Source: Candidatus Omnitrophota bacterium (GTDB lineage: Bacteria; Omnitrophota; Gorgyraeia; Gygaellales; Profunditerraquicolaceae). Taken from it: 41,626 nucleotides of DNA. Location of the stretch: NCBI GenBank assembly GCA_028711825.1, contig JAQTRM010000002.1:1-41626 (forward strand), written 5' to 3'. Under the pieces are notes generated by a model. The model saw nothing but the letters and a program-made list of their open reading frames with translations. It did not search any database and was not told the origin of the DNA. A program made the translations under genes and the position numbers. Below are positions 1 through 41,626 of this stretch, one piece after another; position 1 is the stretch's first letter, and the number at the start of each line of letters is the position of its first letter.

Positions 1-723
1 ATTTTCCATTACCATGATCCCCGCCCCTTCCCCGAGCACGAAACCGCTCCTTTTCGAATCAAAAGGGCGGTAGGCACCCGCGGGGTCGGCGTTATTTTTT
101 GATAATGTTCCGTAAGTATTGCAGCATAATAAAGCGTAAGGACTGACCGGGGCTTCCATTCCCCCACCCAGGATCATATTTAATTTATTCTTGGACAGGA
201 CCTTACGGGCATAACCCAGCGCCATCAGGGAACTGGCGCGGTCGCTGACGATAGTTTTACTGAATCCTTTAATACCGTAATATATGGAAACCTGCCCTTG
301 CGGAGCCGCCGGAAACCAGGCGCTCGCCATATAAGGAGAGATTCCCTCCCGGCCTTCAAGGTAAAGATCTCTTAATTCGGTTTCGGCGAAAAGCCACCCT
401 CCGATGGCATTGCCCAAGAAGATTCCCATAAGATTAGGGTCTTCGCTTTTAACGTCGATTGCGGCATCCTGCAGCGCGAGTTCGGCAGCCACCAGCGCCA
501 GATGAGAAAAAGTGTCAATCTTCTTCAGGAGCCTTTCAGAGATATGGCTGTATTTCTCAAGGTCGTCGATCTGCCCGGCGATATGGGAAGGATAAAGCCC
601 CGCGTCGAAACGTGTAATCTCCTTGATAAAAGAACGCCCGCTTTTAATATTGGCCCAGAACTGCCGTTTGCCGATCCCCGACGGGCTAACCACCCCGATA
701 CCGGTAATTGCTATTTTTTTCAT
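1..723 (-). CDS. Ketosynthase-like protein lacking the catalytic cysteine (KS-beta / chain-length-factor-like partner); 3' end runs off the window
   Basis: Absent from the ORF track because it is open at the window edge. My own reverse-strand translation from the ATG at 723..721 gives MKKIAITGIGVVSPSGIGKRQFWANIKSGRSFIKEITRFDAGLYPSHIAGQIDD...GIKGFSKTIVSDRASSLMALGYA...YRPFDSKRSGFVLGEGAGIMVMEN. This is a thiolase-fold condensing-enzyme N-terminal half. Aligned to the upstream KS (NTVSTGCTAGTDSLGFG), the nucleophile position reads Arg (TIVSDRASSLMALGYA). The start overlaps the upstream stop as TAATG. Confidence 0.8.
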   Translation of the reverse strand, partial: MKKIAITGIGVVSPSGIGKRQFWANIKSGRSFIKEITRFDAGLYPSHIAGQIDDLEKYSHISERLLKKIDTFSHLALVAAELALQDAAIDVKSEDPNLMGIFLGNAIGGWLFAETELRDLYLEGREGISPYMASAWFPAAPQGQVSIYYGIKGFSKTIVSDRASSLMALGYARKVLSKNKLNMILGGGMEAPVSPYALLCCNTYGTLSKNNADPAGAYRPFDSKRSGFVLGEGAGIMVMEN

Positions 724-1985
724 TATCCACCAAACCTTCTAAAGATAAGCGAGGAATGAATCCCTGAAAATCCGCTGCTGGTTTTTAAAATCGTATTAAC
801 TTTTTTCGCGATCGCCTGGTTAGGGATATAATACAAATCACATTGGGGGTCTTTTTCCTCCTGGTTTATCGTCGGAGGCAGGATATTCTTCCCGAAAATC
901 ATGCTCACGATCGTCATTTCAATCGCGTTAGCCGCCGCCAGAGGATGCCCGATCATGGATTTAAGCGAGCTAACCGGTAACTTATAGGCGTAATCCCCGA
1001 AAATCGTTTTATAGGCGCTAGTCTCGAAAATATCATTCATCCTGGTACTTGAGCCGTGCGCGTTGATATAGTCAACCTCTTGAGGCTTGACTTGCGCGTC
1101 GGCCAAAGCCAGTCCGATGCAAATTTCCATTGCCCGGCCGTCTGAAGGCAGGTCCGTCATATGAAAAGCGTTACAACTGGTACCGAAACCGAGGATCTCG
1201 CAATAAATCGGGGCGTTGCGTTTTAAGGCATGGTTTAACTCTTCAAGCACCAGGAGCCCGGACCCCTCACCCAGGACAAAACCGTCGCGTTTATTGTCAA
1301 AAGGACGCGACGCTTTTTGCGGTTCATCATTATGCACGGAAAGGACATTCACCACATCAAAAGCGCCGAAAGTAACCGGAGTAAGAGGCGCCTCCGCCGC
1401 TCCGCAAATCATAATATCCTGCTCACCGTCCTGGATGCTCTCCAGGCCGAAACCCAAAGAATCCGTCCCCGCAGTGCACCCCGTAGAAACGGTATTACAA
1501 ACTCCTTTTAAACCAAAACGCGCGCTGATCTCTACCGAAGGGGTGTTAAACATCGCCGCGTCGTAAAGATCGGGGCGCACCAAAGCGGGATTAATCGGCA
1601 TCTTGCCGTTTTCAGTTACCAGGGCGAATTCTTCTTCCATATATTTAGTCCCGCAGATAGCATTAGCAAGACAGACTCCGAGACGCTGAGGGTCCTCCCG
1701 GGATAAATCAAGTTTGCTGTCTTCTACCGCCATCTTCCCGGCCGCCAGGGCAAACTGCACGTAACGGTCCATGCGCATTGCGTCTTCATGCGTCAGGCCG
1801 AATTCAAAAGGGTTAAAATCCCTGACTTCAGCGGCGATTTTGGTGTTAAACACCGAAACATCGAATCCGTCGACAAGACGGATCCCGGATTTACCGTTTA
1901 CAAACCCTTCCCAGGCATTTTTCTTGCCGATACCGTTGGGGGAAATCACCCCGATACCCGTAACTACCACTCGTTTCTTTTCCAT
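723..1985 (-). CDS. Beta-ketoacyl-ACP synthase II family condensing enzyme (FabF-like, Cys-His-His triad intact)
   Basis: 420 aa. N-terminus KRVVVTGIGVISPNGIG; active-site Cys in VSTGCTAGTDS; first His in NAFHMTD; second His in INAHGSSTRMND; C-terminal SSGFSGIHSSLIF. ATG at 1985..1983. Confidence 0.9.
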   Translation of the reverse strand: MEKKRVVVTGIGVISPNGIGKKNAWEGFVNGKSGIRLVDGFDVSVFNTKIAAEVRDFNPFEFGLTHEDAMRMDRYVQFALAAGKMAVEDSKLDLSREDPQRLGVCLANAICGTKYMEEEFALVTENGKMPINPALVRPDLYDAAMFNTPSVEISARFGLKGVCNTVSTGCTAGTDSLGFGLESIQDGEQDIMICGAAEAPLTPVTFGAFDVVNVLSVHNDEPQKASRPFDNKRDGFVLGEGSGLLVLEELNHALKRNAPIYCEILGFGTSCNAFHMTDLPSDGRAMEICIGLALADAQVKPQEVDYINAHGSSTRMNDIFETSAYKTIFGDYAYKLPVSSLKSMIGHPLAAANAIEMTIVSMIFGKNILPPTINQEEKDPQCDLYYIPNQAIAKKVNTILKTSSGFSGIHSSLIFRRFGG

Positions 1986-2002
1986 ATTGGTTTAAACTCC
2001 AG

Positions 2003-2058
2003 CCATAAGTTATAAGCTTTAAGTTATAAGCTTAAAACTTATAACTTACCTCTTACTA
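2003..2058. repeat. Heptad-periodic palindromic element, ATAAG/CTTA type (copy 1)
   Basis: Four consecutive 7-mers ending in TAAG (ccataag ttataag ctttaag ttataag) are directly followed by four 7-mers starting with CTTA (cttaaaa cttataa cttacct cttacta). A perfect 11-bp stem pairs taagttataag (2020-2030) with cttataactta (2038-2048). It lies between the TIGR04076-like gene stop and the KS start. Confidence 0.7.
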
Positions 2059-2081
2059 CTATATTATTTGTATTTTTAGCT

Positions 2082-2687
2082 TCAGGACTTAGAATTATCC
2101 TCCTTTACTCTCTTTACTTTAAAAACAATATTGCCGCCATCCGGGCAGGTTACCGTGTCGATCGAATCCGGATCCGGCATAAAGAAAAACTTTGCCCCGA
2201 AATTCAAGGCGAATAAAGCGGGAAAAGCGGTATGAAATGCCGCGCCGCAGAAGCCCGGAATGCATTTTAGCCCCTGAGTTTCCCACTTATCCCCGACCTT
2301 ATACCCGAAAGCGCATTTACCTTTGGACTGGACCACTTCTACGATCATTTTTTTAGGATTCGGGCCTTTGTGCTCCGGATCCCGCGGTATAAAATCAAGC
2401 TTCCCTTCCTTATCCAGAATCTCCGCTTTAAATTCGAGTTTCCCGCCGTCCGGACAGGTCACCAGCAGGGAGCGTTGATTGTCGCGAAAACCGAATCGCG
2501 CCCCGAAGCTTAAGGCGTAAATCACCGGGAAAAGAGCGTGCGCCAACCCCAAACAAAAGTGCTTGGGGCCGTGGGTAAAATCCTCCAAGGTAAGCTCATC
2601 GCCGACCTTATACCCATGGTAACACTCACCCATCACCTTGGTCACGGTAAGCTTAAGACGGGGGAAAGGGGTTTTCACTTCTTCCAT
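2082..2687 (-). CDS. Tandem-duplicated TIGR04076-like protein (two copies of a ~90-aa Cys-containing module in one polypeptide)
   Basis: 201 aa with a clear internal repeat. Module 1: GECYHGYKVGDELTL...PKHFCLGLAHALFPVIYALSFGARFGF...VTCPDGGKLEFKAE. Module 2: GKCAFGYKVGDKWET...IPGFCGAAFHTAFPALFALNFGAKFFF...VTCPDGGNIVFKVK. The pattern G-x-C...K-x-GD...P-x-x-FC...F-P...FGA-x-F...CPDGG...F matches my recollection of the TIGR04076 family. The family name is from memory and was not searched. Confidence 0.6.
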   Translation of the reverse strand: MEEVKTPFPRLKLTVTKVMGECYHGYKVGDELTLEDFTHGPKHFCLGLAHALFPVIYALSFGARFGFRDNQRSLLVTCPDGGKLEFKAEILDKEGKLDFIPRDPEHKGPNPKKMIVEVVQSKGKCAFGYKVGDKWETQGLKCIPGFCGAAFHTAFPALFALNFGAKFFFMPDPDSIDTVTCPDGGNIVFKVKRVKEDNSKS

Positions 2688-2688
2688 T

Positions 2689-3693
2689 TTAAATATACTC
2701 CCTGGTTTTTTGCAGCAGCTCTTCGCGACTGAAAAAATCGCGGCTGGCCTCCACCCGGTGCACCATTTCCACCAGGGTTTTATTCAAAGGGGCCTGAAGA
2801 CTATTCTCCTCCGCCAACCGCACAAATTCGCCGTTAATATAATCTATCTCCGAGAGCTTTCCGCGCATAATACTTTGCAGGATCGAACCGTATAAAGGAT
2901 CCTTGCTTAAATTTCTCATCATTCCCGAAAAGATCTCGGCGGCATGCGCGCTGGGCATCGCGGTGAGCTTAGTAAGGTTCTCTACCGGGAAACCCGGCAA
3001 GGAAACCAGTTTAATACCAATCTTATCAAAAACTTCAAAAGCCTCTTTCCAAATCGCGATACTGATCCGGCTTACCGCCAGGTCCCCGAAAACTTCCTGC
3101 ATGCTTTTACCCAGGATCGCAGGCAAACAGTTGTTGGCGTTCACAAAAATCTTCAAATACTTCATTCCCCGCATATCCTGGCTGATTACCGTCGGAAACG
3201 CCTTATTCAAAACCAGGCTCAGGGAAAGGATATTTTCCGTAGGCTGAGGATCAAAAACACTGCCCAGTATCCAATTTCCTTCGAAATTATGCACTACCTT
3301 CCCGCTCTCCAGGTTAGTCGAACCGAACATCACGATACTGGAAGCGATCTTTTTTTCCGGCAGATACGCTGCGGCGATCTTATCGGCCTGGATACCGTTC
3401 TGAGTAGTGAGCAGGAGCGCCTCACGGAGAAAACCGGCGTTAGCAGACAAAGCCGTGTCAACATCCTGGGTCTTGGTCGCCAGGATCACCAATTCCGGCG
3501 AAAAATCCAGAGATTCAGCGGTATCCAAACGCACCAGCATGCTGCCGCGAACCCCGGAGATAGATATACCTTTCTGTCCGATCTGACTTATCCCCGGGAG
3601 GCGTCCGACCAGAGTAACATCTTCTCCTTTTTCCTTAAGGTAGCCTGCGACCAGACAACCGATCGCTCCGGCGCCGATTACCGCGATACGCAT
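2689..3693 (-). CDS. 2-dehydropantoate 2-reductase family oxidoreductase (ApbA/PanE-like NAD(P)H ketoreductase)
   Basis: 334 aa. N-terminal Rossmann motif MRIAVIGAGAIGCLVAGYL. Length and overall pattern are typical of ketopantoate reductase family proteins. The ATG overlaps the upstream stop (TAATG at 3691-3695). Confidence 0.75.
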   Translation of the reverse strand: MRIAVIGAGAIGCLVAGYLKEKGEDVTLVGRLPGISQIGQKGISISGVRGSMLVRLDTAESLDFSPELVILATKTQDVDTALSANAGFLREALLLTTQNGIQADKIAAAYLPEKKIASSIVMFGSTNLESGKVVHNFEGNWILGSVFDPQPTENILSLSLVLNKAFPTVISQDMRGMKYLKIFVNANNCLPAILGKSMQEVFGDLAVSRISIAIWKEAFEVFDKIGIKLVSLPGFPVENLTKLTAMPSAHAAEIFSGMMRNLSKDPLYGSILQSIMRGKLSEIDYINGEFVRLAEENSLQAPLNKTLVEMVHRVEASRDFFSREELLQKTREYI

Positions 3694-3971
3694 TATTCCT
3701 GCCTATTCTTGGGGAATCCGTATTTTTTATAATCAAATCCGTTCTGCCCGAGCAGGCGGACCATCATGCTGTAAAACGGGGAGGGAACGTCCGAGAAGAA
3801 AGCCGCCACCACATCCTCTTCCTGAACCCGGTCGCTTTTACGCCCAAAGGCAGACTCTTCAGCCCGGCGCCTGACCACTTCCTCGGTAATATGGCGGTGG
3901 AAAAGGGGGATCTTGGAGATCAAAATCCTGAATTTATTTTCTGTTCCGGTTTCCCAGATCATCATTGCCAT
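3693..3971 (-). CDS. Small PCP_red-like domain protein (protochlorophyllide reductase subunit B C-terminal-like domain), function unknown
   Basis: 92 aa. WETGTENKFRILISKIPLFHRHITEEVVRRRAEESAFGRKSDRVQEEDVVAAF resembles the W-x3-A/T-E-x3-L-x-K-I-P-x-F-x-R...E-x2-A...V-x-x-E-D-V pattern of PF08369. First gene of the operon. Confidence 0.5.
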   Translation of the reverse strand: MAMMIWETGTENKFRILISKIPLFHRHITEEVVRRRAEESAFGRKSDRVQEEDVVAAFFSDVPSPFYSMMVRLLGQNGFDYKKYGFPKNRQE

Positions 3972-3990
3972 CCTGATTTATCACACATAG

Positions 3991-4012
3991 ATATAGTAAA
4001 ATTTTACTATAT
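3991..4012. promoter_or_regulatory. Perfect 22-bp palindrome in the promoter region of the KS operon (candidate operator, possibly PadR)
   Basis: atatagtaaaattttactatat is identical to its reverse complement. It lies 20 bp upstream of the first operon gene (start 3971) and about 95 bp downstream of padR. Confidence 0.4.
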
Positions 4013-4022
4013 AATTCTAATC

Positions 4023-4036
4023 AAGACCATGGTCTT
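4023..4036. promoter_or_regulatory. Perfect 14-bp palindrome (operator or padR terminator stem)
   Basis: aagaccatggtctt is self-complementary. It sits between padR and the downstream operon. No U-tract follows it on the minus strand. Confidence 0.3.
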
Positions 4037-4056
4037 TGTCAAGTGAATTAAGCTAG

Positions 4057-4119
4057 TTATAAGCCATAAGCGAGGAGTTTATAACTTAAAACTTACCGCT
4101 TATATCTTAAATCTTCTTA
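4057..4119. repeat. Heptad-periodic element, ATAAG/CTTA type (copy 2), overlapping the padR stop codon
   Basis: ttataag ccataag cgaggag tttataa, then five in-phase CTTNNNN heptads (cttaaaa cttaccg cttatat cttaaat cttctta). It shares ccataag, ttataag and the 11-mer cttaaaactta with copy 1. Possible stems: gttataa (4056-4062) with ttataac (4080-4086), and ataagcg (4066-4072) with cgcttat (4097-4103). Confidence 0.6.
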
Positions 4120-4622
4120 AGAAGGGATTTTAAAAAACGTTCTTCGGCGCGTAAAAGACAGAGGTTATGCTCCATAATCCTGCGCAGAGGCAAAGAACGC
4201 TTCAATTCACGGGAGATCAGCATACCTTTAATCCCGGAGGAAATCTTTTCCAGGATTTCCAGCCTCTTTTCCAACCGCCGGCGAGCCTGGGAAACTTTCA
4301 GAAAATCAAGGAAATAAAGACTGAGGTCCAGGGTAAACTGCGGACGCGTGAAATCAAGCAGATTCCTATTAAGCAAAGATTCAAACCGCCCTTTGCCTTT
4401 AGGGGTAAGACAATAAACCAACCGGGCGGGCCTTTTGCCTTTTTTGACTACACATTTAGCAAGCAGGCCTTTTTTTTCGAGAATTTTCAGGGGATAATAT
4501 ATCGAGTTAAGCCGGACTCCGGCGAAGAGAGAGAGGATTTTACGGACTTTAACTTTAATTTCATAACCGTGCTTGGGGCTTTGGCGCAGCAGCCCTAACA
4601 GGATAAGCTCCTGGTCGATCAT
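4107..4622 (-). CDS. PadR family transcriptional regulator
   Basis: 171 aa. The winged-helix signature [47 protein letters not shown]...[11 protein letters not shown] is typical of PadR. The ATG overlaps the accA stop (ATGA). Confidence 0.85.
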
Positions 4623-5566
4623 GCGGTAACGCCCATTGACCTGAATTTCTTATACCTTAGTTTAAGCAGCTCATCCTTATCTAAAGAGGCTAGCTCCTTA
4701 AGGCTCTTTAAGATCGATTCTTTAACGCTGGCGGCGATCTTTTGAGGGTCACGGTGAGCCCCGCCTAAAGGTTCAGGGATTACTTCATCGATCAGGCCCA
4801 TTTTAAGGAGGTCCGGACCGGTAAGTTTCAGGGCTTCGGCGGCCTGCGGAGCCTTGGCCCCGTCTTTCCAAAGTATCGCGGCGCATCCTTCGGGAGAAAT
4901 AACAGAATAGTATGAATTCTCCAAAACCGCCAGGCGGTCGGCAACCCCCACCCCCAGAGCTCCTCCCGATCCTCCTTCACCGATCACAATCGCCACGATC
5001 GGAACGGCGCATCCGGCCATTTCTCTTAAATTCAACGCGATCGCGTGGGATTGCCCGCGTTCCTCCGCTCCGACACCCGGATATGCCCCGGGCGTATCAA
5101 TGAAAACTACGATCGGCAATCCGAACTCCTCGGCCATCTGCATCAGGCGCAGCGCCTTACGGTACCCTTCCGGATGCGCGCAGCCGAAATTACGCTTCAA
5201 ATTCTCTTTGGTATCGCGGCCTTTCTGATGGCCGATTACCATAACCTTTTTCTTGTCGATTTTCGCCAGCCCGCAAACCATCGCTTTATCATCGCTGAAA
5301 AGCCGGTCCCCGTGCAATTCCATAAAATCCGACATCATAAGATCTATATAATCCTGAGTATACGGGCGCAGAGGATGACGGGCAAGCTGCACTTTCTGCC
5401 AGGCGGAAAGGTTGACGTAAGTATCTTTTTTCAACTGTTCCAGCTTATCATCCAGTTTTTTAATCTCGCCGGAAAGATCAATCTTCTTTTCCACCATGAA
5501 CGATTTAAGTTCCTGGATCTTCTTTTCCAGCTCTACAATAGGTTTTTCGAAATCTAATCCAGCCAT
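4619..5566 (-). CDS. accA: Acetyl-CoA carboxylase carboxyltransferase subunit alpha
   Basis: 315 aa. [45 protein letters not shown] and [10 protein letters not shown] are canonical AccA motifs. Confidence 0.95.
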
Positions 5567-5571
5567 AGTAA

Positions 5572-6381
5572 TTACTCGATTATTGTAACTTCCGTGCCTG
5601 CGGGAATGATATCATAAAGCTCTTCCACATCGGAATTCTTCAGGCGCACACATCCCTGGGTCACCTGTTTTCCCAGATCCTGCGGCTCAGTGGTCCCGTG
5701 GATACCATAACCCGCCAGGTCGAAACCCATCCAGCGCGTACCCAGAACATTCTCCTGGCTCTCCGGAGGAACCACCGCACCCGCCTTAAACCAGGTAGGA
5801 TTGGCAAGCTTGTTGACAACCTTAAAAGTACCCGCGGGGGTACAATTATTCTTGCCGGTAGAAACAATATAGGTCTTCACAATCTCTTCGTCGCTCTTCA
5901 ACATGAGGATATTTTGCGATTTATCCACCAAAACACTGAAAGGGGAATTCCACACCTTGATCTTGCGGCCGGGGATAATAAGCGAATCGCTGATATTATT
6001 ACTTTTCATAATAAGCTCAACGGTAGTCTTGTATCGACGGGCGATCTTATTCAAGGTATCCCCGGGACGGATCTCATAGGTGATGCTCTTGGGGGTAATG
6101 GCGGGCGAAAAAAGCAGCTTAATATTTATCTCTTCGTTTTTCTTCTGCCAGTCCATTATTTCGGGGGATTCCGGAAAATCAGCAACCAGTTTCTGATATA
6201 ATAATTTAGCCCCCCAAAGATCCCCTTTAGATTCCAGATTACGCGCCTGTTCCGAAAGCGAACGCGTAGATGAACTCTCGGAAGAAGAAACGGTTTTACA
6301 TATCTTCTTGCCGCTTAAAAAAACAAGTGCGCCCCCGGCAACAACCACAGAAACGGCAATGATCCAAATCTTTTTATTCAC
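5572..6381 (-). CDS. LysM domain-containing L,D-transpeptidase (YkuD family)
   Basis: 269 aa. N-terminal TM helix; LysM motif [29 protein letters not shown]; YkuD catalytic region GIHGT...TQGCVRL. Confidence 0.85.
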
Positions 6382-6396
6382 CTGCTCCCCCTTCTC

Positions 6397-6849
6397 CTAT
6401 CTGCTCCAAAAAACCAGGGCAATTACCACGCCCAGAAAAAAACCCATAATTACTTCCACCGGAGTATGCCCGATAAGCTCGCGTAAACGCTCCTGCCGGA
6501 TCTTTCCGCGCCAGTAGATATCCTCCATGATCGTATTCAGGATACCCGCCTGCTTTCCGGTGGAACGGCGCACCCCTTGCGCGTCGAACATCACCACGAT
6601 CGCGAAAGCGAAGGCCAGGGCGAAATAAACACTGTCAAACCCGCATTCCAAACCGATGCTCGTCCCCAGGCAGGCCGCCCCCGCGGCGTGCGCCGAAGGC
6701 ATTCCGCCGCTGCCGATAAAAAGGCGAAAATCAAACTTTTTCTTGCGAAAGACCCCGATCATTACCTTGATCGTCTGGGCGACCAGCCAGGCGGAAACCG
6801 TCGCCATAAGGATCTTGTTCCTATAGATCTCGATTAGAAAATCCTTCAT
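6397..6849 (-). CDS. Divergent PAP2 family membrane protein (DUF212 / acid phosphatase-vanadium haloperoxidase related)
   Basis: 150 aa. Multi-TM, with the signature GGMPSAHAA and FDAQGVRR...GH. Confidence 0.8.
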   Translation of the reverse strand: MKDFLIEIYRNKILMATVSAWLVAQTIKVMIGVFRKKKFDFRLFIGSGGMPSAHAAGAACLGTSIGLECGFDSVYFALAFAFAIVVMFDAQGVRRSTGKQAGILNTIMEDIYWRGKIRQERLRELIGHTPVEVIMGFFLGVVIALVFWSR

Positions 6850-7394
6850 TCTTCCTTGCTTTTTACGGGGAGGACCTCGATTTTAACCTTACCGGACTGT
6901 CCGTCTTTAACCAGGAAACCCCGGTTTTCTCCAGCAGGGACTCCGGAATTACTGTTTTTTACAGATTGCTTCTCCTTGAGGACTTTCTGCGGATTAATCC
7001 GGGGCCCTGAAGAGGAAGGCTGCCCGGACCCGGCGTAAATACTTTTCTGGATTGTAACAAGCGCCTCATTCTGGGCCTTAACCGCCTTCAACTCATCCTG
7101 CATGCCGGACTTCTCCCGGAAAAGGCGCCTTAGCCTATCGCGGCCAGCCTTAACATAGGCTTTAAGCCGGGCGTTTTTCTCGGTCAGATTTTTATTGGAA
7201 ACCTTCTCCTTCCCCAATTCCTGCAATAAGTTTTGTTTCTCCTTGGTCAATGAAAGAACTTCTTCCCGGGTTTTCTGCAAATCACTCTGGAGTAAAGAAC
7301 GCGTTTTTAACCACCCCGTATATCCGAAAAGAGCGAAACCGGAAAAAATTAAGAATAAAGCAAGCGCTAGAGTTTTAATCCTTTCCTTATTCAT
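6846..7394 (-). CDS. Hypothetical membrane-anchored coiled-coil protein
   Basis: 182 aa. One N-terminal TM helix (ALALFLIFSGFALFGY) followed by a heptad-rich K/E/L/Q region. No recognisable family. It is in the operon frame with a 4-nt overlap to the downstream gene. Confidence 0.5.
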   Translation of the reverse strand: MNKERIKTLALALFLIFSGFALFGYTGWLKTRSLLQSDLQKTREEVLSLTKEKQNLLQELGKEKVSNKNLTEKNARLKAYVKAGRDRLRRLFREKSGMQDELKAVKAQNEALVTIQKSIYAGSGQPSSSGPRINPQKVLKEKQSVKNSNSGVPAGENRGFLVKDGQSGKVKIEVLPVKSKEE

Positions 7395-7435
7395 AAGGCT
7401 ATATTATATAATCACCCTCTCAAAAAGCAAGCTAT

Positions 7436-7679
7436 TTTCAGCTTTCAGCTATCAGTCGTCAGCCTTTAGCTAAAGCCGAGAAGCAAAAAACGCGTAACTG
7501 GTAATTAGTAACTCGTAATTTAGAGCAAAAGCTTAAAGAATGCGCCTTAAGCCTAAGGTTAGGAACAATTACGCTTTCAGAAGTATATGGTTTTGTTTTT
7601 GGTTTAAATCCTAATTAATTACGAGTTACTATTTACGTTAATTCTGTTTTTGCTGAAGGCTGATAGCTGACGGCTGAAA
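7436..7679. repeat. Nested heptad-periodic inverted-repeat element, TCAGC/GTAAC type (copy A)
   Basis: Outer left arm, 5 heptads: tttcagc tttcagc tatcagt cgtcagc ctttagc (7436-7470). Inner left arm, 4 heptads: gtaactg gtaatta gtaactc gtaattt (7494-7521). Unique core of about 95 bp. Inner right arm: taattac gagttac tatttac (7616-7636). Outer right arm, 4 heptads: gctgaag gctgata gctgacg gctgaaa (7652-7679). The right arms are reverse complements of the left-arm heptad types. Confidence 0.8.
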
Positions 7680-7738
7680 TCATAAAAACCAGTTAGATTT
7701 TCGCGTTTTCATCGTCTATTGTTCCGAAAGGAGGAAAA

Positions 7739-9277
7739 ATGACCTCAAAAACCTTAAGCCTCAGCCTTCTGGGGCTGGATGTCTATATTGTAGAGATAGA
7801 AACCGATCTGTCCAACGGCCTGCCGGCGGTAAACCTGGTAGGATTGGCGGATGCGGCAGTCAAAGAAAGTAAAGAACGGGTGCGCGCGGCGATCAAAAAT
7901 TCCGGCTTCCAGTGGCCGGACCAAAGAATAACCATCAGCCTTGCGCCTTCAGACATTAAAAAAGAAGGTGTAGGTTTCGATCTGGCGATCGCGCTGGGAA
8001 TCCTTGCTTCCGACGGGCAAATTAACGGGGAAACCCTGAAAAATTATTTTTTCCTGGGAGAGCTTTCCCTGGACGGACAACTGCGCGCCTCCCGCGGCAT
8101 CCTTGCGATGGGGCTGGAACTATCCAGGCTGCCGGGCGGGAATAAAAACCTGATCATCCCGGAAGAAAACTCCCGTGAAGCGGCAATTATCCCGGGAATT
8201 TCCGTTTGGGCGGTTAAAAATCTTAAAGAAGCGGTTCGTTTCCTGGCGGAGCCCGCATCTTTAGGCCCTTTAAAGAAGGAAATCGCGCAGATCGGAAAAA
8301 GCTCAGCGGATTATAGTCTGGATTTTTCCGAAGTTAAAGGCCAATATTACGCCAAAAGAGCCCTGGAGGTAGCGGTTGCCGGGGGACACAATATTATCCT
8401 GTTAGGCCCTCCGGGGAGCGGGAAAACCATGCTCGCGAAAAGGATACCCACCATTATGCCTAAACTTTCACCGACGGAAGCGCTGGAGATCACCAAGATC
8501 CACTCTGTGGCGGGAATCCTGCCAAAAAATGAAGGTTTTATCAACACCCGCCCCTTCCGCTGCCCGCACCACAGTATTTCCGATATCGCGCTTATCGGCG
8601 GAGGAAGTATCCCGAAACCCGGAGAGATTTCTCTTTCCCATCACGGCGTGCTATTCCTGGACGAACTTCCGGAATTCAACCGGAAAGCCCTGGAGGCATT
8701 GAGGCAACCTTTAGAGGAAAACCTGATTTGTGTCAACCGTATTAAAAAAACCGTGGTTTTCCCCGCCTCATTCATACTGGTAGCGGCCCTCAACCCCTGC
8801 CCCTGCGGTAACTATTTCAACCCCCATAAAAAATGCCATTGCAGCCAGACTAAAATCCGTAATTACCTGGGCAGGATATCCGGGCCCCTTCTGGACAGGA
8901 TCGACCTGCATATCGAAGTAGCGCAAGTAAGATACCGCGAACTTTCGGATACCCGTGAAGCGGAACCTTCTCAAGCAATCCGGCAGCGCGTGGAAAGCGC
9001 ACGCGGCATCCAAAAACAAAGGTTTTCCTGCGAAGGAATATCTTCCAACTCCCAAATGACCGCTAAGCTTATCCGGAAATACTGTGTTTTAGATAAGGAA
9101 GCCCGCGAGTTGATCAGGATGGCGGTCGAAGAATTTTCTATCTCGGCAAGAGGATATGACAAGATACTCAAGGTGGGCAGAACGATCGGCGACCTGGACG
9201 GCAGCCAGGAGATCAAGGCCGAACATATCGCCGAAGCGATCCAATATCGCGCGCTTGACCAAAAAATCCCCGGGTAG
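7739..9277 (+). CDS. comM: YifB/ComM family Mg-chelatase-like AAA+ ATPase
   Basis: 512 aa. Lon-protease-like N-domain; Walker A LLGPPGSGKTMLA; Walker B GVLFLDELPEF; ALRQPLE; C-terminal ARGYDKILKVGRTIGDLDG. Strong RBS aaggagg at 7727-7733. The only plus-strand gene. Confidence 0.9.
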   Translation: MTSKTLSLSLLGLDVYIVEIETDLSNGLPAVNLVGLADAAVKESKERVRAAIKNSGFQWPDQRITISLAPSDIKKEGVGFDLAIALGILASDGQINGETLKNYFFLGELSLDGQLRASRGILAMGLELSRLPGGNKNLIIPEENSREAAIIPGISVWAVKNLKEAVRFLAEPASLGPLKKEIAQIGKSSADYSLDFSEVKGQYYAKRALEVAVAGGHNIILLGPPGSGKTMLAKRIPTIMPKLSPTEALEITKIHSVAGILPKNEGFINTRPFRCPHHSISDIALIGGGSIPKPGEISLSHHGVLFLDELPEFNRKALEALRQPLEENLICVNRIKKTVVFPASFILVAALNPCPCGNYFNPHKKCHCSQTKIRNYLGRISGPLLDRIDLHIEVAQVRYRELSDTREAEPSQAIRQRVESARGIQKQRFSCEGISSNSQMTAKLIRKYCVLDKEARELIRMAVEEFSISARGYDKILKVGRTIGDLDGSQEIKAEHIAEAIQYRALDQKIPG

Positions 9278-9281
9278 AAAA

Positions 9282-11450
9282 TTATTCCCGGTAAGGCTTA
9301 AGCAATTCTTTTAACTTCGGGCTTACCGCATAACCCAGGGAAGCGGCCCGATCGCTATGTTCAACCGCTAAATTGTAATCCCGCGCGTAAAAATAAGCCA
9401 ATGCGAGGTTATGGTGCGCTACCGCCAGGCGCGGGTCGAGTTTTAAAGCCTTCTTCAGCCACAAAATCGCCTCGCCCGTCTTGCCTGCCGTAAGATAAGC
9501 ATTCCCCAGGCTCACACAGGCCTCTTTAGAAACAGGGTTAATTTTTAACGCCTTCAGGTAAAGAGGCACCGCCTCCTCCTCCCTCCGGGCGTCTGTCAAA
9601 CGGTTTCCAAGATAAAGATAGGCGTCGAACAAGTCTGATCCGGAAACAACCGCTTTTTTATATAACAACTCCAATTTGTCGTCTTCGGCGAGATCCCGGT
9701 AAATCCGGGCAAGCTTAATATAAGCCGGCTGATAAGCCGGGTCCAGTTCCAGGACTTTCAGGAATTCTTCCCGCGCGTCACTTCCTTTCCCGCGGCCCGC
9801 ATATAAAACCCCCAGATAGAAATGCGCGTTAGCGTTGCGGGGAGAGATCTCGATCGCCCGAAGATAAAAAGACATCGCCTTGTCCTTGTCGCCGGCGGCG
9901 TCATAAATCTGGGCGAGATTAAAATATGCCTCCGACTCCACCGCCAGACGGTTAGCGGTAGTGACCTTATCGCCGGCTTCAGGAAGATTTCCTTCAGCGG
10001 ATAAGGCGAGGTAGTCCTGGGCCTCTTTTACCAATCCTTCGGCCACCCCCAACGCTTCTTTTTGCCTGCCTAGCGCGCGTAAGGCATAAGTCAGGTTAAG
10101 ATAGAAATAACGGTATTCGGGATTAAAAGGATAGCGCTTGCTAAGCTCAATCGCTTTCGTAAAATCCGCCCGCGCCGGTTCATATTCTTTTTGCGACAGG
10201 AAAAATTCCCCCCTTTTGTCGTATGCCAGAAATACATCCGGATATTTTTTCAGGACATCATCCCATAAACTAAAATCATTCCTCCAGACCCGGGATCTTT
10301 CCCGCGCGGCTGCCCCGCAGGAAATAATCGCCGCCGCTAAAATAGCCAGGAGGCCCGCCCTGATAAACCTGCCGTATTTTATCTTGCGGCGGTAGAGCCA
10401 GGCGAATCCTTCCGCAAATAAATAAAATATTCCGATCGCGGAGATATAAATATAGCGGTCGGCGACAAGGGCCTCGGGACGGGGCAGAAAACGCAGGGCC
10501 GGAAAAACGGTCAAAAGAAAAAACCCGAAACCGAAGATAATCTTCTTGGTGCGCCGGGCGGAAACAATAACCGCAACAAGCAAAATGACAAACGCCAGGA
10601 AAGAATAAAAATAAAAAATATTATTTTCAATCGGGGAATAAGGATACAACGCGGAGAGCCCGGAAGGAAAACACAGCTTGCCTAAATAAAAGATGACATC
10701 ATAAGCGATACCTTCCAGCCTGGCAAAAATTCCGTAATCGTTAAAAGCATAGAAGGTCCTGGAAGAATGCCCTCCCAGAACGGCGATTATCCCGAATAAA
10801 AACGACAGGCAGAAAAAAGGTATTTTTTCTAAAAAAACCACGCCCTTTATCTTCCGGGAACTGAAGAAATCGAACGCCAGCAAAACCAACGGCAGGGTAA
10901 CCGCCATGGACTTTGACAAAAGCGCGAGAATAAAAGAAAAAAGGCATAAAAAATAATACCGGATCTTTTCTCCGCGCTGATAATACAAGTAACTTACCAG
11001 CGCGCCGAGGAAAAAGAACGCGTAAAGCAGATTTTTTCTTTCGCTGATCCAGGCTACCGACTCTACCTGCATCGGATGGATGCCGAAAAAAACGGCGGTG
11101 ATAAAAGAAACCAGGATCCTGCCGCTAAAAAGATAAACCATCCAAAATACCAGCAGGCAATTCAAAAGATGCAGGATAAGGTTGGTTAGGTGGTAATTAA
11201 ACGGATTCAGCCGGAAGAAATGATATTCCAGAAGATAAGAAAATATCGTCACCGGCTGGTAATGCGTGATAAAAAAAGAGGTAGAGATGTTTTTCAGGTT
11301 CTCCGGGGAAAAAGAGCGGATCGACCGGTTCTCGGTCACATACATATTATCATCCCAGCTGGTAAACCCGTTCGAGAGGCAGGGAAAAAGAGCGGCAAAA
11401 ACAATAATCAGGATTAAAAGAAGGGATACCCCTAATTTAATTTTTCCCAT
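9282..11450 (-). CDS. Polytopic membrane protein with GT-C/PMT-like (TMTC-like) N-terminal domain and C-terminal TPR array
   Basis: 722 aa. First-loop acidic motif GFTSWDDNMYV; about 10 predicted TM helices; at least 7 TPR-like repeats (AYFNLAQIYDAAGDKDKAMSFYLRAIEISP, AHFYLGVLYAGRGK, AHHNLALAYFYARDYNLAVEH). Confidence 0.75.
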   Translation of the reverse strand: MGKIKLGVSLLLILIIVFAALFPCLSNGFTSWDDNMYVTENRSIRSFSPENLKNISTSFFITHYQPVTIFSYLLEYHFFRLNPFNYHLTNLILHLLNCLLVFWMVYLFSGRILVSFITAVFFGIHPMQVESVAWISERKNLLYAFFFLGALVSYLYYQRGEKIRYYFLCLFSFILALLSKSMAVTLPLVLLAFDFFSSRKIKGVVFLEKIPFFCLSFLFGIIAVLGGHSSRTFYAFNDYGIFARLEGIAYDVIFYLGKLCFPSGLSALYPYSPIENNIFYFYSFLAFVILLVAVIVSARRTKKIIFGFGFFLLTVFPALRFLPRPEALVADRYIYISAIGIFYLFAEGFAWLYRRKIKYGRFIRAGLLAILAAAIISCGAAARERSRVWRNDFSLWDDVLKKYPDVFLAYDKRGEFFLSQKEYEPARADFTKAIELSKRYPFNPEYRYFYLNLTYALRALGRQKEALGVAEGLVKEAQDYLALSAEGNLPEAGDKVTTANRLAVESEAYFNLAQIYDAAGDKDKAMSFYLRAIEISPRNANAHFYLGVLYAGRGKGSDAREEFLKVLELDPAYQPAYIKLARIYRDLAEDDKLELLYKKAVVSGSDLFDAYLYLGNRLTDARREEEAVPLYLKALKINPVSKEACVSLGNAYLTAGKTGEAILWLKKALKLDPRLAVAHHNLALAYFYARDYNLAVEHSDRAASLGYAVSPKLKELLKPYRE

Positions 11451-11465
11451 AAGGTTAACGCCGGA

Positions 11466-12599
11466 TCAATGCGTATTCACTTCAATAACGGAAGTGGCGC
11501 TGGCAACGGAGCCCGCCTGATCCTTAACGGTTAAGGTAGCGGTAAACTCGCGCGCACCGAAAGTAGTACTTAAATAAGTATTCTCGGTATTTTTCTTATC
11601 TGAAACGTCGCCGTCACCGAAATCCCAATGGTAGGAAACGATTCTGCCGGAACGGGAAAATGATTTTTTCCCGGAAAATTTTACCGTAAGAGGAGAATAA
11701 CCCTTGGCAGGTTCGGCGGTAATTACCGCTACTACCGGGGAAATGGTTTCGCGGGAAGCTGCCGCTTTAGAAACCTCGGGTTTCAATTCCTTTTTTTCCG
11801 GAACCGGACTGTAAGGGCTCTCCGGAGGCAAAACCACGACTTGCGATTCAGTCTTTACCGGAGATACGGCGGATTCGTTCGTCATTTTTTCCGGCAAAAC
11901 ATCCTGTTTTACAGCGGGAATTTCCGCAGGGGCAGCCGGATGAGGCGCCGAAGGAAGCTGTGTTTCTCCGGCAGGAACAGGCGGCGGAACGGCCGCAACA
12001 GATTCTACCGGATGAGTCATGAGATCTTCGGAAGGGGCTCCTTTGTCTGCGGAGGCCGGGCCCATAGCTGCCGGCTCCCTCGGAACTTGCGCAAGGGCAT
12101 TCTCAACTACGCCCTTGCCTCCGGATTCTTCGGCGAGATCCCGTGCAATATATGCCGCAAGTTCCTTTTTAAGATTGCTTATACGCTCCGCCTCCGCCCG
12201 ATCCTTTTCCTCGTCCTGTTTATCCACTTTCGCTTTGTAGGCGGGGTCGTGATTATACTTATAATCCGCGCGGGCAACAAAAGGCCAACGCAACAGGCCA
12301 CCCACAAAATCCGCAAACATCGCCGGAGGATCCCAAAGGAACTCTTTCAGGCGCGATTCGATTTGTCCGGTTTTCTTATAATAATACTCAACAGTCTGCT
12401 GGCGGCGCACAAAACGCCGGCAAGCAAGTTTCAGATCCGGCAGAGAATTATTCTTGCCCACCGTATATTCCGGTATATTCTTGCCGTCATAAGAAACTAA
12501 AAAACCCGTACTTCCCTGCGAAGAAGACTTTTGAAACTTATAAGTAGCGCAGCCGGACAAGATAAGCGCCGGGAATAAAAGCAACAGGATTTTTTTCAA
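11466..12599 (-). CDS. Lipoprotein with Pro/Ala-rich linker and C-terminal PKD domain
   Basis: 377 aa. Lipobox LILSGCATY; low-complexity P/A/E region; PKD signature PLTVKFSGKKS...YHWDFGDGDVS...TLTVKDQAGSVASATSVIEV. Confidence 0.75.
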   Translation of the reverse strand: MKKILLLLFPALILSGCATYKFQKSSSQGSTGFLVSYDGKNIPEYTVGKNNSLPDLKLACRRFVRRQQTVEYYYKKTGQIESRLKEFLWDPPAMFADFVGGLLRWPFVARADYKYNHDPAYKAKVDKQDEEKDRAEAERISNLKKELAAYIARDLAEESGGKGVVENALAQVPREPAAMGPASADKGAPSEDLMTHPVESVAAVPPPVPAGETQLPSAPHPAAPAEIPAVKQDVLPEKMTNESAVSPVKTESQVVVLPPESPYSPVPEKKELKPEVSKAAASRETISPVVAVITAEPAKGYSPLTVKFSGKKSFSRSGRIVSYHWDFGDGDVSDKKNTENTYLSTTFGAREFTATLTVKDQAGSVASATSVIEVNTH

Positions 12600-12623
12600 A
12601 ATAGTTTTCCTTTCATTTTTAAG

Positions 12624-13181
12624 CTACTGCCGCATCAACGCCAGGGCTTCGGAACGCGTTTTTTCGTTTTCCTTAAAAATGCCGCGCACCGCGCTGGTAA
12701 CCGTCATCGTTCCCGGTTTTTTCACCCCGCGCATCGACATACAAAGGTGCTCCGCTTCGATCACCACCATTACCCCTAAGGGTTTTAATTTACTCATCAC
12801 GATGTCGGCGATCTGGGTAGTCAGCCTTTCCTGAACCTGCGGGCGGCGGGCCAGGATATCCACCACCCTGACCAGCTTGCTTAAACCGGTCACCCGGCCG
12901 TTTTTAGGTATATAAGCGATGCTTGCCTTGCCCAGAAAGGGAAGCAGGTGATGCTCGCAAACCGAATACAAAGGTATCCCGCGCAGCAGCACTATCTCAT
13001 GATGCTTCTGCTCCAGAACAACCTCCAGCTCTTTCTCCGGGTTCTGGCCGATCCCCGAGAATATTTCCTCGCACATCTCGGCGTAACGGCGCGGGGTCTG
13101 CAATAAATCTTTTCTGCCGGGGTCCTCTCCGATCGCTTCGAGTATCTGACGGACCGCCCTCTCAATCTTAGCTTTATTCAT
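12624..13181 (-). CDS. folE: GTP cyclohydrolase I
   Basis: 185 aa. [25 protein letters not shown] and HLCMSMRGV are canonical FolE motifs. Confidence 0.95.
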
Positions 13182-13267
13182 CGCTGTCCTTTCAACGCAA
13201 AATTTATCAATTGGTTTTATTATCTAACGAAAGAACTCTTTCTGCAACAGGTTTTTGGTTAAATACA

Positions 13268-13574
13268 AATCAGCTATCAGCTATCAGCTTTCAGCAAAAG
13301 CAAAACCCTAAAGATGCCGTAACCAGTAACTCGTAACTGGTAACTGGTAACTGGTAATTAAATCAAAGGCATAAAGCGGAAAAAACAATCTTGGGAGAAA
13401 ATGAATTATTTGTGACTTTTGGACACAGCGAATTTATCCTTAAATGATTTTTGCTTTTAATTACGAGTTACTGATTACTGGTTACGAGTTACGTCTACTT
13501 TATTTCTGGCTTTGCCTTTGTTTTAGCTGATAGCTGAAGACTGACAGCTGAAGACTGACAGCTGAGGGCTGAAA
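13268..13574. repeat. Nested heptad-periodic inverted-repeat element, TCAGC/GTAAC type (copy B, most complete)
   Basis: Outer left arm: aatcagc tatcagc tatcagc tttcagc (13268-13295). Inner left arm, 6 heptads: gtaacca gtaactc gtaactg gtaactg gtaactg gtaatta (13319-13360). Core of about 97 bp. Inner right arm, 5 heptads: taattac gagttac tgattac tggttac gagttac (13458-13492). Outer right arm, 7 heptads: gctgata gctgaag actgaca gctgaag actgaca gctgagg gctgaaa (13526-13574). The element ends 1 nt from the mnmE stop codon. Confidence 0.85.
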
Positions 13575-13575
13575 A

Positions 13576-14958
13576 TCATTTCCCGATACAGAAATCCGCG
13601 AAGATCTTATCCAGAAGTTCCGCGGAAAAGTCTTTACCCAGGATATTATCCAGGTAGGCACAGGCATCTTTCAAATCCTGAGTGATAAGCTCCAGAGAAG
13701 AGTCTCCCCTCAACATCCTGTCCGCCTCCTCAAGGAGACCGCGGGCATCCCGCAAAGCATGGATATGTCTAAGGTTACTTAATAAGATATGTTCCGGGTT
13801 CAGCGCTCTTCCCCGGCAGGCAAAATCGAAAATCGCCTCTTCCAGCAGCTCCAAATTCCTTCCGGTCCTGGCGGCAAGCTCTACGACCCTGGGGAAAAAT
13901 CCGGAAATCTCTTTCTTATCAATCTGCGCTTTTAGATCAATCTTGTTGATTACCGCAATAACATTCCTGTTTTTTAACTCCCGGACTAACTCCTTATCCC
14001 GGAGTCCGATTCTTCTGCCGGCATCGAACAAAAGAATCACCAGGTCCGCGGAAGCGATGCGCTCACGGGAACGCTTTACCGCTTTTTTTTCGATTAAATT
14101 ACGCGGCTTAAGGATTCCGGCGGTATCCACCAGCCTCACCGGGATCCCCCTGACATCAACCGCTTCCTCGATCGTATCCCGGGTTGTCCCGGCGACAGGA
14201 GTAACAATAGAACGTTCTTTTTTTAATAACGCGTTAAGAAGGGAAGATTTACCGACGTTCGGTTTCCCGCAAATGACCGCCTGGAGCCCCTCGCGCAGGA
14301 TGCGTCCGCCGAATGATCCTTCGAGGAGAATATCCATCTGCCGGATGGCGGCATGCAGCCCGGATGAAATTTTTTCCGCATCGTATCCCCGGATATCCTC
14401 TTCCGGAAAATCAATGTTCGCTTCCAGAATTACCAGGATTTCCATTACCCCTTCCCGGATCTTGCCAATCCTGCGGGATAATCCCCCTTCCAGCTGTCCC
14501 AGGCTTACTTTAAGCGCGGATGCGGTCTTGGCGCGGATAAGATCGATCACCGCTTCCGCCTGGGCAAGATCGATGCGCCCGTTCAAAAACGCCCGCCGGG
14601 TGAATTCTCCCGGACCGGCAAGGCGACAGCCGTGTTGAACCGTCAGATCGAGAATGCGGCGTAAAGATAATAGTCCACCATGGCAATTTATTTCGACAAT
14701 ATCCTGGCGGGTATAAGATTTCGGACCCCGCATCACCGTAAGCAAAACCTCATCCACCATCTTACCATTATCGGTAATCCTGCCGTAATGCACGGTATGG
14801 CTTTTAAAACCCGACGGTTTTCCTTTTTCCGAAGAAACGAAGATCTTATCCGCCACCGTCAGGGCCTTTTCTCCGCTCAAACGGACAATCCCGATACCAC
14901 CCTCCCCCTGAGGAGTAGAAATCGCGGCAATCGTATCTTTCAAATCATCCTTAAACAT
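13576..14958 (-). CDS. mnmE: tRNA uridine-5-carboxymethylaminomethyl modification GTPase MnmE
   Basis: 460 aa. N-terminal IAAISTPQGEGGIGIVRLSG; G1 GKPNVGKSSLLNAL; G3 DTAG; NKIDL; C-terminal FCIGK tetrapeptide. Confidence 0.95.
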   Translation of the reverse strand: MFKDDLKDTIAAISTPQGEGGIGIVRLSGEKALTVADKIFVSSEKGKPSGFKSHTVHYGRITDNGKMVDEVLLTVMRGPKSYTRQDIVEINCHGGLLSLRRILDLTVQHGCRLAGPGEFTRRAFLNGRIDLAQAEAVIDLIRAKTASALKVSLGQLEGGLSRRIGKIREGVMEILVILEANIDFPEEDIRGYDAEKISSGLHAAIRQMDILLEGSFGGRILREGLQAVICGKPNVGKSSLLNALLKKERSIVTPVAGTTRDTIEEAVDVRGIPVRLVDTAGILKPRNLIEKKAVKRSRERIASADLVILLFDAGRRIGLRDKELVRELKNRNVIAVINKIDLKAQIDKKEISGFFPRVVELAARTGRNLELLEEAIFDFACRGRALNPEHILLSNLRHIHALRDARGLLEEADRMLRGDSSLELITQDLKDACAYLDNILGKDFSAELLDKIFADFCIGK

Positions 14959-16273
14959 TCCTGAATTCCCCCACTACGAATAACGAACCGGTTACCAGCA
15001 CCAGGTCTTGCTTTCCCGCCAGCGAAAAAGCAAGACGCCTGGCCTCCCGCACGCTTCCGGTCAAAGAATTTTTTTTCCTGAGATAACCGGAGATTTCCGC
15101 CGGGGACGCCGCGCGCGCGGTAGAAGCGCGCGTAACGATTATTTCGTCGGCAAACGGCTCAAGTTCCCCGCAAATCCCGCGGATATCTTTATCGGAAGAA
15201 ATTCCCAGCACTAAAATTAACTTCCGGTATTTGAAATTATCCGCTACCGCTTTCCGGATCGCGCGCGCCGAAGCCTTGTTCTGCGCGCCGTCTAAAACCA
15301 CCAAGGGATTCTTGGCCGCTACTTCGCACCTTCCCGGCCATAAAGTTTTATGCAGGCCCCTCCGGATAGCGGAAGAAGAAATCTTAAAACCGGAGAAGCT
15401 CAATCCCTCGACCAATCCGACAGCCAAGGCGGCGTTAGCTTCCTGGTGCCTGCCCCGCAGCTTCAACCCGATACCGCGGTAATTATCGTTTAGGCCCCGC
15501 ACTGTCAGCTTCCCGCCGGAACTGGAATACCGGATATTCTTGCCAACCTCAAAAAGCCTGGCCCGGAACCTCCGGCTCCTTTTAAGGAGAATTTTCCGGA
15601 CCTCCGCGCACTGCGGAGCCGAAATAACGATCGAACCATTTTTTTTAATAATCCCCGCTTTTTGGGCGGCAATCTTTGATAAAGTATTGCCCAGCTGCCG
15701 GCAGTGTTCGAAACTGATAGGGGTAATTCCGCAGACCAGGGAATCCGCGATATTGGTCGCGTCCAACCTCCCCCCCATCCCGGTCTCCAAAACCGTAAAA
15801 TCCGTATTGCGGCGGCGGAAATATAAAAAAGCCAGCGCGGTATAAACCTCAAAGAAGGAAAGGGGACCGTATTCACAACGGCGGTTATACCTGCCGATCA
15901 AAGGCTTTAGTTCCCCGACCAGGTCCGCCAGTTCATTTTTCGAAATCTCTCCCTCAAAATCCCGGAATTCTTTCCCGCCGGATGACGGTTTAAGAATCCG
16001 GATCCTTTCCCTAAAACTCTTTAGATGCGGTGAAGTATAGAGCCCGACGGAAAATCCGGCCTCCCTCAAAATATAGGCGGTCATCGCGCAAACCGAACCT
16101 TTTCCTTTGGTCCCGGCGACATGAATAACTTTTAAATATTTCTGGGGGTTGCCGATGAAAGTTAAGAAATCCCGGACGCGCCTGAGCTTCAGCGAAGAAA
16201 AAAGGGGGCACCCGGCGTCTTTTTCATAGTTTGTCAGGGATTCCAAATACTGTCTTGCTTCCAGGTAGGTCAT
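14951..16273 (-). CDS. folC: Bifunctional folylpolyglutamate synthase / dihydrofolate synthase
   Basis: 440 aa. Mur-ligase P-loop HVAGTKGKGS; LYTSPHL; ETGMGGRLDATN; C-terminal VLDGAQN. Confidence 0.9.
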   Translation of the reverse strand: MTYLEARQYLESLTNYEKDAGCPLFSSLKLRRVRDFLTFIGNPQKYLKVIHVAGTKGKGSVCAMTAYILREAGFSVGLYTSPHLKSFRERIRILKPSSGGKEFRDFEGEISKNELADLVGELKPLIGRYNRRCEYGPLSFFEVYTALAFLYFRRRNTDFTVLETGMGGRLDATNIADSLVCGITPISFEHCRQLGNTLSKIAAQKAGIIKKNGSIVISAPQCAEVRKILLKRSRRFRARLFEVGKNIRYSSSGGKLTVRGLNDNYRGIGLKLRGRHQEANAALAVGLVEGLSFSGFKISSSAIRRGLHKTLWPGRCEVAAKNPLVVLDGAQNKASARAIRKAVADNFKYRKLILVLGISSDKDIRGICGELEPFADEIIVTRASTARAASPAEISGYLRKKNSLTGSVREARRLAFSLAGKQDLVLVTGSLFVVGEFRNV

Positions 16274-16362
16274 GCGGTGGATCCCCTCGCGGGGAGGCTA
16301 AATCCCATGGTTCCTTCCGATAAAAAACCAGGCGCTTAAAATCCGGGGATTTTCCTGAAGGA

Positions 16363-17919
16363 TTAATGCTTAAAATGCCGGATGCCGGTAGTTACCATGG
16401 CAATCTTATATTTATCGCAGGCGGCGATAATTTCCTGGTCTGCGATCGAACCCCCGGGCTGGATGATCGCTTTTACTCCCGCCTTATGCGCCCAGGAGAT
16501 CGCGTCAGGTTTCGGAAAAAAAGCGTCGGAGGCTAAACAAGAGGGGCGGCCGCCTAAAAAAGACTTCCTTTTGGCGATAATCACCGAATCCACGCGCGAC
16601 ATCTGCCCTGCCCCGATGCCGGCGGTAGAAGTGCCTGTCGATAAAACTATGGCGTTGGATTTTACGTGTTTGGCTACCTTCCAGGCGAAAAGCAGGCTTT
16701 TCATCTGCGCGGAGGTAGGCTTCTTCCTGGTCACCACCTTAAGAAGGCTTTCGTCAACGGTAAGCGCATCCGCGCTTTCCAGAAGTATACCCCCGCCGAC
16801 GCTTTTTATCTGCGGACCCGCGGGAACCGACCAATCGCTTAACTCCACAAGGCGTAAATTTTTTCTCCCTTTAAAAAGCTCTTGCGCCTGCGGGTCAAAA
16901 GCGGGCGCGATGATACACTCAAGGAATCCGCTTTTAGCGATAGCCTTGCCGGTTTTTAAATCCATCTTGCGGTTCAACGCCACGATCCCGCCGAAAGCCG
17001 AAAGTTTATCCGTTTTCCAGGCGTTTAAATACGCCTTGCTAAGTTCTTTATCTTCGGCGGCACCGCAGGGATTATTATGTTTGACGATCACCGCGGCGGG
17101 ATCTTTAAATTCCCGCGCCAATTCCAGGGCGGCGTTTAAATCAAGGATATTATTAAAGGAAAGTTCTTTACCCTGCAGCTGCTTGAAATTCACCAGGCCC
17201 GCGGACATGTTATTTTCTTTATAAAAAGAGGCTTTCTGGTGAGGATTCTCCCCATAACGTAAATCCTGGATTTTTTCAAAAGACAAGGTTAGCCCGGCGG
17301 GAAAATCTTCCCGCGGCAAACCGGTTTTAAAATATCCGCTCAAAAAATCAAAAATTGCCGCATCATACCTGCCGGTATGCCCGAAGACCTCCACCCCCAA
17401 ACGGCACATTAAATCCTCATCCAGGGAGCCCCCATTTTTCTTTAATTGCGCAATAACCTCCGGGTAACGCGCGGGGTTACAAACTACCGCCACGGACCGA
17501 AAATTCTTTGCCGCCGAACGCAGCATCGCCGGACCGCCGATATCGATATTTTCGATAATCTCGGAAATGCCCGCCGATTTATTTTTAGCGGTTTTTTCAA
17601 AAGGATAAAGATTAACCACTACCATATCGATCAACCCAATGCCGTATTCGGAAACTTTGCGTAAATGCTCCGGGTTATCGCGCAAGGCAAGCAGGCCGGC
17701 GTGGATCTTAGGATGCAAGGTCTTCACTCTGCCATCCAGCATCTCAGGGAATCCGGTATATTCCGAGACCTCGGTTACCGTGATATTATTCTCCCGCAGG
17801 AGCCTGGCGGTGCCGCCGGTAGATACTATTTCCACGCCCAGCTTTACAAGTTCCCCGGCGAAATCCACGATCCCGGTTTTGTCCGAAAGACTGATCAATG
17901 CTCTCTTGATCTTAATCAT
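16363..17919 (-). CDS. purH: Bifunctional AICAR transformylase / IMP cyclohydrolase
   Basis: 518 aa. ALISLSDKTG, STGGTA, DGRVKTLHPKIHAG, VVVNLYPF, ENIDIGGPAMLRSAAKN and C-terminal TGIRHFKH. Confidence 0.95.
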   Translation of the reverse strand: MIKIKRALISLSDKTGIVDFAGELVKLGVEIVSTGGTARLLRENNITVTEVSEYTGFPEMLDGRVKTLHPKIHAGLLALRDNPEHLRKVSEYGIGLIDMVVVNLYPFEKTAKNKSAGISEIIENIDIGGPAMLRSAAKNFRSVAVVCNPARYPEVIAQLKKNGGSLDEDLMCRLGVEVFGHTGRYDAAIFDFLSGYFKTGLPREDFPAGLTLSFEKIQDLRYGENPHQKASFYKENNMSAGLVNFKQLQGKELSFNNILDLNAALELAREFKDPAAVIVKHNNPCGAAEDKELSKAYLNAWKTDKLSAFGGIVALNRKMDLKTGKAIAKSGFLECIIAPAFDPQAQELFKGRKNLRLVELSDWSVPAGPQIKSVGGGILLESADALTVDESLLKVVTRKKPTSAQMKSLLFAWKVAKHVKSNAIVLSTGTSTAGIGAGQMSRVDSVIIAKRKSFLGGRPSCLASDAFFPKPDAISWAHKAGVKAIIQPGGSIADQEIIAACDKYKIAMVTTGIRHFKH

Positions 17920-17940
17920 TATCCCCTCTTTTTACCGAAA

Positions 17941-18642
17941 TTATTTATTAAAACGAAAATTCACCAGATCCGCGTCCTGCATCTGGTAATCCTTCATCTC
18001 CAGGCGCATCTTACCCGCCTGTTTGGCCTGGGTTTCCCCTCCGCAAGCGATGAAATCGGCAAACCCGATTATCTCGGCGCGAATGAACCCCTTCTGAATA
18101 TCAGAATGGATCGTCCCGGAAGCTTCCCAGGCAGTAGTGCCTTTTTTAACCAGCCAGGCGCGGTTTTCCTTATCCCCTACGGTTAAAAAACAGATAAAAC
18201 CGCTTTGCGCCAAAGCCCTCGACAGAAAATTATCTATATCCGCCAGATCTTCCGGGCTCGCTTCTACCACCGGCTTCAAGGTAAAAAACCCGTACCCGGA
18301 AACAATTTCTTTTTCCGCGGCGCTTAAATCAAGGGTAGAAAGAAACTGCTCTTTTTCCAAAGCCCCCTTCATTTTGTTTAAAAGAACCTGCTCATTCTCC
18401 TCCGGGCCCTTGGAAAGACGGGTCTCCACGAAATCAAGGTCTTTAAGGATAAGATCCGCGCGGGCATCTCCGGGGATAATGATCATGTCGGCTTCCAACG
18501 CCCCCTCCGGGCCCGCCAACTCCGCCTGAGGATAGGTTTTTTTCTTGGCCTTAACCAGCTTGTCCGCCTGATCCAAACGGGAATCTTTAATATTATGCTT
18601 ACCCAAAACAATGCCTTCGGCCGCAAATACGCTTATTTTCAT
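17941..18642 (-). CDS. YchF-like protein lacking the P-loop G-domain N-terminus (coiled-coil insert plus TGS-like DUF933 C-terminal domain only)
   Basis: 233 aa versus about 363 aa for canonical YchF. It retains LDLSAAEKEIVSGYGFFTLKPVV and ENRAWLVKKGTTAWEASGTIHSDIQKGFIRAEIIGFADF...AGKMRLEMKDYQMQDADLVNFRFN. No GxxxxGKS/T and no DxxG anywhere. An in-frame TGA (18648..18646) lies two codons upstream of the ATG. Confidence 0.75.
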   Translation of the reverse strand: MKISVFAAEGIVLGKHNIKDSRLDQADKLVKAKKKTYPQAELAGPEGALEADMIIIPGDARADLILKDLDFVETRLSKGPEENEQVLLNKMKGALEKEQFLSTLDLSAAEKEIVSGYGFFTLKPVVEASPEDLADIDNFLSRALAQSGFICFLTVGDKENRAWLVKKGTTAWEASGTIHSDIQKGFIRAEIIGFADFIACGGETQAKQAGKMRLEMKDYQMQDADLVNFRFNK

Positions 18643-18803
18643 AGATCATAAAAGCCTAAAAGGCTTTCCTCTTAAATAGTTTATCAAATTATTGACCGGC
18701 GTAACCCGCCGATCCGGGGTTAAATTCCGGGGGCTTAAGCCGGAATCATGATAACATCCTGATTCCGGCCGGTAAAATTAGTCCTCATCCGCAGGATATA
18801 AAA

Positions 18804-19991
18804 TTATTCCAGGTAGGTATAAATCTTCCCCTTGTAATTGCGTAAAACGTATTTGCCTTTTGCTTGCGAAAGAATATAATTCGGGCCTACGGGAATCTTG
18901 CCTCCCCCTCCCGGGCCGTCGATAACATAAGTAGGGACGGCGTACCCGGAAGTGTGGCCGCGGAGCTTTTCGATAATATTAATACCTGTAGCCACCGGGG
19001 TGCGGAAATGCTGAGTCCCCCTCACCGGATCGCACTGGTAAATATAATAGGGTCTTACCCTGATCTGCAAAAGATCATGCACCAGTCGTTTCATAATGAA
19101 CGGACGGTCATTGATCCCTTTAAGCAGGACAGTCTGGCTGCCCAAAGGAATACCGCTTTCGGCAAGCATATCGCAGGCGTTCTTGCAGCGCCGGGTAATC
19201 TCTTTAGGGTGATTAAAATGCATACTCATCCAGATCGGCGAGTATTTTTTAAGCATCTGGGTCAATTTTTCGGTAATACGCTGCGGCAAGGTCACCGGGA
19301 TGCGGGTGCCGATCCTTAAAAACTCCACATGCGATATGGAGCGGATCTTGGAAATCAAAGATTCCAGGGCTTCGTCCTCCAAAGTCAAAGGGTCGCCTCC
19401 GGAAATCAAAACATCACGGATCTTACGGTTGGATTTAATATACTCTATCGCCGCATCGAACTTGGTGTCAAAATCCGCTTCTTTCTCTTCATGGTCGCCT
19501 ACCAGGCGGCGGCGGGTGCAATGCCGGCAATACATTGCGCAATGGTCCGTAGCCAGCAGCAAAACCCGGTCCGGATAACGGTGTACCAGATGCGGCGCGG
19601 GAGAATCGCGATCCTCGGCGCAGGGATCCGCCATCTCATGGGGCGAAACGGAAAATTCATCCCCCACCGGAACGGACTGCCTCCGGATCGGACAATTCGG
19701 ATCTTCGGCATCGATCTGGCTTGCCCAATAAGGGGTAATCGCCATCGACAACCTTCCCTTTGCCTTATCAATCCCCTTTTCCTCTTCGGGGGTAAGCTTA
19801 ATAATCTGGGCCAGCTCTTCCTTGGTATGGATACGATGTTTAAGCTGCCAATGCCAATCCTCCCAATCCAGGGGATTGACATCTTTATAAAGCGCGATTT
19901 GCTGGTAATCCCGGGAACGCTTGGGAGCCCGGTAAACTGCGGGCGTTTCAATCGCTGCCTTCTGATTCTCTAAGCTTACGGGATTATTCAA
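18804..19991 (-). CDS. kamA: Lysine 2,3-aminomutase (KamA family radical SAM / PLP enzyme)
   Basis: 395 aa. WEDWHWQLKHRI; SMAITPYW; radical-SAM cluster CAMYCRHCTRR; ISGGDPL; RPYYIYQCDPVRGTQHFRTP; RGHTSGYAVPTYVIDGPGGGGKIPV. The apparent start is TTG at 19991..19989, overlapping the upstream TGA (TTGA), and is preceded by the purine-rich ggaaaggaaaagg. Confidence 0.9.
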   Translation of the reverse strand: MNNPVSLENQKAAIETPAVYRAPKRSRDYQQIALYKDVNPLDWEDWHWQLKHRIHTKEELAQIIKLTPEEEKGIDKAKGRLSMAITPYWASQIDAEDPNCPIRRQSVPVGDEFSVSPHEMADPCAEDRDSPAPHLVHRYPDRVLLLATDHCAMYCRHCTRRRLVGDHEEKEADFDTKFDAAIEYIKSNRKIRDVLISGGDPLTLEDEALESLISKIRSISHVEFLRIGTRIPVTLPQRITEKLTQMLKKYSPIWMSMHFNHPKEITRRCKNACDMLAESGIPLGSQTVLLKGINDRPFIMKRLVHDLLQIRVRPYYIYQCDPVRGTQHFRTPVATGINIIEKLRGHTSGYAVPTYVIDGPGGGGKIPVGPNYILSQAKGKYVLRNYKGKIYTYLE

Positions 19992-20989
19992 TTCAGCCTT
20001 TTCCTTTCCGAGGCGCTTAAGAGTATCGCCTCAATAAGATCTTCGTATTTCATCCCGGCGGCATAAGCCATAAGAGGAAAATTCGACTCTTTAGGGTCCA
20101 GTCCGGGCAGAGGGTTGATCTCCAGAACATAAGGCACGTTGAATTTATTTAAACGGATATCGGTGCGCGAAATATCCAGGCATCCTACCGCCCGGTGGGT
20201 GCGTAAAGCGACATCCTTAACTTTCTCTTCGGTCTCCTTGTCCAGGCGGGCCGGACAATGGAATTCCGGGACTAAACCCAGCTCGCGGTTACCCTGGAAT
20301 TCCTTCATCTTCCAGGAATAAAAATACTCTCCGCTTTGCTTGCAGTTTGAAAAATCAATCTCCAGGATCGGCAGCACCCGGGTTTTTCCATTCTCCAGAA
20401 TCCCCACTGTCAGCTCTTTCCCTTCGATAAATTCCTCAACCAGCGCTTCCTGCTGGTAAAGATCAATACATTTCTTAACCCGGAGCTTAAGATCTTCCGG
20501 ATTATCCACCACATTCGTTTTATTGATCCCTTTTGCCGAACCCTCGCAATTAGGCTTAACGATCAAAGGGAATTTTAAACCGGGATCCAGGATTTCATTC
20601 CCTTTAACAAAAAGCTGGAAATTGGGAGTAGGGATATTCTCGGCCTTAAGGATTTTTTTTGTCAGGGTTTTATTCAACGCCAGCGCCAGAGAGAACATGT
20701 TGGAACCGGTATGCGGGATATTCAAATAATCCAATAACGCCGGAACCTCGCTTTCCCGGAAACGGCCGTGTTTCCCTTCGGCGATATTAAACACCATATC
20801 CACACGGTTCTGGCGGAAGTATGAAAACAACGCGGGATATTCCAGGTCAATCGCTTCCACCGAATGCCCTTTGGTTCTTAAGGCCGCGGCTACGGAATTA
20901 ATTGTTTCTTCGGAATCGCACTCTGAAAAATAATCTGCCGGTTTCAAAGGATCCTTTTTCTTTAAATTATATGTCAGGGCTACTCGCAT
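19988..20989 (-). CDS. ATP-grasp ligase, D-Ala-D-Ala ligase-like family (paralogue 2)
   Basis: 333 aa. FPLIVKPNCEGSAKGI (phosphate-binding loop), ALVEEFIEGKELTVGIL, and C-terminal Mg/ATP site DISRTDIRLNKFNVPYVLEINPLPGL. It lacks the canonical Ddl N-terminal GGxSxE motif. Confidence 0.8.
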   Translation of the reverse strand: MRVALTYNLKKKDPLKPADYFSECDSEETINSVAAALRTKGHSVEAIDLEYPALFSYFRQNRVDMVFNIAEGKHGRFRESEVPALLDYLNIPHTGSNMFSLALALNKTLTKKILKAENIPTPNFQLFVKGNEILDPGLKFPLIVKPNCEGSAKGINKTNVVDNPEDLKLRVKKCIDLYQQEALVEEFIEGKELTVGILENGKTRVLPILEIDFSNCKQSGEYFYSWKMKEFQGNRELGLVPEFHCPARLDKETEEKVKDVALRTHRAVGCLDISRTDIRLNKFNVPYVLEINPLPGLDPKESNFPLMAYAAGMKYEDLIEAILLSASERKRLN

Positions 20990-21982
20990 CTAACCCAATC
21001 CGTTTCTGAGCATCGCGCTGTTTAAAATCTTACCTACCATCTGCTCATAGGTAATGCCGATGTTTTTAGCTAAAAGCATAAAAACGTCTTCCGTAGACAA
21101 GGAGGGCAGCGGATTTATCTCTAAAACATACGGGTTCCCGTCCTGGTCCACCCGGAAATCCACCCGGCCGAAATCACGGCACTCCACGGCGCGGTAAACC
21201 TTGAGTGAAAGATCGTTGAGCTTTTTTTTCAGCTCGCTGTTAATTTTTGCCGGACAGATATATTCCAGGCGGTCGGAGGTAATCCTGGCAAAGGTATAAA
21301 ATTTATCGTTCAATTTAAGACGCCCGTCTATTTTTATCTGTACCACCGGCATCACTTCGGGGTTTTCGTTGCCGACGATCGCTACGGTAAACTCCTGGCC
21401 GGAGATAAACTCTTCCACTAAAGCAGGCTGCTTATAGGCCTTGGTAATAAAATCTACCTGCTTTTTCAGGCCGTCGATATTCTCGACGCGGGAACTCTCG
21501 CTGAGCCCCTTCGACGATCCCTCAAAACGCGGTTTAACGATCAGGGGAAAATTATATTTGGCCTGCTCGCCCAGCCCTTCGACGGAACTAACCTCAAAAA
21601 ATTTAGGAGTGGGAATGCCTTCGGCGATAAAGATCTTCTTGGCGATCACTTTATCCAGGGTAAGCCCCAAGGTCAAAGCGTCTGCCCCCACAAAGGGAAT
21701 CCCCGCCATCTCCAGCAAAACCGGAACCTGGGATTCACGGTTCCTGCCGCTTAAACCTTCGGAGATGTTAAAAACGATATCCACCCCCAGAGAATCGATT
21801 TTTTCCAGCAGGTTGGCGGCGTTACCGATCCTTTTCACCTCAAAACCGTTGGCGGCGATGGCGTCGGCGATTACATCCACCGTAGACAAAGCGTCGAATT
21901 CCGCGTTGGCGTCCTCCGGATCGCCCTCTTTAAACTGATAATCCGATTTTAAATCGTATGTCAATCCTACGGTTTTTACCAT
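20990..21982 (-). CDS. ATP-grasp ligase, D-Ala-D-Ala ligase-like family (paralogue 1)
   Basis: 330 aa. FPLIVKPRFEGSSKGL, ALVEEFISGQEFTVAIV, DFGRVDFRVDQDGNPYVLEINPLPSL. It is colinear with paralogue 2 over the full length. Its stop TAG directly abuts the next ATG. Confidence 0.8.
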   Translation of the reverse strand: MVKTVGLTYDLKSDYQFKEGDPEDANAEFDALSTVDVIADAIAANGFEVKRIGNAANLLEKIDSLGVDIVFNISEGLSGRNRESQVPVLLEMAGIPFVGADALTLGLTLDKVIAKKIFIAEGIPTPKFFEVSSVEGLGEQAKYNFPLIVKPRFEGSSKGLSESSRVENIDGLKKQVDFITKAYKQPALVEEFISGQEFTVAIVGNENPEVMPVVQIKIDGRLKLNDKFYTFARITSDRLEYICPAKINSELKKKLNDLSLKVYRAVECRDFGRVDFRVDQDGNPYVLEINPLPSLSTEDVFMLLAKNIGITYEQMVGKILNSAMLRNGLG

Positions 21983-22020
21983 GAAATATGCCGCTTCCCC
22001 TCTTAAAATATGCCGCTATT

Positions 22021-22065
22021 AAAAAAATAAGGGCCCACTTCCAAATGATTTGTTATGAGCCCTTA
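22021..22065 (-). terminator. Terminator/attenuator-like hairpin with U7 tract in the leader of the ATP-grasp/kamA operon
   Basis: On the minus strand, a 7-bp stem UAAGGGC (22065-22059) / GCCCUUA (22034-22028) encloses a 24-nt loop and is followed by seven U (plus-strand A-run 22021-22027). It lies about 40 nt upstream of the ATP-grasp 1 ATG. Confidence 0.4.
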
Positions 22066-22139
22066 AGAATTATCTGATTGTTTCCAACTTAGTTTTAAGC
22101 CTCCCTTAAACCTACGCAAAATATAGTAATATTGTTATT

Positions 22140-22168
22140 TTTTTACCACAAGATATTGACATTGTCAA
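22140..22168 (-). promoter_or_regulatory. Candidate sigma70-type promoter embedded in a 13-bp palindrome
   Basis: The minus strand reads TTGACA-17 nt-TAAAAA, with a TGn extended -10 (tggTAAAAA). The -35 is part of the palindrome ttgacaTtgtcaa (22156-22168). Confidence 0.3.
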
Positions 22169-22258
22169 GTCTTTTTTGCCCAAAAACGCGCGGGGCTATT
22201 TTAGTTTTTCCCGACGGAAAATAAAATTTTTATAAAAAACCCGCGGCATTTCCGGAAG

Positions 22259-22906
22259 CTATAAAAGCCCGTTGTTTTCCGGCAGGGAAACCGTTATTCC
22301 GCATTCCGCAAGATCGCGCAGAAAAGACTTAAAATCCGTGAAAACACTCCCTTTGAAACCCAGAGTTTTGGCGCTTTGGACAAGCTCAGGACGATCGTCG
22401 ACATAGAATATCTCATGCGGGGCCACCGCCAACTGCTGGACCACTGTTTCATATATCTTTTTATCCGGTTTGATCGTCCCCATCTTAAAAGAAAGAAAAA
22501 CTTCATCAAAAATCCCGAAAACCGGAAAATTTTTATTCAAATATTCATAATGCAGGATGTTGATATTGGAAAGCATCGCCAACTTGTAGCGCGAACGTAA
22601 AGAGTTTGCCGCCCCGAAAACCGCGCGATTCTTGGCACTCAAAAAGAAAATATCATTCCAGATCGGCTCAAAAGAAGAGTAGCTTAACTCCATTCCCAGC
22701 ATACGCTTAACCTCCAGGTAAAAATCCTGGGGGGAAATCTTACCGGCTTCGAACGCAAGAGTCGCAGGAGATTCGAAAAAAAGATCGTAAACCTGGCGCG
22801 GGGTTTTCCCGCAAAAACCCGCGATCCGCTCCGCGGCCCTTAAATGATCGAAATCCACCAGAACCCTGCCCAAATCAAAAAGAATAACCTTGATCTCCTG
22901 AGACAT
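22259..22906 (-). CDS. HAD superfamily hydrolase (subfamily IA-like)
   Basis: 215 aa. Motif I ILFDLGRVLVDF; motif II MLSNIN; motif IV FYVDDRPE. Confidence 0.8.
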   Translation of the reverse strand: MSQEIKVILFDLGRVLVDFDHLRAAERIAGFCGKTPRQVYDLFFESPATLAFEAGKISPQDFYLEVKRMLGMELSYSSFEPIWNDIFFLSAKNRAVFGAANSLRSRYKLAMLSNINILHYEYLNKNFPVFGIFDEVFLSFKMGTIKPDKKIYETVVQQLAVAPHEIFYVDDRPELVQSAKTLGFKGSVFTDFKSFLRDLAECGITVSLPENNGLL

Positions 22907-22909
22907 CGG

Positions 22910-23896
22910 CTAGTTTCCTTTATCTTTATTCTTCCGGAAAAGATCCAGGAATTTATCTTCATACTCTTTATAGACATTCCATTTGTCCAGTTCGACCTTT
23001 AGTTCCTTGGCCCGGCTGATATCACGGCGGCTTTCCTCAAAAAGTTTCTCAATCTTATCTTTGACCGAAACAGGCAGATTAGTAAGCTGACTCAGTGTTT
23101 TTTTAATCAGCTCCACCTCCTCTTCCCCGATCGGCCCGGATACCCCGGAATTTCCAAGCTTAAGATATTCCAGCAATTTATTAATTTCGGTTTCCAGCGC
23201 CTGCGCCTGGTCTTTAAGCGGCTGCAGATTTATCTGAAGGTTCATTATTTTTCCTAATGCCGCCAACACCGCCGCGGAAGCTTTGGGATTCTCGATCTGG
23301 ATGGTATAAAGAGGGATCTCACCTAAAAGACAAAACCCCTTAAGGCCGGCCTTTTTGGCGATTCCCAGAAAAAGTCCGTTCATCCCGCTGATCTGCCCGT
23401 CCGCCAAGGCCGCGAAATTATATTTCTTCAAAGACTCTTTGGTCTTCTGGTCGGTAGCGGCAAACCAAACGCCGGGTTCCTGAGTATGATCGGTAGCCTG
23501 GGGCATCGAAGCAAAGCTTGCCACGGAATCCACTTTGAGGTCCTTAGCCAGGGCAAGGATACTTTTTGCGTAAACATCGGCTTTTGAAAGATCCGGTTGG
23601 GCGTTGCTTAAAAAGATAACCAGATCGCTGCGTGAAACCGACCCTTTCAAAGAAGGATTTTTCCAATAATAAAATTTTCCCTGCGGCAGGCGCGGAACTT
23701 CCAGTATCCCCGAAGAAATAACGCTCCCGGTAAGATAAAAAAATTCATCCGGCATAATCCGCGCGAATTCCTTGGCATTAAGTTCCTGGATAAGATATTC
23801 GGCGGCCTTGAACGCCACTTCCCCCATCCCCGGCCAGGCGACAATAAGGCAGGGTTTTTTCAAACGCGGTTTCCGGGTAATGATCAAATTATTCAT
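22910..23896 (-). CDS. PAC2 (proteasome assembly chaperone 2-like) family protein with C-terminal coiled-coil extension
   Basis: 328 aa. CLIVAWPGMGEVAFKAAEYL and the GQISGMNGLFLG pattern are as I recall for the PAC2/COG1938 family. The last ~90 aa are K/E/L-rich coiled coil. Confidence 0.6.
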   Translation of the reverse strand: MNNLIITRKPRLKKPCLIVAWPGMGEVAFKAAEYLIQELNAKEFARIMPDEFFYLTGSVISSGILEVPRLPQGKFYYWKNPSLKGSVSRSDLVIFLSNAQPDLSKADVYAKSILALAKDLKVDSVASFASMPQATDHTQEPGVWFAATDQKTKESLKKYNFAALADGQISGMNGLFLGIAKKAGLKGFCLLGEIPLYTIQIENPKASAAVLAALGKIMNLQINLQPLKDQAQALETEINKLLEYLKLGNSGVSGPIGEEEVELIKKTLSQLTNLPVSVKDKIEKLFEESRRDISRAKELKVELDKWNVYKEYEDKFLDLFRKNKDKGN

Positions 23897-25059
23897 TTTC
23901 GTCTCTCCTCTATCTGGGCGGGCCGGCCAAAACTGTAATTTTTAAGAAAAACTGTCAAAACCCGCGCCCCGTGGTATAAACTATCCAAATCGGCATATTC
24001 GTCGGCAATATGGGCACAGCCCTCTTTGCCGAAACCGGTAGCTACCGCCGGAATATTTCTTTCCTTAAAAAATGTTATTACTGTCGCACCTTCCGATCCG
24101 CTGATCTTCGGAGAAATCTTTAAACTGCGCATCGCGCAAACCAGACTCCTGACCAAAGGATGCTCCGGAGAGATATAATAAGGATTTTGGATTCCCTGAA
24201 TCCGGATCTTATAATTATCGGTGTAGCGGCGGATCGTTTTTTTCAGGGAACTTAATATTTCTTTTTCCGAAGAACCGGGAAGAAACCTGAAGTCTAATTC
24301 AAATTCACACCAGTCGCTGACAACATTCACTTTGTCCCCTCCGCGGATCGTCCCCACATTAACGGTAGGAGGATGAAGATACCGGTTTTTCTTAAAACGC
24401 GGCCGGCTGTTTTTAAGATCCGTGATTATTTTGGCCGCAATATCGATAGCATTAACCCCCAGCCAGGGGTAAGCCCCGTGAGCTTTCCTGCCGCGCAAAG
24501 ACACTTTAAGATGCATCAATCCTTTTTGCGTAACCACGATCTCGAAATCGTCGGCATCCAGGACAATCGCCGCGTCGGCCTTCAGAATGTTGCGTTTAAG
24601 TAAAGGGATCAGCCCTAAAGAAGAACCGCTCTCTTCGTCCGCGGTAGCCGCAAAAACAAGGTTATAATCAAGCTCGACACCGTCTTCAACGATGGAAGTG
24701 ATCGCCTCCAGCGCACTGGCTAAATTCCCTTTACAGTCCGTCGCCCCCAGGCCGTAAATTCTGCCTCCCTTTATCCTGGCCTCCAGCGGCGGGGTTTTCC
24801 AGTTATTACCCGACGGAACGGTATCCAGGTGCGGAGTAAGCAGTAAAGATTTTCTTTTTTTGTTTTCTCCCAGCGTAGCGATAACATTGACCCTCTTGTC
24901 CCTGAAGGCATAAGTTTTCACTTTCAGGCCGAGAGTTCTTAAATATTTTACGACGAAATCCGCGACCGCCCGCTCGTCGCCGGGAGGATTCTGGGAATCC
25001 AGCGAGATTAATTTTTGAATAGTCTTTATGAGACGTTTTTTATCGGCCATAACGGGCAA
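23893..25059 (-). CDS. M20 family metallopeptidase (ArgE/DapE-like deacylase)
   Basis: 388 aa. Metal ligands in LLLTPHLDTVP, GATDCKG, ATADEESG. The central dimerisation domain and C-terminal H (GCAHIADE) are consistent with ArgE/DapE. The start could alternatively be the second ATG, 9 nt downstream. Confidence 0.85.
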   Translation of the reverse strand: MPVMADKKRLIKTIQKLISLDSQNPPGDERAVADFVVKYLRTLGLKVKTYAFRDKRVNVIATLGENKKRKSLLLTPHLDTVPSGNNWKTPPLEARIKGGRIYGLGATDCKGNLASALEAITSIVEDGVELDYNLVFAATADEESGSSLGLIPLLKRNILKADAAIVLDADDFEIVVTQKGLMHLKVSLRGRKAHGAYPWLGVNAIDIAAKIITDLKNSRPRFKKNRYLHPPTVNVGTIRGGDKVNVVSDWCEFELDFRFLPGSSEKEILSSLKKTIRRYTDNYKIRIQGIQNPYYISPEHPLVRSLVCAMRSLKISPKISGSEGATVITFFKERNIPAVATGFGKEGCAHIADEYADLDSLYHGARVLTVFLKNYSFGRPAQIEERRK

Positions 25060-25676
25060 ACCTTACATTTCGGGTTATTCTTGCGGCAATACTCCTTGCC
25101 GGTTTTTACCAGTAACGCGTGATATTCGTTAAAAATCCCTTTGTCTTTTTTAAGGCCGCGCATAAAAACATCCTGCAGCCGCGCATAATCGTCATCTTCT
25201 CCGGACAAGCCGTGCCGCAGCAGTATCCTCCGGGTATAAGCGTCGATAACAAAAACCGGTTTATCCAAAGCGTAAAGCAATATGGAATCTGCGGTTTCCG
25301 GACCGATGCCGTTAACCGCCAGGAGCTCTTTTCTTAAAAGTCCCGCCTCCTGTTTACGCATCCGCTCGATTTTCCCTTGATAGCTTCGGAAGAAGAATGC
25401 GAGAAAATTCCTAATCCGGAGAGCCTTAATATTATAATACCCGGCGCTTTTAATCAAAGCCGCGAGCTTTTTCCGCGGAAACCGGTAAAGCCGGACGGGA
25501 TCTAAAAGTTTTTTCTTCTTAAGGGAAATGATCGCCTTTTCGACATTAGACCAGCTGGTATTCTGGGTGAGGATCGCCCCGACGATCACCTCGAATGCGC
25601 TTTGCGCGGGCCACCAGCCTTGCGGGCCGAAAGCGGAATACAACCGCCGGTAGATCAGTTTAATCTTACCCTTCAT
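25026..25676 (-). CDS. HhH-GPD superfamily DNA glycosylase (endonuclease III domain protein)
   Basis: 216 aa. ILTQNTSW; helix-hairpin-helix LLAVNGIGPETADSILLYAL; catalytic Asp in VIDAYTRR; C-terminal Cys cluster CRKNNPKCKVCPL. Confidence 0.8.
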   Translation of the reverse strand: MKGKIKLIYRRLYSAFGPQGWWPAQSAFEVIVGAILTQNTSWSNVEKAIISLKKKKLLDPVRLYRFPRKKLAALIKSAGYYNIKALRIRNFLAFFFRSYQGKIERMRKQEAGLLRKELLAVNGIGPETADSILLYALDKPVFVIDAYTRRILLRHGLSGEDDDYARLQDVFMRGLKKDKGIFNEYHALLVKTGKEYCRKNNPKCKVCPLWPIKNVS

Positions 25677-27619
25677 TCCTTAAGTTCTAAAGGATTAAAA
25701 CCGTAATAGGCGAAAAGGGTATAGGTGGTCCCGGAAACCGAACCGGTATGGCTGCCTTTAGGAGTCGACCAGCCGTGCCCGGTGCTCACCTGATCCTGCG
25801 TGGCATAGGGCAAACAACCCTCTCCCTGCCCGGAGGGGGAAGGGCTGGAGATGATCATCTTACAAAGTTCGCCCAGATACATCCGGGCCTTCCTTCCGTA
25901 TTCATCCGCCTTAGCCTTATCTCCTTTTTTCAGGTAGAAATCCTCCATAATTTTGTATGAAACAACCATCTGTGCCGTCCATTCGGAAGAAACCACTCCG
26001 CCCCGGGCGGTATGAAGCAGCGGTGCAAAATCAAAACCTTTGACCTTTACGGTCTTGCCGTCCAGGCCGGTAAAATCCACCTCCACGCTGCAACTCTCTT
26101 CCACAAATTCCATAATCTTATCGGGATCCATCCCCAATGAAAATAATTTTTCCGGTCCGATCGCGGCGATACTCCAGGCATAAGTATCGGTGGCAATGGT
26201 AGAATCCCCCTTGCCGCGCTTTACCGGCAGTTCCGGACGGTCATAAGTATTGTTCAGCATCCACGTCAGCACCTTCTGGGCGGCACGGGAATAGGCCTCC
26301 TTGCCGGTAACCTCGGCCAGCATCGTAAAAAACGCGTAAGCGTCGAGGTTATGCTCGGTAGAATACCATGTCACGTTCGGTCCGCCGCGCAGCCCGCCTC
26401 CGGCGTCTTCATTCTGGAGTTTAATCATGGTGGCGGCGATACTCTCCGCTAAATCCAAATACCTCTGGTCCTGACTAAAATGCGTATACTGCATTACCGC
26501 AAGGCCCAGCCAGATATTCGGACCGCAATGCATGATAAATTCGGCAGGCCCCCCATCGTCAACATAATAGGCGTTCAGGAACCATCCATTTTCCCTTTTT
26601 GCCCGGTGGGCGAAGAAATCCAGGATTTTCCTGGCACGTTCAAAGTCCGAAAACCTGGAATAAGCCTGCGCCAGGAGGGCCAGGTCATAGGTAAAAGACC
26701 AATTGGCGATCTCCTTATCGCCTTCGAAGCTCGATACCAGTCCGGTGCGGCTGTTCTGGTGAATCTTAAGCCAACGGTACATATTATCGAAATTGGCTTT
26801 TTCCAGGACCGCCTTTTTCTCCCCGAGATCGGTGAGCTCTTTCCGGGCTTTAGTTTCATTACGCACAACCTCCGCCAGTTTCTCCTCCAAGACGGTCTTT
26901 TCTTCGGAGAGCCCTGAGATCAAGTTGTTTAATTTTTCAATCTGGACGAGGTCCCCCTTCTGGATCGCCTGGATCGACTCCTTTTGCGCTTCCACGGAAC
27001 GTATCCTCTCCTGGAGAACATTCAATTCCGCGGCAAAGGATTCTTTTTGAGCGGCAACCTCCTTAATCTTTTGCTGCGCCAGGTCGGCAGCCTTCAACAC
27101 GGTGGTCAACCTGCCGATCAAAAGCTTATTGCCCTGGGTCAGTTTATAATTAAGGTAACTGTTGAGCCCCAGGCCGGCGGTAAGCAGGATGACTAAAAAC
27201 AGGGTTACCGGGACAAAAAGTTTTTTCAGCCAGGCATAACGCATCAGCCGGATGTTCTGACGGGCGGAGATAAGATCATAGCTTATCCCGATGAGGTAAC
27301 GGTGCCTTTCATCAAGAATCTCCTTAACCCAGGCAATGCTGGCCTGCGCAAGAACCGGCCTCCGGCTCACCGGGACGTCAATCTCCAAAAGGAGTTTGGC
27401 GTTCTTTTTGCGGATGATCTCAAACAACCTGGCGTCCAGGCTGTTCACTGTCAGACAGATACCCCCTTTGCTGATGTTATTGGTAAAACCCTGCACCCAA
27501 TCGGATAAAAAAATATCCTCTCCCGGTTTTTTCAGGCGGAACTCCACCGGAAAAACCGTATCCAGACGTAGATATTTGCGGTGCTCTTCGGGGATCGATT
27601 TTTTATTTTTATAAAGCAT
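25673..27619 (-). CDS. PilZ domain protein with TM segment, long coiled coil and C-terminal alpha/alpha-toroid-like domain
   Basis: 648 aa. PilZ c-di-GMP motifs RKYLR (RxxxR) and NISKGG (D/NxSxxG); TM helix LFVPVTLFLVILLTAGLGL; about 130 aa of heptad-rich coiled coil. The C-terminal ~370 aa carry patterns (HCGPNIWLGLAVMQY, STEHNLDAYAFF) reminiscent of six-hairpin glycosidase-like folds. That fold guess is weak. Confidence 0.7.
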   Translation of the reverse strand: MLYKNKKSIPEEHRKYLRLDTVFPVEFRLKKPGEDIFLSDWVQGFTNNISKGGICLTVNSLDARLFEIIRKKNAKLLLEIDVPVSRRPVLAQASIAWVKEILDERHRYLIGISYDLISARQNIRLMRYAWLKKLFVPVTLFLVILLTAGLGLNSYLNYKLTQGNKLLIGRLTTVLKAADLAQQKIKEVAAQKESFAAELNVLQERIRSVEAQKESIQAIQKGDLVQIEKLNNLISGLSEEKTVLEEKLAEVVRNETKARKELTDLGEKKAVLEKANFDNMYRWLKIHQNSRTGLVSSFEGDKEIANWSFTYDLALLAQAYSRFSDFERARKILDFFAHRAKRENGWFLNAYYVDDGGPAEFIMHCGPNIWLGLAVMQYTHFSQDQRYLDLAESIAATMIKLQNEDAGGGLRGGPNVTWYSTEHNLDAYAFFTMLAEVTGKEAYSRAAQKVLTWMLNNTYDRPELPVKRGKGDSTIATDTYAWSIAAIGPEKLFSLGMDPDKIMEFVEESCSVEVDFTGLDGKTVKVKGFDFAPLLHTARGGVVSSEWTAQMVVSYKIMEDFYLKKGDKAKADEYGRKARMYLGELCKMIISSPSPSGQGEGCLPYATQDQVSTGHGWSTPKGSHTGSVSGTTYTLFAYYGFNPLELKE

Positions 27620-27677
27620 TTTAAATTTAAGTTATGAATCCTGTTATATTTTATAACAAATACCGCTTAAGGCAAAA

Positions 27678-28508
27678 CTAAATCTTGCCGCTTTCTTCAA
27701 AACTTAAGATGTTGTCCAGGCGGAAAGTGCGCCTTTCCCGTTCAGGATAGCAGTCCCCGATCAAATACCAGTATTTATCGATCCGCTTGATCTGCCGGGG
27801 AAGAACCTCCCTCCAGGAAATTTCCCCGCTCCTGCTGGAAAGATACTTGAATTTTAAAATTTCCTGCGTCCGGATATGCGCCTGAATCAACCCGGAATTC
27901 CCCGGTTCCCCTTGCGCGGAAAAAGCGCCTTCAAAAGAAAAAAGAGTTAAAAAATCCGCAAAGGAAAAAATCCCTTTGCCGCGGCAAACTTCTTCCAGCC
28001 GGCAAAATACCTCCCGCGCCATCTCCGCGTCGGAAAAAGCGCGGTGCGACTGCGCCGATTTTATTCCCAGGGTCTGAGCCACAAACCAAAGCGCATAACG
28101 CGGCAGGCCGGGGAGCATCTTCCTGGCCATTGTCAGGATATCCAAAACCGAAAGATCCCGGATCGGCGGATAACCGGAAAGGACCAGTTCATTATTCAAA
28201 AACCCCAGATCGAATTCCGCGTTATAGAAACAAAGACAGCTACCTTTTATAAAATCCAGGAATTTCGGTATTACCGTTTCGATTGAGGGCGCGTTTTTAA
28301 GCATCTCCGGGGTAATCTTATTCACCGCGAAAGCCCCGGGCGAAACCGCCCTCCCCGAATTCACCAAAACGTCGAATTCGGAAATTCTCTCCTGCCCCCT
28401 GAACTTAATCCCGGACAGTTCCACGATACGGTCTCCGGAGGCATAAGACAACCCCGTGGTTTCGGTATCGAATATAACTAATTCTACTTCGTCGATATTC
28501 TTATCCAT
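27678..28508 (-). CDS. DEDDh 3'-5' exonuclease (DnaQ/epsilon-like) fused to a C-terminal WYL domain
   Basis: Exo I VIFDTETTGL; Exo II FYNAEFDLGFL; Exo III HRAFSDAEMA. The C-terminus ILKFKYLSSRSGEISWREVLPRQIKRIDKYWYLIGDCYPERERRTFRLDNI is a WYL-domain signature. I moved the start from the ORF-track 28592 to the ATG at 28508 (MDKNIDEV...), which leaves only an 8-nt overlap with the upstream gene. Confidence 0.8.
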   Translation of the reverse strand: MDKNIDEVELVIFDTETTGLSYASGDRIVELSGIKFRGQERISEFDVLVNSGRAVSPGAFAVNKITPEMLKNAPSIETVIPKFLDFIKGSCLCFYNAEFDLGFLNNELVLSGYPPIRDLSVLDILTMARKMLPGLPRYALWFVAQTLGIKSAQSHRAFSDAEMAREVFCRLEEVCRGKGIFSFADFLTLFSFEGAFSAQGEPGNSGLIQAHIRTQEILKFKYLSSRSGEISWREVLPRQIKRIDKYWYLIGDCYPERERRTFRLDNILSFEESGKI

Positions 28509-29397
28509 TGCGGGTTGCGATATAGGCGGACACCAACCGCTGCGGATGATAAGAAAGCTTTGTCTTGCGCAAATTCTCCAGCCCCGAATCATCCATAATA
28601 TTAATATACCGGTAACCCTCTAAAGCCCGGCTAAACTGACGGAAAATAAACTGCGCCAGCCCTTTGATTGAAATATCCGTAATCTCATAAAGCAGGCAAA
28701 AGGTATCCTTATTAAGCCGGCAGCCGAAGCTGAATGCCTTGATTTCCCCGGACACCTTAACAACAATTCCTTCTAAACCCAGATTTTTGTAGCTCCCGAA
28801 GGCTCTCTGCAGCACGCTCCTGCTATCCTGGAGCATGCCGCGATAGACCTCGTCTCCGCACTTCCCCTTGCGTTCTGCGGCCCAGGAATCAAAAAGTTCC
28901 AGGCAATCCTTACGGTCCGCGAGAGTTAATTTCCTCCATTCATAATCAAAATGCTTTATAAAATAATTACAGGAGGCGCGCTGCGGTTTAAACCGGTTGC
29001 CTTTAAGCTCCGCCAGGTCTTGGCGCGCGCAAAGATAATCCGGGTCTTTTTCACGGCAGCGATAACCTAAAGTACGATAATATTCCAGGTCTTCGGCGGG
29101 AATATTTTCGATGCGCGAAATATCGCGGTTTTTATTAAATTTGTCCATTTCCCGGAAAATGCGCCGCACGGCATCCGGGGAAGGCTTTGTGCCCAATGGA
29201 GGCAGATATAAAAAACATCCCAGGCGGTCCCGAAAGAATACACAAAGCGTCCTTTCGACAAAACACCATTGGATTCGATAAAACGGGCGCCAGATATAAA
29301 TATTAACAAAAGAAAAAGCCGACAGCTCATGCCGGCGGGAATAAAGATACCGGTCAAATAAACCCCGGTCTTTCAAAAACAGGCTATTCAGTTTCAT
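28501..29397 (-). CDS. Stand-alone DUF2156 protein (MprF/LysX C-terminal lysyl-phosphatidylglycerol synthase-like, GNAT-type aminoacyl-tRNA transferase fold)
   Basis: 298 aa. N-terminus YLYSRRHELSAFSFVNIYIWRPFYRIQW...LCVFF and the later GEIKAFSFGCRLNKDTFCLLYEITD...GLAQFIFRQF match my recollection of PF09924. Not searched. Confidence 0.65.
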   Translation of the reverse strand: MKLNSLFLKDRGLFDRYLYSRRHELSAFSFVNIYIWRPFYRIQWCFVERTLCVFFRDRLGCFLYLPPLGTKPSPDAVRRIFREMDKFNKNRDISRIENIPAEDLEYYRTLGYRCREKDPDYLCARQDLAELKGNRFKPQRASCNYFIKHFDYEWRKLTLADRKDCLELFDSWAAERKGKCGDEVYRGMLQDSRSVLQRAFGSYKNLGLEGIVVKVSGEIKAFSFGCRLNKDTFCLLYEITDISIKGLAQFIFRQFSRALEGYRYINIMDDSGLENLRKTKLSYHPQRLVSAYIATRNG

Positions 29398-29893
29398 CAG
29401 GCAGTTCTAACTCCGCAACCTCCCGCACCTCCTCGTAAGCCTGGATAATCTGAGGGTTATTTTTCAGCATCAAACGCAAAGGCCGGGAGTTAAGATAATC
29501 CGTGAGGTAAGCGATATAGTCCCTGGCCGCCTGGCTATTGATATTTTCATAAACATACGGGCAGTTCAAGTCTACGGTTAAAAGGACTTTCCCCTTACGG
29601 AAATTAATCAAAAAAGGATAAAGCCTGCACTCGAAAGGATGGTTATTGTAAATTCCGCATTTGTTGGAAGACGCCTCTAAAAAAGGACAGATAAAACCTT
29701 CCCCGGAAGGGTCGGCGACCAATTTCAAACGGTGATCGACAGAAAGCGCGGCGGAGGGAATACCCGGCTTATCGAGCAGCCCTTGTATTTCTTCATCCAA
29801 AAGACAGGGGCCCCATACCGAATCCTCTTCCCTGAACCTGCAGCAGGAACGGCATTTAAGGCAAAATTCCTGGGGAACAAATTGACGGATCAT
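29384..29893 (-). CDS. YkgJ family cysteine-cluster protein (CxxCxxCC, UPF0153)
   Basis: 169 aa. CLKCRSCCRF near the N-terminus, then CPFLEASSNKCGIYNNHPFECRLYPF, the typical second half of the family. Confidence 0.75.
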   Translation of the reverse strand: MIRQFVPQEFCLKCRSCCRFREEDSVWGPCLLDEEIQGLLDKPGIPSAALSVDHRLKLVADPSGEGFICPFLEASSNKCGIYNNHPFECRLYPFLINFRKGKVLLTVDLNCPYVYENINSQAARDYIAYLTDYLNSRPLRLMLKNNPQIIQAYEEVREVAELELPDETE

Positions 29894-30210
29894 TTAACGA
29901 TGCTCCCGGGTTTCAAGTTTTTTTCGGGACTGATCACCGCGAGAGATTCATCATCGGAAGCGGCTAGTATCATCCCCTGGCTTTCCACTCCCCGCAGAAC
30001 TACCGGATCAAGGTTATCGATTACCACCACCTGTTTTCCAATAAGCTGCTCCGGAGAATAAAATTTTTTTATCCCGGCAACAACCTGTTTTTGCCGCCCG
30101 CCCAGATCCAGCGTCAACACCACCAGCTTATCCGCATTAGGATGCTCGCTAACCTCCTTGATCTGCGCCACCCTTAACTCCAATTTTTTAAAATCCTCAA
30201 TTGTCGCCAT
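29890..30210 (-). CDS. tRNA-binding domain protein (CsaA / MetRS-beta / EMAP-II-like OB fold)
   Basis: 106 aa. FKKLELRVAQIKEVSEHPNADKLVVLTLDLGG...VVAGIKKFYSPEQLIGKQVVVIDNLDPVVLRGVESQGMILAA. RBS aaaaggag lies 7 nt upstream of the ATG. Confidence 0.85.
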   Translation of the reverse strand: MATIEDFKKLELRVAQIKEVSEHPNADKLVVLTLDLGGRQKQVVAGIKKFYSPEQLIGKQVVVIDNLDPVVLRGVESQGMILAASDDESLAVISPEKNLKPGSIVK

Positions 30211-30340
30211 CTTATGCTCCTTTTAGCAATAATCTAGGAATAAGTAAAGGCAGAGGCAAAGAAGAAACTATCCGTTTATCACAATCCCCAATTCTATCTA
30301 GCCCCGGGATACCCTAACTTATAATTAATATTAATGTTAC

Positions 30341-30377
30341 AACCCTAAAACAAATCTCCCCGCGCTAAAGCACGGGG
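30341..30377 (-). terminator. Rho-independent terminator-like hairpin
   Basis: The minus strand reads CCCCGUGC-UUUA-GCGCGGGG (an 8-bp stem with one G-U pair, 30377-30358), followed by AGAUUUGUUUU. Confidence 0.4.
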
Positions 30378-30389
30378 CTTCTTTCCTTG

Positions 30390-30422
30390 GATTGTCCGCC
30401 ACTGAAACTTCGGCGGACAATC
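30390..30422. other. Perfect 11-bp stem hairpin in the tRNA-proximal non-coding region
   Basis: gattgtccgcc (30390-30400), loop actgaaacttc, then ggcggacaatc (30412-30422). Confidence 0.5.
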
Positions 30423-30481
30423 GTCACGCTTTCCGATTAAAATCATAACATCCAAAAGGACAAAACTCAAGGCAAATCAAC

Positions 30482-30516
30482 CTTCAGCTATCGGCTTTCA
30501 GCCTTCAGCTATCAGC
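30482..30516. repeat. Left outer arm of a truncated TCAGC-type heptad element (copy C)
   Basis: Five in-phase heptads: cttcagc tatcggc tttcagc cttcagc tatcagc. They are followed by an A-rich spacer (ccaaaggcaaa) and a degenerate gtaatagttaatg. There is no matching GCTGANN right arm anywhere up to the tRNA genes. Confidence 0.7.
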
Positions 30517-30711
30517 TAACCCAAAGGCAAATATCAGAAGGTAATAGTTAATGCGGAAAAATCAATTCCCGAATACCCCGGTCTAAAGACCGAAGTTTGT
30601 TTCTAAATTGTGCTTCAATTATGCTTGGGCATCCTTAAGTGAAATCAAAGGAATGCTCAAGCCGCTTCCATCCCCGGCGCTCTAAGGGCGGGGAATTAAG
30701 GCGGCGAACGC

Positions 30712-30748
30712 ATAAACCAAAAGCGCCACGGCTAACCGTGACGCTTCT
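30712..30748 (-). terminator. Rho-independent terminator downstream of tRNA-Asp
   Basis: The minus strand reads AGCGUCACGG-UUAG-CCGUGGCGCU (a 10-bp stem with one G-U pair) followed by UUUGGUUUAU. It starts 5 nt after the tRNA CCA end. Confidence 0.5.
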
Positions 30749-30752
30749 TGAA

Positions 30753-30831
30753 TGGCGGGGCCGACGAGATTCGGACTCGCGATCTCCTCCGTGACAGGGA
30801 GGCGCTTTGAACCAGGCTAAGCTACGACCCC
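30753..30831 (-). tRNA. tRNA-Asp (anticodon GTC), CCA encoded
   Basis: The reverse complement is ggggtcgtagcttagcctggttcaaagcgcctccctgtcacggaggagatcgcgagtccgaatctcgtcggccccgcca. Acceptor ggggtcg/cggcccc; anticodon arm cctcc-ctGTCac-ggagg; T-arm gcgag-tccgaat-ctcgt. Confidence 0.9.
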
Positions 30832-30970
30832 AAAATTTGAAACTTATTATACTTATTTATCCACCCAAAGTCTACTACTTTATTTTCCGCGCGCTTCCTG
30901 ACGAAAATAACCCTTCAACAATCCCGAACTAAAAGACCGGGGTTGTCAGGCGGCGAACGTATAAAATTTA

Positions 30971-31047
30971 TGGTGGGCGATAGAGGAGTTGAACCCCTGA
31001 CCTTCTGAATGTAAATCAGACGCTCTAACCAACTGAGCTAATCGCCC
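30971..31047 (-). tRNA. tRNA-Val (anticodon TAC), CCA encoded
   Basis: The reverse complement is gggcgattagctcagttggttagagcgtctgatttacattcagaaggtcaggggttcaactcctctatcgcccacca. Acceptor gggcgat/atcgccc; D-arm gctc...gagc; anticodon arm tctga-ttTACat-tcaga; T-loop ttcaact. Confidence 0.92.
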
Positions 31048-31053
31048 CCGGCT

Positions 31054-31503
31054 TTACATCTTCCCTAGAACAATCAAAGTAAAGACCATCACAAATAAAG
31101 CTACAGTCTCTACAACACCTACGACCGCCAGGTAGTTTCCAAACCCCTTACCTGTTTCCCCCATGGCGTCACAGGCGCAAGCCGAACATTTACCCTGAAA
31201 TAAGGCGGAAGCCCCTATAGCTAAACCGGCAAAAGCGCCAACCCCCCACAGATACTGCCCGGCATTGGCAAGCTCAATCATCTTAGTCGCGACGATATTA
31301 CCGTAAATCGTCTGGGTCAAAGGCGCTCCCACTAAAGCAACCAGCAAAAATGAAGCGCTTTTATTCTGGCTGAAATTCTTTTTCCACGCCCCTATGGCGG
31401 CCATACCCGCTATCCCCGTTCCCGCGGCGGAACCCAGAGCGGAAAGTCCAAGAACTAGCTCTAAACCTAAATCCTTAAACTGCACCAAAACTCCTCCGTC
31501 CAT
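31054..31503 (-). CDS. ntpK: V-type ATP synthase subunit K (proteolipid, 4-TM duplicated c subunit)
   Basis: I moved the start to the ATG at 31503 (MDGGVLVQFKDLG...), 1 nt after the subunit I stop. The ORF-track start at 31560 would overlap subunit I by 56 nt. Gly/Ala-rich TM hairpins; PLTQTIYG, ALFQGK and VVETVALF. Confidence 0.85.
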   Translation of the reverse strand: MDGGVLVQFKDLGLELVLGLSALGSAAGTGIAGMAAIGAWKKNFSQNKSASFLLVALVGAPLTQTIYGNIVATKMIELANAGQYLWGVGAFAGLAIGASALFQGKCSACACDAMGETGKGFGNYLAVVGVVETVALFVMVFTLIVLGKM

Positions 31504-31504
31504 T

Positions 31505-33286
31505 TTAAACTCCTTCTTTCTTGCAAAACGGTTTATACGAAAACCCAATCCAGGAAACACCAGCGTGGCTACAAAACTCTAACACATTGAGCCTTACCCC
31601 GTGAACCAAGATTGACATCGGGCCCAGGATAAGATTAAGCATATGGCCGCAGACAATAACAAACGCGGCTATAACTATTGTCAGGATATCCCCTTTTTTA
31701 ACTATACCTGCTGCCATAGAATTAAAGGCGTCGGCGATCGCCACGGTTGCCAGCCCTACCGCAAAAAGGCGGATATACGAAACTACGTCGGTAAAGTTGT
31801 TTACCAGGCTTAAGGCTATTGTGCCCAGGCCCGCCCCCACCGCCTTGAAGATATTCTTCTGCGGACTACTGAAAAATAAAACCAGCAGCAACCCGGATAT
31901 GATCAGCCATGAACCGGATGACGGGAATACGGCGTCTAAGAGCAGGGTATTCGCAAGGAAAAATACCGCCCAAAGTATAAGAATCCACCCGACATCCGCC
32001 AGTGCGGACAACGAAGGGGCTTTCCGCATCGCCTTCCATCCATGAGCCAGGGAAAGATGTAAGGCCCCGATAAAAAAACATAAGCTTTGGAGAAAAGTCG
32101 CATTATTCAGCTTCGGCAGCAAAGGCTTTAACCCCATACCATGCAACCACTCCTGCCCAAAGAAAGTGCCGCTCAATAATCCCCATATCATAGCGCAAAA
32201 GCTCAACACATAAAAGAGAAAAAACACGCTCTTATCTTTTACTTTGCCCCCCATCTTCTTATATACCCATAAAGTCAACAGAAAATAAATCAACCCATAC
32301 CCGGCATCCCCTATGAGTATCCCGAAAAATATACTAAAAAATATGATAAATAAAGGGCTGATGTCGATCTCGGAATATCCCGGCACCAGCTCCAGGAGCT
32401 TCAAGACGGGTTTTATAAGCGAAACCCAGGCGGGATTGCGCAACAATGTCGGCACGGCATCATTCTCCCCGGGCTCTAATGTCAGGATCCCCCATCCGTT
32501 TTTTTTCGCCCGCCCGACCAATAAGTTTTCCGCATCTACGGGAATATATCCTTTTAAATAGGCAATCTCTTCTGTCCGTCCCATCCCTTTTAAAACCGAA
32601 TAAAACTCTTTTTCTTTTAACAAAAGGTTCTCTGCAGCAGTAAGATCATTGGAATAAACCGCGCAGGAAGATATTTCTTTCTTTATGCTCTGCATGATCC
32701 TGGTATCTTCACTAAGCCTCTTTTTCATGCCGGATAAAGACAGTTTAGGAAGTTCCAACTCCTTAAAACCTGTCTCGATACCCCCCATGCTTACAACCAG
32801 GCAATTTACCAGAACGCCTTGAGAAGAAATCTTTTTTATTACGATATCCGGAGGCAAGAGGGCAATCTTATCTTTAGATATCTGGTAAAGCTTAACTTGG
32901 ACATTATTGTCCTGTAAAGCCCTTAGCGCATCGGGATCAAAATCTCCCCAGGGGCTCCATAAATCTATCCAGCTGTGCAAAGTTACCGAATACTCTTTTA
33001 ACTGATCATGCCTTTTCTGCAAATCGATGACGTGGCGGCAGAAAACGTCTAAATCCCCCATCTGACCGGTCTTACCTTTTCCCGGTTCTACCGCCGCGGA
33101 TGCGGATAAAATCGTCCTGACCTGTTCGATCAGGGCAATCTTATCGTTGATCGCGCTAAGTTCGACTCCGGATGGGACATTATCATGTTCGACATGCACC
33201 ATCCCCAAAGAACCTAAATCCTCCAAAGCCTCCCGATCCTGCCCCTGACGCATAAGCAGAAATATTTTTTTCATCCCGACAATCAT
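31505..33286 (-). CDS. ntpI: V-type ATP synthase subunit I (a subunit, stator/ion channel)
   Basis: 593 aa. Soluble N-terminal half with coiled-coil hairpin, then a C-terminal polytopic domain with SYIRLFAVGLA (conserved Arg helix) and GHMLN...VHGVRLNVLEF. Confidence 0.85.
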   Translation of the reverse strand: MIVGMKKIFLLMRQGQDREALEDLGSLGMVHVEHDNVPSGVELSAINDKIALIEQVRTILSASAAVEPGKGKTGQMGDLDVFCRHVIDLQKRHDQLKEYSVTLHSWIDLWSPWGDFDPDALRALQDNNVQVKLYQISKDKIALLPPDIVIKKISSQGVLVNCLVVSMGGIETGFKELELPKLSLSGMKKRLSEDTRIMQSIKKEISSCAVYSNDLTAAENLLLKEKEFYSVLKGMGRTEEIAYLKGYIPVDAENLLVGRAKKNGWGILTLEPGENDAVPTLLRNPAWVSLIKPVLKLLELVPGYSEIDISPLFIIFFSIFFGILIGDAGYGLIYFLLTLWVYKKMGGKVKDKSVFFLFYVLSFCAMIWGLLSGTFFGQEWLHGMGLKPLLPKLNNATFLQSLCFFIGALHLSLAHGWKAMRKAPSLSALADVGWILILWAVFFLANTLLLDAVFPSSGSWLIISGLLLVLFFSSPQKNIFKAVGAGLGTIALSLVNNFTDVVSYIRLFAVGLATVAIADAFNSMAAGIVKKGDILTIVIAAFVIVCGHMLNLILGPMSILVHGVRLNVLEFCSHAGVSWIGFSYKPFCKKEGV

Positions 33287-33900
33287 GACATAGCCCCTTC
33301 TAAAACCATTTCTTCTATTTTCTTCTTGGCGATCTTACTGCGCCCCACGGCGTTAGCCATTTGATCTCCGATATAAATCTTGATCAGGCGGATATTCTCC
33401 TCCGCCTGAGGGATCTTTACTTTTTCAAATAAATTTACCCTTTGGGTAGTAACTCTCAATTCCCGGCGCAAAACATCCAGCCCCTGCCGAAGAGTATCAA
33501 TTTTTTTATGTAAACCGGCTAATTCTCGCAAAGACTTTATCGCGCTGTCCACCCATAAAGGAAAAAGAAAAAGATCGTAATCTTTTTCGGAAAACTCCAG
33601 GGCGTCAAACACCGGAACATCAACTCCGGCGATATTCTTAAAATGTGTAACCGTTTTATCCGGCTTGACGAAAGAATGGAAATCCTCCTGCGCTTCAGAT
33701 AACAGACCCGCCCAAACCAAAACCCCCTGCCTTTTACTCTCTAAAGACTGCTCGGCATTCTGCAAAGCCGTATTTTGCTGCAGAATTTCCAACTGTAATT
33801 GCTGTTTTTTTAGCTGTAAGGTAGGCAGATAACGCAGGAACTGTTTCAAAGAGTCGCGCTGTCTCTTCAACTCTCCTTTGGTAAATTTAATTTTCGCCAT
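33283..33900 (-). CDS. ntpD: V-type ATP synthase subunit D (central stalk)
   Basis: 205 aa. N-terminus KFTKGELKRQRDSLKQFLRYLPTLQLKKQQL and C-terminus RRELRVTTQRVNLFEKVKIPQAEENIRLIKIYIGDQ are typical subunit D coiled-coil termini. Confidence 0.85.
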   Translation of the reverse strand: MAKIKFTKGELKRQRDSLKQFLRYLPTLQLKKQQLQLEILQQNTALQNAEQSLESKRQGVLVWAGLLSEAQEDFHSFVKPDKTVTHFKNIAGVDVPVFDALEFSEKDYDLFLFPLWVDSAIKSLRELAGLHKKIDTLRQGLDVLRRELRVTTQRVNLFEKVKIPQAEENIRLIKIYIGDQMANAVGRSKIAKKKIEEMVLEGAMS

Positions 33901-33992
33901 ATCGATTTTCCGGAACGGTTATTTTTTAGGCCAGCCGTGTTAAAGCCGGTGTCATCGGAACTATTTTTACGGTTGCCGGAGGCAACCTGGCT

Positions 33993-35285
33993 TTAACGCG
34001 GCCAGAATTCCTGAATAACCGAAAGTTTGATCCCGGTCTCTTCCGGGGTAAAACAATCCGCCAGTATCCGCCAGCCCAGATCCAGGGCCTTTTCCAGAGG
34101 GATATTAACCTTAAGGGACATCATATTAGTCTCAAAAAGCGCCCCGTATTTTAAAAGTTTTTCGTCCCAGGCGCTCATCTGGAATCCCATGGACTGCTTC
34201 TCCAGGGTCTCGCGATAACTGGCAAACAGCTGGATCATCGTATCCATGATCGTGCGATGATCGGCCCGGGTCTTGCCGTTTACCTGCTGCTTGAGGCGGC
34301 TCAAAGAACCGAAAGGCTCAATCACCCCGGACTTCAGGTAAAACTGCCCCTCAGTAATATATCCGGTGTTATCCGGGACCGGATGCGTCACGTCATCCCC
34401 CGGCATGGTGGTGGCGGAAAGTATCGTGATGGAACCCGCACCTTCAAAATCTACCGCTTTCTCGTAGCGCGCGGCAAGCTGGCTGTAAAGATCTCCCGGA
34501 TAACCGCGGTTGGAAGGAACCTGCTCCATGGTAATAGCGATCTCTTTGAGGGAATCCGCGAAATTGGTCATATCGGTCAGAAGAACCAGGACCCGCTTGC
34601 CGGATAAGGCGAAATTTTCGGCCACCGCCAGACTGATATCCGGCACCAGCAGGCATTCCACGGTGGGGTCGGAAGCGGTATGCATAAAAAATATGCAGCG
34701 TGAAAGCGCGCCGTGAGCATTTAATGTTTCACGGAAAAAAAGGTAGTCGTCGTGTTTCAGGCCCATCCCGCCGACAATGATAATATCGACTTCAGCCTGG
34801 ATAGCGATCCGCGCCAGCAGTTCATTATAAGGCTCCCCGGCAATAGAAAAGATCGGCAGTTTCTGCGACTCTACCAGCGAGTTAAAAACATCGATCATCG
34901 GGATCCCGGTACGGATAATCTTTCCCGGCACAATCCTTTTAACGGGATTTACCGACGGAGAACCGATAGCGGTAAGCCCTTCGGAAAGAAGCGGGCCGTG
35001 ATCCATGGGAACACCGCTCCCGTTAAATATACGCCCCAGGAGATTATCCCCGGTAGCCACGCGCATCGGATGCCCCAGGAACCTTACCCGGTCTCCGGTA
35101 GCGATTCCGCGGGTGCCCGCGAAAACCTGCAGGGATATTTTTTTACCGTCGATACGGATAACCTGCGCCAGGGAAACCCCGCGGCGGGTGGTAATCTGGG
35201 CGATATCGGAATAACCTACTCCTTCGGCCTCTACGGTAATTACATCTCCGGCGATCTGAATAATATTCGTATAAGATTTTTGCAT
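33993..35285 (-). CDS. ntpB: V-type ATP synthase subunit B (non-catalytic)
   Basis: 430 aa. GQKLPIFS-type degenerate P-loop region ([16 protein letters not shown]), [61 protein letters not shown]. Confidence 0.92.
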
Positions 35286-35287
35286 CT

Positions 35288-37030
35288 TTATTTCTCTTTC
35301 TTAAACCTTTTGCTTCCCAAAAGGTTTGAAATTTGTTCTTCGATGTTTTTAAATTCCGGGGCGCCGAAAGCGGCGGAGTTCCAAGTCCGCATCAACTGCC
35401 GCAGGCTTTGAAAAAAATGCAGCGCCGCCGCCTTATCCCCGAGTTCATAATCCGCATCCAGCACCCCGCGGATGAAATCCAGAATATAAACCTGTCTTTC
35501 TTTAGCGGTAGCCTCGTCCACCGGATCAAAGGCATTCTGCTGCAAATACACGAAATCGAAAAAATCGCTTTTTAAATATTCGGTATAATCTTTTAAAGAA
35601 GTGCCTTCTTCCCCGATAACTTTCATCATCTGGGATATTTCGTTTCCGCGGCGCAATAAAGCGTGCAGCCTTTCCCGGTCTTCAGGATCGACAAAACCTT
35701 CATACTTGCTCCAGCTGATCAAAGGGTCGATCGCCGGGTATTTACGCGCGTCGGAACGTTCGCGGGAGAGCCCGTGGAAAGCCCCCACTACTTTAAGGGT
35801 TGCCTGGGTAACCGGCTCTTCGAAATTCCCGCCCGCCGGGCTTACCGCCCCGCCGATGGTAACCGATCCGGTCCCCCCCGAGCGCAGCCGGACCACCCCG
35901 GCGCGTTCATAAAAAGAAGCAATACGAGACTCAAGGTAAGCCGGAAATGCTTCTTCCCCCGGAATCTCCTCAAGCCTCCCGCTCATCTCACGCATCGCCT
36001 GCGCCCAGCGCGAGGTAGAATCCGCCAGCAACAATACATTTAAACCCATCTGGCGGTAATATTCGGCAATGGTAACCGCAGTATAAACGCTGGATTCACG
36101 CGCGGCAACCGGCATTGAACTGGTGTTACAGATAATCACCGTGCGGTCCATCAGCGGTTTTTTCGTCCGCGGATCGATCAACCCGGGAAAGGTCTTCAAT
36201 GTTTCAACAACCTCGCCCGCGCGTTCCCCGCAGGCGGCGATAATCACGATATCCACTTCGGCGTGACGGCTGATAAGCTGCTGCAGGACGGTCTTGCCTG
36301 CCCCGAAAGGCCCCGGGGTACAATAAGTCCCTCCGCGGTTCACCGGAAACAAAGAATCGATCAGGCGCATCTTGGTCACCAAAGGCTCCGTAGGCCTCAA
36401 TTTTTCCGCGTAAGCCCCGATAGAAATCTTCACCGGCCAAAGCTGCTGCATGCAAACATCGTGCGCCGCTCCGGAAGAATCCTTAAGGCGCGCGACCGGC
36501 TGTTTAAGATTATATTTTCCCGCGGGCGCGATAGTTTCAACCTCCAGGACTCCGGAAAGCGCAAAAGGCGCCATGATATAATGTTTGAATATCTTTTCCG
36601 GGACAAAACCCAGCCAGCTTCCCGGCATCACCTTATCCCCAGGCTTGGCCAAAGGAGTGAAATCCCATTGCGCCTCATCCGGCAAAGCCTCAAGATATAC
36701 CCCGCGCTTAAGAAAAAACCCGCATTTCTCGGCCAGCGCCGGAAGAGGATTCTGGAGCCCGTCAAAAATCTGGCCCAGCAGCCCGGGCCCGAGCTCCACC
36801 GAAAGCAGCTCTCCGGTAAACTCCACGGCATCCCCGGCTCTTAACCCCTGCGTGCTTTCGTAAACCTGCATCTCCGCCTGGTCGCCGCGCACGCGGATAA
36901 CTTCAGCCTTCAGGCGTTCCGCGCCGCAAATAATATAAGCCACTTCATTTTGAATAATCTGCCCGGCAACCTGCGCGGTCACCATGTTGGCGTTAACCTT
37001 GATTACTTTTCCCGTCCTGGTATTTTCCAT
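35288..37030 (-). CDS. ntpA: V-type ATP synthase subunit A (catalytic)
   Basis: 580 aa. Walker [67 protein letters not shown]. Confidence 0.95.
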
Positions 37031-37032
37031 CG

Positions 37033-37563
37033 TTAATTCGCGATTACCCCGTTCAATAAATATTCTTTATCCGCTTTTTGTATTTTCTCCCAACGCTCAA
37101 GGATCATAAGCTTCAACGCGTAAAGGGCAAGATGCTTAAAGTCGAAATAATGCCCGCAGCTTAAATTTTCCAGGAAATCCCATCTCGCCTGATCCAGGAT
37201 CTTTTCCGCCTCCAGGACCGAGGCGCTCCGGTAAGCGTTCATCGCCACATGGCTGATCTCCGCCTGAGGAGCTTCGGGAAGGCGCAGGAACTTCAAAGGA
37301 TCCGTTTTTTTGCGCCCCGCCCTGGCCCTTGCCAACTCATTCCGGAGCGTAATTTCAAAGGCCGCCCATTCTTTCAAAACCGCCGGAAGGCGCGGGGACA
37401 AAAAATAATCTTTCTCCTCTCCCAGCCCGGACAGAATCTTATATTCCTTCTCCGGAATCAAATCCCTGCAACGTGCATAGAACTCCGCCAATCCGAAGGG
37501 CGGTTTGGCGGAAAAACTCAAAAATGGCAGGCTGGAAATCAAATATACGTAATAAGAAGGCAT
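37033..37563 (-). CDS. DUF2764 family protein (occupies the subunit C position in Bacteroidetes/Chlamydia-type V-ATPase operons)
   Basis: 176 aa. N-terminus YYVYLISSLPFLSF...F matches the DUF2764 opening motif as I recall it. Its position between E and A is the characteristic context. Confidence 0.65.
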   Translation of the reverse strand: MPSYYVYLISSLPFLSFSAKPPFGLAEFYARCRDLIPEKEYKILSGLGEEKDYFLSPRLPAVLKEWAAFEITLRNELARARAGRKKTDPLKFLRLPEAPQAEISHVAMNAYRSASVLEAEKILDQARWDFLENLSCGHYFDFKHLALYALKLMILERWEKIQKADKEYLLNGVIAN

Positions 37564-38165
37564 TACTTATTATCCAATATTTTTTTTAATTCCGGACGCA
37601 GGGAACCGGAGAGATATTCGCTTAAGGCCTCTGAGCTGAAATCAAACATTGACTTTCCTGAATCGAAACTGATCGTAAAACCGCTCTCCATCCCCTCGGA
37701 GGAACTTAAAGTAATCCCCTTTTTGGTCTCCTGAACCAGCTGCTTTAGAAATCCCGCCTCCAGCTTTTCCTTATCAAGTGGATTCAGCGCGACGATAACC
37801 TGGGACCCCAGGGACAGCGGGGCATTCTTGATCAAGGCGGCGATAATCCCCGCCAGCTCCTGGCTGGTCAAAACCTGCTTCAATTCCATCCTGACTAATC
37901 TTTCAAGCATCCCCGCAATCTCCTGCCTCAAGCTTATCAAAAGGTCGCGTCCGGATTGTTTTAACGCGGCGAGGGTGGATTCTTCATGCCTGGCGGATTG
38001 TTCTTTGGCCTCCGCGATAATTTTCTCCGCTTTGCTTTTGGCCTCCGCGATCAGCTTCGACGCTTTGTTTTCAGCCTCGGACTTTATCTGCGCGGCCTGC
38101 TCCTCGGCTTTCTGCACACCCTCCTGCCGGATCTTTGCGATCAAATCATTAATTTCCTGCGCCAT
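37563..38165 (-). CDS. ntpE: V-type ATP synthase subunit E (peripheral stalk)
   Basis: 200 aa. The N-terminal ~90 aa form an A/E/K-rich helix (LIAKIRQEGVQKAEEQAAQIKSEAENKASKLIAEAKSKAEKIIAEAKEQ), followed by a globular C-terminal domain. First gene of the operon. Confidence 0.8.
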   Translation of the reverse strand: MAQEINDLIAKIRQEGVQKAEEQAAQIKSEAENKASKLIAEAKSKAEKIIAEAKEQSARHEESTLAALKQSGRDLLISLRQEIAGMLERLVRMELKQVLTSQELAGIIAALIKNAPLSLGSQVIVALNPLDKEKLEAGFLKQLVQETKKGITLSSSEGMESGFTISFDSGKSMFDFSSEALSEYLSGSLRPELKKILDNK

Positions 38166-38847
38166 TTAAATCTCCCAATATTTCTTCTGTTTGCGATAAA
38201 GGATCGGCCGCTTTCAAGATCGGCCTTCCGATCACTAAAAAATCGCTTCCCGCCTTTACCGCTTCCGCAACCGTCGCCGTTCTTTTCTGGTCGTCGATGC
38301 CGGATCCCCCCGGACGAATGCCGGGAGTGACAATAATAAAATCTTTCTTTATCTTGCGCCGTAAGGCGCCGGATTCACGGGCAGAACAAACTATCCCGTC
38401 CAACCCGTCCTGCAATCCCTGCCGGGCCAAAGAGAGAACTTTTTTATCCCCGGATTCCTGGCTGGTCAAAACCGTAACCCCCAGCAAAAGAGGCCGGGGA
38501 ATCTTTAAGGCTTTCGCCTGCCGCCTGGCCGCCTCCACCGCCGCCTGCAGCATCCGGCTCCCGCCGGAAACATGTAAAGTCAGCATCTTGACGCGAAGCC
38601 GCGTCGCCGCCTCTACCGCTCCCGCTACGGTATTAGGGATATCGAAATACTTGAGGTCTAAAAAAACCTCCGCGCCTTTACTCCGGATCATTTCCACCAC
38701 CCGGGGGCCGTAAGAGGTAAAAAGGCGGCTGCCGATTTTGAAAATCTTAATCGCAGGATAAAGCCTGTTCACAAACCTTTTTGCTTCTTCTAAAGTATCC
38801 ACGTCCAAAGCAAGAATAACGCGGGTTTTATTTTTTAATCTTGGCAT
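38149..38847 (-). CDS. pyrF: Orotidine 5'-phosphate decarboxylase
   Basis: 232 aa. ILALDV, KIGSRLF, FLDLKYFDIPNTV, TPGIRP, LVIGRPI. Confidence 0.92.
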   Translation of the reverse strand: MPRLKNKTRVILALDVDTLEEAKRFVNRLYPAIKIFKIGSRLFTSYGPRVVEMIRSKGAEVFLDLKYFDIPNTVAGAVEAATRLRVKMLTLHVSGGSRMLQAAVEAARRQAKALKIPRPLLLGVTVLTSQESGDKKVLSLARQGLQDGLDGIVCSARESGALRRKIKKDFIIVTPGIRPGGSGIDDQKRTATVAEAVKAGSDFLVIGRPILKAADPLSQTEEILGDLNGAGN

Positions 38848-39770
38848 AATTTTAAACTTCCGGTAAGCCGGCTTAAATCGGGAATCCTGTTATTTATCAT
38901 GTAACGCTCTAAACCGGAGATAACCTCCAGACAGGCCCCGGGGTTGACAAAATTTACCGTCCCCAGACTCACCGCGGAAGCGCCGGCAATGAAGAATTCC
39001 AGCGCGCTTTCGACATCCATTATACCACCCATGCCGATAATAGGAATCTTAATTTTATTATACACATCCCAAACCATCTTTACGGCTACCGGCCGGACCG
39101 CCGGACCGCTTAAGCCGCCGGACCGGGAACCCAGCATGGGGATACGTTTACGCACGTCGATACGCATCCCGCTAAGGGTATTGATTAAAGCCAAAGCGTC
39201 GCTGCCCGCATCCTCGGCGGCCATCGCGATATCCGTTATACAAGTAACATTGGGGGACAACTTGGTAATCAGAATTTTCGAAGTAAGCTTGCGCACCGCC
39301 CCGACCACCGCCGCGGTATCGCCTGCATCCTGGGAAACCAGCTTATCTTTTCGCAGGTTAGGACAGGAAATATTCAGTTCAATCGCGGCGATCTCTTTAA
39401 CCGCCTCCAGTTTCCCGATTAAAATTTCAAACTCCACGGGGCTTTCTTCCGCGGCGATGCTCACAATCAGCGGTATCCCGAGTTTTTTAAGAAAAGCGAG
39501 TTTGGTACTGATAAAGGCGTCAATTCCCGGGTTTTCCAGGCCGACGGAGTTCAGCATTCCGGAGGGAGTTTCGCAAATACGCGGAGGAGGATTTCCCGGA
39601 CGCGGCTTAAGAGTGATGGTCTTAGTAACCACCGCCCCCAGCTTTTTTAGATCCATCAGGTCTTTAAATTCTTCAGCGTAACCGAAAGTCCCTGAAGCCG
39701 CCATTACCGGATTTTTAAGGTTCAGTTTATTGATCCGGACCCCCAGGTCCGGCTTTCCGCTCCTTACCAT
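38835..39770 (-). CDS. pyrD: Dihydroorotate dehydrogenase, class 1B catalytic subunit
   Basis: 311 aa. NPVMAASGTFGY, ELNISCPN, KLSPNV, GLSGPAVRPVA, IGMGGI. Confidence 0.92.
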   Translation of the reverse strand: MVRSGKPDLGVRINKLNLKNPVMAASGTFGYAEEFKDLMDLKKLGAVVTKTITLKPRPGNPPPRICETPSGMLNSVGLENPGIDAFISTKLAFLKKLGIPLIVSIAAEESPVEFEILIGKLEAVKEIAAIELNISCPNLRKDKLVSQDAGDTAAVVGAVRKLTSKILITKLSPNVTCITDIAMAAEDAGSDALALINTLSGMRIDVRKRIPMLGSRSGGLSGPAVRPVAVKMVWDVYNKIKIPIIGMGGIMDVESALEFFIAGASAVSLGTVNFVNPGACLEVISGLERYMINNRIPDLSRLTGSLKLCQD

Positions 39771-40567
39771 ATCAGATCCTCTCCGAAGAATACCGGCCCG
39801 TCTTTACAAACAGTCTTATAACCCTGACGCGTGGAGACCACGCACCCCAAACAAGCGCCGATCCCGCAGGCCATATATTCCTCCAGGGAAAGCTGGGCGG
39901 GAATATTTTTTTCGGCGGCTGCCAAAGCGACCGCCTGAAGCATCGGCCGAGGCCCGCAGGAGAATATCATCCCGGGGCGGGTTTTACCGCAAAAGGAATT
40001 CAATAAATCCGTAACCTTTCCTTTAAAACCCAATGAGCCATCATCAGTAGCGATCCTGACGGAAAAACCCAGCGCCTCAAACTCTTTCCGGCAAAGAATA
40101 AATTTTTTTGTTTTTGCGCCGATCAAGACGATAGTTTCAGCCTGTGCGATCTGCGTTTTGGATTTTTTTAGCGTTTCCGCGAGAAAAACCAGAGGCGCCA
40201 CCCCCATTCCGCCGGCAACAACAATATTGCTTTCTTTCGCGGAAAACGGCGCGGCGCGATCAAGGTTAAACCCGTTGCCCAGAGGACCGAGGATATCAAG
40301 AGAATCCCCGGGTTTTTTTGACGCGAGTATCCCGGTTGCTTTGCCGACAACCTCATAAAGGACTTTAACCCTGCGCCCTTTAATCCCGTGGATACTGAGC
40401 GGCCTTCTTAACAAAGGATCGGAAGTCCCGGAAACCCGGATATTCACGAATTGTCCGGGTAACGCGGCTTTCGCGATACAGGACGACTCAAACTCCAGGT
40501 AACGGTAACTTTCCGCTAGCTCCCGGTTACAAACTATCCTGGTTTTTAACTGCGTTATCCGCGCCAT
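39764..40567 (-). CDS. pyrK: Dihydroorotate dehydrogenase electron-transfer subunit (FAD/2Fe-2S)
   Basis: 267 aa. RRPLSI (FAD binding), AGGMGVAPL, and the C-terminal cluster MACGIGACLGCV. Confidence 0.9.
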   Translation of the reverse strand: MARITQLKTRIVCNRELAESYRYLEFESSCIAKAALPGQFVNIRVSGTSDPLLRRPLSIHGIKGRRVKVLYEVVGKATGILASKKPGDSLDILGPLGNGFNLDRAAPFSAKESNIVVAGGMGVAPLVFLAETLKKSKTQIAQAETIVLIGAKTKKFILCRKEFEALGFSVRIATDDGSLGFKGKVTDLLNSFCGKTRPGMIFSCGPRPMLQAVALAAAEKNIPAQLSLEEYMACGIGACLGCVVSTRQGYKTVCKDGPVFFGEDLIW

Positions 40568-41246
40568 ATTTTTCCGTCCGCCGGCTTAAAAAAATCACCA
40601 AGAGATAAAATAATACAAAAGTCAGGAACAACCATCCGGATTTCAAAAGATAAATCTTCACCCCCTCCCGGGCGATATCTTCCCAGGACTCTATGAATAA
40701 TGCCAGGAAAAGCAGTGTGAATATCGAACCAATCTCTTTTTTGAACCAAACCATTTTTATCGGGAGATATTCAACAATATCCAGTTTGATCATACTGGAA
40801 AACGACGGGAAAATCCTTGGCGTCTTCCGGCAATACCCGGAATATTCACCCGGAAAAACCAGGGAAAGTTTTTTTTCTTCTTTATAAATAAGAAGAATGT
40901 ATCTTATGATAAAAACAACAACGAATATTCCCGCCGCCCACCAGCGAAAAATCGCCAGGACTACCCCCAGGCCGATCAGGAAAATGCCCAAATACATCGG
41001 ATTGCGGACAACCTGATAAGGCCCTCCCTGGATTAAAGCGCGGCTGTCCTGTGAATTCTCGGCCTTATACCCCCGGGCGGAAACCCGGATAATCTGCCCT
41101 AGAAGGATAAGCGCGAATCCCAGCGTCTCGATCATTTCTTCAAGCATATCTCCGGAATAAGACCGCAGGAAAAATTTAGGAAAAACCGCCACTATTATGG
41201 CGGCGACAATCATAATTATACCGTTAATTTTTAAACGTTTTTTCAT
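40527..41246 (-). CDS. Isoprenylcysteine carboxyl methyltransferase (ICMT/PEMT-like) family membrane protein
   Basis: 239 aa, polytopic. Signature GPYQVVRNPMYLG followed by additional TM helices. Confidence 0.7.
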   Translation of the reverse strand: MKKRLKINGIIMIVAAIIVAVFPKFFLRSYSGDMLEEMIETLGFALILLGQIIRVSARGYKAENSQDSRALIQGGPYQVVRNPMYLGIFLIGLGVVLAIFRWWAAGIFVVVFIIRYILLIYKEEKKLSLVFPGEYSGYCRKTPRIFPSFSSMIKLDIVEYLPIKMVWFKKEIGSIFTLLFLALFIESWEDIAREGVKIYLLKSGWLFLTFVLFYLLVIFLSRRTEKYGADNAVKNQDSL

Positions 41247-41626
41247 TTTCCGTCCTTTTTATTAGAACTGCTTTGTCCCCGGTTTAATCCCGCGGGCAAA
41301 GGCTGGCAGCGCGGACAAAAATACGTCCCCCTTGAACCTTGAACAATCCTGGAGATAGGGGTCGAACATACAAAACAGGGTTTTCCCTCCCTGCCGTATA
41401 CACGGTGAAACTGCGCGTATTTTCCGTTCTCCCCGGATACTCTTACATAATCATCCACCGAGGAACCTCCGTAACGGACAGCTTTCTTCAAAACCATGCG
41501 CATCTTTGAATAAACTGCCCGGCGCCTGTTTTTATCCAGAAACTTCGCCGGACACCGCGGGTTCACCCCGGCGAAAAACAAGATCTCGGCGGCGTAAATA
41601 TTACCGATGCCGGCGATAAAAGACTG
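41243..41626 (-). CDS. mutM: Formamidopyrimidine-DNA glycosylase, C-terminal part (5' end outside window)
   Basis: The reading frame stays open to the window edge. My translation of 41626..41582 gives QSFIAGIGNIYAAEI, continuing LFFAGVNP (H2TH motif). The ORF-track M at 41581 is an internal TTG (Leu). C-terminal zinc finger CFVCSTPI...YFCPRCQ. Confidence 0.85.
   Translation of the reverse strand, partial: QSFIAGIGNIYAAEILFFAGVNPRCPAKFLDKNRRRAVYSKMRMVLKKAVRYGGSSVDDYVRVSGENGKYAQFHRVYGREGKPCFVCSTPISRIVQGSRGTYFCPRCQPLPAGLNRGQSSSNKKDGK

What the first reader, a model, noticed from the sequence alone, without database searches (positions are those of the whole stretch)
1..1985. Translationally coupled ketosynthase plus Cys-less ketosynthase partner (KS-alpha/KS-beta-like heterodimer signature)
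The first gene is a complete FabF-type enzyme with Cys (STGCTAG), His (FHMTD) and His (NAHGSST). The second starts within the first gene's stop (TAATG). My translation shows a condensing-enzyme fold, but the nucleophile position is Arg (SDRASS aligned to TGCTAG).

An active KS paired with an inactive KS-like subunit is the hallmark of type II PKS KS/CLF pairs and of aryl-polyene-type systems. Housekeeping fatty-acid synthesis does not use such a pair. An Arg at the Cys position differs from the Gln of classical actinomycete CLFs.

The pathway continues beyond the window edge, so ACP, KR and DH genes cannot be assessed.
Basis: partly seen in the sequence, partly recalled or inferred. Interest (0 to 1): 0.62.

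Follow-up and report, generated by a model that had tools for sequence, protein, structure and literature searches.

The report
Omnitrophota type II polyketide synthase pair
The two overlapping genes are the active ketosynthase and its catalytically dead "chain-length factor" partner of an aromatic (type II) polyketide synthase. This cluster is kept almost unchanged in more than a hundred species of the uncultured phylum Omnitrophota, and its product is unknown.

Summary
KS1 (723-1985, minus strand) is a complete Cys-His-His ketosynthase. KS2 starts in KS1's stop codon (TAATG) and runs off the window. A 99.9%-identical contig gives its full 409 aa, with Arg/Asp/Asp in place of Cys/His/His.

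Downstream lie a B12-radical SAM enzyme, an ACP, an OxyN-type cyclase, a TcmN/WhiE-type aromatase/cyclase, an MFS transporter, an SDR and an aromatic-acid-decarboxylase-like amidohydrolase. In a neighbour-joining tree KS1 groups with PKS KS-alpha proteins (AntD, C. beijerinckii, Ktedonobacter; 98% bootstrap). KS2 groups with chain-length factors (97%). Both lie apart from FabF.

The Arg is not new. The C. beijerinckii/C. puniceum (probably clostrubin) and Ktedonobacter racemifer CLFs carry the same D-R-A motif. A 2023 catalogue already lists KS-CLF pairs in Candidatus Omnitrophica.

Three things are unusual:
- At least 117 Omnitrophota species genomes encode a KS2 relative. The 80 loci examined show the same gene order wherever the contig is long enough.
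- The cluster proteins are as conserved as the housekeeping AccA.
- A BchE-like B12-radical SAM gene and a TIGR04076 protein of unknown fold travel with it, also in Desulfobacterota.

Verdict: a new member of a known kind, of moderate interest.

The parts
1..723 (-). KS2, the chain-length factor (KS-beta). The window holds the N-terminal 241 of 409 aa. Asp161-Arg162 replaces Gly-Cys. The gene continues beyond window position 1.
   Evidence: The full length was read from L001:11263-12492.
723..1985 (-). KS1, the active ketosynthase (KS-alpha), 420 aa, with Cys170/His275/His310. Its stop codon overlaps the KS2 start.
   Evidence: The best PDB match is AntD 6smo_B at 373.6 bits. KS1 shares with AntD and ActKS a 5-residue insertion that B. 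subtilis FabF lacks.
2006..2048 (.). Lineage-specific palindrome (18-nt arms, 94% complementary) in the 96-nt spacer between the TIGR04076 gene and KS1. It is not conserved. Most orthologous loci have a spacer of only 9-13 nt here.
2082..2687 (-). Tandem-domain TIGR04076 protein (201 aa) with conserved Cys/His in each half. It is the immediate upstream partner of KS1 in every orthologous locus, and occurs in four other type II PKS loci fetched via more distant CLF relatives.
   Evidence: The AF2 model has pLDDT 71.5 and no Foldseek match in the PDB.
2689..3693 (-). ApbA/PanE-family NAD(P)H oxidoreductase (334 aa). It is syntenic with the PKS in Omnitrophota, in Desulfobacterota (L087) and in L094.
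3693..3971 (-). Small conserved protein (92 aa) of unknown function. It is the first gene of the apparent operon, and its stop codon overlaps the ApbA start.
   Evidence: It has only a sub-threshold DUF2621 hit.
4014..4042 (-). Best sigma-70-like promoter match in the region (TTGACA-17-TAGAAT, 11 of 12), about 43 nt upstream of the 92-aa gene.
   Evidence: This is a consensus match only.
4107..4622 (-). PadR-family transcriptional regulator directly upstream. It is adjacent in roughly half to two-thirds of the orthologous loci and is a candidate cluster regulator.
4619..5566 (-). AccA, the acetyl-CoA carboxylase carboxyltransferase alpha subunit. It is a housekeeping supplier of malonyl-CoA, and was used here as the yardstick for conservation.

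Best explanation
KS1 and KS2 are the KS-alpha and chain-length-factor (KS-beta) subunits of a type II aromatic polyketide synthase. It has the 'ancestral', non-actinobacterial architecture (KS-CLF-ACP-OxyN-type cyclase-TcmN-type cyclase), and is encoded in the chromosome of an Omnitrophota bacterium from anoxic landfill or groundwater.

**Shown**
- KS1 keeps the Cys-His-His triad.
- KS2 has lost all of it (Arg/Asp/Asp).
- The two genes overlap (TAATG).

**Inferred by homology**
- The two proteins form a heterodimer.
- KS1 carries out iterative decarboxylative Claisen condensations of malonyl units on the dedicated 77-aa ACP (Ser36).
- KS2 shapes the tunnel that sets chain length.
- The unreduced poly-beta-ketone is folded and aromatised by the TcmN/WhiE-ORFVI-like SRPBCC cyclase. 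Further rings are closed by the PF04199 (OxyN-type) cyclase.
- The terminal carboxylate is probably removed by the ACMSD/LigW-like amidohydrolase.
- An SDR, an ApbA-like reductase and a BchE-like B12-radical SAM enzyme tailor the product. The radical SAM step is most likely C-methylation, or alternatively an oxygen-independent oxidation.
- An MFS pump, present in about two-thirds of the loci long enough to show that position, exports the product.

The invariant Asp161-Arg162 of the CLF is a family trait shared with the C. beijerinckii/C. puniceum (probably clostrubin) and Ktedonobacter CLFs. Its role (priming by malonyl-ACP decarboxylation, or structural) is not known. The product is unknown.
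For: **Catalytic residues and overlap.**

**Cluster content on the 99.9%-identical contig L001**.
- KS1 and KS2.
- B12-radical SAM: CxxxCxxC motif, BchE model 210 bits.
- ACP.
- PF04199 cyclase with HVGTHLDYSFH.
- SRPBCC, MFS, SDR and Amidohydro_2.

**Homology of the tailoring proteins.**
- The best solved relatives of the SRPBCC protein are WhiE ORFVI (3tl1/3tvr/2kf2) and TcmN aromatase/cyclase, at E about 1e-25.
- The amidohydrolase resembles ACMSD, 5-carboxyvanillate and gamma-resorcylate decarboxylases.

**Match to the C. beijerinckii type II PKS locus.** Six proteins match in the same order:
- KS 46%, CLF 45%, ACP 32%.
- Cyclase 44%, SRPBCC 40%, amidohydrolase 35%.
- That CLF is WP_077837155 of C. 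beijerinckii, with a C. puniceum twin.

**NJ tree**.
- KS-alpha plus CLF versus FabF: 90% bootstrap.
- CLF clade including KS2: 97%.
- KS1 with AntD, C. beijerinckii and Ktedonobacter KS: 98%.
- KS2 scores higher against act CLF 1tqy_B (266 bits) than against act KS 1tqy_A (230 bits).

**Literature.**
- The architecture KS-CLF-ACP-TcmN-OxyN is described as ancestral in PMC7693217.
- KS-CLF pairs in Ca. Omnitrophica are catalogued in PMC10132072.

**Conservation.**
- 117 GTDB species genomes encode a KS2 relative. The best 80 loci were fetched (74-86% identity) and the gene order is the same wherever the contig is long enough.
- Mean pairwise protein divergence is 0.16 for KS1, 0.19 for KS2 and 0.11 for the radical SAM enzyme, against 0.20 for AccA.
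- KS distances correlate with AccA distances (r = 0.82-0.84).
Against: - No product, heterodimer or activity has been shown for this or any close relative.
- By raw similarity both proteins are about as close to Firmicutes FabF as to characterised PKS subunits. KS1 scores 363 bits to B. subtilis FabF and 374 to AntD. For KS2, five FabFs score slightly above act CLF.
- The tree is neighbour-joining on 39 sequences. It lacks act CLF, AntE, ApeO/ApeC, Iga11/12 and the anammox pair. The deeper KS-alpha node that includes ActKS has only 52% support.
- The classical CLF Gln is absent.
- No malonyl transferase, phosphopantetheinyl transferase or oxygenase is in the cluster.
- Housekeeping-level conservation is atypical for an antibiotic-type gene cluster.
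Confidence: 0.85

Rival explanations
1. The pair is a fatty-acid-type KS/CLF-like heterodimer, as recently described for the anammox ladderane cluster. On this reading it makes an unusual membrane lipid that the B12-radical SAM enzyme then modifies.
For: - Conservation across species is at housekeeping level, and accA is often adjacent.
- A B12-radical SAM gene sits between the CLF and the ACP, and gives a weak hit to the 'lipid biosynthesis B12/radical SAM' model TIGR04072 (67.7 bits).
- A 2026 preprint shows that KS/CLF-like pairs do exist in a FAS-like pathway.
- Genome mining has labelled some Omnitrophota clusters 'ladderane'.
Against: - The TIGR04072 score is far below its cut-off of 360.
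- No FabZ, FabI or FabG-type reducing set is in the cluster.
- Two aromatic-polyketide cyclases are present, plus an aromatic-acid-decarboxylase-like protein.
- The gene order is KS then CLF, as in PKS. The anammox order is the reverse.
- KS1 and KS2 score lower against 9s5h_B/C than against AntD/ActKS and act CLF. 9s5h is a KS heterodimer entry that I take, without having verified it, to be the anammox pair.
Confidence: 0.06
2. The pair belongs to a highly reducing type II PKS (aryl-polyene, ishigamide or cispentacin type) that makes a polyene or another reduced chain.
For: - CLF-like partners lacking the Cys occur in those systems.
- An SDR is present in the cluster.
- KS1 hits the cispentacin AmcF model at E=3e-50 and the ACP hits AmcB at E=1.6e-7. 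Both are far below the cut-offs.
Against: - No dehydratase or enoyl reductase is in the 21-kb locus.
- The SDR is missing from the Desulfobacterota and C. beijerinckii versions of the cluster, whereas the two cyclases are always there.
- Iga11 (6kxd) and the entry 7f27 are much weaker PDB matches than AntD/ActKS.
Confidence: 0.04
3. The genes are ordinary FabF paralogues. One is a decaying or regulatory copy, and the pair serves housekeeping fatty-acid synthesis.
For: - Both proteins match FabF models strongly. KS1 passes the PRK07314 subfamily cut-off.
- NaPDoS2 classified 48% of the non-actinobacterial CLF candidates in the published catalogue as type II FAS.
Against: - KS1 is below the fabF equivalog cut-off.
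- KS2's substitutions are invariant in 84 orthologues and the protein is under strong purifying selection, so it is not decaying.
- No fabD, fabG, fabH, fabZ or acpP lies nearby.
- The tree separates both proteins from FabFs.
Confidence: 0.02

Closest known systems
Type II PKS of Clostridium beijerinckii / C. puniceum (most likely the clostrubin clr cluster: ClrA/ClrB, ACP, OxyN-type and TcmN-type cyclases)
   Same: - The core gene order is the same: KS, CLF, ACP, PF04199 cyclase, SRPBCC cyclase, and later an Amidohydro_2 protein. Identities run from 32% to 46%.
- The CLF has the same Asp-Arg-Ala motif at the nucleophile position.
- The host is a strict anaerobe.
   Different: - The clostridial locus has no B12-radical SAM, TIGR04076 or ApbA genes. 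It does have PPTases, a KSIII and hydrolases.
- I infer that this locus is clr from the species names and the literature. I did not check it against a clr accession.
- The Omnitrophota cluster is kept across more than 100 species.
AntD/AntE anthraquinone type II PKS of Photorhabdus luminescens (PDB 6SMO)
   Same: - AntD is the best solved match of KS1 (373.6 bits). It groups with KS1 at 98% bootstrap.
- It is a non-actinobacterial, 'ancestral' system.
- Its CLF lacks Gln: Asp is reported at that position.
   Different: - AntE did not appear among the top 60 matches of KS2.
- The ant cluster is reported to use a duplicated TcmN-TcmN cyclase arrangement.
Actinorhodin KS/CLF (PDB 1TQY), the classical actinobacterial minimal PKS
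   Same: - KS1 scores 363 bits against the act KS.
- KS2 scores higher against the act CLF (266 bits) than against the act KS (230 bits).
- The KS-then-CLF gene order is the same.
   Different: - The classical CLF has Gln where KS2 has Arg (for the Gln).
- The link between ActKS and this KS-alpha group has only 52% bootstrap.
Ktedonobacter racemifer minimal type II PKS (KrKS/CLF, KrACP)
   Same: - Its CLF (WP_007919165 cluster, P0150) is 41% identical to KS2 and has the VSDRASG motif.
- Its neighbours include a PF04199 cyclase, O-methyltransferases, a cupin and an FAD monooxygenase.
   Different: - It comes from an aerobic Chloroflexota organism and has oxygen-dependent tailoring genes.
- In the 8-kb locus fetched it has no radical SAM gene. 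tblastn with the TIGR04076 protein found nothing there at 1e-5.
Anammox amxFabF2/amxFabFmut heterodimer (ladderane fatty-acid cluster; preprint 10.64898/2026.05.19.726425)
   Same: An active KS is paired with a triad-less homologue in an anaerobe, near radical SAM genes.
   Different: - There Cys is replaced by Val or Thr, the inactive copy is encoded upstream, and the context is fatty-acid synthesis without aromatic cyclases.
- Sequence similarity to KS1/KS2 is weaker than for the PKS proteins, if 9s5h is that complex.

Membership tests
Type II (aromatic) polyketide synthase, minimal PKS | A KS-alpha with an intact Cys-His-His catalytic triad. | tested here: met
   C170/H275/H310 are present in KS1 and invariant in 79 orthologues.
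Type II (aromatic) polyketide synthase, minimal PKS | An adjacent KS homologue (CLF/KS-beta) that lacks the nucleophilic Cys and is co-transcribed or coupled with the KS. | tested here: met
   KS2 has R162/D267/D302. Its start overlaps the KS1 stop (TAATG).
Type II (aromatic) polyketide synthase, minimal PKS | Gln at the CLF position equivalent to the KS Cys (the classical actinobacterial CLF signature). | tested here: not met
   The residue is Arg, invariant in 84 orthologues. This feature is not universal. The C. beijerinckii/C. puniceum and K. racemifer CLFs also have Arg, and AntE is reported with Asp.
Type II (aromatic) polyketide synthase, minimal PKS | A dedicated discrete ACP in the cluster. 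| tested here: met
   A 77-aa PP-binding protein with a Asp35-Ser36 motif is at L001:14134-14367. It lies outside the window, on the 99.9%-identical contig.
Type II (aromatic) polyketide synthase, minimal PKS | Aromatase/cyclases dedicated to poly-beta-ketone folding (TcmN/WhiE-type SRPBCC; OxyN-type PF04199). | tested here: met
   The SRPBCC protein matches WhiE ORFVI and TcmN at E about 1e-25. PF04199 matches at 2e-28. The cyclase is 44% identical to that of the C. beijerinckii PKS locus.
Type II (aromatic) polyketide synthase, minimal PKS | Phylogenetic placement of the two subunits in the KS-alpha and CLF clades rather than with FabF. | tested here: met
   In an NJ tree with 200 bootstraps, support is 90% (PKS versus FabF), 97% (CLF clade) and 98% (KS1 with AntD, C. 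beijerinckii and Ktedonobacter KS). The reference set is limited.
Type II (aromatic) polyketide synthase, minimal PKS | Heterodimer formation and production of an aromatic polyketide. | not testable with these tools
   No multimer prediction or experiment was available.
Housekeeping FabF (beta-ketoacyl-ACP synthase II) | Score above the fabF equivalog cut-off, and a position within a fab operon. | tested here: not met
   KS1 scores 457.3 against the TIGR03150 cut-off of 493.75, and the KS2 fragment scores 201.8. No fabD, fabG, fabH, fabZ or acpP is in the window or in L001.
Aryl-polyene / highly reducing type II PKS | Dedicated dehydratase(s) and ketoreductase acting each cycle, with no aromatic cyclases. 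| tested here: not met
   No FabZ/FabA-like dehydratase is among the genes of the 21-kb locus, and two aromatic cyclases are present. APE-specific HMMs were not available.
Ladderane-type lipid cluster | A TIGR04072 lipid-biosynthesis B12/radical SAM protein, an amxACP and an unusual FabZ. | tested here: not met
   The radical SAM enzyme scores 67.7 against the TIGR04072 cut-off of 360. Its best model is BchE at 209.8, also below its cut-off. No FabZ is present.

The most novel reading that the evidence does not exclude
The cluster is not an occasional antibiotic pathway. It is a vertically inherited, core pathway of a large Omnitrophota lineage, with a Desulfobacterota counterpart. It would make an aromatic polyketide tailored without oxygen.

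On this reading the highly conserved BchE-like B12-radical SAM enzyme, together with the Cys/His-rich TIGR04076 protein of unknown fold, performs an O2-independent ring modification. That could be a water-derived oxidation to a quinone, or a radical C-methylation. The product would serve a physiological role in these nano-sized anaerobes, such as a redox-active cofactor or shuttle, or a host-interaction factor.
Probability: 0.2. Interest if true: 0.72.

Novelty: new member of a known kind. Interest (0 to 1): 0.5.

Why it matters
Type II PKSs are known almost entirely from actinomycetes. The few characterised anaerobe systems (clostrubin, dendrubins, wexrubicin) yielded new chemistry and antibiotics.

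This cluster is kept in at least 117 species-level genomes of an uncultured phylum thought to live as ultra-small, possibly host-dependent cells. Its proteins diverge no faster than AccA. That points to a product that matters for the organisms' physiology rather than a dispensable extra.

The cluster also offers test cases for three open questions:
- What a non-Gln (Arg) chain-length factor does in chain initiation.
- How aromatic polyketides are tailored without oxygen, given the B12-radical SAM here and the HemN-type radical SAM and U32 proteins in relatives.
- What the TIGR04076 domain does.

Tried and rejected
1. **Profile search of the PDB with an 18-member CLF alignment**, and a search with the Ktedonobacter CLF, to obtain act CLF and AntE alignments. 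FabFs filled the top five places, so act CLF and AntE could not be added to the tree.
2. **Structure of the TIGR04076 protein.** The AF2 model is of moderate quality (pLDDT 71.5). Foldseek against the PDB gave nothing below E=0.6. The PDB sequence search was also empty.
3. **Expression evidence.**
   - No RNA run was listed for the operon.
   - One wastewater RNA-seq run gave a single 210-nt contig across the KS1/KS2 junction (694-901). This is suggestive of co-transcription but weak, and DNA carry-over is not excluded.
4. **The palindrome upstream of KS1 as a conserved operator.** I rejected this, because the spacer is 9-13 nt in most relatives and different species carry unrelated inserts.
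5. **A quinone-cofactor role.** I considered it but found no support. A 2026 preprint on complete Omnitrophota genomes describes fragmentary respiratory chains.
6. **Literature searches.** Searches for TIGR04076, and for B12-radical SAM together with type II PKS, found nothing relevant.
Full report
**1. Observation**

The minus strand of window 1-1985 carries two condensing-enzyme genes.

Both Pfam ketoacyl-synthase domains are full length. It scores 457 bits on the fabF equivalog model, just under that model's cut-off of 493.75.

KS2 begins with the ATG at 723..721, which shares its A with KS1's TAA (…GGATAATGAAA…). It stays open to the window edge, giving 241 aa.

Two alignments put Arg162 of …TIVSDRASS… exactly opposite the nucleophilic Cys. 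One is the phmmer alignment to Listeria FabF. The other is a MAFFT alignment with 38 other KS, CLF and FabF sequences.

**2. Extending beyond the window**

An exact-protein look-up of KS1 returned six contigs. They are 99.7-99.9% identical to the window where they overlap. L001 is 99.9% identical over window 1-7440.

L001 gives the full KS2 (409 aa). Besides Cys→Arg it has Asp at both catalytic His positions and Asn at the fourth conserved His.

Downstream on the same strand the genes are:
- a B12-binding radical SAM enzyme (486 aa, CxxxCxxC; best model BchE at 210 bits, below its cut-off);
- a 77-aa ACP (Asp35-Ser36);
- a PF04199 'cyclase' with HVGTHLDYSFH;
- a 146-aa SRPBCC protein;
- an MFS transporter;
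- an SDR;
- a secreted CBM11-like protein;
- a 138-aa unknown protein;
- an Amidohydro_2 protein.

Upstream in the window lie a tandem TIGR04076 protein, an ApbA/PanE-type reductase and a 92-aa protein. The ApbA stop and the TIGR04076 start are one base apart. The stop of the 92-aa gene overlaps the ApbA start. The TIGR04076 gene ends 96 nt upstream of KS1 (9-13 nt in most relatives, section 5). These are preceded by the best promoter-like site in the region (4042-4014), a PadR regulator and accA.

**3. What kind of system**

The SRPBCC protein's closest solved relatives are the WhiE ORFVI and TcmN aromatase/cyclases, at E about 1e-25. From published work on TcmN, which I recall rather than tested, these close the first ring (C9-C14) of unreduced poly-beta-ketones.

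PF04199 is the family of OxyN-type later-ring cyclases. The dendrubin paper describes 'KS-CLF-ACP-TcmN-OxyN' as the ancestral non-actinomycete architecture (PMC7693217).

The amidohydrolase resembles non-oxidative aromatic-acid decarboxylases: ACMSD, LigW and gamma-resorcylate decarboxylase. This fits the terminal decarboxylation proposed for dendrubins and pyxidicyclines.

No dehydratase, enoyl reductase or fab gene is in the locus or elsewhere in the window. The rest of the window is housekeeping: V-type ATPase, pyrimidine and purine genes, mnmE, folC and two tRNAs.

**4. Relatives and the Arg residue**

A search of 1.8 billion cluster representatives found many roughly 410-aa relatives at 37-57% identity. 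Most carry D-R-A at the nucleophile position. Some carry Ile, Lys, Met, Thr or Ala instead.

Cluster look-ups identified two of them:
- P0129 (46% identical) is the CLF of Clostridium beijerinckii and C. puniceum, the clostrubin producers.
- P0150 (41%) is the Ktedonobacter racemifer CLF, whose minimal PKS has been expressed and studied.

The C. beijerinckii locus matches six Omnitrophota proteins in the same order: KS 46%, CLF 45%, ACP 32%, cyclase 44%, SRPBCC 40% and amidohydrolase 35%.

The Arg is therefore the usual state in this 'ancestral' CLF group, not a peculiarity of this locus. AntE is reported to have Asp there (PMC6638757).

**5. Phylogeny**

I built a neighbour-joining tree (Kimura distances, 409 columns, 200 bootstraps). 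Six FabFs, AntD and ActKS were taken from the PDB alignments printed. The results are:
- All KS-alpha plus CLF sequences separate from FabF at 90%.
- KS2 falls in a 97% CLF clade.
- KS1 falls in a 98% clade with AntD and the C. beijerinckii, Ktedonobacter and Desulfobacterota KS proteins.

KS1 also shares with AntD and ActKS a 5-residue insertion that B. subtilis FabF lacks.

There are three caveats. The method is simple. Act CLF, AntE, ApeO/C, Iga11/12 and the anammox pair are missing. The node joining ActKS has only 52% support.

**6. Distribution and conservation**

A scan of one genome per GTDB species found 117 genomes encoding a KS2 relative. The best 80 loci, at 74-86% identity, were fetched. 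They carry Omnitrophota titles, or titles such as 'uncultured Planctomycetales' that I take to be mislabels.

tblastn with the L001 proteins shows the same gene order in essentially every locus long enough to hold it: 92aa-ApbA-TIGR04076-KS1-KS2-rSAM-ACP-cyclase-SRPBCC-(MFS)-SDR-(CBM11)-138aa-Amidohydro_2.

The TIGR04076-KS1 spacer is only 9-13 nt in most of them. The 96-nt spacer in the window holds a lineage-specific palindrome.

About 30 species also have accA next door. Among these the mean pairwise protein divergence is:

| Protein | Mean divergence |
|---|---|
| AccA | 0.20 |
| KS1 | 0.16 |
| KS2 | 0.19 |
| TIGR04076 | 0.15 |
| radical SAM | 0.11 |

KS distances track AccA distances (r = 0.82-0.84). 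This indicates vertical inheritance under strong purifying selection, which is unusual for a specialised-metabolite cluster.

**7. A wider conserved module**

The closest non-Omnitrophota CLF (57% identity) is in a cluster whose named members are Deltaproteobacteria (Desulfobacterota) MAGs. It sits in a locus with the same partners in a different arrangement. That locus also has two aldehyde:ferredoxin-oxidoreductase-family genes. The shared partners and their identities to the Omnitrophota proteins are:
- B12-radical SAM, 51%;
- ApbA, 51%;
- fused TIGR04076, 57%;
- KS, CLF and ACP;
- cyclase and SRPBCC;
- MFS;
- Amidohydro_2.

TIGR04076-domain genes also flank KS-CLF in three further loci fetched via more distant CLF relatives (L090, L094, L095). 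Radical SAM genes recur as well: a B12-type in L096, and two HemN-type plus a U32 protein in L095.

Radical SAM C-methylation of an anthraquinone by a HemN-like enzyme has a published precedent (the title of PMC9714029, listed). From memory, not tested here, U32 proteins are O2-independent aromatic hydroxylases in anaerobic ubiquinone synthesis. Together this suggests that anaerobes equip this PKS type with oxygen-independent tailoring enzymes.

The TIGR04076 protein has conserved Cys and His in each repeat. Its AF2 model is of moderate quality and has no structural match.

**8. Prior knowledge**

A 2023 catalogue of KS-CLF pairs lists Candidatus Omnitrophica among 14 phyla. It notes a largely unexplored, FabF-proximal non-actinobacterial clade (PMC10132072).

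I found no paper describing this cluster, its radical SAM or TIGR04076 association, or its conservation.

A 2026 preprint shows a KS/CLF-like heterodimer in the anammox ladderane fatty-acid cluster. A lipid role therefore had to be considered. Gene content, gene order and similarity argue against it here.

**9. Verdict**

The system is a new member of the known 'ancestral' type II aromatic PKS kind. Its product and the roles of Arg162, the radical SAM enzyme and TIGR04076 are inferred or unknown.

Interest is moderate (0.5). It comes from the housekeeping-like conservation in an uncultured phylum and from the recurrent oxygen-independent tailoring partners, not from the Arg residue.

Noticed in passing
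window 2082-2687 (-); also L087:8029-8619, L090:95-661, L094:1179-1851, L095:15341-15649: The TIGR04076-domain protein occurs fused in tandem in Omnitrophota and Desulfobacterota, and as single domains elsewhere. It recurs next to KS-CLF genes in five separate groups of loci. Each repeat has invariant Cys/His (C22, H24, C45, H50, C78; C125, C147, H152, C181). The AF2 model has no Foldseek match in the PDB.
   Followed up: partly
L001:12585-14045 (just beyond window position 1): The BchE-like B12-radical SAM gene inserted between the CLF and the ACP is the most conserved protein of the cluster. Its mean pairwise divergence is 0.11, against 0.20 for AccA. The Desulfobacterota locus L087 has a 51%-identical copy at a different position.
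   Followed up: partly
window 2006-2048, and the same spacer in L009, L010, L012, L014, L016, L020 and L041: The spacer between the TIGR04076 gene and KS1 is 9-13 nt in most species. In several lineages it has acquired unrelated palindromic or repeat inserts of 60-140 nt (up to 385 nt in the longest case), which look like REP- or MITE-type elements.
   Followed up: partly
L095:15666-20173: A distant relative of the PKS cluster carries two HemN-like radical SAM genes, a CMD protein and a U32 peptidase-family gene beside the cyclase. This looks like a set of oxygen-independent tailoring enzymes.
   Followed up: no
L087:4851-6824 and 14177-16156: Two aldehyde:ferredoxin oxidoreductase-family genes are embedded in the Desulfobacterota version of the cluster. 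They could reduce a carboxylate or an aromatic ring.
   Followed up: no
window 18804-21982 (-): A lysine-2,3-aminomutase-like radical SAM gene (PF04055 plus LAM_C) is followed by two adjacent ATP-grasp (D-Ala-D-Ala-ligase-like) genes. They may form a beta-amino-acid ligation module.
   Followed up: no
window 31054-38165 (-): This is a V/A-type ATPase operon: an E-like subunit, a DUF2764 protein, then A, B, D, I and c/K subunits. Pyrimidine genes (pyrF, pyrD with its Fe-S partner) lie upstream, and tRNA-Val and tRNA-Asp lie at 30753-31047. The setting is chromosomal housekeeping, not a mobile island.
   Followed up: partly
window 694-901: A 210-nt contig from a wastewater RNA-seq run (about 97.6% identical) spans the KS1/KS2 junction. 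This is compatible with co-transcription in a related strain, but it is weak evidence.
   Followed up: partly
L001:17979-18587: A CBM11-like protein with a signal peptide lies inside the conserved cluster. It is present in about half to two-thirds of the loci long enough to show it. Its role is unclear; it may be unrelated to the pathway or may bind the product.
   Followed up: no

Follow-up and report, generated by a model that had tools for sequence, protein, structure and literature searches.

Many bacterial genomes contain an excess of tandem heptamers, and the intervening sequences (IVSs) of 23S rRNA genes have been known for about 30 years; to our knowledge, neither has an accepted mechanism or origin. 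The STRR sequences of cyanobacteria are heptamer tandem repeats. The GGGAATC heptamers of Xanthomonas include 70–75 convergent pairs (PMC4692102), and arrays of TAACTGA heptamers occur in the Beggiatoaceae (PMC4679880). These papers on the Xanthomonas and Beggiatoaceae arrays name no partner protein. We take the four-helix-bundle family PF05635/TIGR02436 to be that of both the S23p ORF in 23S rRNA IVSs and Avd, a protein of diversity-generating retroelements (DGRs). Avd is a pentameric four-helix bundle. In the IVS of Coxiella, GACAGAT heptamers vary in number between strains, and a 28-bp stem is cut by RNase III (PMC4990558). The heptamers beside S23p are touched on only in passing in that paper (PMC4990558), and in a full-text literature search no paper was found to connect PF05635 with heptamer arrays generally.

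The window analyzed in this study is a stretch of 41,626 nucleotides, contig C33 of a 1.29-Mb, 85%-complete metagenome-assembled genome (MAG) of the Omnitrophota. Between comM and a divergent coiled-coil gene it contains a palindrome, designated copy A, which is a gene-less, two-layer member of a heptad-armed, IVS-like family. In our judgment copy A is probably a lineage-specific insertion of a composite, gene-less palindrome with heptad arms, kin to PF05635 cassettes, and not a conserved operator. The comM locus offers a clean comparison of filled with empty sites, an excess rate of change within the species, and rules of placement on the scale of the genome.

Copy A resembles the ORF-bearing IVSs of 23S rRNA, such as those of Coxiella burnetii (S23p) and Leptospira, in its terminal stem, which is 28 bp long in Coxiella and is formed here by outer arms of 28 nt (PMC4990558). 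Like the heptad family, those IVSs have tandem heptamers in strain-variable number, are apparently selfish, and are patchily distributed, and their protein belongs to the same family, PF05635/TIGR02436, as the products of three sibling cassettes in the genome (C58, C29, and C73). Copy A differs from them in that it lies between two protein genes and not in an rRNA gene (helix 25 or 45), has no ORF although the sibling cassette C58 with the same arms has a gene, and has two nested layers of repeats; it is also probably outside any transcript, and RNase III excision may be irrelevant there. With the heptamer repeats (STRR, GGGAATC, and TAACTGA), the heptad arrays share an intergenic location, a small number of units, frequent convergent inverted pairs, and the lack of an assigned function; the patchy phylogeny of those repeats suggests horizontal spread, as in the heptad family. 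In contrast to them, the arrays described here are built of other words, are nested in two layers, and are linked to one particular protein family both by their position next to its genes and by phylogeny. Finally, copy A is similar to MITEs and to REPINs of the REP/RAYT systems (PMC3116915) in being short, intergenic, palindromic, gene-less, and present or absent between relatives, and the heptad family is similar to them in its abundance in one lineage and in its gene-carrying forms with the same ends. However, the heptad elements share arms only and have unique cores, with no homology over the whole length, the arms of copy A are arrays of a 5–6-nt word and not one long terminal repeat, and no target-site duplication was seen for copy A.

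Location and Overall Structure of Copy A

As the sequence-only reading had stated, the region between the coiled-coil gene and comM (positions 7395–7738, 344 bp) is the only divergent intergenic region, comM being the sole plus-strand gene in the window. The nested palindrome of two layers that had been described in this region was confirmed at 7438–7679, with an outer layer of TCAGCYN (five units) and NRGCTGA (four units) and an inner layer of GTAAYNN heptads (four units in the left arm and three in the right). The components, given without strand, are as follows. The outer left arm (7438–7472) consists of five TCAGCYN heptads, TCAGCTT, TCAGCTA, TCAGTCG, TCAGCCT, and TTAGCTA, of which the third and fifth are degenerate. 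It is followed by an A-rich spacer (7473–7493) and by the inner left arm (7494–7521) with its four GTAAYNN heptads, GTAACTG, GTAATTA, GTAACTC, and GTAATTT. Beyond the core of 94 nt (7522–7615) are the inner right arm (7616–7636), made up of three NNRTTAC heptads (NNNTTAC units), a T-rich spacer (7637–7651) with partial complementarity to the A-rich one, and the outer right arm (7652–7679), in which the four NRGCTGA heptads are GCTGAAG, GCTGATA, GCTGACG, and GCTGAAA.

Copy A thus has the long terminal inverted-repeat stem of an IVS; in an inverted-repeat search the outer arms (28 nt) were 86% and the inner arms (20 nt) 95% complementary. The perfect inverted match of 15 nt that had been pointed out exists, but its two halves are at 7506–7520 and 7617–7631, one base from the positions first assigned to them. 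Both heptad patterns are far more frequent in the window than expected by chance (11 and 16 matches versus 0.12 and 0.00). The element folds into a single long hairpin; the z-scores are −5.9 as DNA and −5.8 and −6.6 as RNA of the two strands, and none of 200 shuffled sequences folded equally well. A strict promoter and terminator scan of 7300–7800 found no intrinsic terminator (a GC-rich stem followed by a T-run), and copy A contains no ORF and no remnant of a four-helix-bundle gene (hmmsearch E > 9). Rfam models at gathering thresholds identified only two tRNAs in the whole window, and at relaxed E-values the region 7350–7760 gave only a spurious match to a miRNA hairpin (22 bits against a cut-off of 100 bits). 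The phage collection that was searched yielded no match.

Two other copies are present in the window: copy B (13270–13572), which has the same two-layer architecture around an unrelated core, and copy C (30477–30516), a one-armed TCAGC array. The earlier description of copy A as having the same layout as copy B therefore holds for the architecture but not for the cores, the likeness being limited to arms and spacers. When the two elements are aligned statistically, as had been proposed, the score of the full elements is 60 compared with 18.5 for shuffled sequences, whereas that of the cores is 16 compared with 14.8, and 159 of 500 shuffles score equally well or better. Core A occurs nowhere else in its own genome and has no similarity to core B, to the interior of copy C, or to the core of a GTAAC element in genome G042 (p about 0.3); the similarity of core B to the latter two is marginal (p = 0.006–0.014). 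Copy A is therefore not a classical copy-and-paste MITE: its core is unrelated to that of copy B and occurs only once in the genome.

Four-helix-bundle Genes and Their Flanking Arrays

PF05635 matches three genes in the genome, each of which lies within inverted arrays; the arms consist of TCAGC in C58, AGTAG in C29, and an AGGTA hexad in C73. The C58 protein matches the TIGR02436 profile and had no match in PADLOC. Its likeness to Avd consists of a weak match (NF033474, E 1.6e-6, below the cut-off), of PDB relatives, 2GSC and 2RLD, that were each deposited with five chains, and of an array length that peaks at five units. Identification of the system as a DGR was considered and rejected, since no reverse transcriptase (PF00078) was found in the genome and there is no template/variable repeat pair.

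A wider sample at the level of the order comprised 151 genomes, 77 of which have the PF05635 family. Eighty-four ORFs were fetched with their flanks, and 65 of these are flanked by a tandem array on one or both sides; the median distance to the ORF is 10 nt at the start codon and 11 nt at the stop codon. The arrays lie so close to the ORF that the arms must be part of the mRNA in gene-bearing cassettes. When the flanking words are mapped on the protein tree, 16 label changes are required, compared with 36.5 on average and never fewer than 32 for shuffled labels, and the TCAGC, AGTAG, and AGGTA clades have support values of 98, 99, and 100. Each of the three proteins from the genome under study groups with proteins of other genera that have the same word and not with its own paralogues. 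This agreement between clade and word could reflect only the co-inheritance of gene and arms as one cassette. The orientation of the gene relative to the arms is uninformative, both strands of the palindrome reading 5'-TCAGC...GCTGA-3', and the one non-trivial feature is that the word precedes its complement.

The arms of copy A can be matched to cassettes of this kind in both layers: the TCAGC arms correspond to those of C58, and the GTAAC arms to those of cassettes in genomes G042, G078, G100, and G111. No GTAAC-flanked four-helix-bundle gene was found in the genome of copy A, which is 85% complete. When all 14 paired elements were examined in six frames by hmmsearch, with a profile built from 81 proteins, the intact C58 gene was the only match; no gene remnant was detected in the gene-less elements, and the notion that these are decayed cassettes was rejected on this basis.

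Words and genes are also coupled at the level of whole genomes: where a gene is flanked by a given word, the same genome has arrays of this word that lack an ORF as well. The TCAGC triple-heptad pattern has 86 matches in the genome of copy A, none in 25 of 27 sampled congeners, three and five in the other two, and 12–133 in 13 other genomes. TCAGC-flanked genes occur in four genomes only, each of which belongs to the 14 of 151 with abundant TCAGC arrays; likewise, the four genomes with a GTAACT-flanked gene (G042, G078, G100, and G111) all fall within the 11 of 151 that have at least four GTAAC matches; in G100 and G111 every GTAAC match is on a different contig from the gene. The hypergeometric probabilities are about 5e-5 for TCAGC and 2e-5 for GTAACT, to which the cassette arms themselves contribute a few matches and for which the fetched genes are a subset. 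A PF05635 gene was detected neither in G070, with 111 TCAGC matches, nor in G099, with 14, and no PF05635 gene with TCAGC arms was detected in the TCAGC-rich genomes G125, G040, and G031. A resident cognate gene is therefore probably not needed for the persistence of the arrays.

We know of no transposase activity in a four-helix-bundle protein, which distinguishes this family from the partners of MITEs and REPINs. The heptad elements might be REP/BIME-like sequences mobilized by REP-associated tyrosine transposases (RAYT, Y1 family) that act on single-stranded hairpins. There are three RAYT genes (C25, C38, and C54), C38 scores above the NCBIfam REP_Tyr_transpos cut-off, four heptad elements have nested within them a REP-like module of the very type that flanks C38, and insertion into palindrome centers would suit a hairpin-directed enzyme. 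However, each of the three genes is flanked by its own hairpins of the GGGGAC...GTCCCC type and by no heptads, so that the REPIN arrangement, the same repeat inverted around the RAYT gene, is not seen for the heptads; the heptad words co-vary with the four-helix-bundle clades and directly flank those genes, and copy A has no RAYT-type REP. We regard this origin of the elements as unlikely. It is possible that a RAYT supplies the catalytic step of their mobility.

Census and Placement of Heptad Arrays in the Genome

The genome contains 61 TCAGC arrays at 46 loci, including 14 inverted pairs within 1.5 kb, together with arrays of AGTAG/T, TAAGY, AGGTA (hexad), GTAAY, and some rarer words. Two censuses were made, and in each of them TCAGC and AGTAG occupy the top two places; AGGTA comes third in the stringent census but drops behind TAAGC to fourth place in the phase-run census. 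The length of the TCAGC arrays is sharply peaked at five units (33 of 61 arrays). Positions 6 and 7 of the TCAGC heptad are Y-N, and neighboring units nearly always differ there. Paired arms of one element agree at the NN positions in 51% of cases, compared with 57 ± 3% between different elements, and there is no compensatory covariation. Because paired arms match no better than unrelated arms, the constraint would be on each word and not on the stem.

The arrays adjoin outward-facing promoters about 10 times more often than expected by chance: an outward sigma70-like promoter with its −35 element starting 4–20 nt away was found at 14 of 60 outer ends, compared with 1.4 ± 1.2 at random non-ORF positions. 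Where a side of an element faces the 3' end of a gene, it is within 5 nt of the stop codon in 12 of 39 cases. There is no preference of the family for divergent regions, which account for three of 35 classifiable loci versus an expectation of about 7%. Most simply, dead space between functional signals would be the only place in which the elements survive.

The composite elements of the genome contain further modules, among them a REP-type motif of the same kind as the flanks of the C38 RAYT gene. TCAGC elements of other genomes are often plain palindromes in which the arms abut (...TCAGCTGA...) or are separated by a loop of 5–40 nt, and the GTAAC arrays of G042 and G078 are mostly five-unit, single-armed or simply paired. 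The composite architecture fits a stepwise insertion into palindrome centers; no intermediate stage was seen at the comM locus.

Filled and Empty Sites Upstream of comM

The region upstream of comM was compared in 28 relatives, mostly of the same GTDB genus, whose ComM proteins are 58–75% identical. The skeleton TATATTATATAA-N11-AAAAGCAAG-(slot 1)-GTTAGAT-N14-CGTCTAT-(slot 2, with SD)-ATG is invariant in the 28 orthologous loci. Among the relatives slot 1 is 9–163 nt long, and its minimal form of 9–22 nt reads ctattttctccttaaaaacca; in the window it has 260 nt, composed of ctatttt, the element, and tcataaaaacca. Slot 1 at comM also gives an impression of how small the ancestral spacers are. 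None of the 28 relatives has a heptad element at slot 1, and 14 of them have other, unrelated inserts of more than 40 nt. The orthologous site is therefore polymorphic for the presence of the element, which is absent from the 28 relatives and present in three conspecific sequences. This is the outcome of the comparison of orthologous regions that the sequence-only reading had advocated, and the empty sites in all 28 relatives support its suggestion that the element had inserted where insertion is tolerated.

The point of insertion is exactly between two conserved promoter-type motif pairs and between the A-tracts that precede each of them. On the left, the block at 7400–7431 (minus strand) is outside the element, marks its left boundary, and is invariant in 29 loci. 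It comprises a −35 sequence, TTGCTT (7425–7430), a 16-nt spacer, and a −10 sequence, TATAAT (7403–7408), and the ATG of the minus-strand coiled-coil gene is 8 nt after the latter. TTGCTT-N16-TATAAT would be the minus-strand promoter of the coiled-coil gene, whose mRNA is probably leaderless. The assignment rests on conservation across the relatives, since a strict consensus promoter scan of 7300–7800 called nothing, including the block at 7400–7431. On the right, the conserved sequence GTTAGAT-N14-CGTCTAT (7692–7719, plus strand), 19 nt upstream of the comM ATG, is likewise outside the element and marks its right boundary; it is a candidate comM promoter or operator. Comparison of filled with empty sites revealed no direct repeat at the junctions, but a target-site duplication of 1–3 nt could escape this comparison, the nearest empty sites being from other species. 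The element entered a spacer of about 20 nt between the A-tracts of back-to-back, divergent promoter-type motif pairs. Slot 1 is a tolerated hot spot, and the element is there because no other part of this very compact intergenic region has room to spare. An operator would be expected to persist in the relatives, and copy A is not a conserved operator.

An origin in situ, by replication slippage of simple repeats and palindrome formation with no mobility, would account for the unique cores, for the lack of a visible target-site duplication, for the variation in unit number, and for the clustered patch of changes in one strain (described below); the heptamers of the Coxiella IVS are similarly variable in number between strains (PMC4990558). 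However, the whole structure of 240 bp is either present or absent against a conserved slot of 20 nt, neighboring units nearly always differ at NN, which is the opposite of the outcome of slippage, and the number of units is sharply peaked at five. The same words also recur across families of the order and are tied to protein clades, and 86 matches are present in this genome compared with none in most congeners. Such an origin is decidedly improbable.

The flanking motifs also bear on a role in RNA, in which copy A would form a long hairpin in the leader of comM or of an antisense transcript and would be excised by RNase III like the IVSs of 23S rRNA. Stems of 28 bp and 20 bp are of the size of RNase III substrates, arrays are necessarily in the mRNA of gene-bearing relatives, and in the IVS of Coxiella the repeat stem is where RNase III cleaves (PMC4990558). 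However, both motif pairs face away from the element, which is upstream of both presumed transcription start sites, and there is no terminator-like or Rfam feature. A role of this type at the comM locus is improbable to the same degree, and by analogy the excision of gene-bearing cassettes by RNase III is plausible.

Variation of Copy A within the Species

Metagenome contigs were scanned with the species-specific left flank, and two conspecific contigs, L057 and L058, were identified. Both carry the element at the same place. L057 differs from copy A at one of 244 positions in the element and L058 at 10 of 244 (4.1%), compared with 0.09–0.32% in the neighboring genes (about 6 kb). A cluster within 24 nt of the left arm and spacer accounts for seven of the 10 changes in L058, and no donor for this patch was found in the genome. 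An empty allele would consist of ...AAAAGCAAGCTATTTT joined straight to AAAAACCAGTTAGATT; none was seen within the species, in which all three sampled strains are filled. The insertion dates from the interval between the separation of the species from its congeners and the divergence of the sampled strains. Copy A evolves about 20–40 times faster than its flanks, and with change at this rate common ancestral copies could have given rise to the unique cores.

The shared operator or insulator that had been offered as the other reading of the locus found no support, and a selected regulatory device, whether operator, insulator, or supercoil-absorbing cruciform for comM and the divergent coiled-coil operon, is the least probable of the explanations: the location between two promoter-type motifs that diverge, a site at which extrusion of a cruciform would be favored by negative supercoiling, the retention of the element in three conspecific strains, and the tendency of the family to adjoin promoters 10 times more often than chance are in its favor, but the element is absent at 28 of 28 orthologous loci in which the promoter motifs are invariant, changes some 20–40 times faster than the flanks, and belongs to a family with no preference for divergent regions, while the closeness to promoters is explained by compact ancestral spacers and the three strains differ by only 0.2–0.3%, so that their retention of the element says little.

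Proposed Mechanism and Implications

The reading of copy A as a lineage-specific insertion related to PF05635 cassettes can be extended to the family as a whole. In copy A, the outer TCAGCYN layer encloses the inner GTAAYNN layer and an orphan core, and in the gene-bearing members a PF05635/TIGR02436 gene is set tightly between inverted heptad arrays of the same kind. The family may spread as non-autonomous partners of cognate four-helix-bundle cassettes. For the outer word, TCAGC, the resident cognate gene would be C58, and for the inner word, GTAAC, cognate genes would be present only in relatives. The constraint on individual words of 5–6 nt, and not on the stem, would be exerted most simply through recognition by a protein, and composite elements would arise when one palindrome inserts into the center of another. 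More tentatively, PF05635 proteins, whose relatives of solved structure are pentamers, may read arrays of about five heptads in a sequence-specific manner, with clade and word cognate to each other; the cassettes would be autonomous, the gene-less palindromes would be their dependants in the dead space that separates stop codons from promoters, and the composites would be formed by insertion at the center. If this were true, one common mechanism would underlie the heptamer repeats of bacteria (STRR, GGGAATC, and TAACTGA) and the rRNA IVSs. The agreement of clade with word and the peak at five units make the proposal that a pentamer reads five words testable with oligonucleotides and the three small proteins that this one genome encodes.

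Copy A contributes to the description of the family a series of empty sites, a rate of change within a species, statistics on dead space, the lack of covariation of one arm with the other, and the existence of array-rich genomes in which the gene was not found. For purposes of annotation, the large structure between comM and its divergent neighbor should not be read as a regulatory site. Heptad arrays also fragment metagenome-assembled genomes.

Conserved Signals between the Coiled-coil Gene and comM

Upstream of the minus-strand coiled-coil gene lies a promoter-like TTGCTT-N16-TATAAT pair (window 7392–7431, minus strand), and this arrangement, including the nearby ATG, is kept in all relatives. 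Only 8 nt separate the −10 element from the ATG, a distance that suggests a leaderless mRNA for this gene.

On the comM side, the motif GTTAGAT-N14-CGTCTAT (window 7692–7719) is invariant upstream of this gene in all 29 of the loci compared. The genome to which the window belongs (G000) has six copies of the motif, the other five being at ∼3058 of contig C38, ∼6643 of C54, 6876 of C46, 3054 of C104, and 1766 of C14. A start codon follows 17–23 nt downstream in five of the six cases and about 40 nt downstream in the C104 copy, and the genes preceded by the motif include two that encode REP-associated tyrosine transposases (RAYTs). The CGTC of the second half is similar to an ECF-type −10 element, and the motif is a candidate alternative-sigma promoter or the mark of a small regulon. 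In C14, a heptad element directly adjoins the motif and its SD.

Slot 1, the position filled here by copy A of the heptad palindrome, holds in several congeners (loci L011, L016, L018, L053, L013, and L042) one or two tandem units of gcaagcactttatagctttatctagcgtagtcc and a GC-rich hairpin. The unit repeats sequence from the border of the −35 motif, and these inserts are of a different kind. A second insertion hot spot is located between CGTCTAT and the comM SD, within the presumed comM leader (L001, L028, L030, and L031); its inserts are up to 155 nt long and include TAAGT/ACTTA heptad palindromes.

RAYT Genes and the Core of Copy B

The three RAYT genes of G000 (C25, 6158–6499; C38, 3143–3478; C54, 6227–6559) are all flanked by GGGGAC...GTCCCC hairpin repeats, each gene having its own repeat. 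Nested within the heptad elements of C13, C41, C51, and C97 are further copies of the C38-type repeat, in the form of a module of ∼70 nt.

The core of copy B (window 13358–13460) has short ordered blocks in common with the core of a GTAAC element of another family (L163, from contig C19 of genome G042; shuffle p = 0.014) and with copy C (window 30517–30660; shuffle p = 0.006), namely aaaatgaattattt in the first comparison and gcggaaaaa.caat in the second. These blocks hint at a conserved inner-element core that would be missing from copy A.

Distribution of Heptad Arrays

No PF05635 gene was found in G070 (93% complete) or G099 (92% complete), genomes with 111 and 14 TCAGC triple-heptad matches, respectively. 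In G047 (C3, 27750–28250; L146), 11 TCAGC heptads lie within sequence that reads as a recG-like CDS, suggesting that arrays can be tolerated inside genes.

Five of 46 TCAGC loci are at contig ends, and the conspecific contig L058 stops at window 13283, within the left arm of copy B. Contig breaks fall at heptad arrays, which fragment MAGs and could also conceal cassette genes. Short arrays of heptads that resemble TTTAGGG, the plant-type telomere word, but include variable positions occur at three sites in G000 (C49, 22729–22762; C34, 27551–27579; C57, 707–728).

Follow-up and report, generated by a model that had tools for sequence, protein, structure and literature searches.

Nested heptad palindromes between genes of Candidatus Omnitrophota: probable ORF-less relatives of cassettes resembling 23S rRNA intervening sequences

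REP/BIME elements are GC-rich palindromic units of 20–40 nt that bear a conserved GTAG and are associated with RAYT, and the heptamer repeats of cyanobacteria known as STRR were reportedly described by Mazel in 1990. Heptad arrays on record include TAACTGA (PMC4679880), GGGAATC of Xanthomonas, for which occasional inverted pairs were noted (PMC4692102), and promoter-proximal heptamers of Nostoc (bioRxiv 10.1101/2022.06.06.494920). Intervening sequences (IVSs) of 23S rRNA that carry an S23p/four-helix-bundle ORF are known from Coxiella, Leptospira and Brucella, and IVS stems are cut by RNase III (PMC4990558). In the Coxiella IVS a gene of this family occurs together with a 28-bp terminal stem that RNase III cuts, and with a GACAGAT heptamer present in two to three copies depending on the strain (PMC4990558). 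The original prediction, which knew of no described family with the architecture analyzed here, was too strong in this respect, since heptanucleotide SSRs/STRR (PMC4679880, PMC4692102) and the heptamer-bearing Coxiella IVS (PMC4990558) had already been described.

The element under study, hereafter E2 (13268–13574), lies in a stretch of 41,626 nt from a Candidatus Omnitrophota contig (hereafter the window), the MnmE of which finds its best non-self matches at 70% identity, all in named Omnitrophota. MAGs of the species are GCA_028693405.1 and GCA_029004275.1, and the organism occurs in landfill or digester samples. A 307-bp nested heptad palindrome had been proposed to fill the 394-nt gap between mnmE and folE; the palindrome proved real, with exactly the part counts claimed, and both flanking genes were confirmed by Pfam. 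Over positions 13269–13573 the arrangement is (TCAGCYN)4, A-rich spacer, (GTAAYNN)6, a 97-nt core, (NNRTTAC)5, T-rich spacer and (GCTGANN)7. The features of the locus are:

12624–13181, minus strand, folE (Pfam)
13219–13247, minus strand, candidate folE promoter: −35 TTGCAG (13242–13247), 17-nt spacer, −10 GATAAT (13219–13224)
13269–13295, no strand assigned, E2 left outer array: four TCAGCYN units (ATCAGCT three times, TTCAGC)
13296–13318, no strand assigned, E2 A-rich spacer: AAAAGCAAAACC...; other copies repeat the motif AAAGCAAAA / AAAGGCAAA
13319–13360, no strand assigned, E2 left inner array: six GTAAYNN units (GTAAC/GTAAT), the last being GTAATTA
13361–13457, no strand assigned, E2 core: unique, 97 nt, without a credible ORF or an Rfam family
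13458–13492, no strand assigned, E2 right inner array: five NNRTTAC units (GTTAC/ATTAC), the first being TAATTAC
13493–13524, no strand assigned, E2 T-rich spacer, complementing A-rich motifs of the left half
13525–13573, no strand assigned, E2 right outer array: seven GCTGANN/ACTGACA units, with one 14-nt unit present three times
13576–14958, minus strand, mnmE (Pfam)

The folE promoter is a candidate put forward solely from its conservation in L260, L261 and L262, which are relatives without E2; the consensus scanner missed it. The heptads far exceed chance: TCAGCNNTCAGC with up to one mismatch was found 23 times against 1.5 expected, a number reached by 0 of 100 shuffles, and GTAACNNGTAAC 15 times against 0.68 expected. 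Heptad pairs were 15–20 times commoner than in shuffles, and the window holds eight arrays of period 7, compared with 0–1 for periods 5, 6, 8 and 9 and 0–1 in shuffled sequence. As in the IVSs, terminal inverted repeats able to form a long stem are present, the inner arms matching over 37 nt with 84% complementarity and the outer arms over 20 nt with 85%, 14 nt of which are fully complementary. The folding z-score of E2 is −9.35 as RNA and −6.4 as DNA.

The same element was found at the same locus in ENA, JGI and NCBI assemblies of different samples (L006, L007, L009, L010, L012, L001 and L220), and its presence in at least six independent assemblies rules out an assembly artefact. Many short-read contigs end within E2. 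Two further copies with the same layout had been announced for the window, at 7436–7679 and 30482–30642. The former, E1, indeed shows the full layout; the latter, E3, comprises the left half only and, having no right arms, is a truncated half copy. Hairpins of a third heptad type, (NNNTAAG)n/(CTTANNN)n, were missing from the earlier list. The further elements of the window, E1 and E3 included, are:

2005–2056, no strand assigned, third heptad hairpin type (NNNTAAG)n/(CTTANNN)n: 19-bp stem, in the gap 1986–2081
4050–4115, no strand assigned, third heptad hairpin type (TAAGC)n/(CTTANNN)n, gap 3972–4106
7436–7679, no strand assigned, E1, second full copy: outer arrays 7436–7470 and 7652–7679, inner arrays 7494–7521 and 7616–7636, core 7522–7615
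30477–30554, no strand assigned, E3, half copy: outer array 30477–30518, spacer, two degenerate inner heptads 30541–30554, followed by an E2-like core start

The hairpin at 2005–2056 differs between strains by a 14-nt indel. E1 is flanked by a ChlI-like and a hypothetical gene.

At least ten loci carry homologous cores within unrelated flanks; ten element-carrying loci show a tetranucleotide correlation to the window above 0.9. The copies share homologous non-heptad segments at unrelated loci, and the similarity between copies is limited to the element and never reaches into the 1-kb flanks. The cores of L183 and L240 are homologous over their full length, the two loci matching at 72% over 278 nt in inverted orientation; L151 and L169 match at 84% over 175 nt, and E1 matches L140, a different locus of a sister species, at 81% over 189 nt. 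To these two cores that of E2 shows partial homology, most of it near the start of the E2 core. Copies have been inserted into gaps between transcription units, where they begin 1–20 nt past the stop codon on the upstream side and stop just short of the promoter on the downstream side. In syntenic relatives the mnmE-folE gap measures 177–243 nt and contains no heptad arrays. At the position of E1, L260 and L261 have an empty site with sharp boundaries, whereas L262 has a 22-nt GC hairpin and strain L006 a different heptad hairpin of type GTAAG/CTTAC. Alignment of filled and empty sites revealed no target-site duplication, no transposase or RHH gene was found in the window, and no RAYT was found there either; with neither target-site duplication nor transposase seen, no known mechanism of movement can be assigned to the elements, which counts against their being mobile cassettes. 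No similar DNA was found in plasmids or phages, and six matches to the two-tier pattern in viral contigs were discarded as chance, most of them lying in long coding-like sequence.

Arms like those of the inner tier were found around genes. The arms GTAACNN...NNGTTAC flank a gene for a 123-aa four-helix-bundle protein (TIGR02436/PF05635, "23S rRNA IVS protein") in all seven of the related loci, which represent seven distinct loci of the protein clade (L178, L266, L271, L272, L283, L284 and L285) on other Omnitrophota and related contigs. In each, GTAACNN arrays lie upstream and NNGTTAC arrays downstream of the gene. The arms of these cassettes and the inner arms of E1 and E2 share heptad, polarity (GTAAC first) and junctions: the GTAATTAA junction of the E2 left inner array also precedes the ATG of the gene in L284 and L285, and the AAATTAC junction of the right inner array recurs after the gene stop, as TAA-ATTAC in L178, L283 and L284. 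The core of about 97 nt in E1 and E2 occupies the position of the cassette gene. In L178 the order is (TCAGCNN)4-(GTAACNN)5-ORF-(NNGTTAC)5, and the ORF has an in-frame stop; this is the only locus with the outer TCAGC tier beside the gene, and on one side only. A universal pairing of TCAGC and GTAAC arrays was considered and dropped, GTAA-type arrays being present at only about 5 of 120 TCAGC loci. Many metagenome matches to TCAGC are single arrays with a C-to-T variant.

The association extends to other heptads, which bracket the gene family in Acidobacteriota, Planctomycetota, Verrucomicrobiota, cyanobacteria and Xanthomonas. Loci fetched by heptad pattern only contained the same gene family with other heptads in L076 (Blastocatellia), L119, L038 (Phycisphaerae), L023 (Verrucomicrobiota), L185 and L158. 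Heptad arrays adjoin all eight cyanobacterial plasmid genes of the family that were fetched, and in the Nostoc punctiforme plasmid pNPUN02 two of the six arrays in 50 kb flank the single four-helix-bundle gene. Xanthomonas campestris has a GGGAATC array that extends over the start codon of XCC0516 (2GSC, the closest solved structure). In an automatic tally 14 of 18 genes had arrays upstream and 14 of 18 had them downstream, versus 2.6% of control windows; seven of the 18 genes had been ascertained through heptads, the unbiased subset consisting of 11 loci plus three read by eye. The family is large, with 20,471 cluster representatives at E ≤ 0.001, and to our knowledge it has no assigned function outside diversity-generating retroelements.

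Combined, these results make it probable that E2, E1 and the half copy E3 are ORF-less relatives of an IVS-like cassette and form a lineage-specific family of dispersed palindromic insertions in Candidatus Omnitrophota. The family would stand to the gene cassettes as MITEs stand to transposons, its members having arisen from cassettes by deletion or else relying on a protein supplied in trans. The likeness to IVSs lies in selfish insertion, in long terminal inverted repeats forming a stem, in the PF05635/TIGR02436 cargo of the ORF-bearing relatives, in strain-variable tandem heptamers next to the ORF (compare the 7- and 14-nt indels of E2 with the GACAGAT repeats of Coxiella) and in an ORF that is often decaying, as in L178. 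By contrast to IVSs, E1 and E2 lie between protein-coding genes rather than in 23S rRNA helices 25 or 45 (the window contains no rRNA), they have no ORF, their arms are arrays of 3–8 heptads in two nested tiers, and E2-type elements have many copies per genome. Coding potential in E1 and E2 amounted to spurious ORFs of 26–55 aa, and the four-helix-bundle HMM had no match anywhere in the window. Against the cassette reading, the cores of E1 and E2 contain no recognisable ORF remnant, and the gene was not found in about 130 kb of sequence from this organism.

With MITEs, REPINs and BIMEs the E2 family shares short, non-coding, dispersed, extragenic palindromes, a mosaic modular build that includes half copies, a tendency to break short-read assemblies and the capacity to form 3'-end RNA hairpins; terminal inverted repeats, small size and many dispersed copies are likewise features of MITEs. 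It differs in having neither target-site duplications nor a known transposase or RAYT partner, the ORF-bearing relatives encoding a four-helix-bundle protein and no known transposase. Its arms are microsatellite arrays of AT-rich heptads, not unique terminal inverted repeats or GC-rich REP units with GTAG. In their tandem 7-nt units, conserved core of 5–6 nt, almost exclusively intergenic location and length polymorphism, the arrays resemble heptanucleotide LSSRs/STRR. These, however, are described as direct arrays and not as arms of an inserted element, whereas E2-type arrays form nested palindromic mosaics around homologous unique cores; nor is a link to a gene family reported for LSSRs/STRR in the literature searched, whereas the E2 arms match the flanks of four-helix-bundle genes.

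The arrays could also be heptanucleotide microsatellites grown in place by replication slippage, that is, neutral local hairpins with no kinship to cassettes and no mobility. Such an origin, which we hold to be unlikely, would fit the way in which E2 changes: clean indels of 7 and 14 nt separate the strains, and one 14-nt unit of the right outer array is missing from the other strains. Among long SSRs, moreover, the heptanucleotide class is the commonest in many bacteria, with slippage as its proposed cause (Mrazek 2007, as cited in PMC4679880). Many unrelated heptads occur across many phyla, and the variable positions of the two arms of E2 were mirrored no better than in permutations. Slippage does not account for non-heptad cores and spacers that are homologous across unrelated loci and species, for empty sites with sharp boundaries in relatives, for junctions identical to those of gene cassettes or for the enrichment of arrays beside four-helix-bundle genes. 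Polarity is also fixed, with TCAGC first in 22 cases versus 5 and GTAAC first in every copy. Besides gaining or losing units of 7 or 14 nt, copies change through clusters of core substitutions and through exchange of the entire element. Between two haplotypes the E2 core diverges by about 25%, compared with 0.25% in the flanks, and 84 differences fall in about 330 nt of E2 versus about 50 over the other 20 kb; no donor copy for the divergent haplotype was found among the loci compared. Stop codons in all frames were entertained as a unifying property of the heptads and hold for the five Omnitrophota types, but the idea was dropped because heptads of other phyla, such as CGGGACA, do not fit.

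A second alternative, in our estimate quite unlikely, takes the arrays for protein-binding iterons on double-stranded DNA that organise the boundaries of transcription units through an omega-like RHH repressor or a nucleoid or partition protein, the palindrome reflecting dyad-symmetric binding and not a hairpin. The core of the heptad is conserved over some 100 units whose pairing partners are not co-ordered, arm polarity is fixed, unpaired single arrays exist (CTACT in L140 and L175), and three heptads make 21 bp, which would correspond to two helical turns. The omega operators of inc18 plasmids likewise consist of contiguous 7-bp units in direct and inverted orientation. The specific suggestion of an omega-like heptad operator nevertheless failed the tests of consensus and position: the consensus from 100 units, TCAGCYN, does not fit WATCACW, since the base ahead of TCAGC is A in just 40% of units and omega sites have C where these have G. 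E2 arrays are chromosomal and multi-copy and do not overlap promoters, ending about 7–50 nt upstream of candidate −35 hexamers in no fixed phase, and no small RHH/HTH gene is linked to arrays in the window. More generally, the free variation in unit number between strains and arms, and the lack of elements in close relatives whose promoters are conserved, speak against iterons. The E2 arrays may still be read by a heptad-specific protein, the candidate being the four-helix-bundle protein and not an RHH repressor.

It is similarly improbable that E2 is kept, whatever its origin, as a host-selected bidirectional terminator/insulator or REP/BIME-like 3'-end stabiliser separating mnmE from folE. 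E2 does span the interval from stop codon to promoter in a gap with no other terminator, its stem is very stable (RNA minimum free energy −104.8 kcal/mol) and its inner hairpin sits between A-rich and T-rich tracts. An intrinsic terminator, with a GC-rich stem followed by a U tract, was present in the cores of L151, L169 and L181, each holding a perfect GC hairpin between A and T runs, but not in E1 or E2, where a scan detected no canonical promoter or terminator above shuffles; the outer stem of E2 has T runs before it and A runs after it, the reverse of a terminator. Besides, E1 lies between two divergent, conserved promoter regions where termination is not needed, relatives do without the element, ordinary terminators are used elsewhere in the genome, and sequence turnover is extreme. 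That the element is a conserved, structured non-coding RNA with a sequence-specific function, be it a riboswitch, an sRNA or a processing signal, is highly improbable despite the strong folding z-score: no Rfam family reached gathering thresholds, permissive E-values yielding only sub-threshold matches to plant miRNA hairpins, covariation was absent (term −0.12), RNA stability and G-U content showed no bias between sense and antisense strands, the E2 core is oriented to its genes opposite to those of L183 and L240, and relatives lack the element. The covariation check proposed for an RNA structure returned a single compensatory double change, broken in the recombinant L009.

Of the two readings initially offered, that of a structural or mobile hairpin came closer. 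A dispersed, inserted, ORF-less palindrome with ORF-bearing relatives in the 23S rRNA IVS gene family agrees with it; the results for covariation, mirrored positions and sense-strand bias lend it no support. E2 may be transcribed together with mnmE, the gap being too short to hold a terminator apart from the element. Its arms would then form a long imperfect duplex, which, by analogy with the 23S rRNA IVSs carrying the same gene family, RNase III might cut. The cut would form the 3' end of mnmE and shield folE, for which a conserved candidate promoter of its own is present. With identical units the stem could pair in many registers, and slippage on either arm would therefore be tolerated.

The arms of E2 link bacterial 7-bp repeats to selfish 23S rRNA intervening sequences. 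A broader reading, tentative and at present doubtful, is that heptad arrays are the cognate nucleic-acid sites of pentameric four-helix-bundle (S23p/Avd-like) proteins and that the two jointly make up a widespread, unrecognised class of selfish cassettes, which insert between genes or into rRNA and are neutralised at the RNA level. The 23S rRNA IVSs would be the known special case, and many orphan heptamers (STRR, GGGAATC, TAACTGA, E1/E2) would be ORF-less copies or relics. Arrays of about 3–7 units would match one five-subunit ring. The heptamer repeats of cyanobacteria (1990) and of the genome-wide survey (2007), the four-helix-bundle family and the origin of rRNA IVSs may be one problem. 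In practical terms, short-read assemblies of Omnitrophota and other MAGs break at such elements, which, as hotspots of strain-level variation, are usable for strain typing. Cassettes were also found within core operons, at ilvB/ilvN, hisB/hisH, accB/accC, cas6/cas4 and cas10/cmr3, and at such insertions annotation pipelines give only "four helix bundle protein".

The 394-nt gap between mnmE and folE is taken up by E2, a palindrome of tandem 7-bp units (heptads), and the five-part layout described in the original prediction is present in the sequence as stated.

Features of E2 and its flanking genes
12624-13181, minus strand, folE, Pfam-confirmed
13269-13295, left outer array, four TCAGC heptads
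13319-13360, left inner array, six GTAAC/GTAAT heptads
13361-13457, core, 97 nt
13458-13492, right inner array, five GTTAC/ATTAC heptads
13525-13573, right outer array, seven GCTGA/ACTGA heptads
13576-14958, minus strand, mnmE, Pfam-confirmed

A repeat finder placed the complementarity of the arms at 84% over 37 nt (inner) and 85% over 20 nt (outer), and folding of the region gave z = -9.35 for RNA and -6.4 for DNA. In the window, TCAGCNNTCAGC was matched 23 times at ≤1 mismatch against 1.5 expected, and GTAACNNGTAAC 15 times against 0.68; a period scan returned eight arrays at period 7 and 0-1 at periods 5, 6, 8 and 9. The five-part layout is common to E2 and E1, the copy predicted at 7436-7679. 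By contrast, what had been taken for a full copy at 30482-30642 (E3) is a truncated half: beyond its left outer array it keeps just two degenerate inner heptads and the opening bases of a core resembling that of E2. Heptad hairpins of a third type, (NNNTAAG)n/(CTTANNN)n, lie at 2005-2056 and 4050-4115. Most other inter-operon gaps of this organism are filled by further heptad hairpin types, (NNGTAAG)n/(CTTANNN)n, and a direct AGTAGNN array; such hairpins also occur at fetched locus L263 (12493-12584 and 14046-14133), and the gap orthologous to 1986-2081 in relative L260 also has a CTTANNN array, with a 14-nt indel between strains.

The exact MnmE and FolE proteins were recovered on NCBI, ENA, JGI and Logan contigs from different samples, several of which cross the gap and carry the same element. 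An assembly artefact is ruled out, as these independent assemblies span the gap; many short contigs terminate within E2, the expected behaviour of a repeat. Between strains with identical flanking proteins, every E2 array showed clean 7- and 14-nt indels, and two core haplotypes about 25% divergent were observed. The window and L006, a strain of the same organism, differ at about 50 positions over 20 kb, versus 84 inside E2 alone, and at the E1 site of L006 a GTAAG-type hairpin, (NNGTAAG)3...(CTTANNN)4, replaces E1 outright between identical flanks. The divergent core segments (window 13361-13440, L006 9740-9817) lie in a background 99.7% identical, and in the L006 haplotype the changes create a 6-bp inverted repeat, CAGGAT...ATCCTG, as template-switch mutagenesis in a quasi-palindrome could do.

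The closest non-self homologues of MnmE are 70% identical, and those named are all Candidatus Omnitrophota. When metagenomes were scanned for three TCAGC heptads and then two GTAAY heptads, at least 120 loci emerged where less than one was expected. Among the matches listed, 10 loci with the tetranucleotide signature of the window (correlation r > 0.9) bear the element at different loci. Similarity between copies ends at the element edges, with none in 1-kb flanks; since within the element it takes in unique segments, cores sort into types.

Core types
E2 (partly, mainly the core start), L183 and L240, the last two matching each other throughout
E1, L140 and L175
L151, L169 and L181, with A and T runs on either side of a perfect GC hairpin in the core

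The cores of E1 and L140 share 81% identity, L140 being at a different locus in a sister species. Additional heptad types, CTACTNN and GTGAACT, occur as modules, some without a partner, indicating a mosaic build. tRNA genes adjoin two copies, L169 (about 65 nt away) and E3 (tRNA-Asp). The 542-nt gap that holds E3 (30211-30752) also contains a canonical terminator behind tRNA-Asp, together with a strong hairpin at 30390-30422, gattgtccgcc...ggcggacaatc, a region with no Rfam match.

Gene order is retained in three relatives (MnmE 68-70% identity), whose mnmE-folE gaps of 177-243 nt contain no heptads. The motif TTGCAG-17 nt-GATAAT, kept in these gaps and located just downstream of E2 in the window, is by its conservation a candidate folE promoter; a consensus promoter scanner did not call it. 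At the E1 position, relatives L260 and L261 present an empty site, ...AATCTAACGGGTTTTTA/GT/AAAATAACTTGCTTTTT..., and L262 a 22-nt GC hairpin. No target-site duplication was visible on comparing filled and empty sites at E1. Elements start 1-20 nt past the stop codon of the gene upstream and stop a little short of candidate -35 hexamers; ordinary terminators are in use elsewhere in this genome.

Two functions had been proposed, a structural or mobile hairpin and a heptad operator. The element fits no Rfam family and holds no ORF, and sense and antisense fold equally well, with no strand preference. The covariation that the hairpin proposal called for was essentially absent from the allele alignment, where the only compensatory change, GTAAC/GTTAC to GTAAT/ATTAC, does not hold in recombinant L009. 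Each heptad has two variable positions, and these show no mirroring from one arm to the other, which implies that the arms evolve independently and pair via the conserved core only; core orientation relative to genes varies among copies. The consensus heptads, TCAGCYN and GTAAYNN, do not match the omega-type operator WATCACW, and the arrays do not overlap promoters.

Heptanucleotide repeats are the commonest long SSRs in bacteria (PMC4679880); the known arrays STRR, TAACTGA (PMC4679880) and GGGAATC (PMC4692102) are viewed in the literature as direct repeats of unknown function. A one-genome-per-species scan for four TCAGCNN heptads found at least 120 loci against about one expected, those among the matches listed belonging to Acidobacteriota, Chloroflexota, Planctomycetota, Verrucomicrobiota, Nitrospirota, Omnitrophota, Cyanobacteriota and others. 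Among these matches many other heptads were present, and about one quarter of the arrays not used for selection were matched, no more than 300 nt away, by an inverted array of the same unit. Neutral inverted duplication would produce equal polarities; among the matches listed (L020-L259), TCAGC-first palindromes numbered 22 and GCTGA-first 5, and polarity is therefore not random. Palindromes of other heptads tend to be richer in G than in C on the 5' arm.

One metagenome match, L178, reads (TCAGCNN)4-(GTAACNN)5-ORF-(NNGTTAC)5-ATG of the next gene. Its ORF, with an in-frame stop, encodes a 123-aa four-helix-bundle protein of TIGR02436/PF05635, "23S rRNA intervening sequence protein", a family weakly similar to Avd. 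All homologues looked up were preceded by GTAACNN arrays and followed by NNGTTAC arrays, and each lay between normally adjacent genes. The family HMM also detected the gene in loci fetched only for heptads, where arrays bracket it every time.

Cassettes (gene plus heptad arms)
L266, between two epimerase genes
L271, between hisB and hisH
L272, between DeoR and RND pump genes
L283, between ilvB and ilvN
L284, between glycosyltransferase and acyltransferase genes
L285, between fn3 protein and RHS toxin genes
Blastocatellia MAG, heptad-fetched, (TCAGCNN)4-ORF-(GCTGANN)4
Phycisphaerae, heptad-fetched, GTGGGTN/CAACCNN around the gene
Verrucomicrobiota, heptad-fetched, TAATCNN/GATTACG around the gene

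The junction GTAATTAA precedes the start codon (L284, L285) and AAATTAC follows the stop codon (L178, L283, L284); the same two junctions delimit the E2, L183 and L240 cores. In an automatic tally of 18 genes, 7 of them ascertained through heptads, 14 had upstream arrays, 14 downstream arrays and 11 inverted pairs, the rate in control windows being 2.6%; for the 11 unbiased genes the figures were 8 upstream and 9 downstream. Three loci added later had arrays on both sides as judged by eye. A tblastn search of 72,556 plasmids matched almost only cyanobacteria, and all eight plasmid genes fetched had arrays next to the ORF; 50 kb of Nostoc punctiforme pNPUN02 contain six arrays, two of which flank the only family member there. 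Among solved structures the closest is Xanthomonas campestris XCC0516 (five chains deposited), and in the published GGGAATC table repeat 15 overlaps the XCC0516 start codon, 6 nt from bccP, without comment by the authors (PMC4692102). Genes of this family lie inside otherwise contiguous operons (cyanobacterial plasmids L275, L278 and L279; L271, L283; XCC0516), the pattern expected of selfish insertion. They interrupt cas10/cmr3, cas6/cas4 (two genera), hisB/hisH, ilvB/ilvN and bccP/XCC0515, annotated just as 'four helix bundle protein' or 'S23 ribosomal protein'.

The Coxiella intervening sequence (IVS), a selfish element 428 nt long, carries an ORF from this family, a 28-bp terminal stem cut by RNase III, and GACAGAT heptamers upstream of the ORF in two or three copies by strain (PMC4990558). 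The best reading makes E2 a relative, without an ORF, of the heptad-armed four-helix-bundle cassette: it is dispersed, inserted and hypervariable, and shares arms and junctions with the cassettes. It may derive from or depend on them, the four-helix-bundle protein being a putative heptad-binding factor; the HMM found no family gene in about 130 kb of sequence from this organism. E2 would be co-transcribed with mnmE and, by analogy with Coxiella, its transcript might undergo RNase III-type processing.

Another dispersed repeat, GC-rich and containing cgctcgttttgccccagcgtggcaaaacttcgctcgggtcggctgcgtcgctc, was found at L263 (15168-15564 and 19977-20175) and L265 (10643-10864); it sits in two gaps, one copy having an internal segment, about 240 nt long, missing from another strain. 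The palindrome atatagtaaaattttactatat (window 3990-4030), in the gap between a PadR-family gene and a 92-aa ORF and kept in L260 and L261, is probably a PadR operator. The minus strand carries all but one of the window's 43 genes (41 protein-coding and two tRNA), including an RNase T and WYL domain protein at 27678-28592 and a V/A-type ATPase operon at 31054-38165, and GC skew is negative throughout.

Follow-up and report, generated by a model that had tools for sequence, protein, structure and literature searches.

A lysine 2,3-aminomutase gene coupled to two Ddl-like ATP-grasp ligase genes in Omnitrophota: a conserved uncharacterised module and its candidate beta-lysine peptide product

Beta-lysine is known from fermentation, from an acetylated osmolyte, from EF-P modification and from NRPS antibiotics; these known fates are few, and none of them is known to use an ATP-grasp ligase. 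The stretch of DNA analysed here (41,626 nucleotides, called the window below) comes from an uncultured bacterium of the Omnitrophota and carries a lysine 2,3-aminomutase gene directly behind two genes for Ddl-like ATP-grasp ligases (Table 1), which raises the question of what the three enzymes might make together. The trio was described in the first-pass annotation as abutting or overlapping, and its coordinates and both junctions were read from the sequence as claimed: at gggTTAGATGcga the stop codon TAG of Lig1 is followed by the ATG of Lig2 without a gap, and at ctgaaTTGAata the stop codon TGA of Lig2 is overlapped by the TTG start of KamA. It had also been stated that no known fate of beta-lysine is encoded nearby, and this was borne out among the scanned window ORFs of at least 150 aa, where neither kamDE, kdd, kce, an ablB-type GNAT, epmA nor efp was found; a lysine fermentation set (kamA-kamDE-kdd-kce-kal) and a B12-dependent 5,6-aminomutase were likewise absent from the scanned window ORFs. 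No published description of a KamA plus Ddl-like ligase module was found in the literature. The trio is a conserved uncharacterised module, shared as fused genes with many archaea and other bacteria.

Table 1. Features of the trio and of its upstream region, numbered along the window
Feature	Position	Strand	Description
KamA	18804-19991	minus	KamA/AblA-type radical-SAM, PLP-dependent lysine 2,3-aminomutase, 395 aa, TTG start
Lig2	19988-20989	minus	paralogous Ddl-like ATP-grasp amide ligase, 333 aa
Lig1	20990-21982	minus	Ddl-like ATP-grasp amide ligase, 330 aa
Intrinsic-terminator-like hairpin	22021..22064	minus	11-bp stem AAGGGCUCAUA/UGGGCCCUU, then AUUUUUUU
Leader	22070..22105	minus	GGGAGG, 12 nt, mini-ORF TTG (22087) to TAA (22070) = METIR
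Promoter-like site	22140..22168	minus	TTGACA, 17-nt spacer, extended -10 TGgTAAAAA

Conversion of L-lysine to beta-lysine is the predicted reaction of KamA and is well supported by its sequence. The motifs quoted earlier for the protein (CAMYCRHCTRR, YIYQCD...HFRTP and VIDGPGGGGK) were all found, and KamA aligns to the C. subterminale structure 2A5H with 484 bits (query 32-395 to chain 6-367). In this alignment C151, C155 and C158 correspond to C125, C129 and C132 (the radical-SAM CxxxCxxC cluster motif), R160 corresponds to R134, which we take to be the carboxylate-binding arginine, and K365, in the PGGGGK loop, corresponds to K337, presumably the PLP-binding lysine. The two aspartates said to contact the epsilon-amino group are present as well, D321 (YIYQCD) and D358 (VIDGPGGGGK) being aligned to D293 and D330, which we take to be the pair that holds the lysine epsilon-ammonium in 2A5H; the catalytic and lysine-binding residues (Fe-S, PLP and lysine sites) are thus all retained. 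Among curated families, AblA lysine 2,3-aminomutase (TIGR03820) fits best and is passed marginally (526.7 bits, cut-off 525.4), with model positions 6-360 of 417 covered. Assignment to EpmB was rejected, with 254.1 bits against a cut-off of 369.3 and no epmA or efp among the scanned window ORFs, and so were assignments to the glutamate and arginine 2,3-aminomutases (473.3 bits against 650 and 424.5 against 600, respectively), both aspartates of the lysine enzyme being retained. The earlier description of a true KamA rather than an EpmB stands for the KamA/AblA-like catalytic core and for the failed EpmB model, but not for the length of the protein: KamA stops where the Clostridium enzyme (416 aa) has residue 367 and is not full-length, because the C-terminal tail of about 50 residues is missing. 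The zinc ligands of the Clostridium enzyme are presumably C268, C375, C377 and C380; KamA has an arginine at the position of C268, and the C-terminal domain with the inter-subunit zinc site is absent in the 2A5H alignment. In Clostridium, the C-terminal tail reportedly supplies that site, as Lepore et al. are said to have described in 2005.

Lig1 and Lig2 are paralogs (40% identity, E 5e-71), and both carry a Dala_Dala_lig_C domain (PF07478; E 1.4e-39 and 2.1e-35, respectively). Lig1 is confidently predicted to take a Ddl-type ATP-grasp fold, its AF2 model (pLDDT 90) having only Ddl and Van ligases among its top 50 PDB fold matches, with a best TM of about 0.8. Both ligases had been credited with intact ATP/Mg sites but no canonical Ddl N-terminal motif, and alignment to E. 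coli DdlB agrees on either count. DdlB residues K97, K144, E180, E187, R255, D257, E270 and N272 fall in columns that are invariant in Lig1 and Lig2, and the GGxSxE(R/H)xVS motif is absent (LTYDLK...AEFD in Lig1, LTYNLK...SECD in Lig2); DdlB E15, retained in Lig1, is the lone aligned residue of the N-terminal motif, and the first 60 or so residues of both proteins are unaligned to solved Ddl structures (HMMER alignments begin near residue 60). The D-Ala site of Lig1 is changed from H63 to E, from Y216 to I or T (the alignments differ) and from S281 to D, and G276 is replaced by S; Lig2 also has E for H63, and its loop holds an insertion that makes the remaining positions ambiguous. Every Ddl equivalog model leaves both proteins far under its cut-off, and so do the general Ddl models, of which NF002378 gives the best scores (193.7 bits for Lig1 and 189.0 for Lig2; cut-off 243), with 160.2 and 162.6 bits for TIGR01205 (cut-off 245.65). 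On these grounds (160-194 bits against cut-offs of 243-246, a missing N-terminal motif and a changed Lig1 D-Ala site) the two proteins are not counted as bona fide Ddl. The Ddl half of the other test set in the first-pass annotation, which would fail if the ligases belonged with peptidoglycan Ddl enzymes, thus did not refute the proposal. The separation from Ddl is reinforced by close relatives of Lig1 and Lig2 in archaeal groups (Thermoplasmatota, DPANN) that are not known to make peptidoglycan or murein. The ligase domains of three archaeal KamA-ligase fusions are 41-44% identical to Lig2 and 37-39% to Lig1, and the single KamA-adjacent ligase of locus L111 is 44% identical to Lig2, which by these identities is the paralog closest to the archaeal KamA-fused ligase domain.

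The conservation of the trio was followed in 80 genome loci from a single phylum, picked by KamA similarity, across which KamA is 79-94% identical. The order of the three genes is retained in 65 of the 66 related Omnitrophota loci with enough upstream sequence and, since it recurs in this way, the arrangement is not a product of chance. Synteny of the ligases with kamA, which the first-pass annotation had made a test of its proposal, is therefore retained and extends to gene fusion. The trio is the best-conserved block of its region, with a median identity of 80-83% vs 56-71% for the housekeeping genes PurH, FolC and TrmE, and the genes that flank it vary between loci; its Omnitrophota neighbours include TrmE, a YchF-like gene and, inserted behind KamA in many loci, an EF-G-like gene. 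The carrier genomes are reduced.

Gene fusion is the strongest evidence for the module. Single polypeptides exist in both domain orders (KamA-ligase and ligase-KamA), and about 100 KamA plus ligase fusion clusters were counted among the best 120 matches to one fusion, from Thermoplasmatota, Woesearchaeota, Nanoarchaeota (DPANN archaea) and Methanocellales and, among bacteria, from a spirochaete (Spirochaetales) and a deltaproteobacterium. Tandem ligase-ligase fusions account for 37 of the 150 top-ranking representatives of the family. Next to a KamA plus ligase fusion there is usually another ligase, along with enzymes of tailoring or degradation (GNAT, deacetylase-like, MurL-like epimerase, S51 peptidase). 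The distant contexts include a fusion with two separate ligases, a fusion and ligase adjoining MscL and ion exchangers, a fusion with a ligase-GNAT in a Thermoplasmatota relative, a fusion with ligase and GNAT, a ligase-KamA with an S51 peptidase, a fusion with ligase and a deacetylase-like/GNAT protein, and KamA with a ligase and a MurL-like epimerase (MurL C-terminal domain), and the number of ligase domains per cluster ranges from 1 to 3. Two ligations are not universal, because the Omnitrophota locus L073 has one ligase only and a spirochaete carries the fusion by itself. The archaeal GNATs score best on PseH, SpeG and RimI models; the matches listed for them include no model of a beta-lysine acetyltransferase. 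The ligase family reaches beyond the KamA association: in one metagenomic clade, tandem ligase fusions have an S58 peptidase as neighbour and no KamA within 10 kb, and beta-lysine is therefore not a family-wide substrate. In Thioflavicoccus mobilis 8321, a cultured purple sulfur bacterium, a KamA and ligase pair is found on a plasmid together with SbnA/SbnB (2,3-diaminopropionate) and a diaminobutyrate transaminase, and these diamino-acid-forming neighbours link the ligase family to diamino acids. Taken as a whole, these distant neighbourhoods suggest a small molecule that would be both tailored and degraded.

The trio is apparently transcribed as a unit of its own. The spacer of the promoter-like site holds an operator-like near-palindrome, CAATATCTTG, which reads CAATATATTG in most relatives, and 61 of 67 Omnitrophota sequences share this promoter architecture 5' of Lig1; we infer a promoter and operator role for this site. 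In relatives the mini-ORF of the leader mostly encodes MEKIG, MEK, MKK or MEKPGIA, and full conservation in the leader alignment is limited to two blocks, GGAGG and TTG; no Rfam family matched the leader, and RNAalifold gave no conserved fold in its mini-ORF part. The hairpin (MFE -24.7 kcal/mol, z -2.4), situated within the 5' leader 38 nt ahead of the Lig1 ATG, recurs, with a stem that varies in sequence, across nearly all related loci, and in many distant loci the U-run stops 0-8 nt ahead of this ATG; it is a candidate attenuator. The combination of an own promoter with an operator-like palindrome, a mini-ORF leader and a terminator suggests regulated expression, probably by attenuation. 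A tie between the trio and the M20 deacylase and HAD hydrolase genes, raised in the first-pass annotation, is not supported by the data: these genes are part of a tightly overlapping upstream string, separated from Lig1 by a 276-nt spacer that carries the conserved promoter, leader and terminator of the trio, they are less conserved (medians 61-68% vs 80-83%), and the M20 gene is missing upstream in 13 of 48 loci. They appear to form a separate operon.

With moderate confidence, we read the trio as one self-contained biosynthetic module that would build a small, cytoplasmic peptide or pseudopeptide containing beta-lysine. KamA, using a [4Fe-4S] cluster, SAM and PLP, would shift the alpha-amino group of L-lysine to C3 and release beta-lysine (3,6-diaminohexanoate), the putative substrate of the ligases. 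Lig1 and Lig2 would then each spend ATP on converting a carboxylate to an acyl-phosphate for coupling to an amine, and together they would form two amide bonds around beta-lysine. The presumed product is a di- or tripeptide, and a short beta-lysine oligomer or an isopeptide formed via the epsilon- or beta-amino group are further candidates. The two proteins probably pair as a heterodimer, in the way that Ddl forms a homodimer, and Lig2 may accept beta-lysine directly, given its likeness to the KamA-fused archaeal ligase; since one Omnitrophota lineage retains Lig1 as its sole ligase, Lig1 could also act first. A compatible solute and a polyamine-like cation are candidates for the physiological role, although an osmolyte is a poor fit with strong conservation in reduced freshwater and landfill genomes, and the function could be more central.

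Several known systems resemble parts of this scheme. AblA/AblB, which makes N-epsilon-acetyl-beta-lysine (a methanogen solute; kamA-yodP in B. subtilis), also opens with an AblA-type aminomutase and derivatises beta-lysine on a functional group, and in archaeal relatives of the module a GNAT is present, either separate or fused to the second ligase. It differs in having an acetyltransferase where two ATP-grasp ligases are found here, with no GNAT among the scanned window ORFs, and in that the Omnitrophota carriers of the trio come from freshwater and landfill habitats. Small-molecule pathways whose ATP-grasp ligases act in series or alongside a GNAT, such as MysC/MysD (mycosporine-like amino acids), Ngg (N-acetylglutaminylglutamine amide) and carnosine synthase (beta-alanyl-histidine) condense amino acids, including a beta-amino acid, to protective metabolites; MysD is a Ddl homolog and Ngg is a GNAT and ATP-grasp fusion like that of the Thermoplasmatota relative. 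Unlike the module, these pathways are not known to have a radical-SAM aminomutase as precursor enzyme.

It is unlikely that the ligases instead build a polymer, that is, a reserve or polycation of the cyanophycin or poly(diamino acid) kind, with beta-lysine as monomer, one ligase for the backbone bond and the other for the branch or extension. ATP-grasp enzymes are able to polymerise, as in cyanophycin synthetase and RimK, and the variable number of ligase domains per cluster, the three diamino-acid-forming enzymes of T. mobilis, the S51 peptidase (cyanophycinase/dipeptidase E family) next to a ligase-KamA fusion and the S58 aminopeptidase (DmpA/BapA-type) next to tandem ligases are consistent with a polymer. 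Cyanophycin synthetase and cyanophycinase also combine non-ribosomal ATP-grasp joining of a basic amino acid with an S51 peptidase, but the latter likeness occurs in just one module context, and the module ligases are far smaller, lack a primer-binding or Mur-ligase-like domain and are nearest, in fold and sequence, to dipeptide-forming Ddl rather than to RimK or CphA. GNAT and deacetylase partners also fit a small amine better.

An envelope building block (for example a peptidoglycan stem or cross-bridge that contains beta-lysine) or a diverged housekeeping Ddl is quite improbable. Ddl/Van ligases are the nearest characterised relatives by sequence and fold, sharing with Lig1 and Lig2 the three-domain ATP-grasp fold (TM about 0.8, Lig1), the ATP/Mg and catalytic Arg/Asp/Glu/Asn residues and presumably the acyl-phosphate mechanism. 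Peptidoglycan is very likely present in the organism, an L,D-transpeptidase with LysM being encoded at 5572-6381 of the window, and one distant KamA and ligase pair adjoins a protein that has the C-terminal domain of the peptidoglycan-precursor epimerase MurL. Against this, the ligases fall under all Ddl cut-offs and lack the N-terminal motif (GGxSxE replaced, Glu retained) and the D-Ala-site residues listed above, and unlike Ddl and VanA the module ligases are paired, tandem-fused, KamA-fused and found in archaea, being common in Thermoplasmatota and DPANN archaea, which are not known to make murein. No mur or fts genes were found nearby in any locus scanned, and no transporter, flippase or transpeptidase partner in the scanned contexts. 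Very unlikely, finally, is attachment of beta-lysine to a protein such as a translation factor or ribosomal protein by an ATP-grasp analogue of EpmA/EpmB: KamA-family enzymes do feed EF-P modification (established for EpmB) ahead of ATP-dependent joining to an amine, some ATP-grasp enzymes (RimK, TTL, LysX) modify proteins, the Omnitrophota neighbours are translation-related (EF-G-like, YchF-like, TrmE) and the very high conservation of the trio hints at a core function, but EpmA is a lysyl-tRNA-synthetase paralog that acts via an adenylate, KamA fails the EpmB model, efp and epmA are missing from the scanned window ORFs and, together with any conserved small carrier or target gene, from the 9 distant contexts, Ddl-clade enzymes are known only as small-molecule ligases, and the module is accompanied by exopeptidases, GNATs, a deacetylase-like enzyme and an epimerase.

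Beyond the small beta-lysine peptide proposed for the trio, we suggest tentatively, and with some doubt, that KamA and Ddl-like ligases constitute a widespread, cross-domain and unnamed pathway to a new class of oligo- or pseudopeptides of beta-lysine or, more generally, of diamino acids with a core role, featuring a Ddl-like heterodimer and a novel mini-ORF attenuator. Such peptides might serve as a polyamine-like polycation or a stress protectant. If true, this would account for the top conservation of the trio in small Omnitrophota genomes and for the frequency of the module in DPANN and Thermoplasmatota. Module proteins are labelled in databases only as 'KamA family radical SAM protein', 'ATP-grasp domain-containing protein' and 'D-alanine-D-alanine ligase', the last of which is misleading. 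The question is testable, since T. mobilis 8321 is cultured and holds a related cluster. Identifying the product would extend beta-amino-acid metabolism by a new branch, would mend a systematic mis-annotation that bears on the peptidoglycan capacity inferred from 'ddl' matches in uncultured bacteria and archaea, and would perhaps uncover a metabolite important to ultra-small, host-associated microbes.

The two Ddl-like ATP-grasp ligases (Lig1 and Lig2) and the lysine 2,3-aminomutase-type radical-SAM protein (KamA) are encoded by tightly packed genes. The ATG of Lig2 directly abuts the Lig1 stop codon TAG, and the Lig2 stop codon TGA overlaps the TTG start of KamA in the tetranucleotide TTGA, as read from the sequence; the ORF and junction readings reproduce exactly the coordinates and gene junctions of the first-pass annotation. 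A known defence system was rejected as the identity of the trio, since PADLOC gave no match.

Positions and composition of the features and loci discussed (window coordinates unless a locus is named)
Feature	Position	Strand	Description or source
Lig1	20990-21982	minus	ORF, 330 aa
Lig2	19988-20989	minus	ORF, 333 aa
KamA	18804-19991	minus	ORF, 395 aa, TTG start
Promoter-like TTGACA-17 nt-TAAAAA, TG extension	22168-22140	minus	read from sequence
GGGAGG	22105-22100	minus	read from sequence
Mini-ORF TTG to TAA, METIR	22087-22070	minus	read from sequence
11-bp hairpin then AUUUUUUU (intrinsic-terminator-like)	22064-22021	minus	read from sequence
YchF-like gene	17941-18642	minus	233 aa
PAC2 family gene	22910-23896	minus	
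LPG_synthase_C/DUF2156 gene	28501-29397	minus	
V/A-type ATPase operon	31054-38165	minus	subunits I, K/c, D, B, A, E
EF-G-like GTPase gene	L041 9278-11230		650 aa
Lig1 + KamA, Black Sea Omnitrophota MAG	L073 6978-9185		
Tandem ligase fusion loci	L089 10001-13407; L087 10001-14375		metagenomes
Thioflavicoccus mobilis 8321 plasmid pTHIMO01	L114 3656-9137		annotated plasmids
Rhizobium leguminosarum UPM791 plasmid pRlvC	L115 6493-9101		
Deltaproteobacterium locus			fusion + ligase + ligase; contig look-up
Woesearchaeote locus			fusion + ligase, near MscL, Na/H and Na/Ca exchangers, CorA; contig look-up
ENA contig, fusion clustering with Thermoplasmatota hits			fusion + ligase-GNAT fusion; contig look-up
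Spirochaete locus			fusion alone; contig look-up
Methanocellales locus			fusion + ligase + GNAT; contig look-up
Bacterial locus			ligase-KamA + S51 peptidase; contig look-up
Further contig			fusion + ligase + deacetylase-like/GNAT protein; contig look-up
Further contig			KamA + ligase + protein with MurL epimerase C-terminal domain; contig look-up

KamA contains Radical_SAM and LAM_C domains (Pfam), and its top NCBIfam model is the lysine 2,3-aminomutase AblA, with a score just over the cut-off (526.7 against 525.4 bits); it stays under the cut-offs for glutamate 2,3-aminomutase (473 against 650), arginine 2,3-aminomutase (424 against 600) and EpmB (254 against 369). Among solved structures the only relative is the Clostridium subterminale enzyme 2A5H (484 bits), whose chain positions 6-367 align with KamA residues 32-395 with few gaps, so that C125/C129/C132, R134, D293, D330 and K337 of 2A5H correspond to C151/C155/C158, R160, D321, D358 and K365. 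Both aspartates that the first-pass annotation named as lysine contacts are therefore present (D321 and D358), and KamA is expected to convert L-lysine to beta-lysine. The earlier label of a true KamA holds for the KamA/AblA core, and by sequence the protein is a lysine-type 2,3-aminomutase core, but it is not full length: it ends at the equivalent of residue 367 of the 416-aa Clostridium enzyme and has an arginine at position C268, so that the C-terminal tail is missing. In the structure paper on the Clostridium enzyme this tail is reported to carry the inter-subunit zinc site.

Lig1 and Lig2 are paralogs (40% identity), both with a Dala_Dala_lig_C domain. Their best NCBIfam models are general Ddl models, which they match at 189-194 bits (cut-off 243) and, for a second model, 160-163 bits (cut-off 245.65), and every Ddl equivalog model is missed by hundreds of bits. 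Against PDB sequences, Lig1 (E = 1e-35) and Lig2 (E = 3e-28) match Ddl enzymes best, with HMMER alignments that start near residue 60; the 50 nearest PDB neighbours of an AlphaFold model of Lig1 (pLDDT 90, pTM 0.89) are all Ddl/Van ligases, at a best TM of about 0.8. Both ligases should bind ATP/Mg and form an acyl-phosphate, because the columns of E. coli DdlB residues E15, K97, K144, E180, E187, R255, D257, E270 and N272 are invariant. Other positions differ from DdlB: LTY(D/N)LK...(A/S)E(F/C)D stands in place of the N-terminal GGxSxE motif, DdlB H63 is replaced by Glu inside a family-wide FN(I)xEG..GRxRES motif, and Lig1 has Ile or Thr at Y216 and Asp at S281 (DdlB numbering). The sequences thus describe enzymes with a Ddl fold, predicted to be catalytically intact and scoring below the Ddl membership thresholds, that is, Ddl-like ligases and not Ddl. 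Lig2 is closer to archaeal KamA-fused ligase domains than Lig1 is (41-44% against 37-39% identity), and it is 44% identical to the single KamA-adjacent ligase of another compared locus (L111); of the two, Lig2 may be the one that accepts beta-lysine, although the Black Sea MAG keeps Lig1 and not Lig2.

When one genome per species was scanned for KamA, 80 loci came up, nearly all of them labelled Omnitrophota, in which KamA is 79-94% identical to that of the window, hence close relatives only. The order Lig1-Lig2-KamA with near-zero spacing is kept in 65 of the 66 loci that have enough upstream DNA; the sole exception is the Black Sea MAG, where a Lig1-type ligase (68% identical) lies immediately ahead of KamA and Lig2 was not found even at relaxed tblastn thresholds. 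Median identities across the related loci are 80, 82 and 83% for the trio genes, compared to 71% for PurH, 56% for FolC and 62% for TrmE among the neighbours and 68% (M20 deacylase) and 61% (HAD hydrolase) for the upstream genes. The trio behaves as one unit that is more strongly constrained than its neighbours; as similarity to KamA was the basis for selecting all these loci, and they belong to one phylum, this describes stability within the phylum and not independent recurrence. The flanks vary. Almost every related locus has the YchF-like gene downstream of KamA, more than 400 nt away in 35 of 60, and in many of them (L041 and about 35 others; not the window) an EF-G-like GTPase gene lies between the two. 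The similarity of the YchF-like protein to the ATPase YchF is confined to the C-terminal domain of the latter (residues 141-232 align with model positions 276-367), and no P-loop motif was seen in the N-terminus of the YchF-like protein.

The 276-nt interval between HAD and Lig1 holds a promoter-like element with an operator-like near-palindrome within its spacer, followed by GGGAGG, a mini-ORF and a terminator-like hairpin. The same layout (promoter, palindrome, GGAGG with mini-ORF, terminator) was found in 61 of 67 related sequences, where the mini-ORF mostly reads MEKIG, MEK, MKK or MEKPGIA and starts 12-14 nt past GGAGG; only 0-8 nt separate the end of the U-run from the Lig1 ATG in many distant loci. 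This leader is best read as a dedicated promoter with a candidate translation-coupled attenuator, and on this reading the trio would form its own transcription unit, apart from the upstream EndoIII-M20-PAC2-HAD gene string. A known riboswitch was rejected on an Rfam scan of 18600-22400 at E<=10, which gave no family and just two chance-level matches, and the riboswitch reading as such was dropped in favour of mini-ORF and terminator because RNAalifold on 23 leaders found no conserved fold beyond the terminator, whose loop aligned poorly. That attenuation works through lysine codons of the mini-ORF is a speculation: AAA codons are frequent in the mini-ORFs, but METIR of the window contains no such codon, and in some relatives the ORF is just a start and a stop. 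No RNA-seq run contains the locus, which occurs in landfill and groundwater DNA metagenomes only. The M20 and HAD genes had been thought possibly related to the trio; neither the comparison of loci, with M20 missing upstream in 13 of 48 and another gene inserted between HAD and Lig1 in some, nor the upstream conservation, nor the apparent promoter and leader of the trio supports this. Between M20 and HAD, as part of this string of tightly overlapping genes, the bacterium encodes a PAC2 (proteasome assembly chaperone 2) family protein. Elsewhere in the window are a V/A-type ATPase operon and a stand-alone phosphatidylglycerol lysyltransferase C-terminal domain without the membrane flippase part, for which no link to the trio was found.

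Since the genome scan gave only close relatives, linkage beyond the phylum was assessed through fusion proteins and contig look-ups. A profile built from 40 diverse members of the family, aimed beyond Omnitrophota, returned only Omnitrophota Lig1 orthologs. A HMMER search with Lig1 against 1.84 billion cluster representatives gave 1196 matches at E<1e-30, and the best 150 comprise 95 single ligases, 37 tandem ligase-ligase fusions and two KamA fusions, one ligase-KamA (P0187) and one KamA-ligase (P0248). A search with P0248 found about 100 clusters of full-length KamA-ligase fusions among the 120 best matches, from Thermoplasmatota, Woesearchaeota, Nanoarchaeota, Methanocellales, Spirochaetales and Deltaproteobacteria, whose database names go no further than 'KamA family radical SAM protein' or 'lysine 2,3-aminomutase'. 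The KamA halves of these fusions match the AblA model at 495-533 bits, and KamA comes first in some and the ligase in others. The sequences show both conserved linkage and fusion, and the occurrence of fusions in either order in two domains of life strongly indicates that aminomutase and ligase act on one metabolite. A cultured carrier of a related cluster is Thioflavicoccus mobilis 8321, in which a family ligase adjoins a KamA protein (47% identical to that of the window, both Asp residues kept), together with SbnA, an SbnB-like cyclodeaminase and a diaminobutyrate transaminase, makers of other diamino acids; three enzymes that form diamino acids are thereby gathered around one ligase. On pRlvC a KamA family gene adjoins a biotin-carboxylase-type ATP-grasp protein and an amino-acid dehydrogenase, near fixAB, a pairing of aminomutase and ATP-grasp protein of another subfamily than the trio ligases.

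The ligase pair also exists without KamA. A metagenome scan with the tandem fusion P0123 gave 19 loci encoding ligase-ligase fusions of about 700 aa, none with KamA within 10 kb, and in both loci examined a Peptidase_S58 (DmpA/BapA-type aminopeptidase) gene follows the fusion. On this evidence the ligase pair is the more ancient element, and KamA supplies a precursor in part of the family.

The enzyme families are known; their combination and its product are uncharacterised, and no description of a KamA-ligase module was found in the searchable literature, although the 2009 ATP-grasp amidoligase survey of Iyer et al. might mention it. In the proposed pathway the ligases would take beta-lysine as substrate and make two amide bonds, probably as a Lig1-Lig2 heterodimer, which the frequent tandem fusions and the homodimeric state of Ddl suggest, and the product would be a small cytoplasmic peptide. 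In other lineages the module has acetyltransferases, a deacetylase-like enzyme, an epimerase-like protein and exopeptidases as partners, a set that suits the tailoring and recycling of a small amine-bearing metabolite. By analogy with AblA/AblB and Ngg such a product could be an osmolyte, consistent with the GNAT partners and one ion-channel context; protein modification or a murein precursor fits these partners less well. Freshwater and landfill as habitats, along with the very strong conservation of the trio, fit an osmolyte poorly and argue for a more central role, such as that of a polycation.
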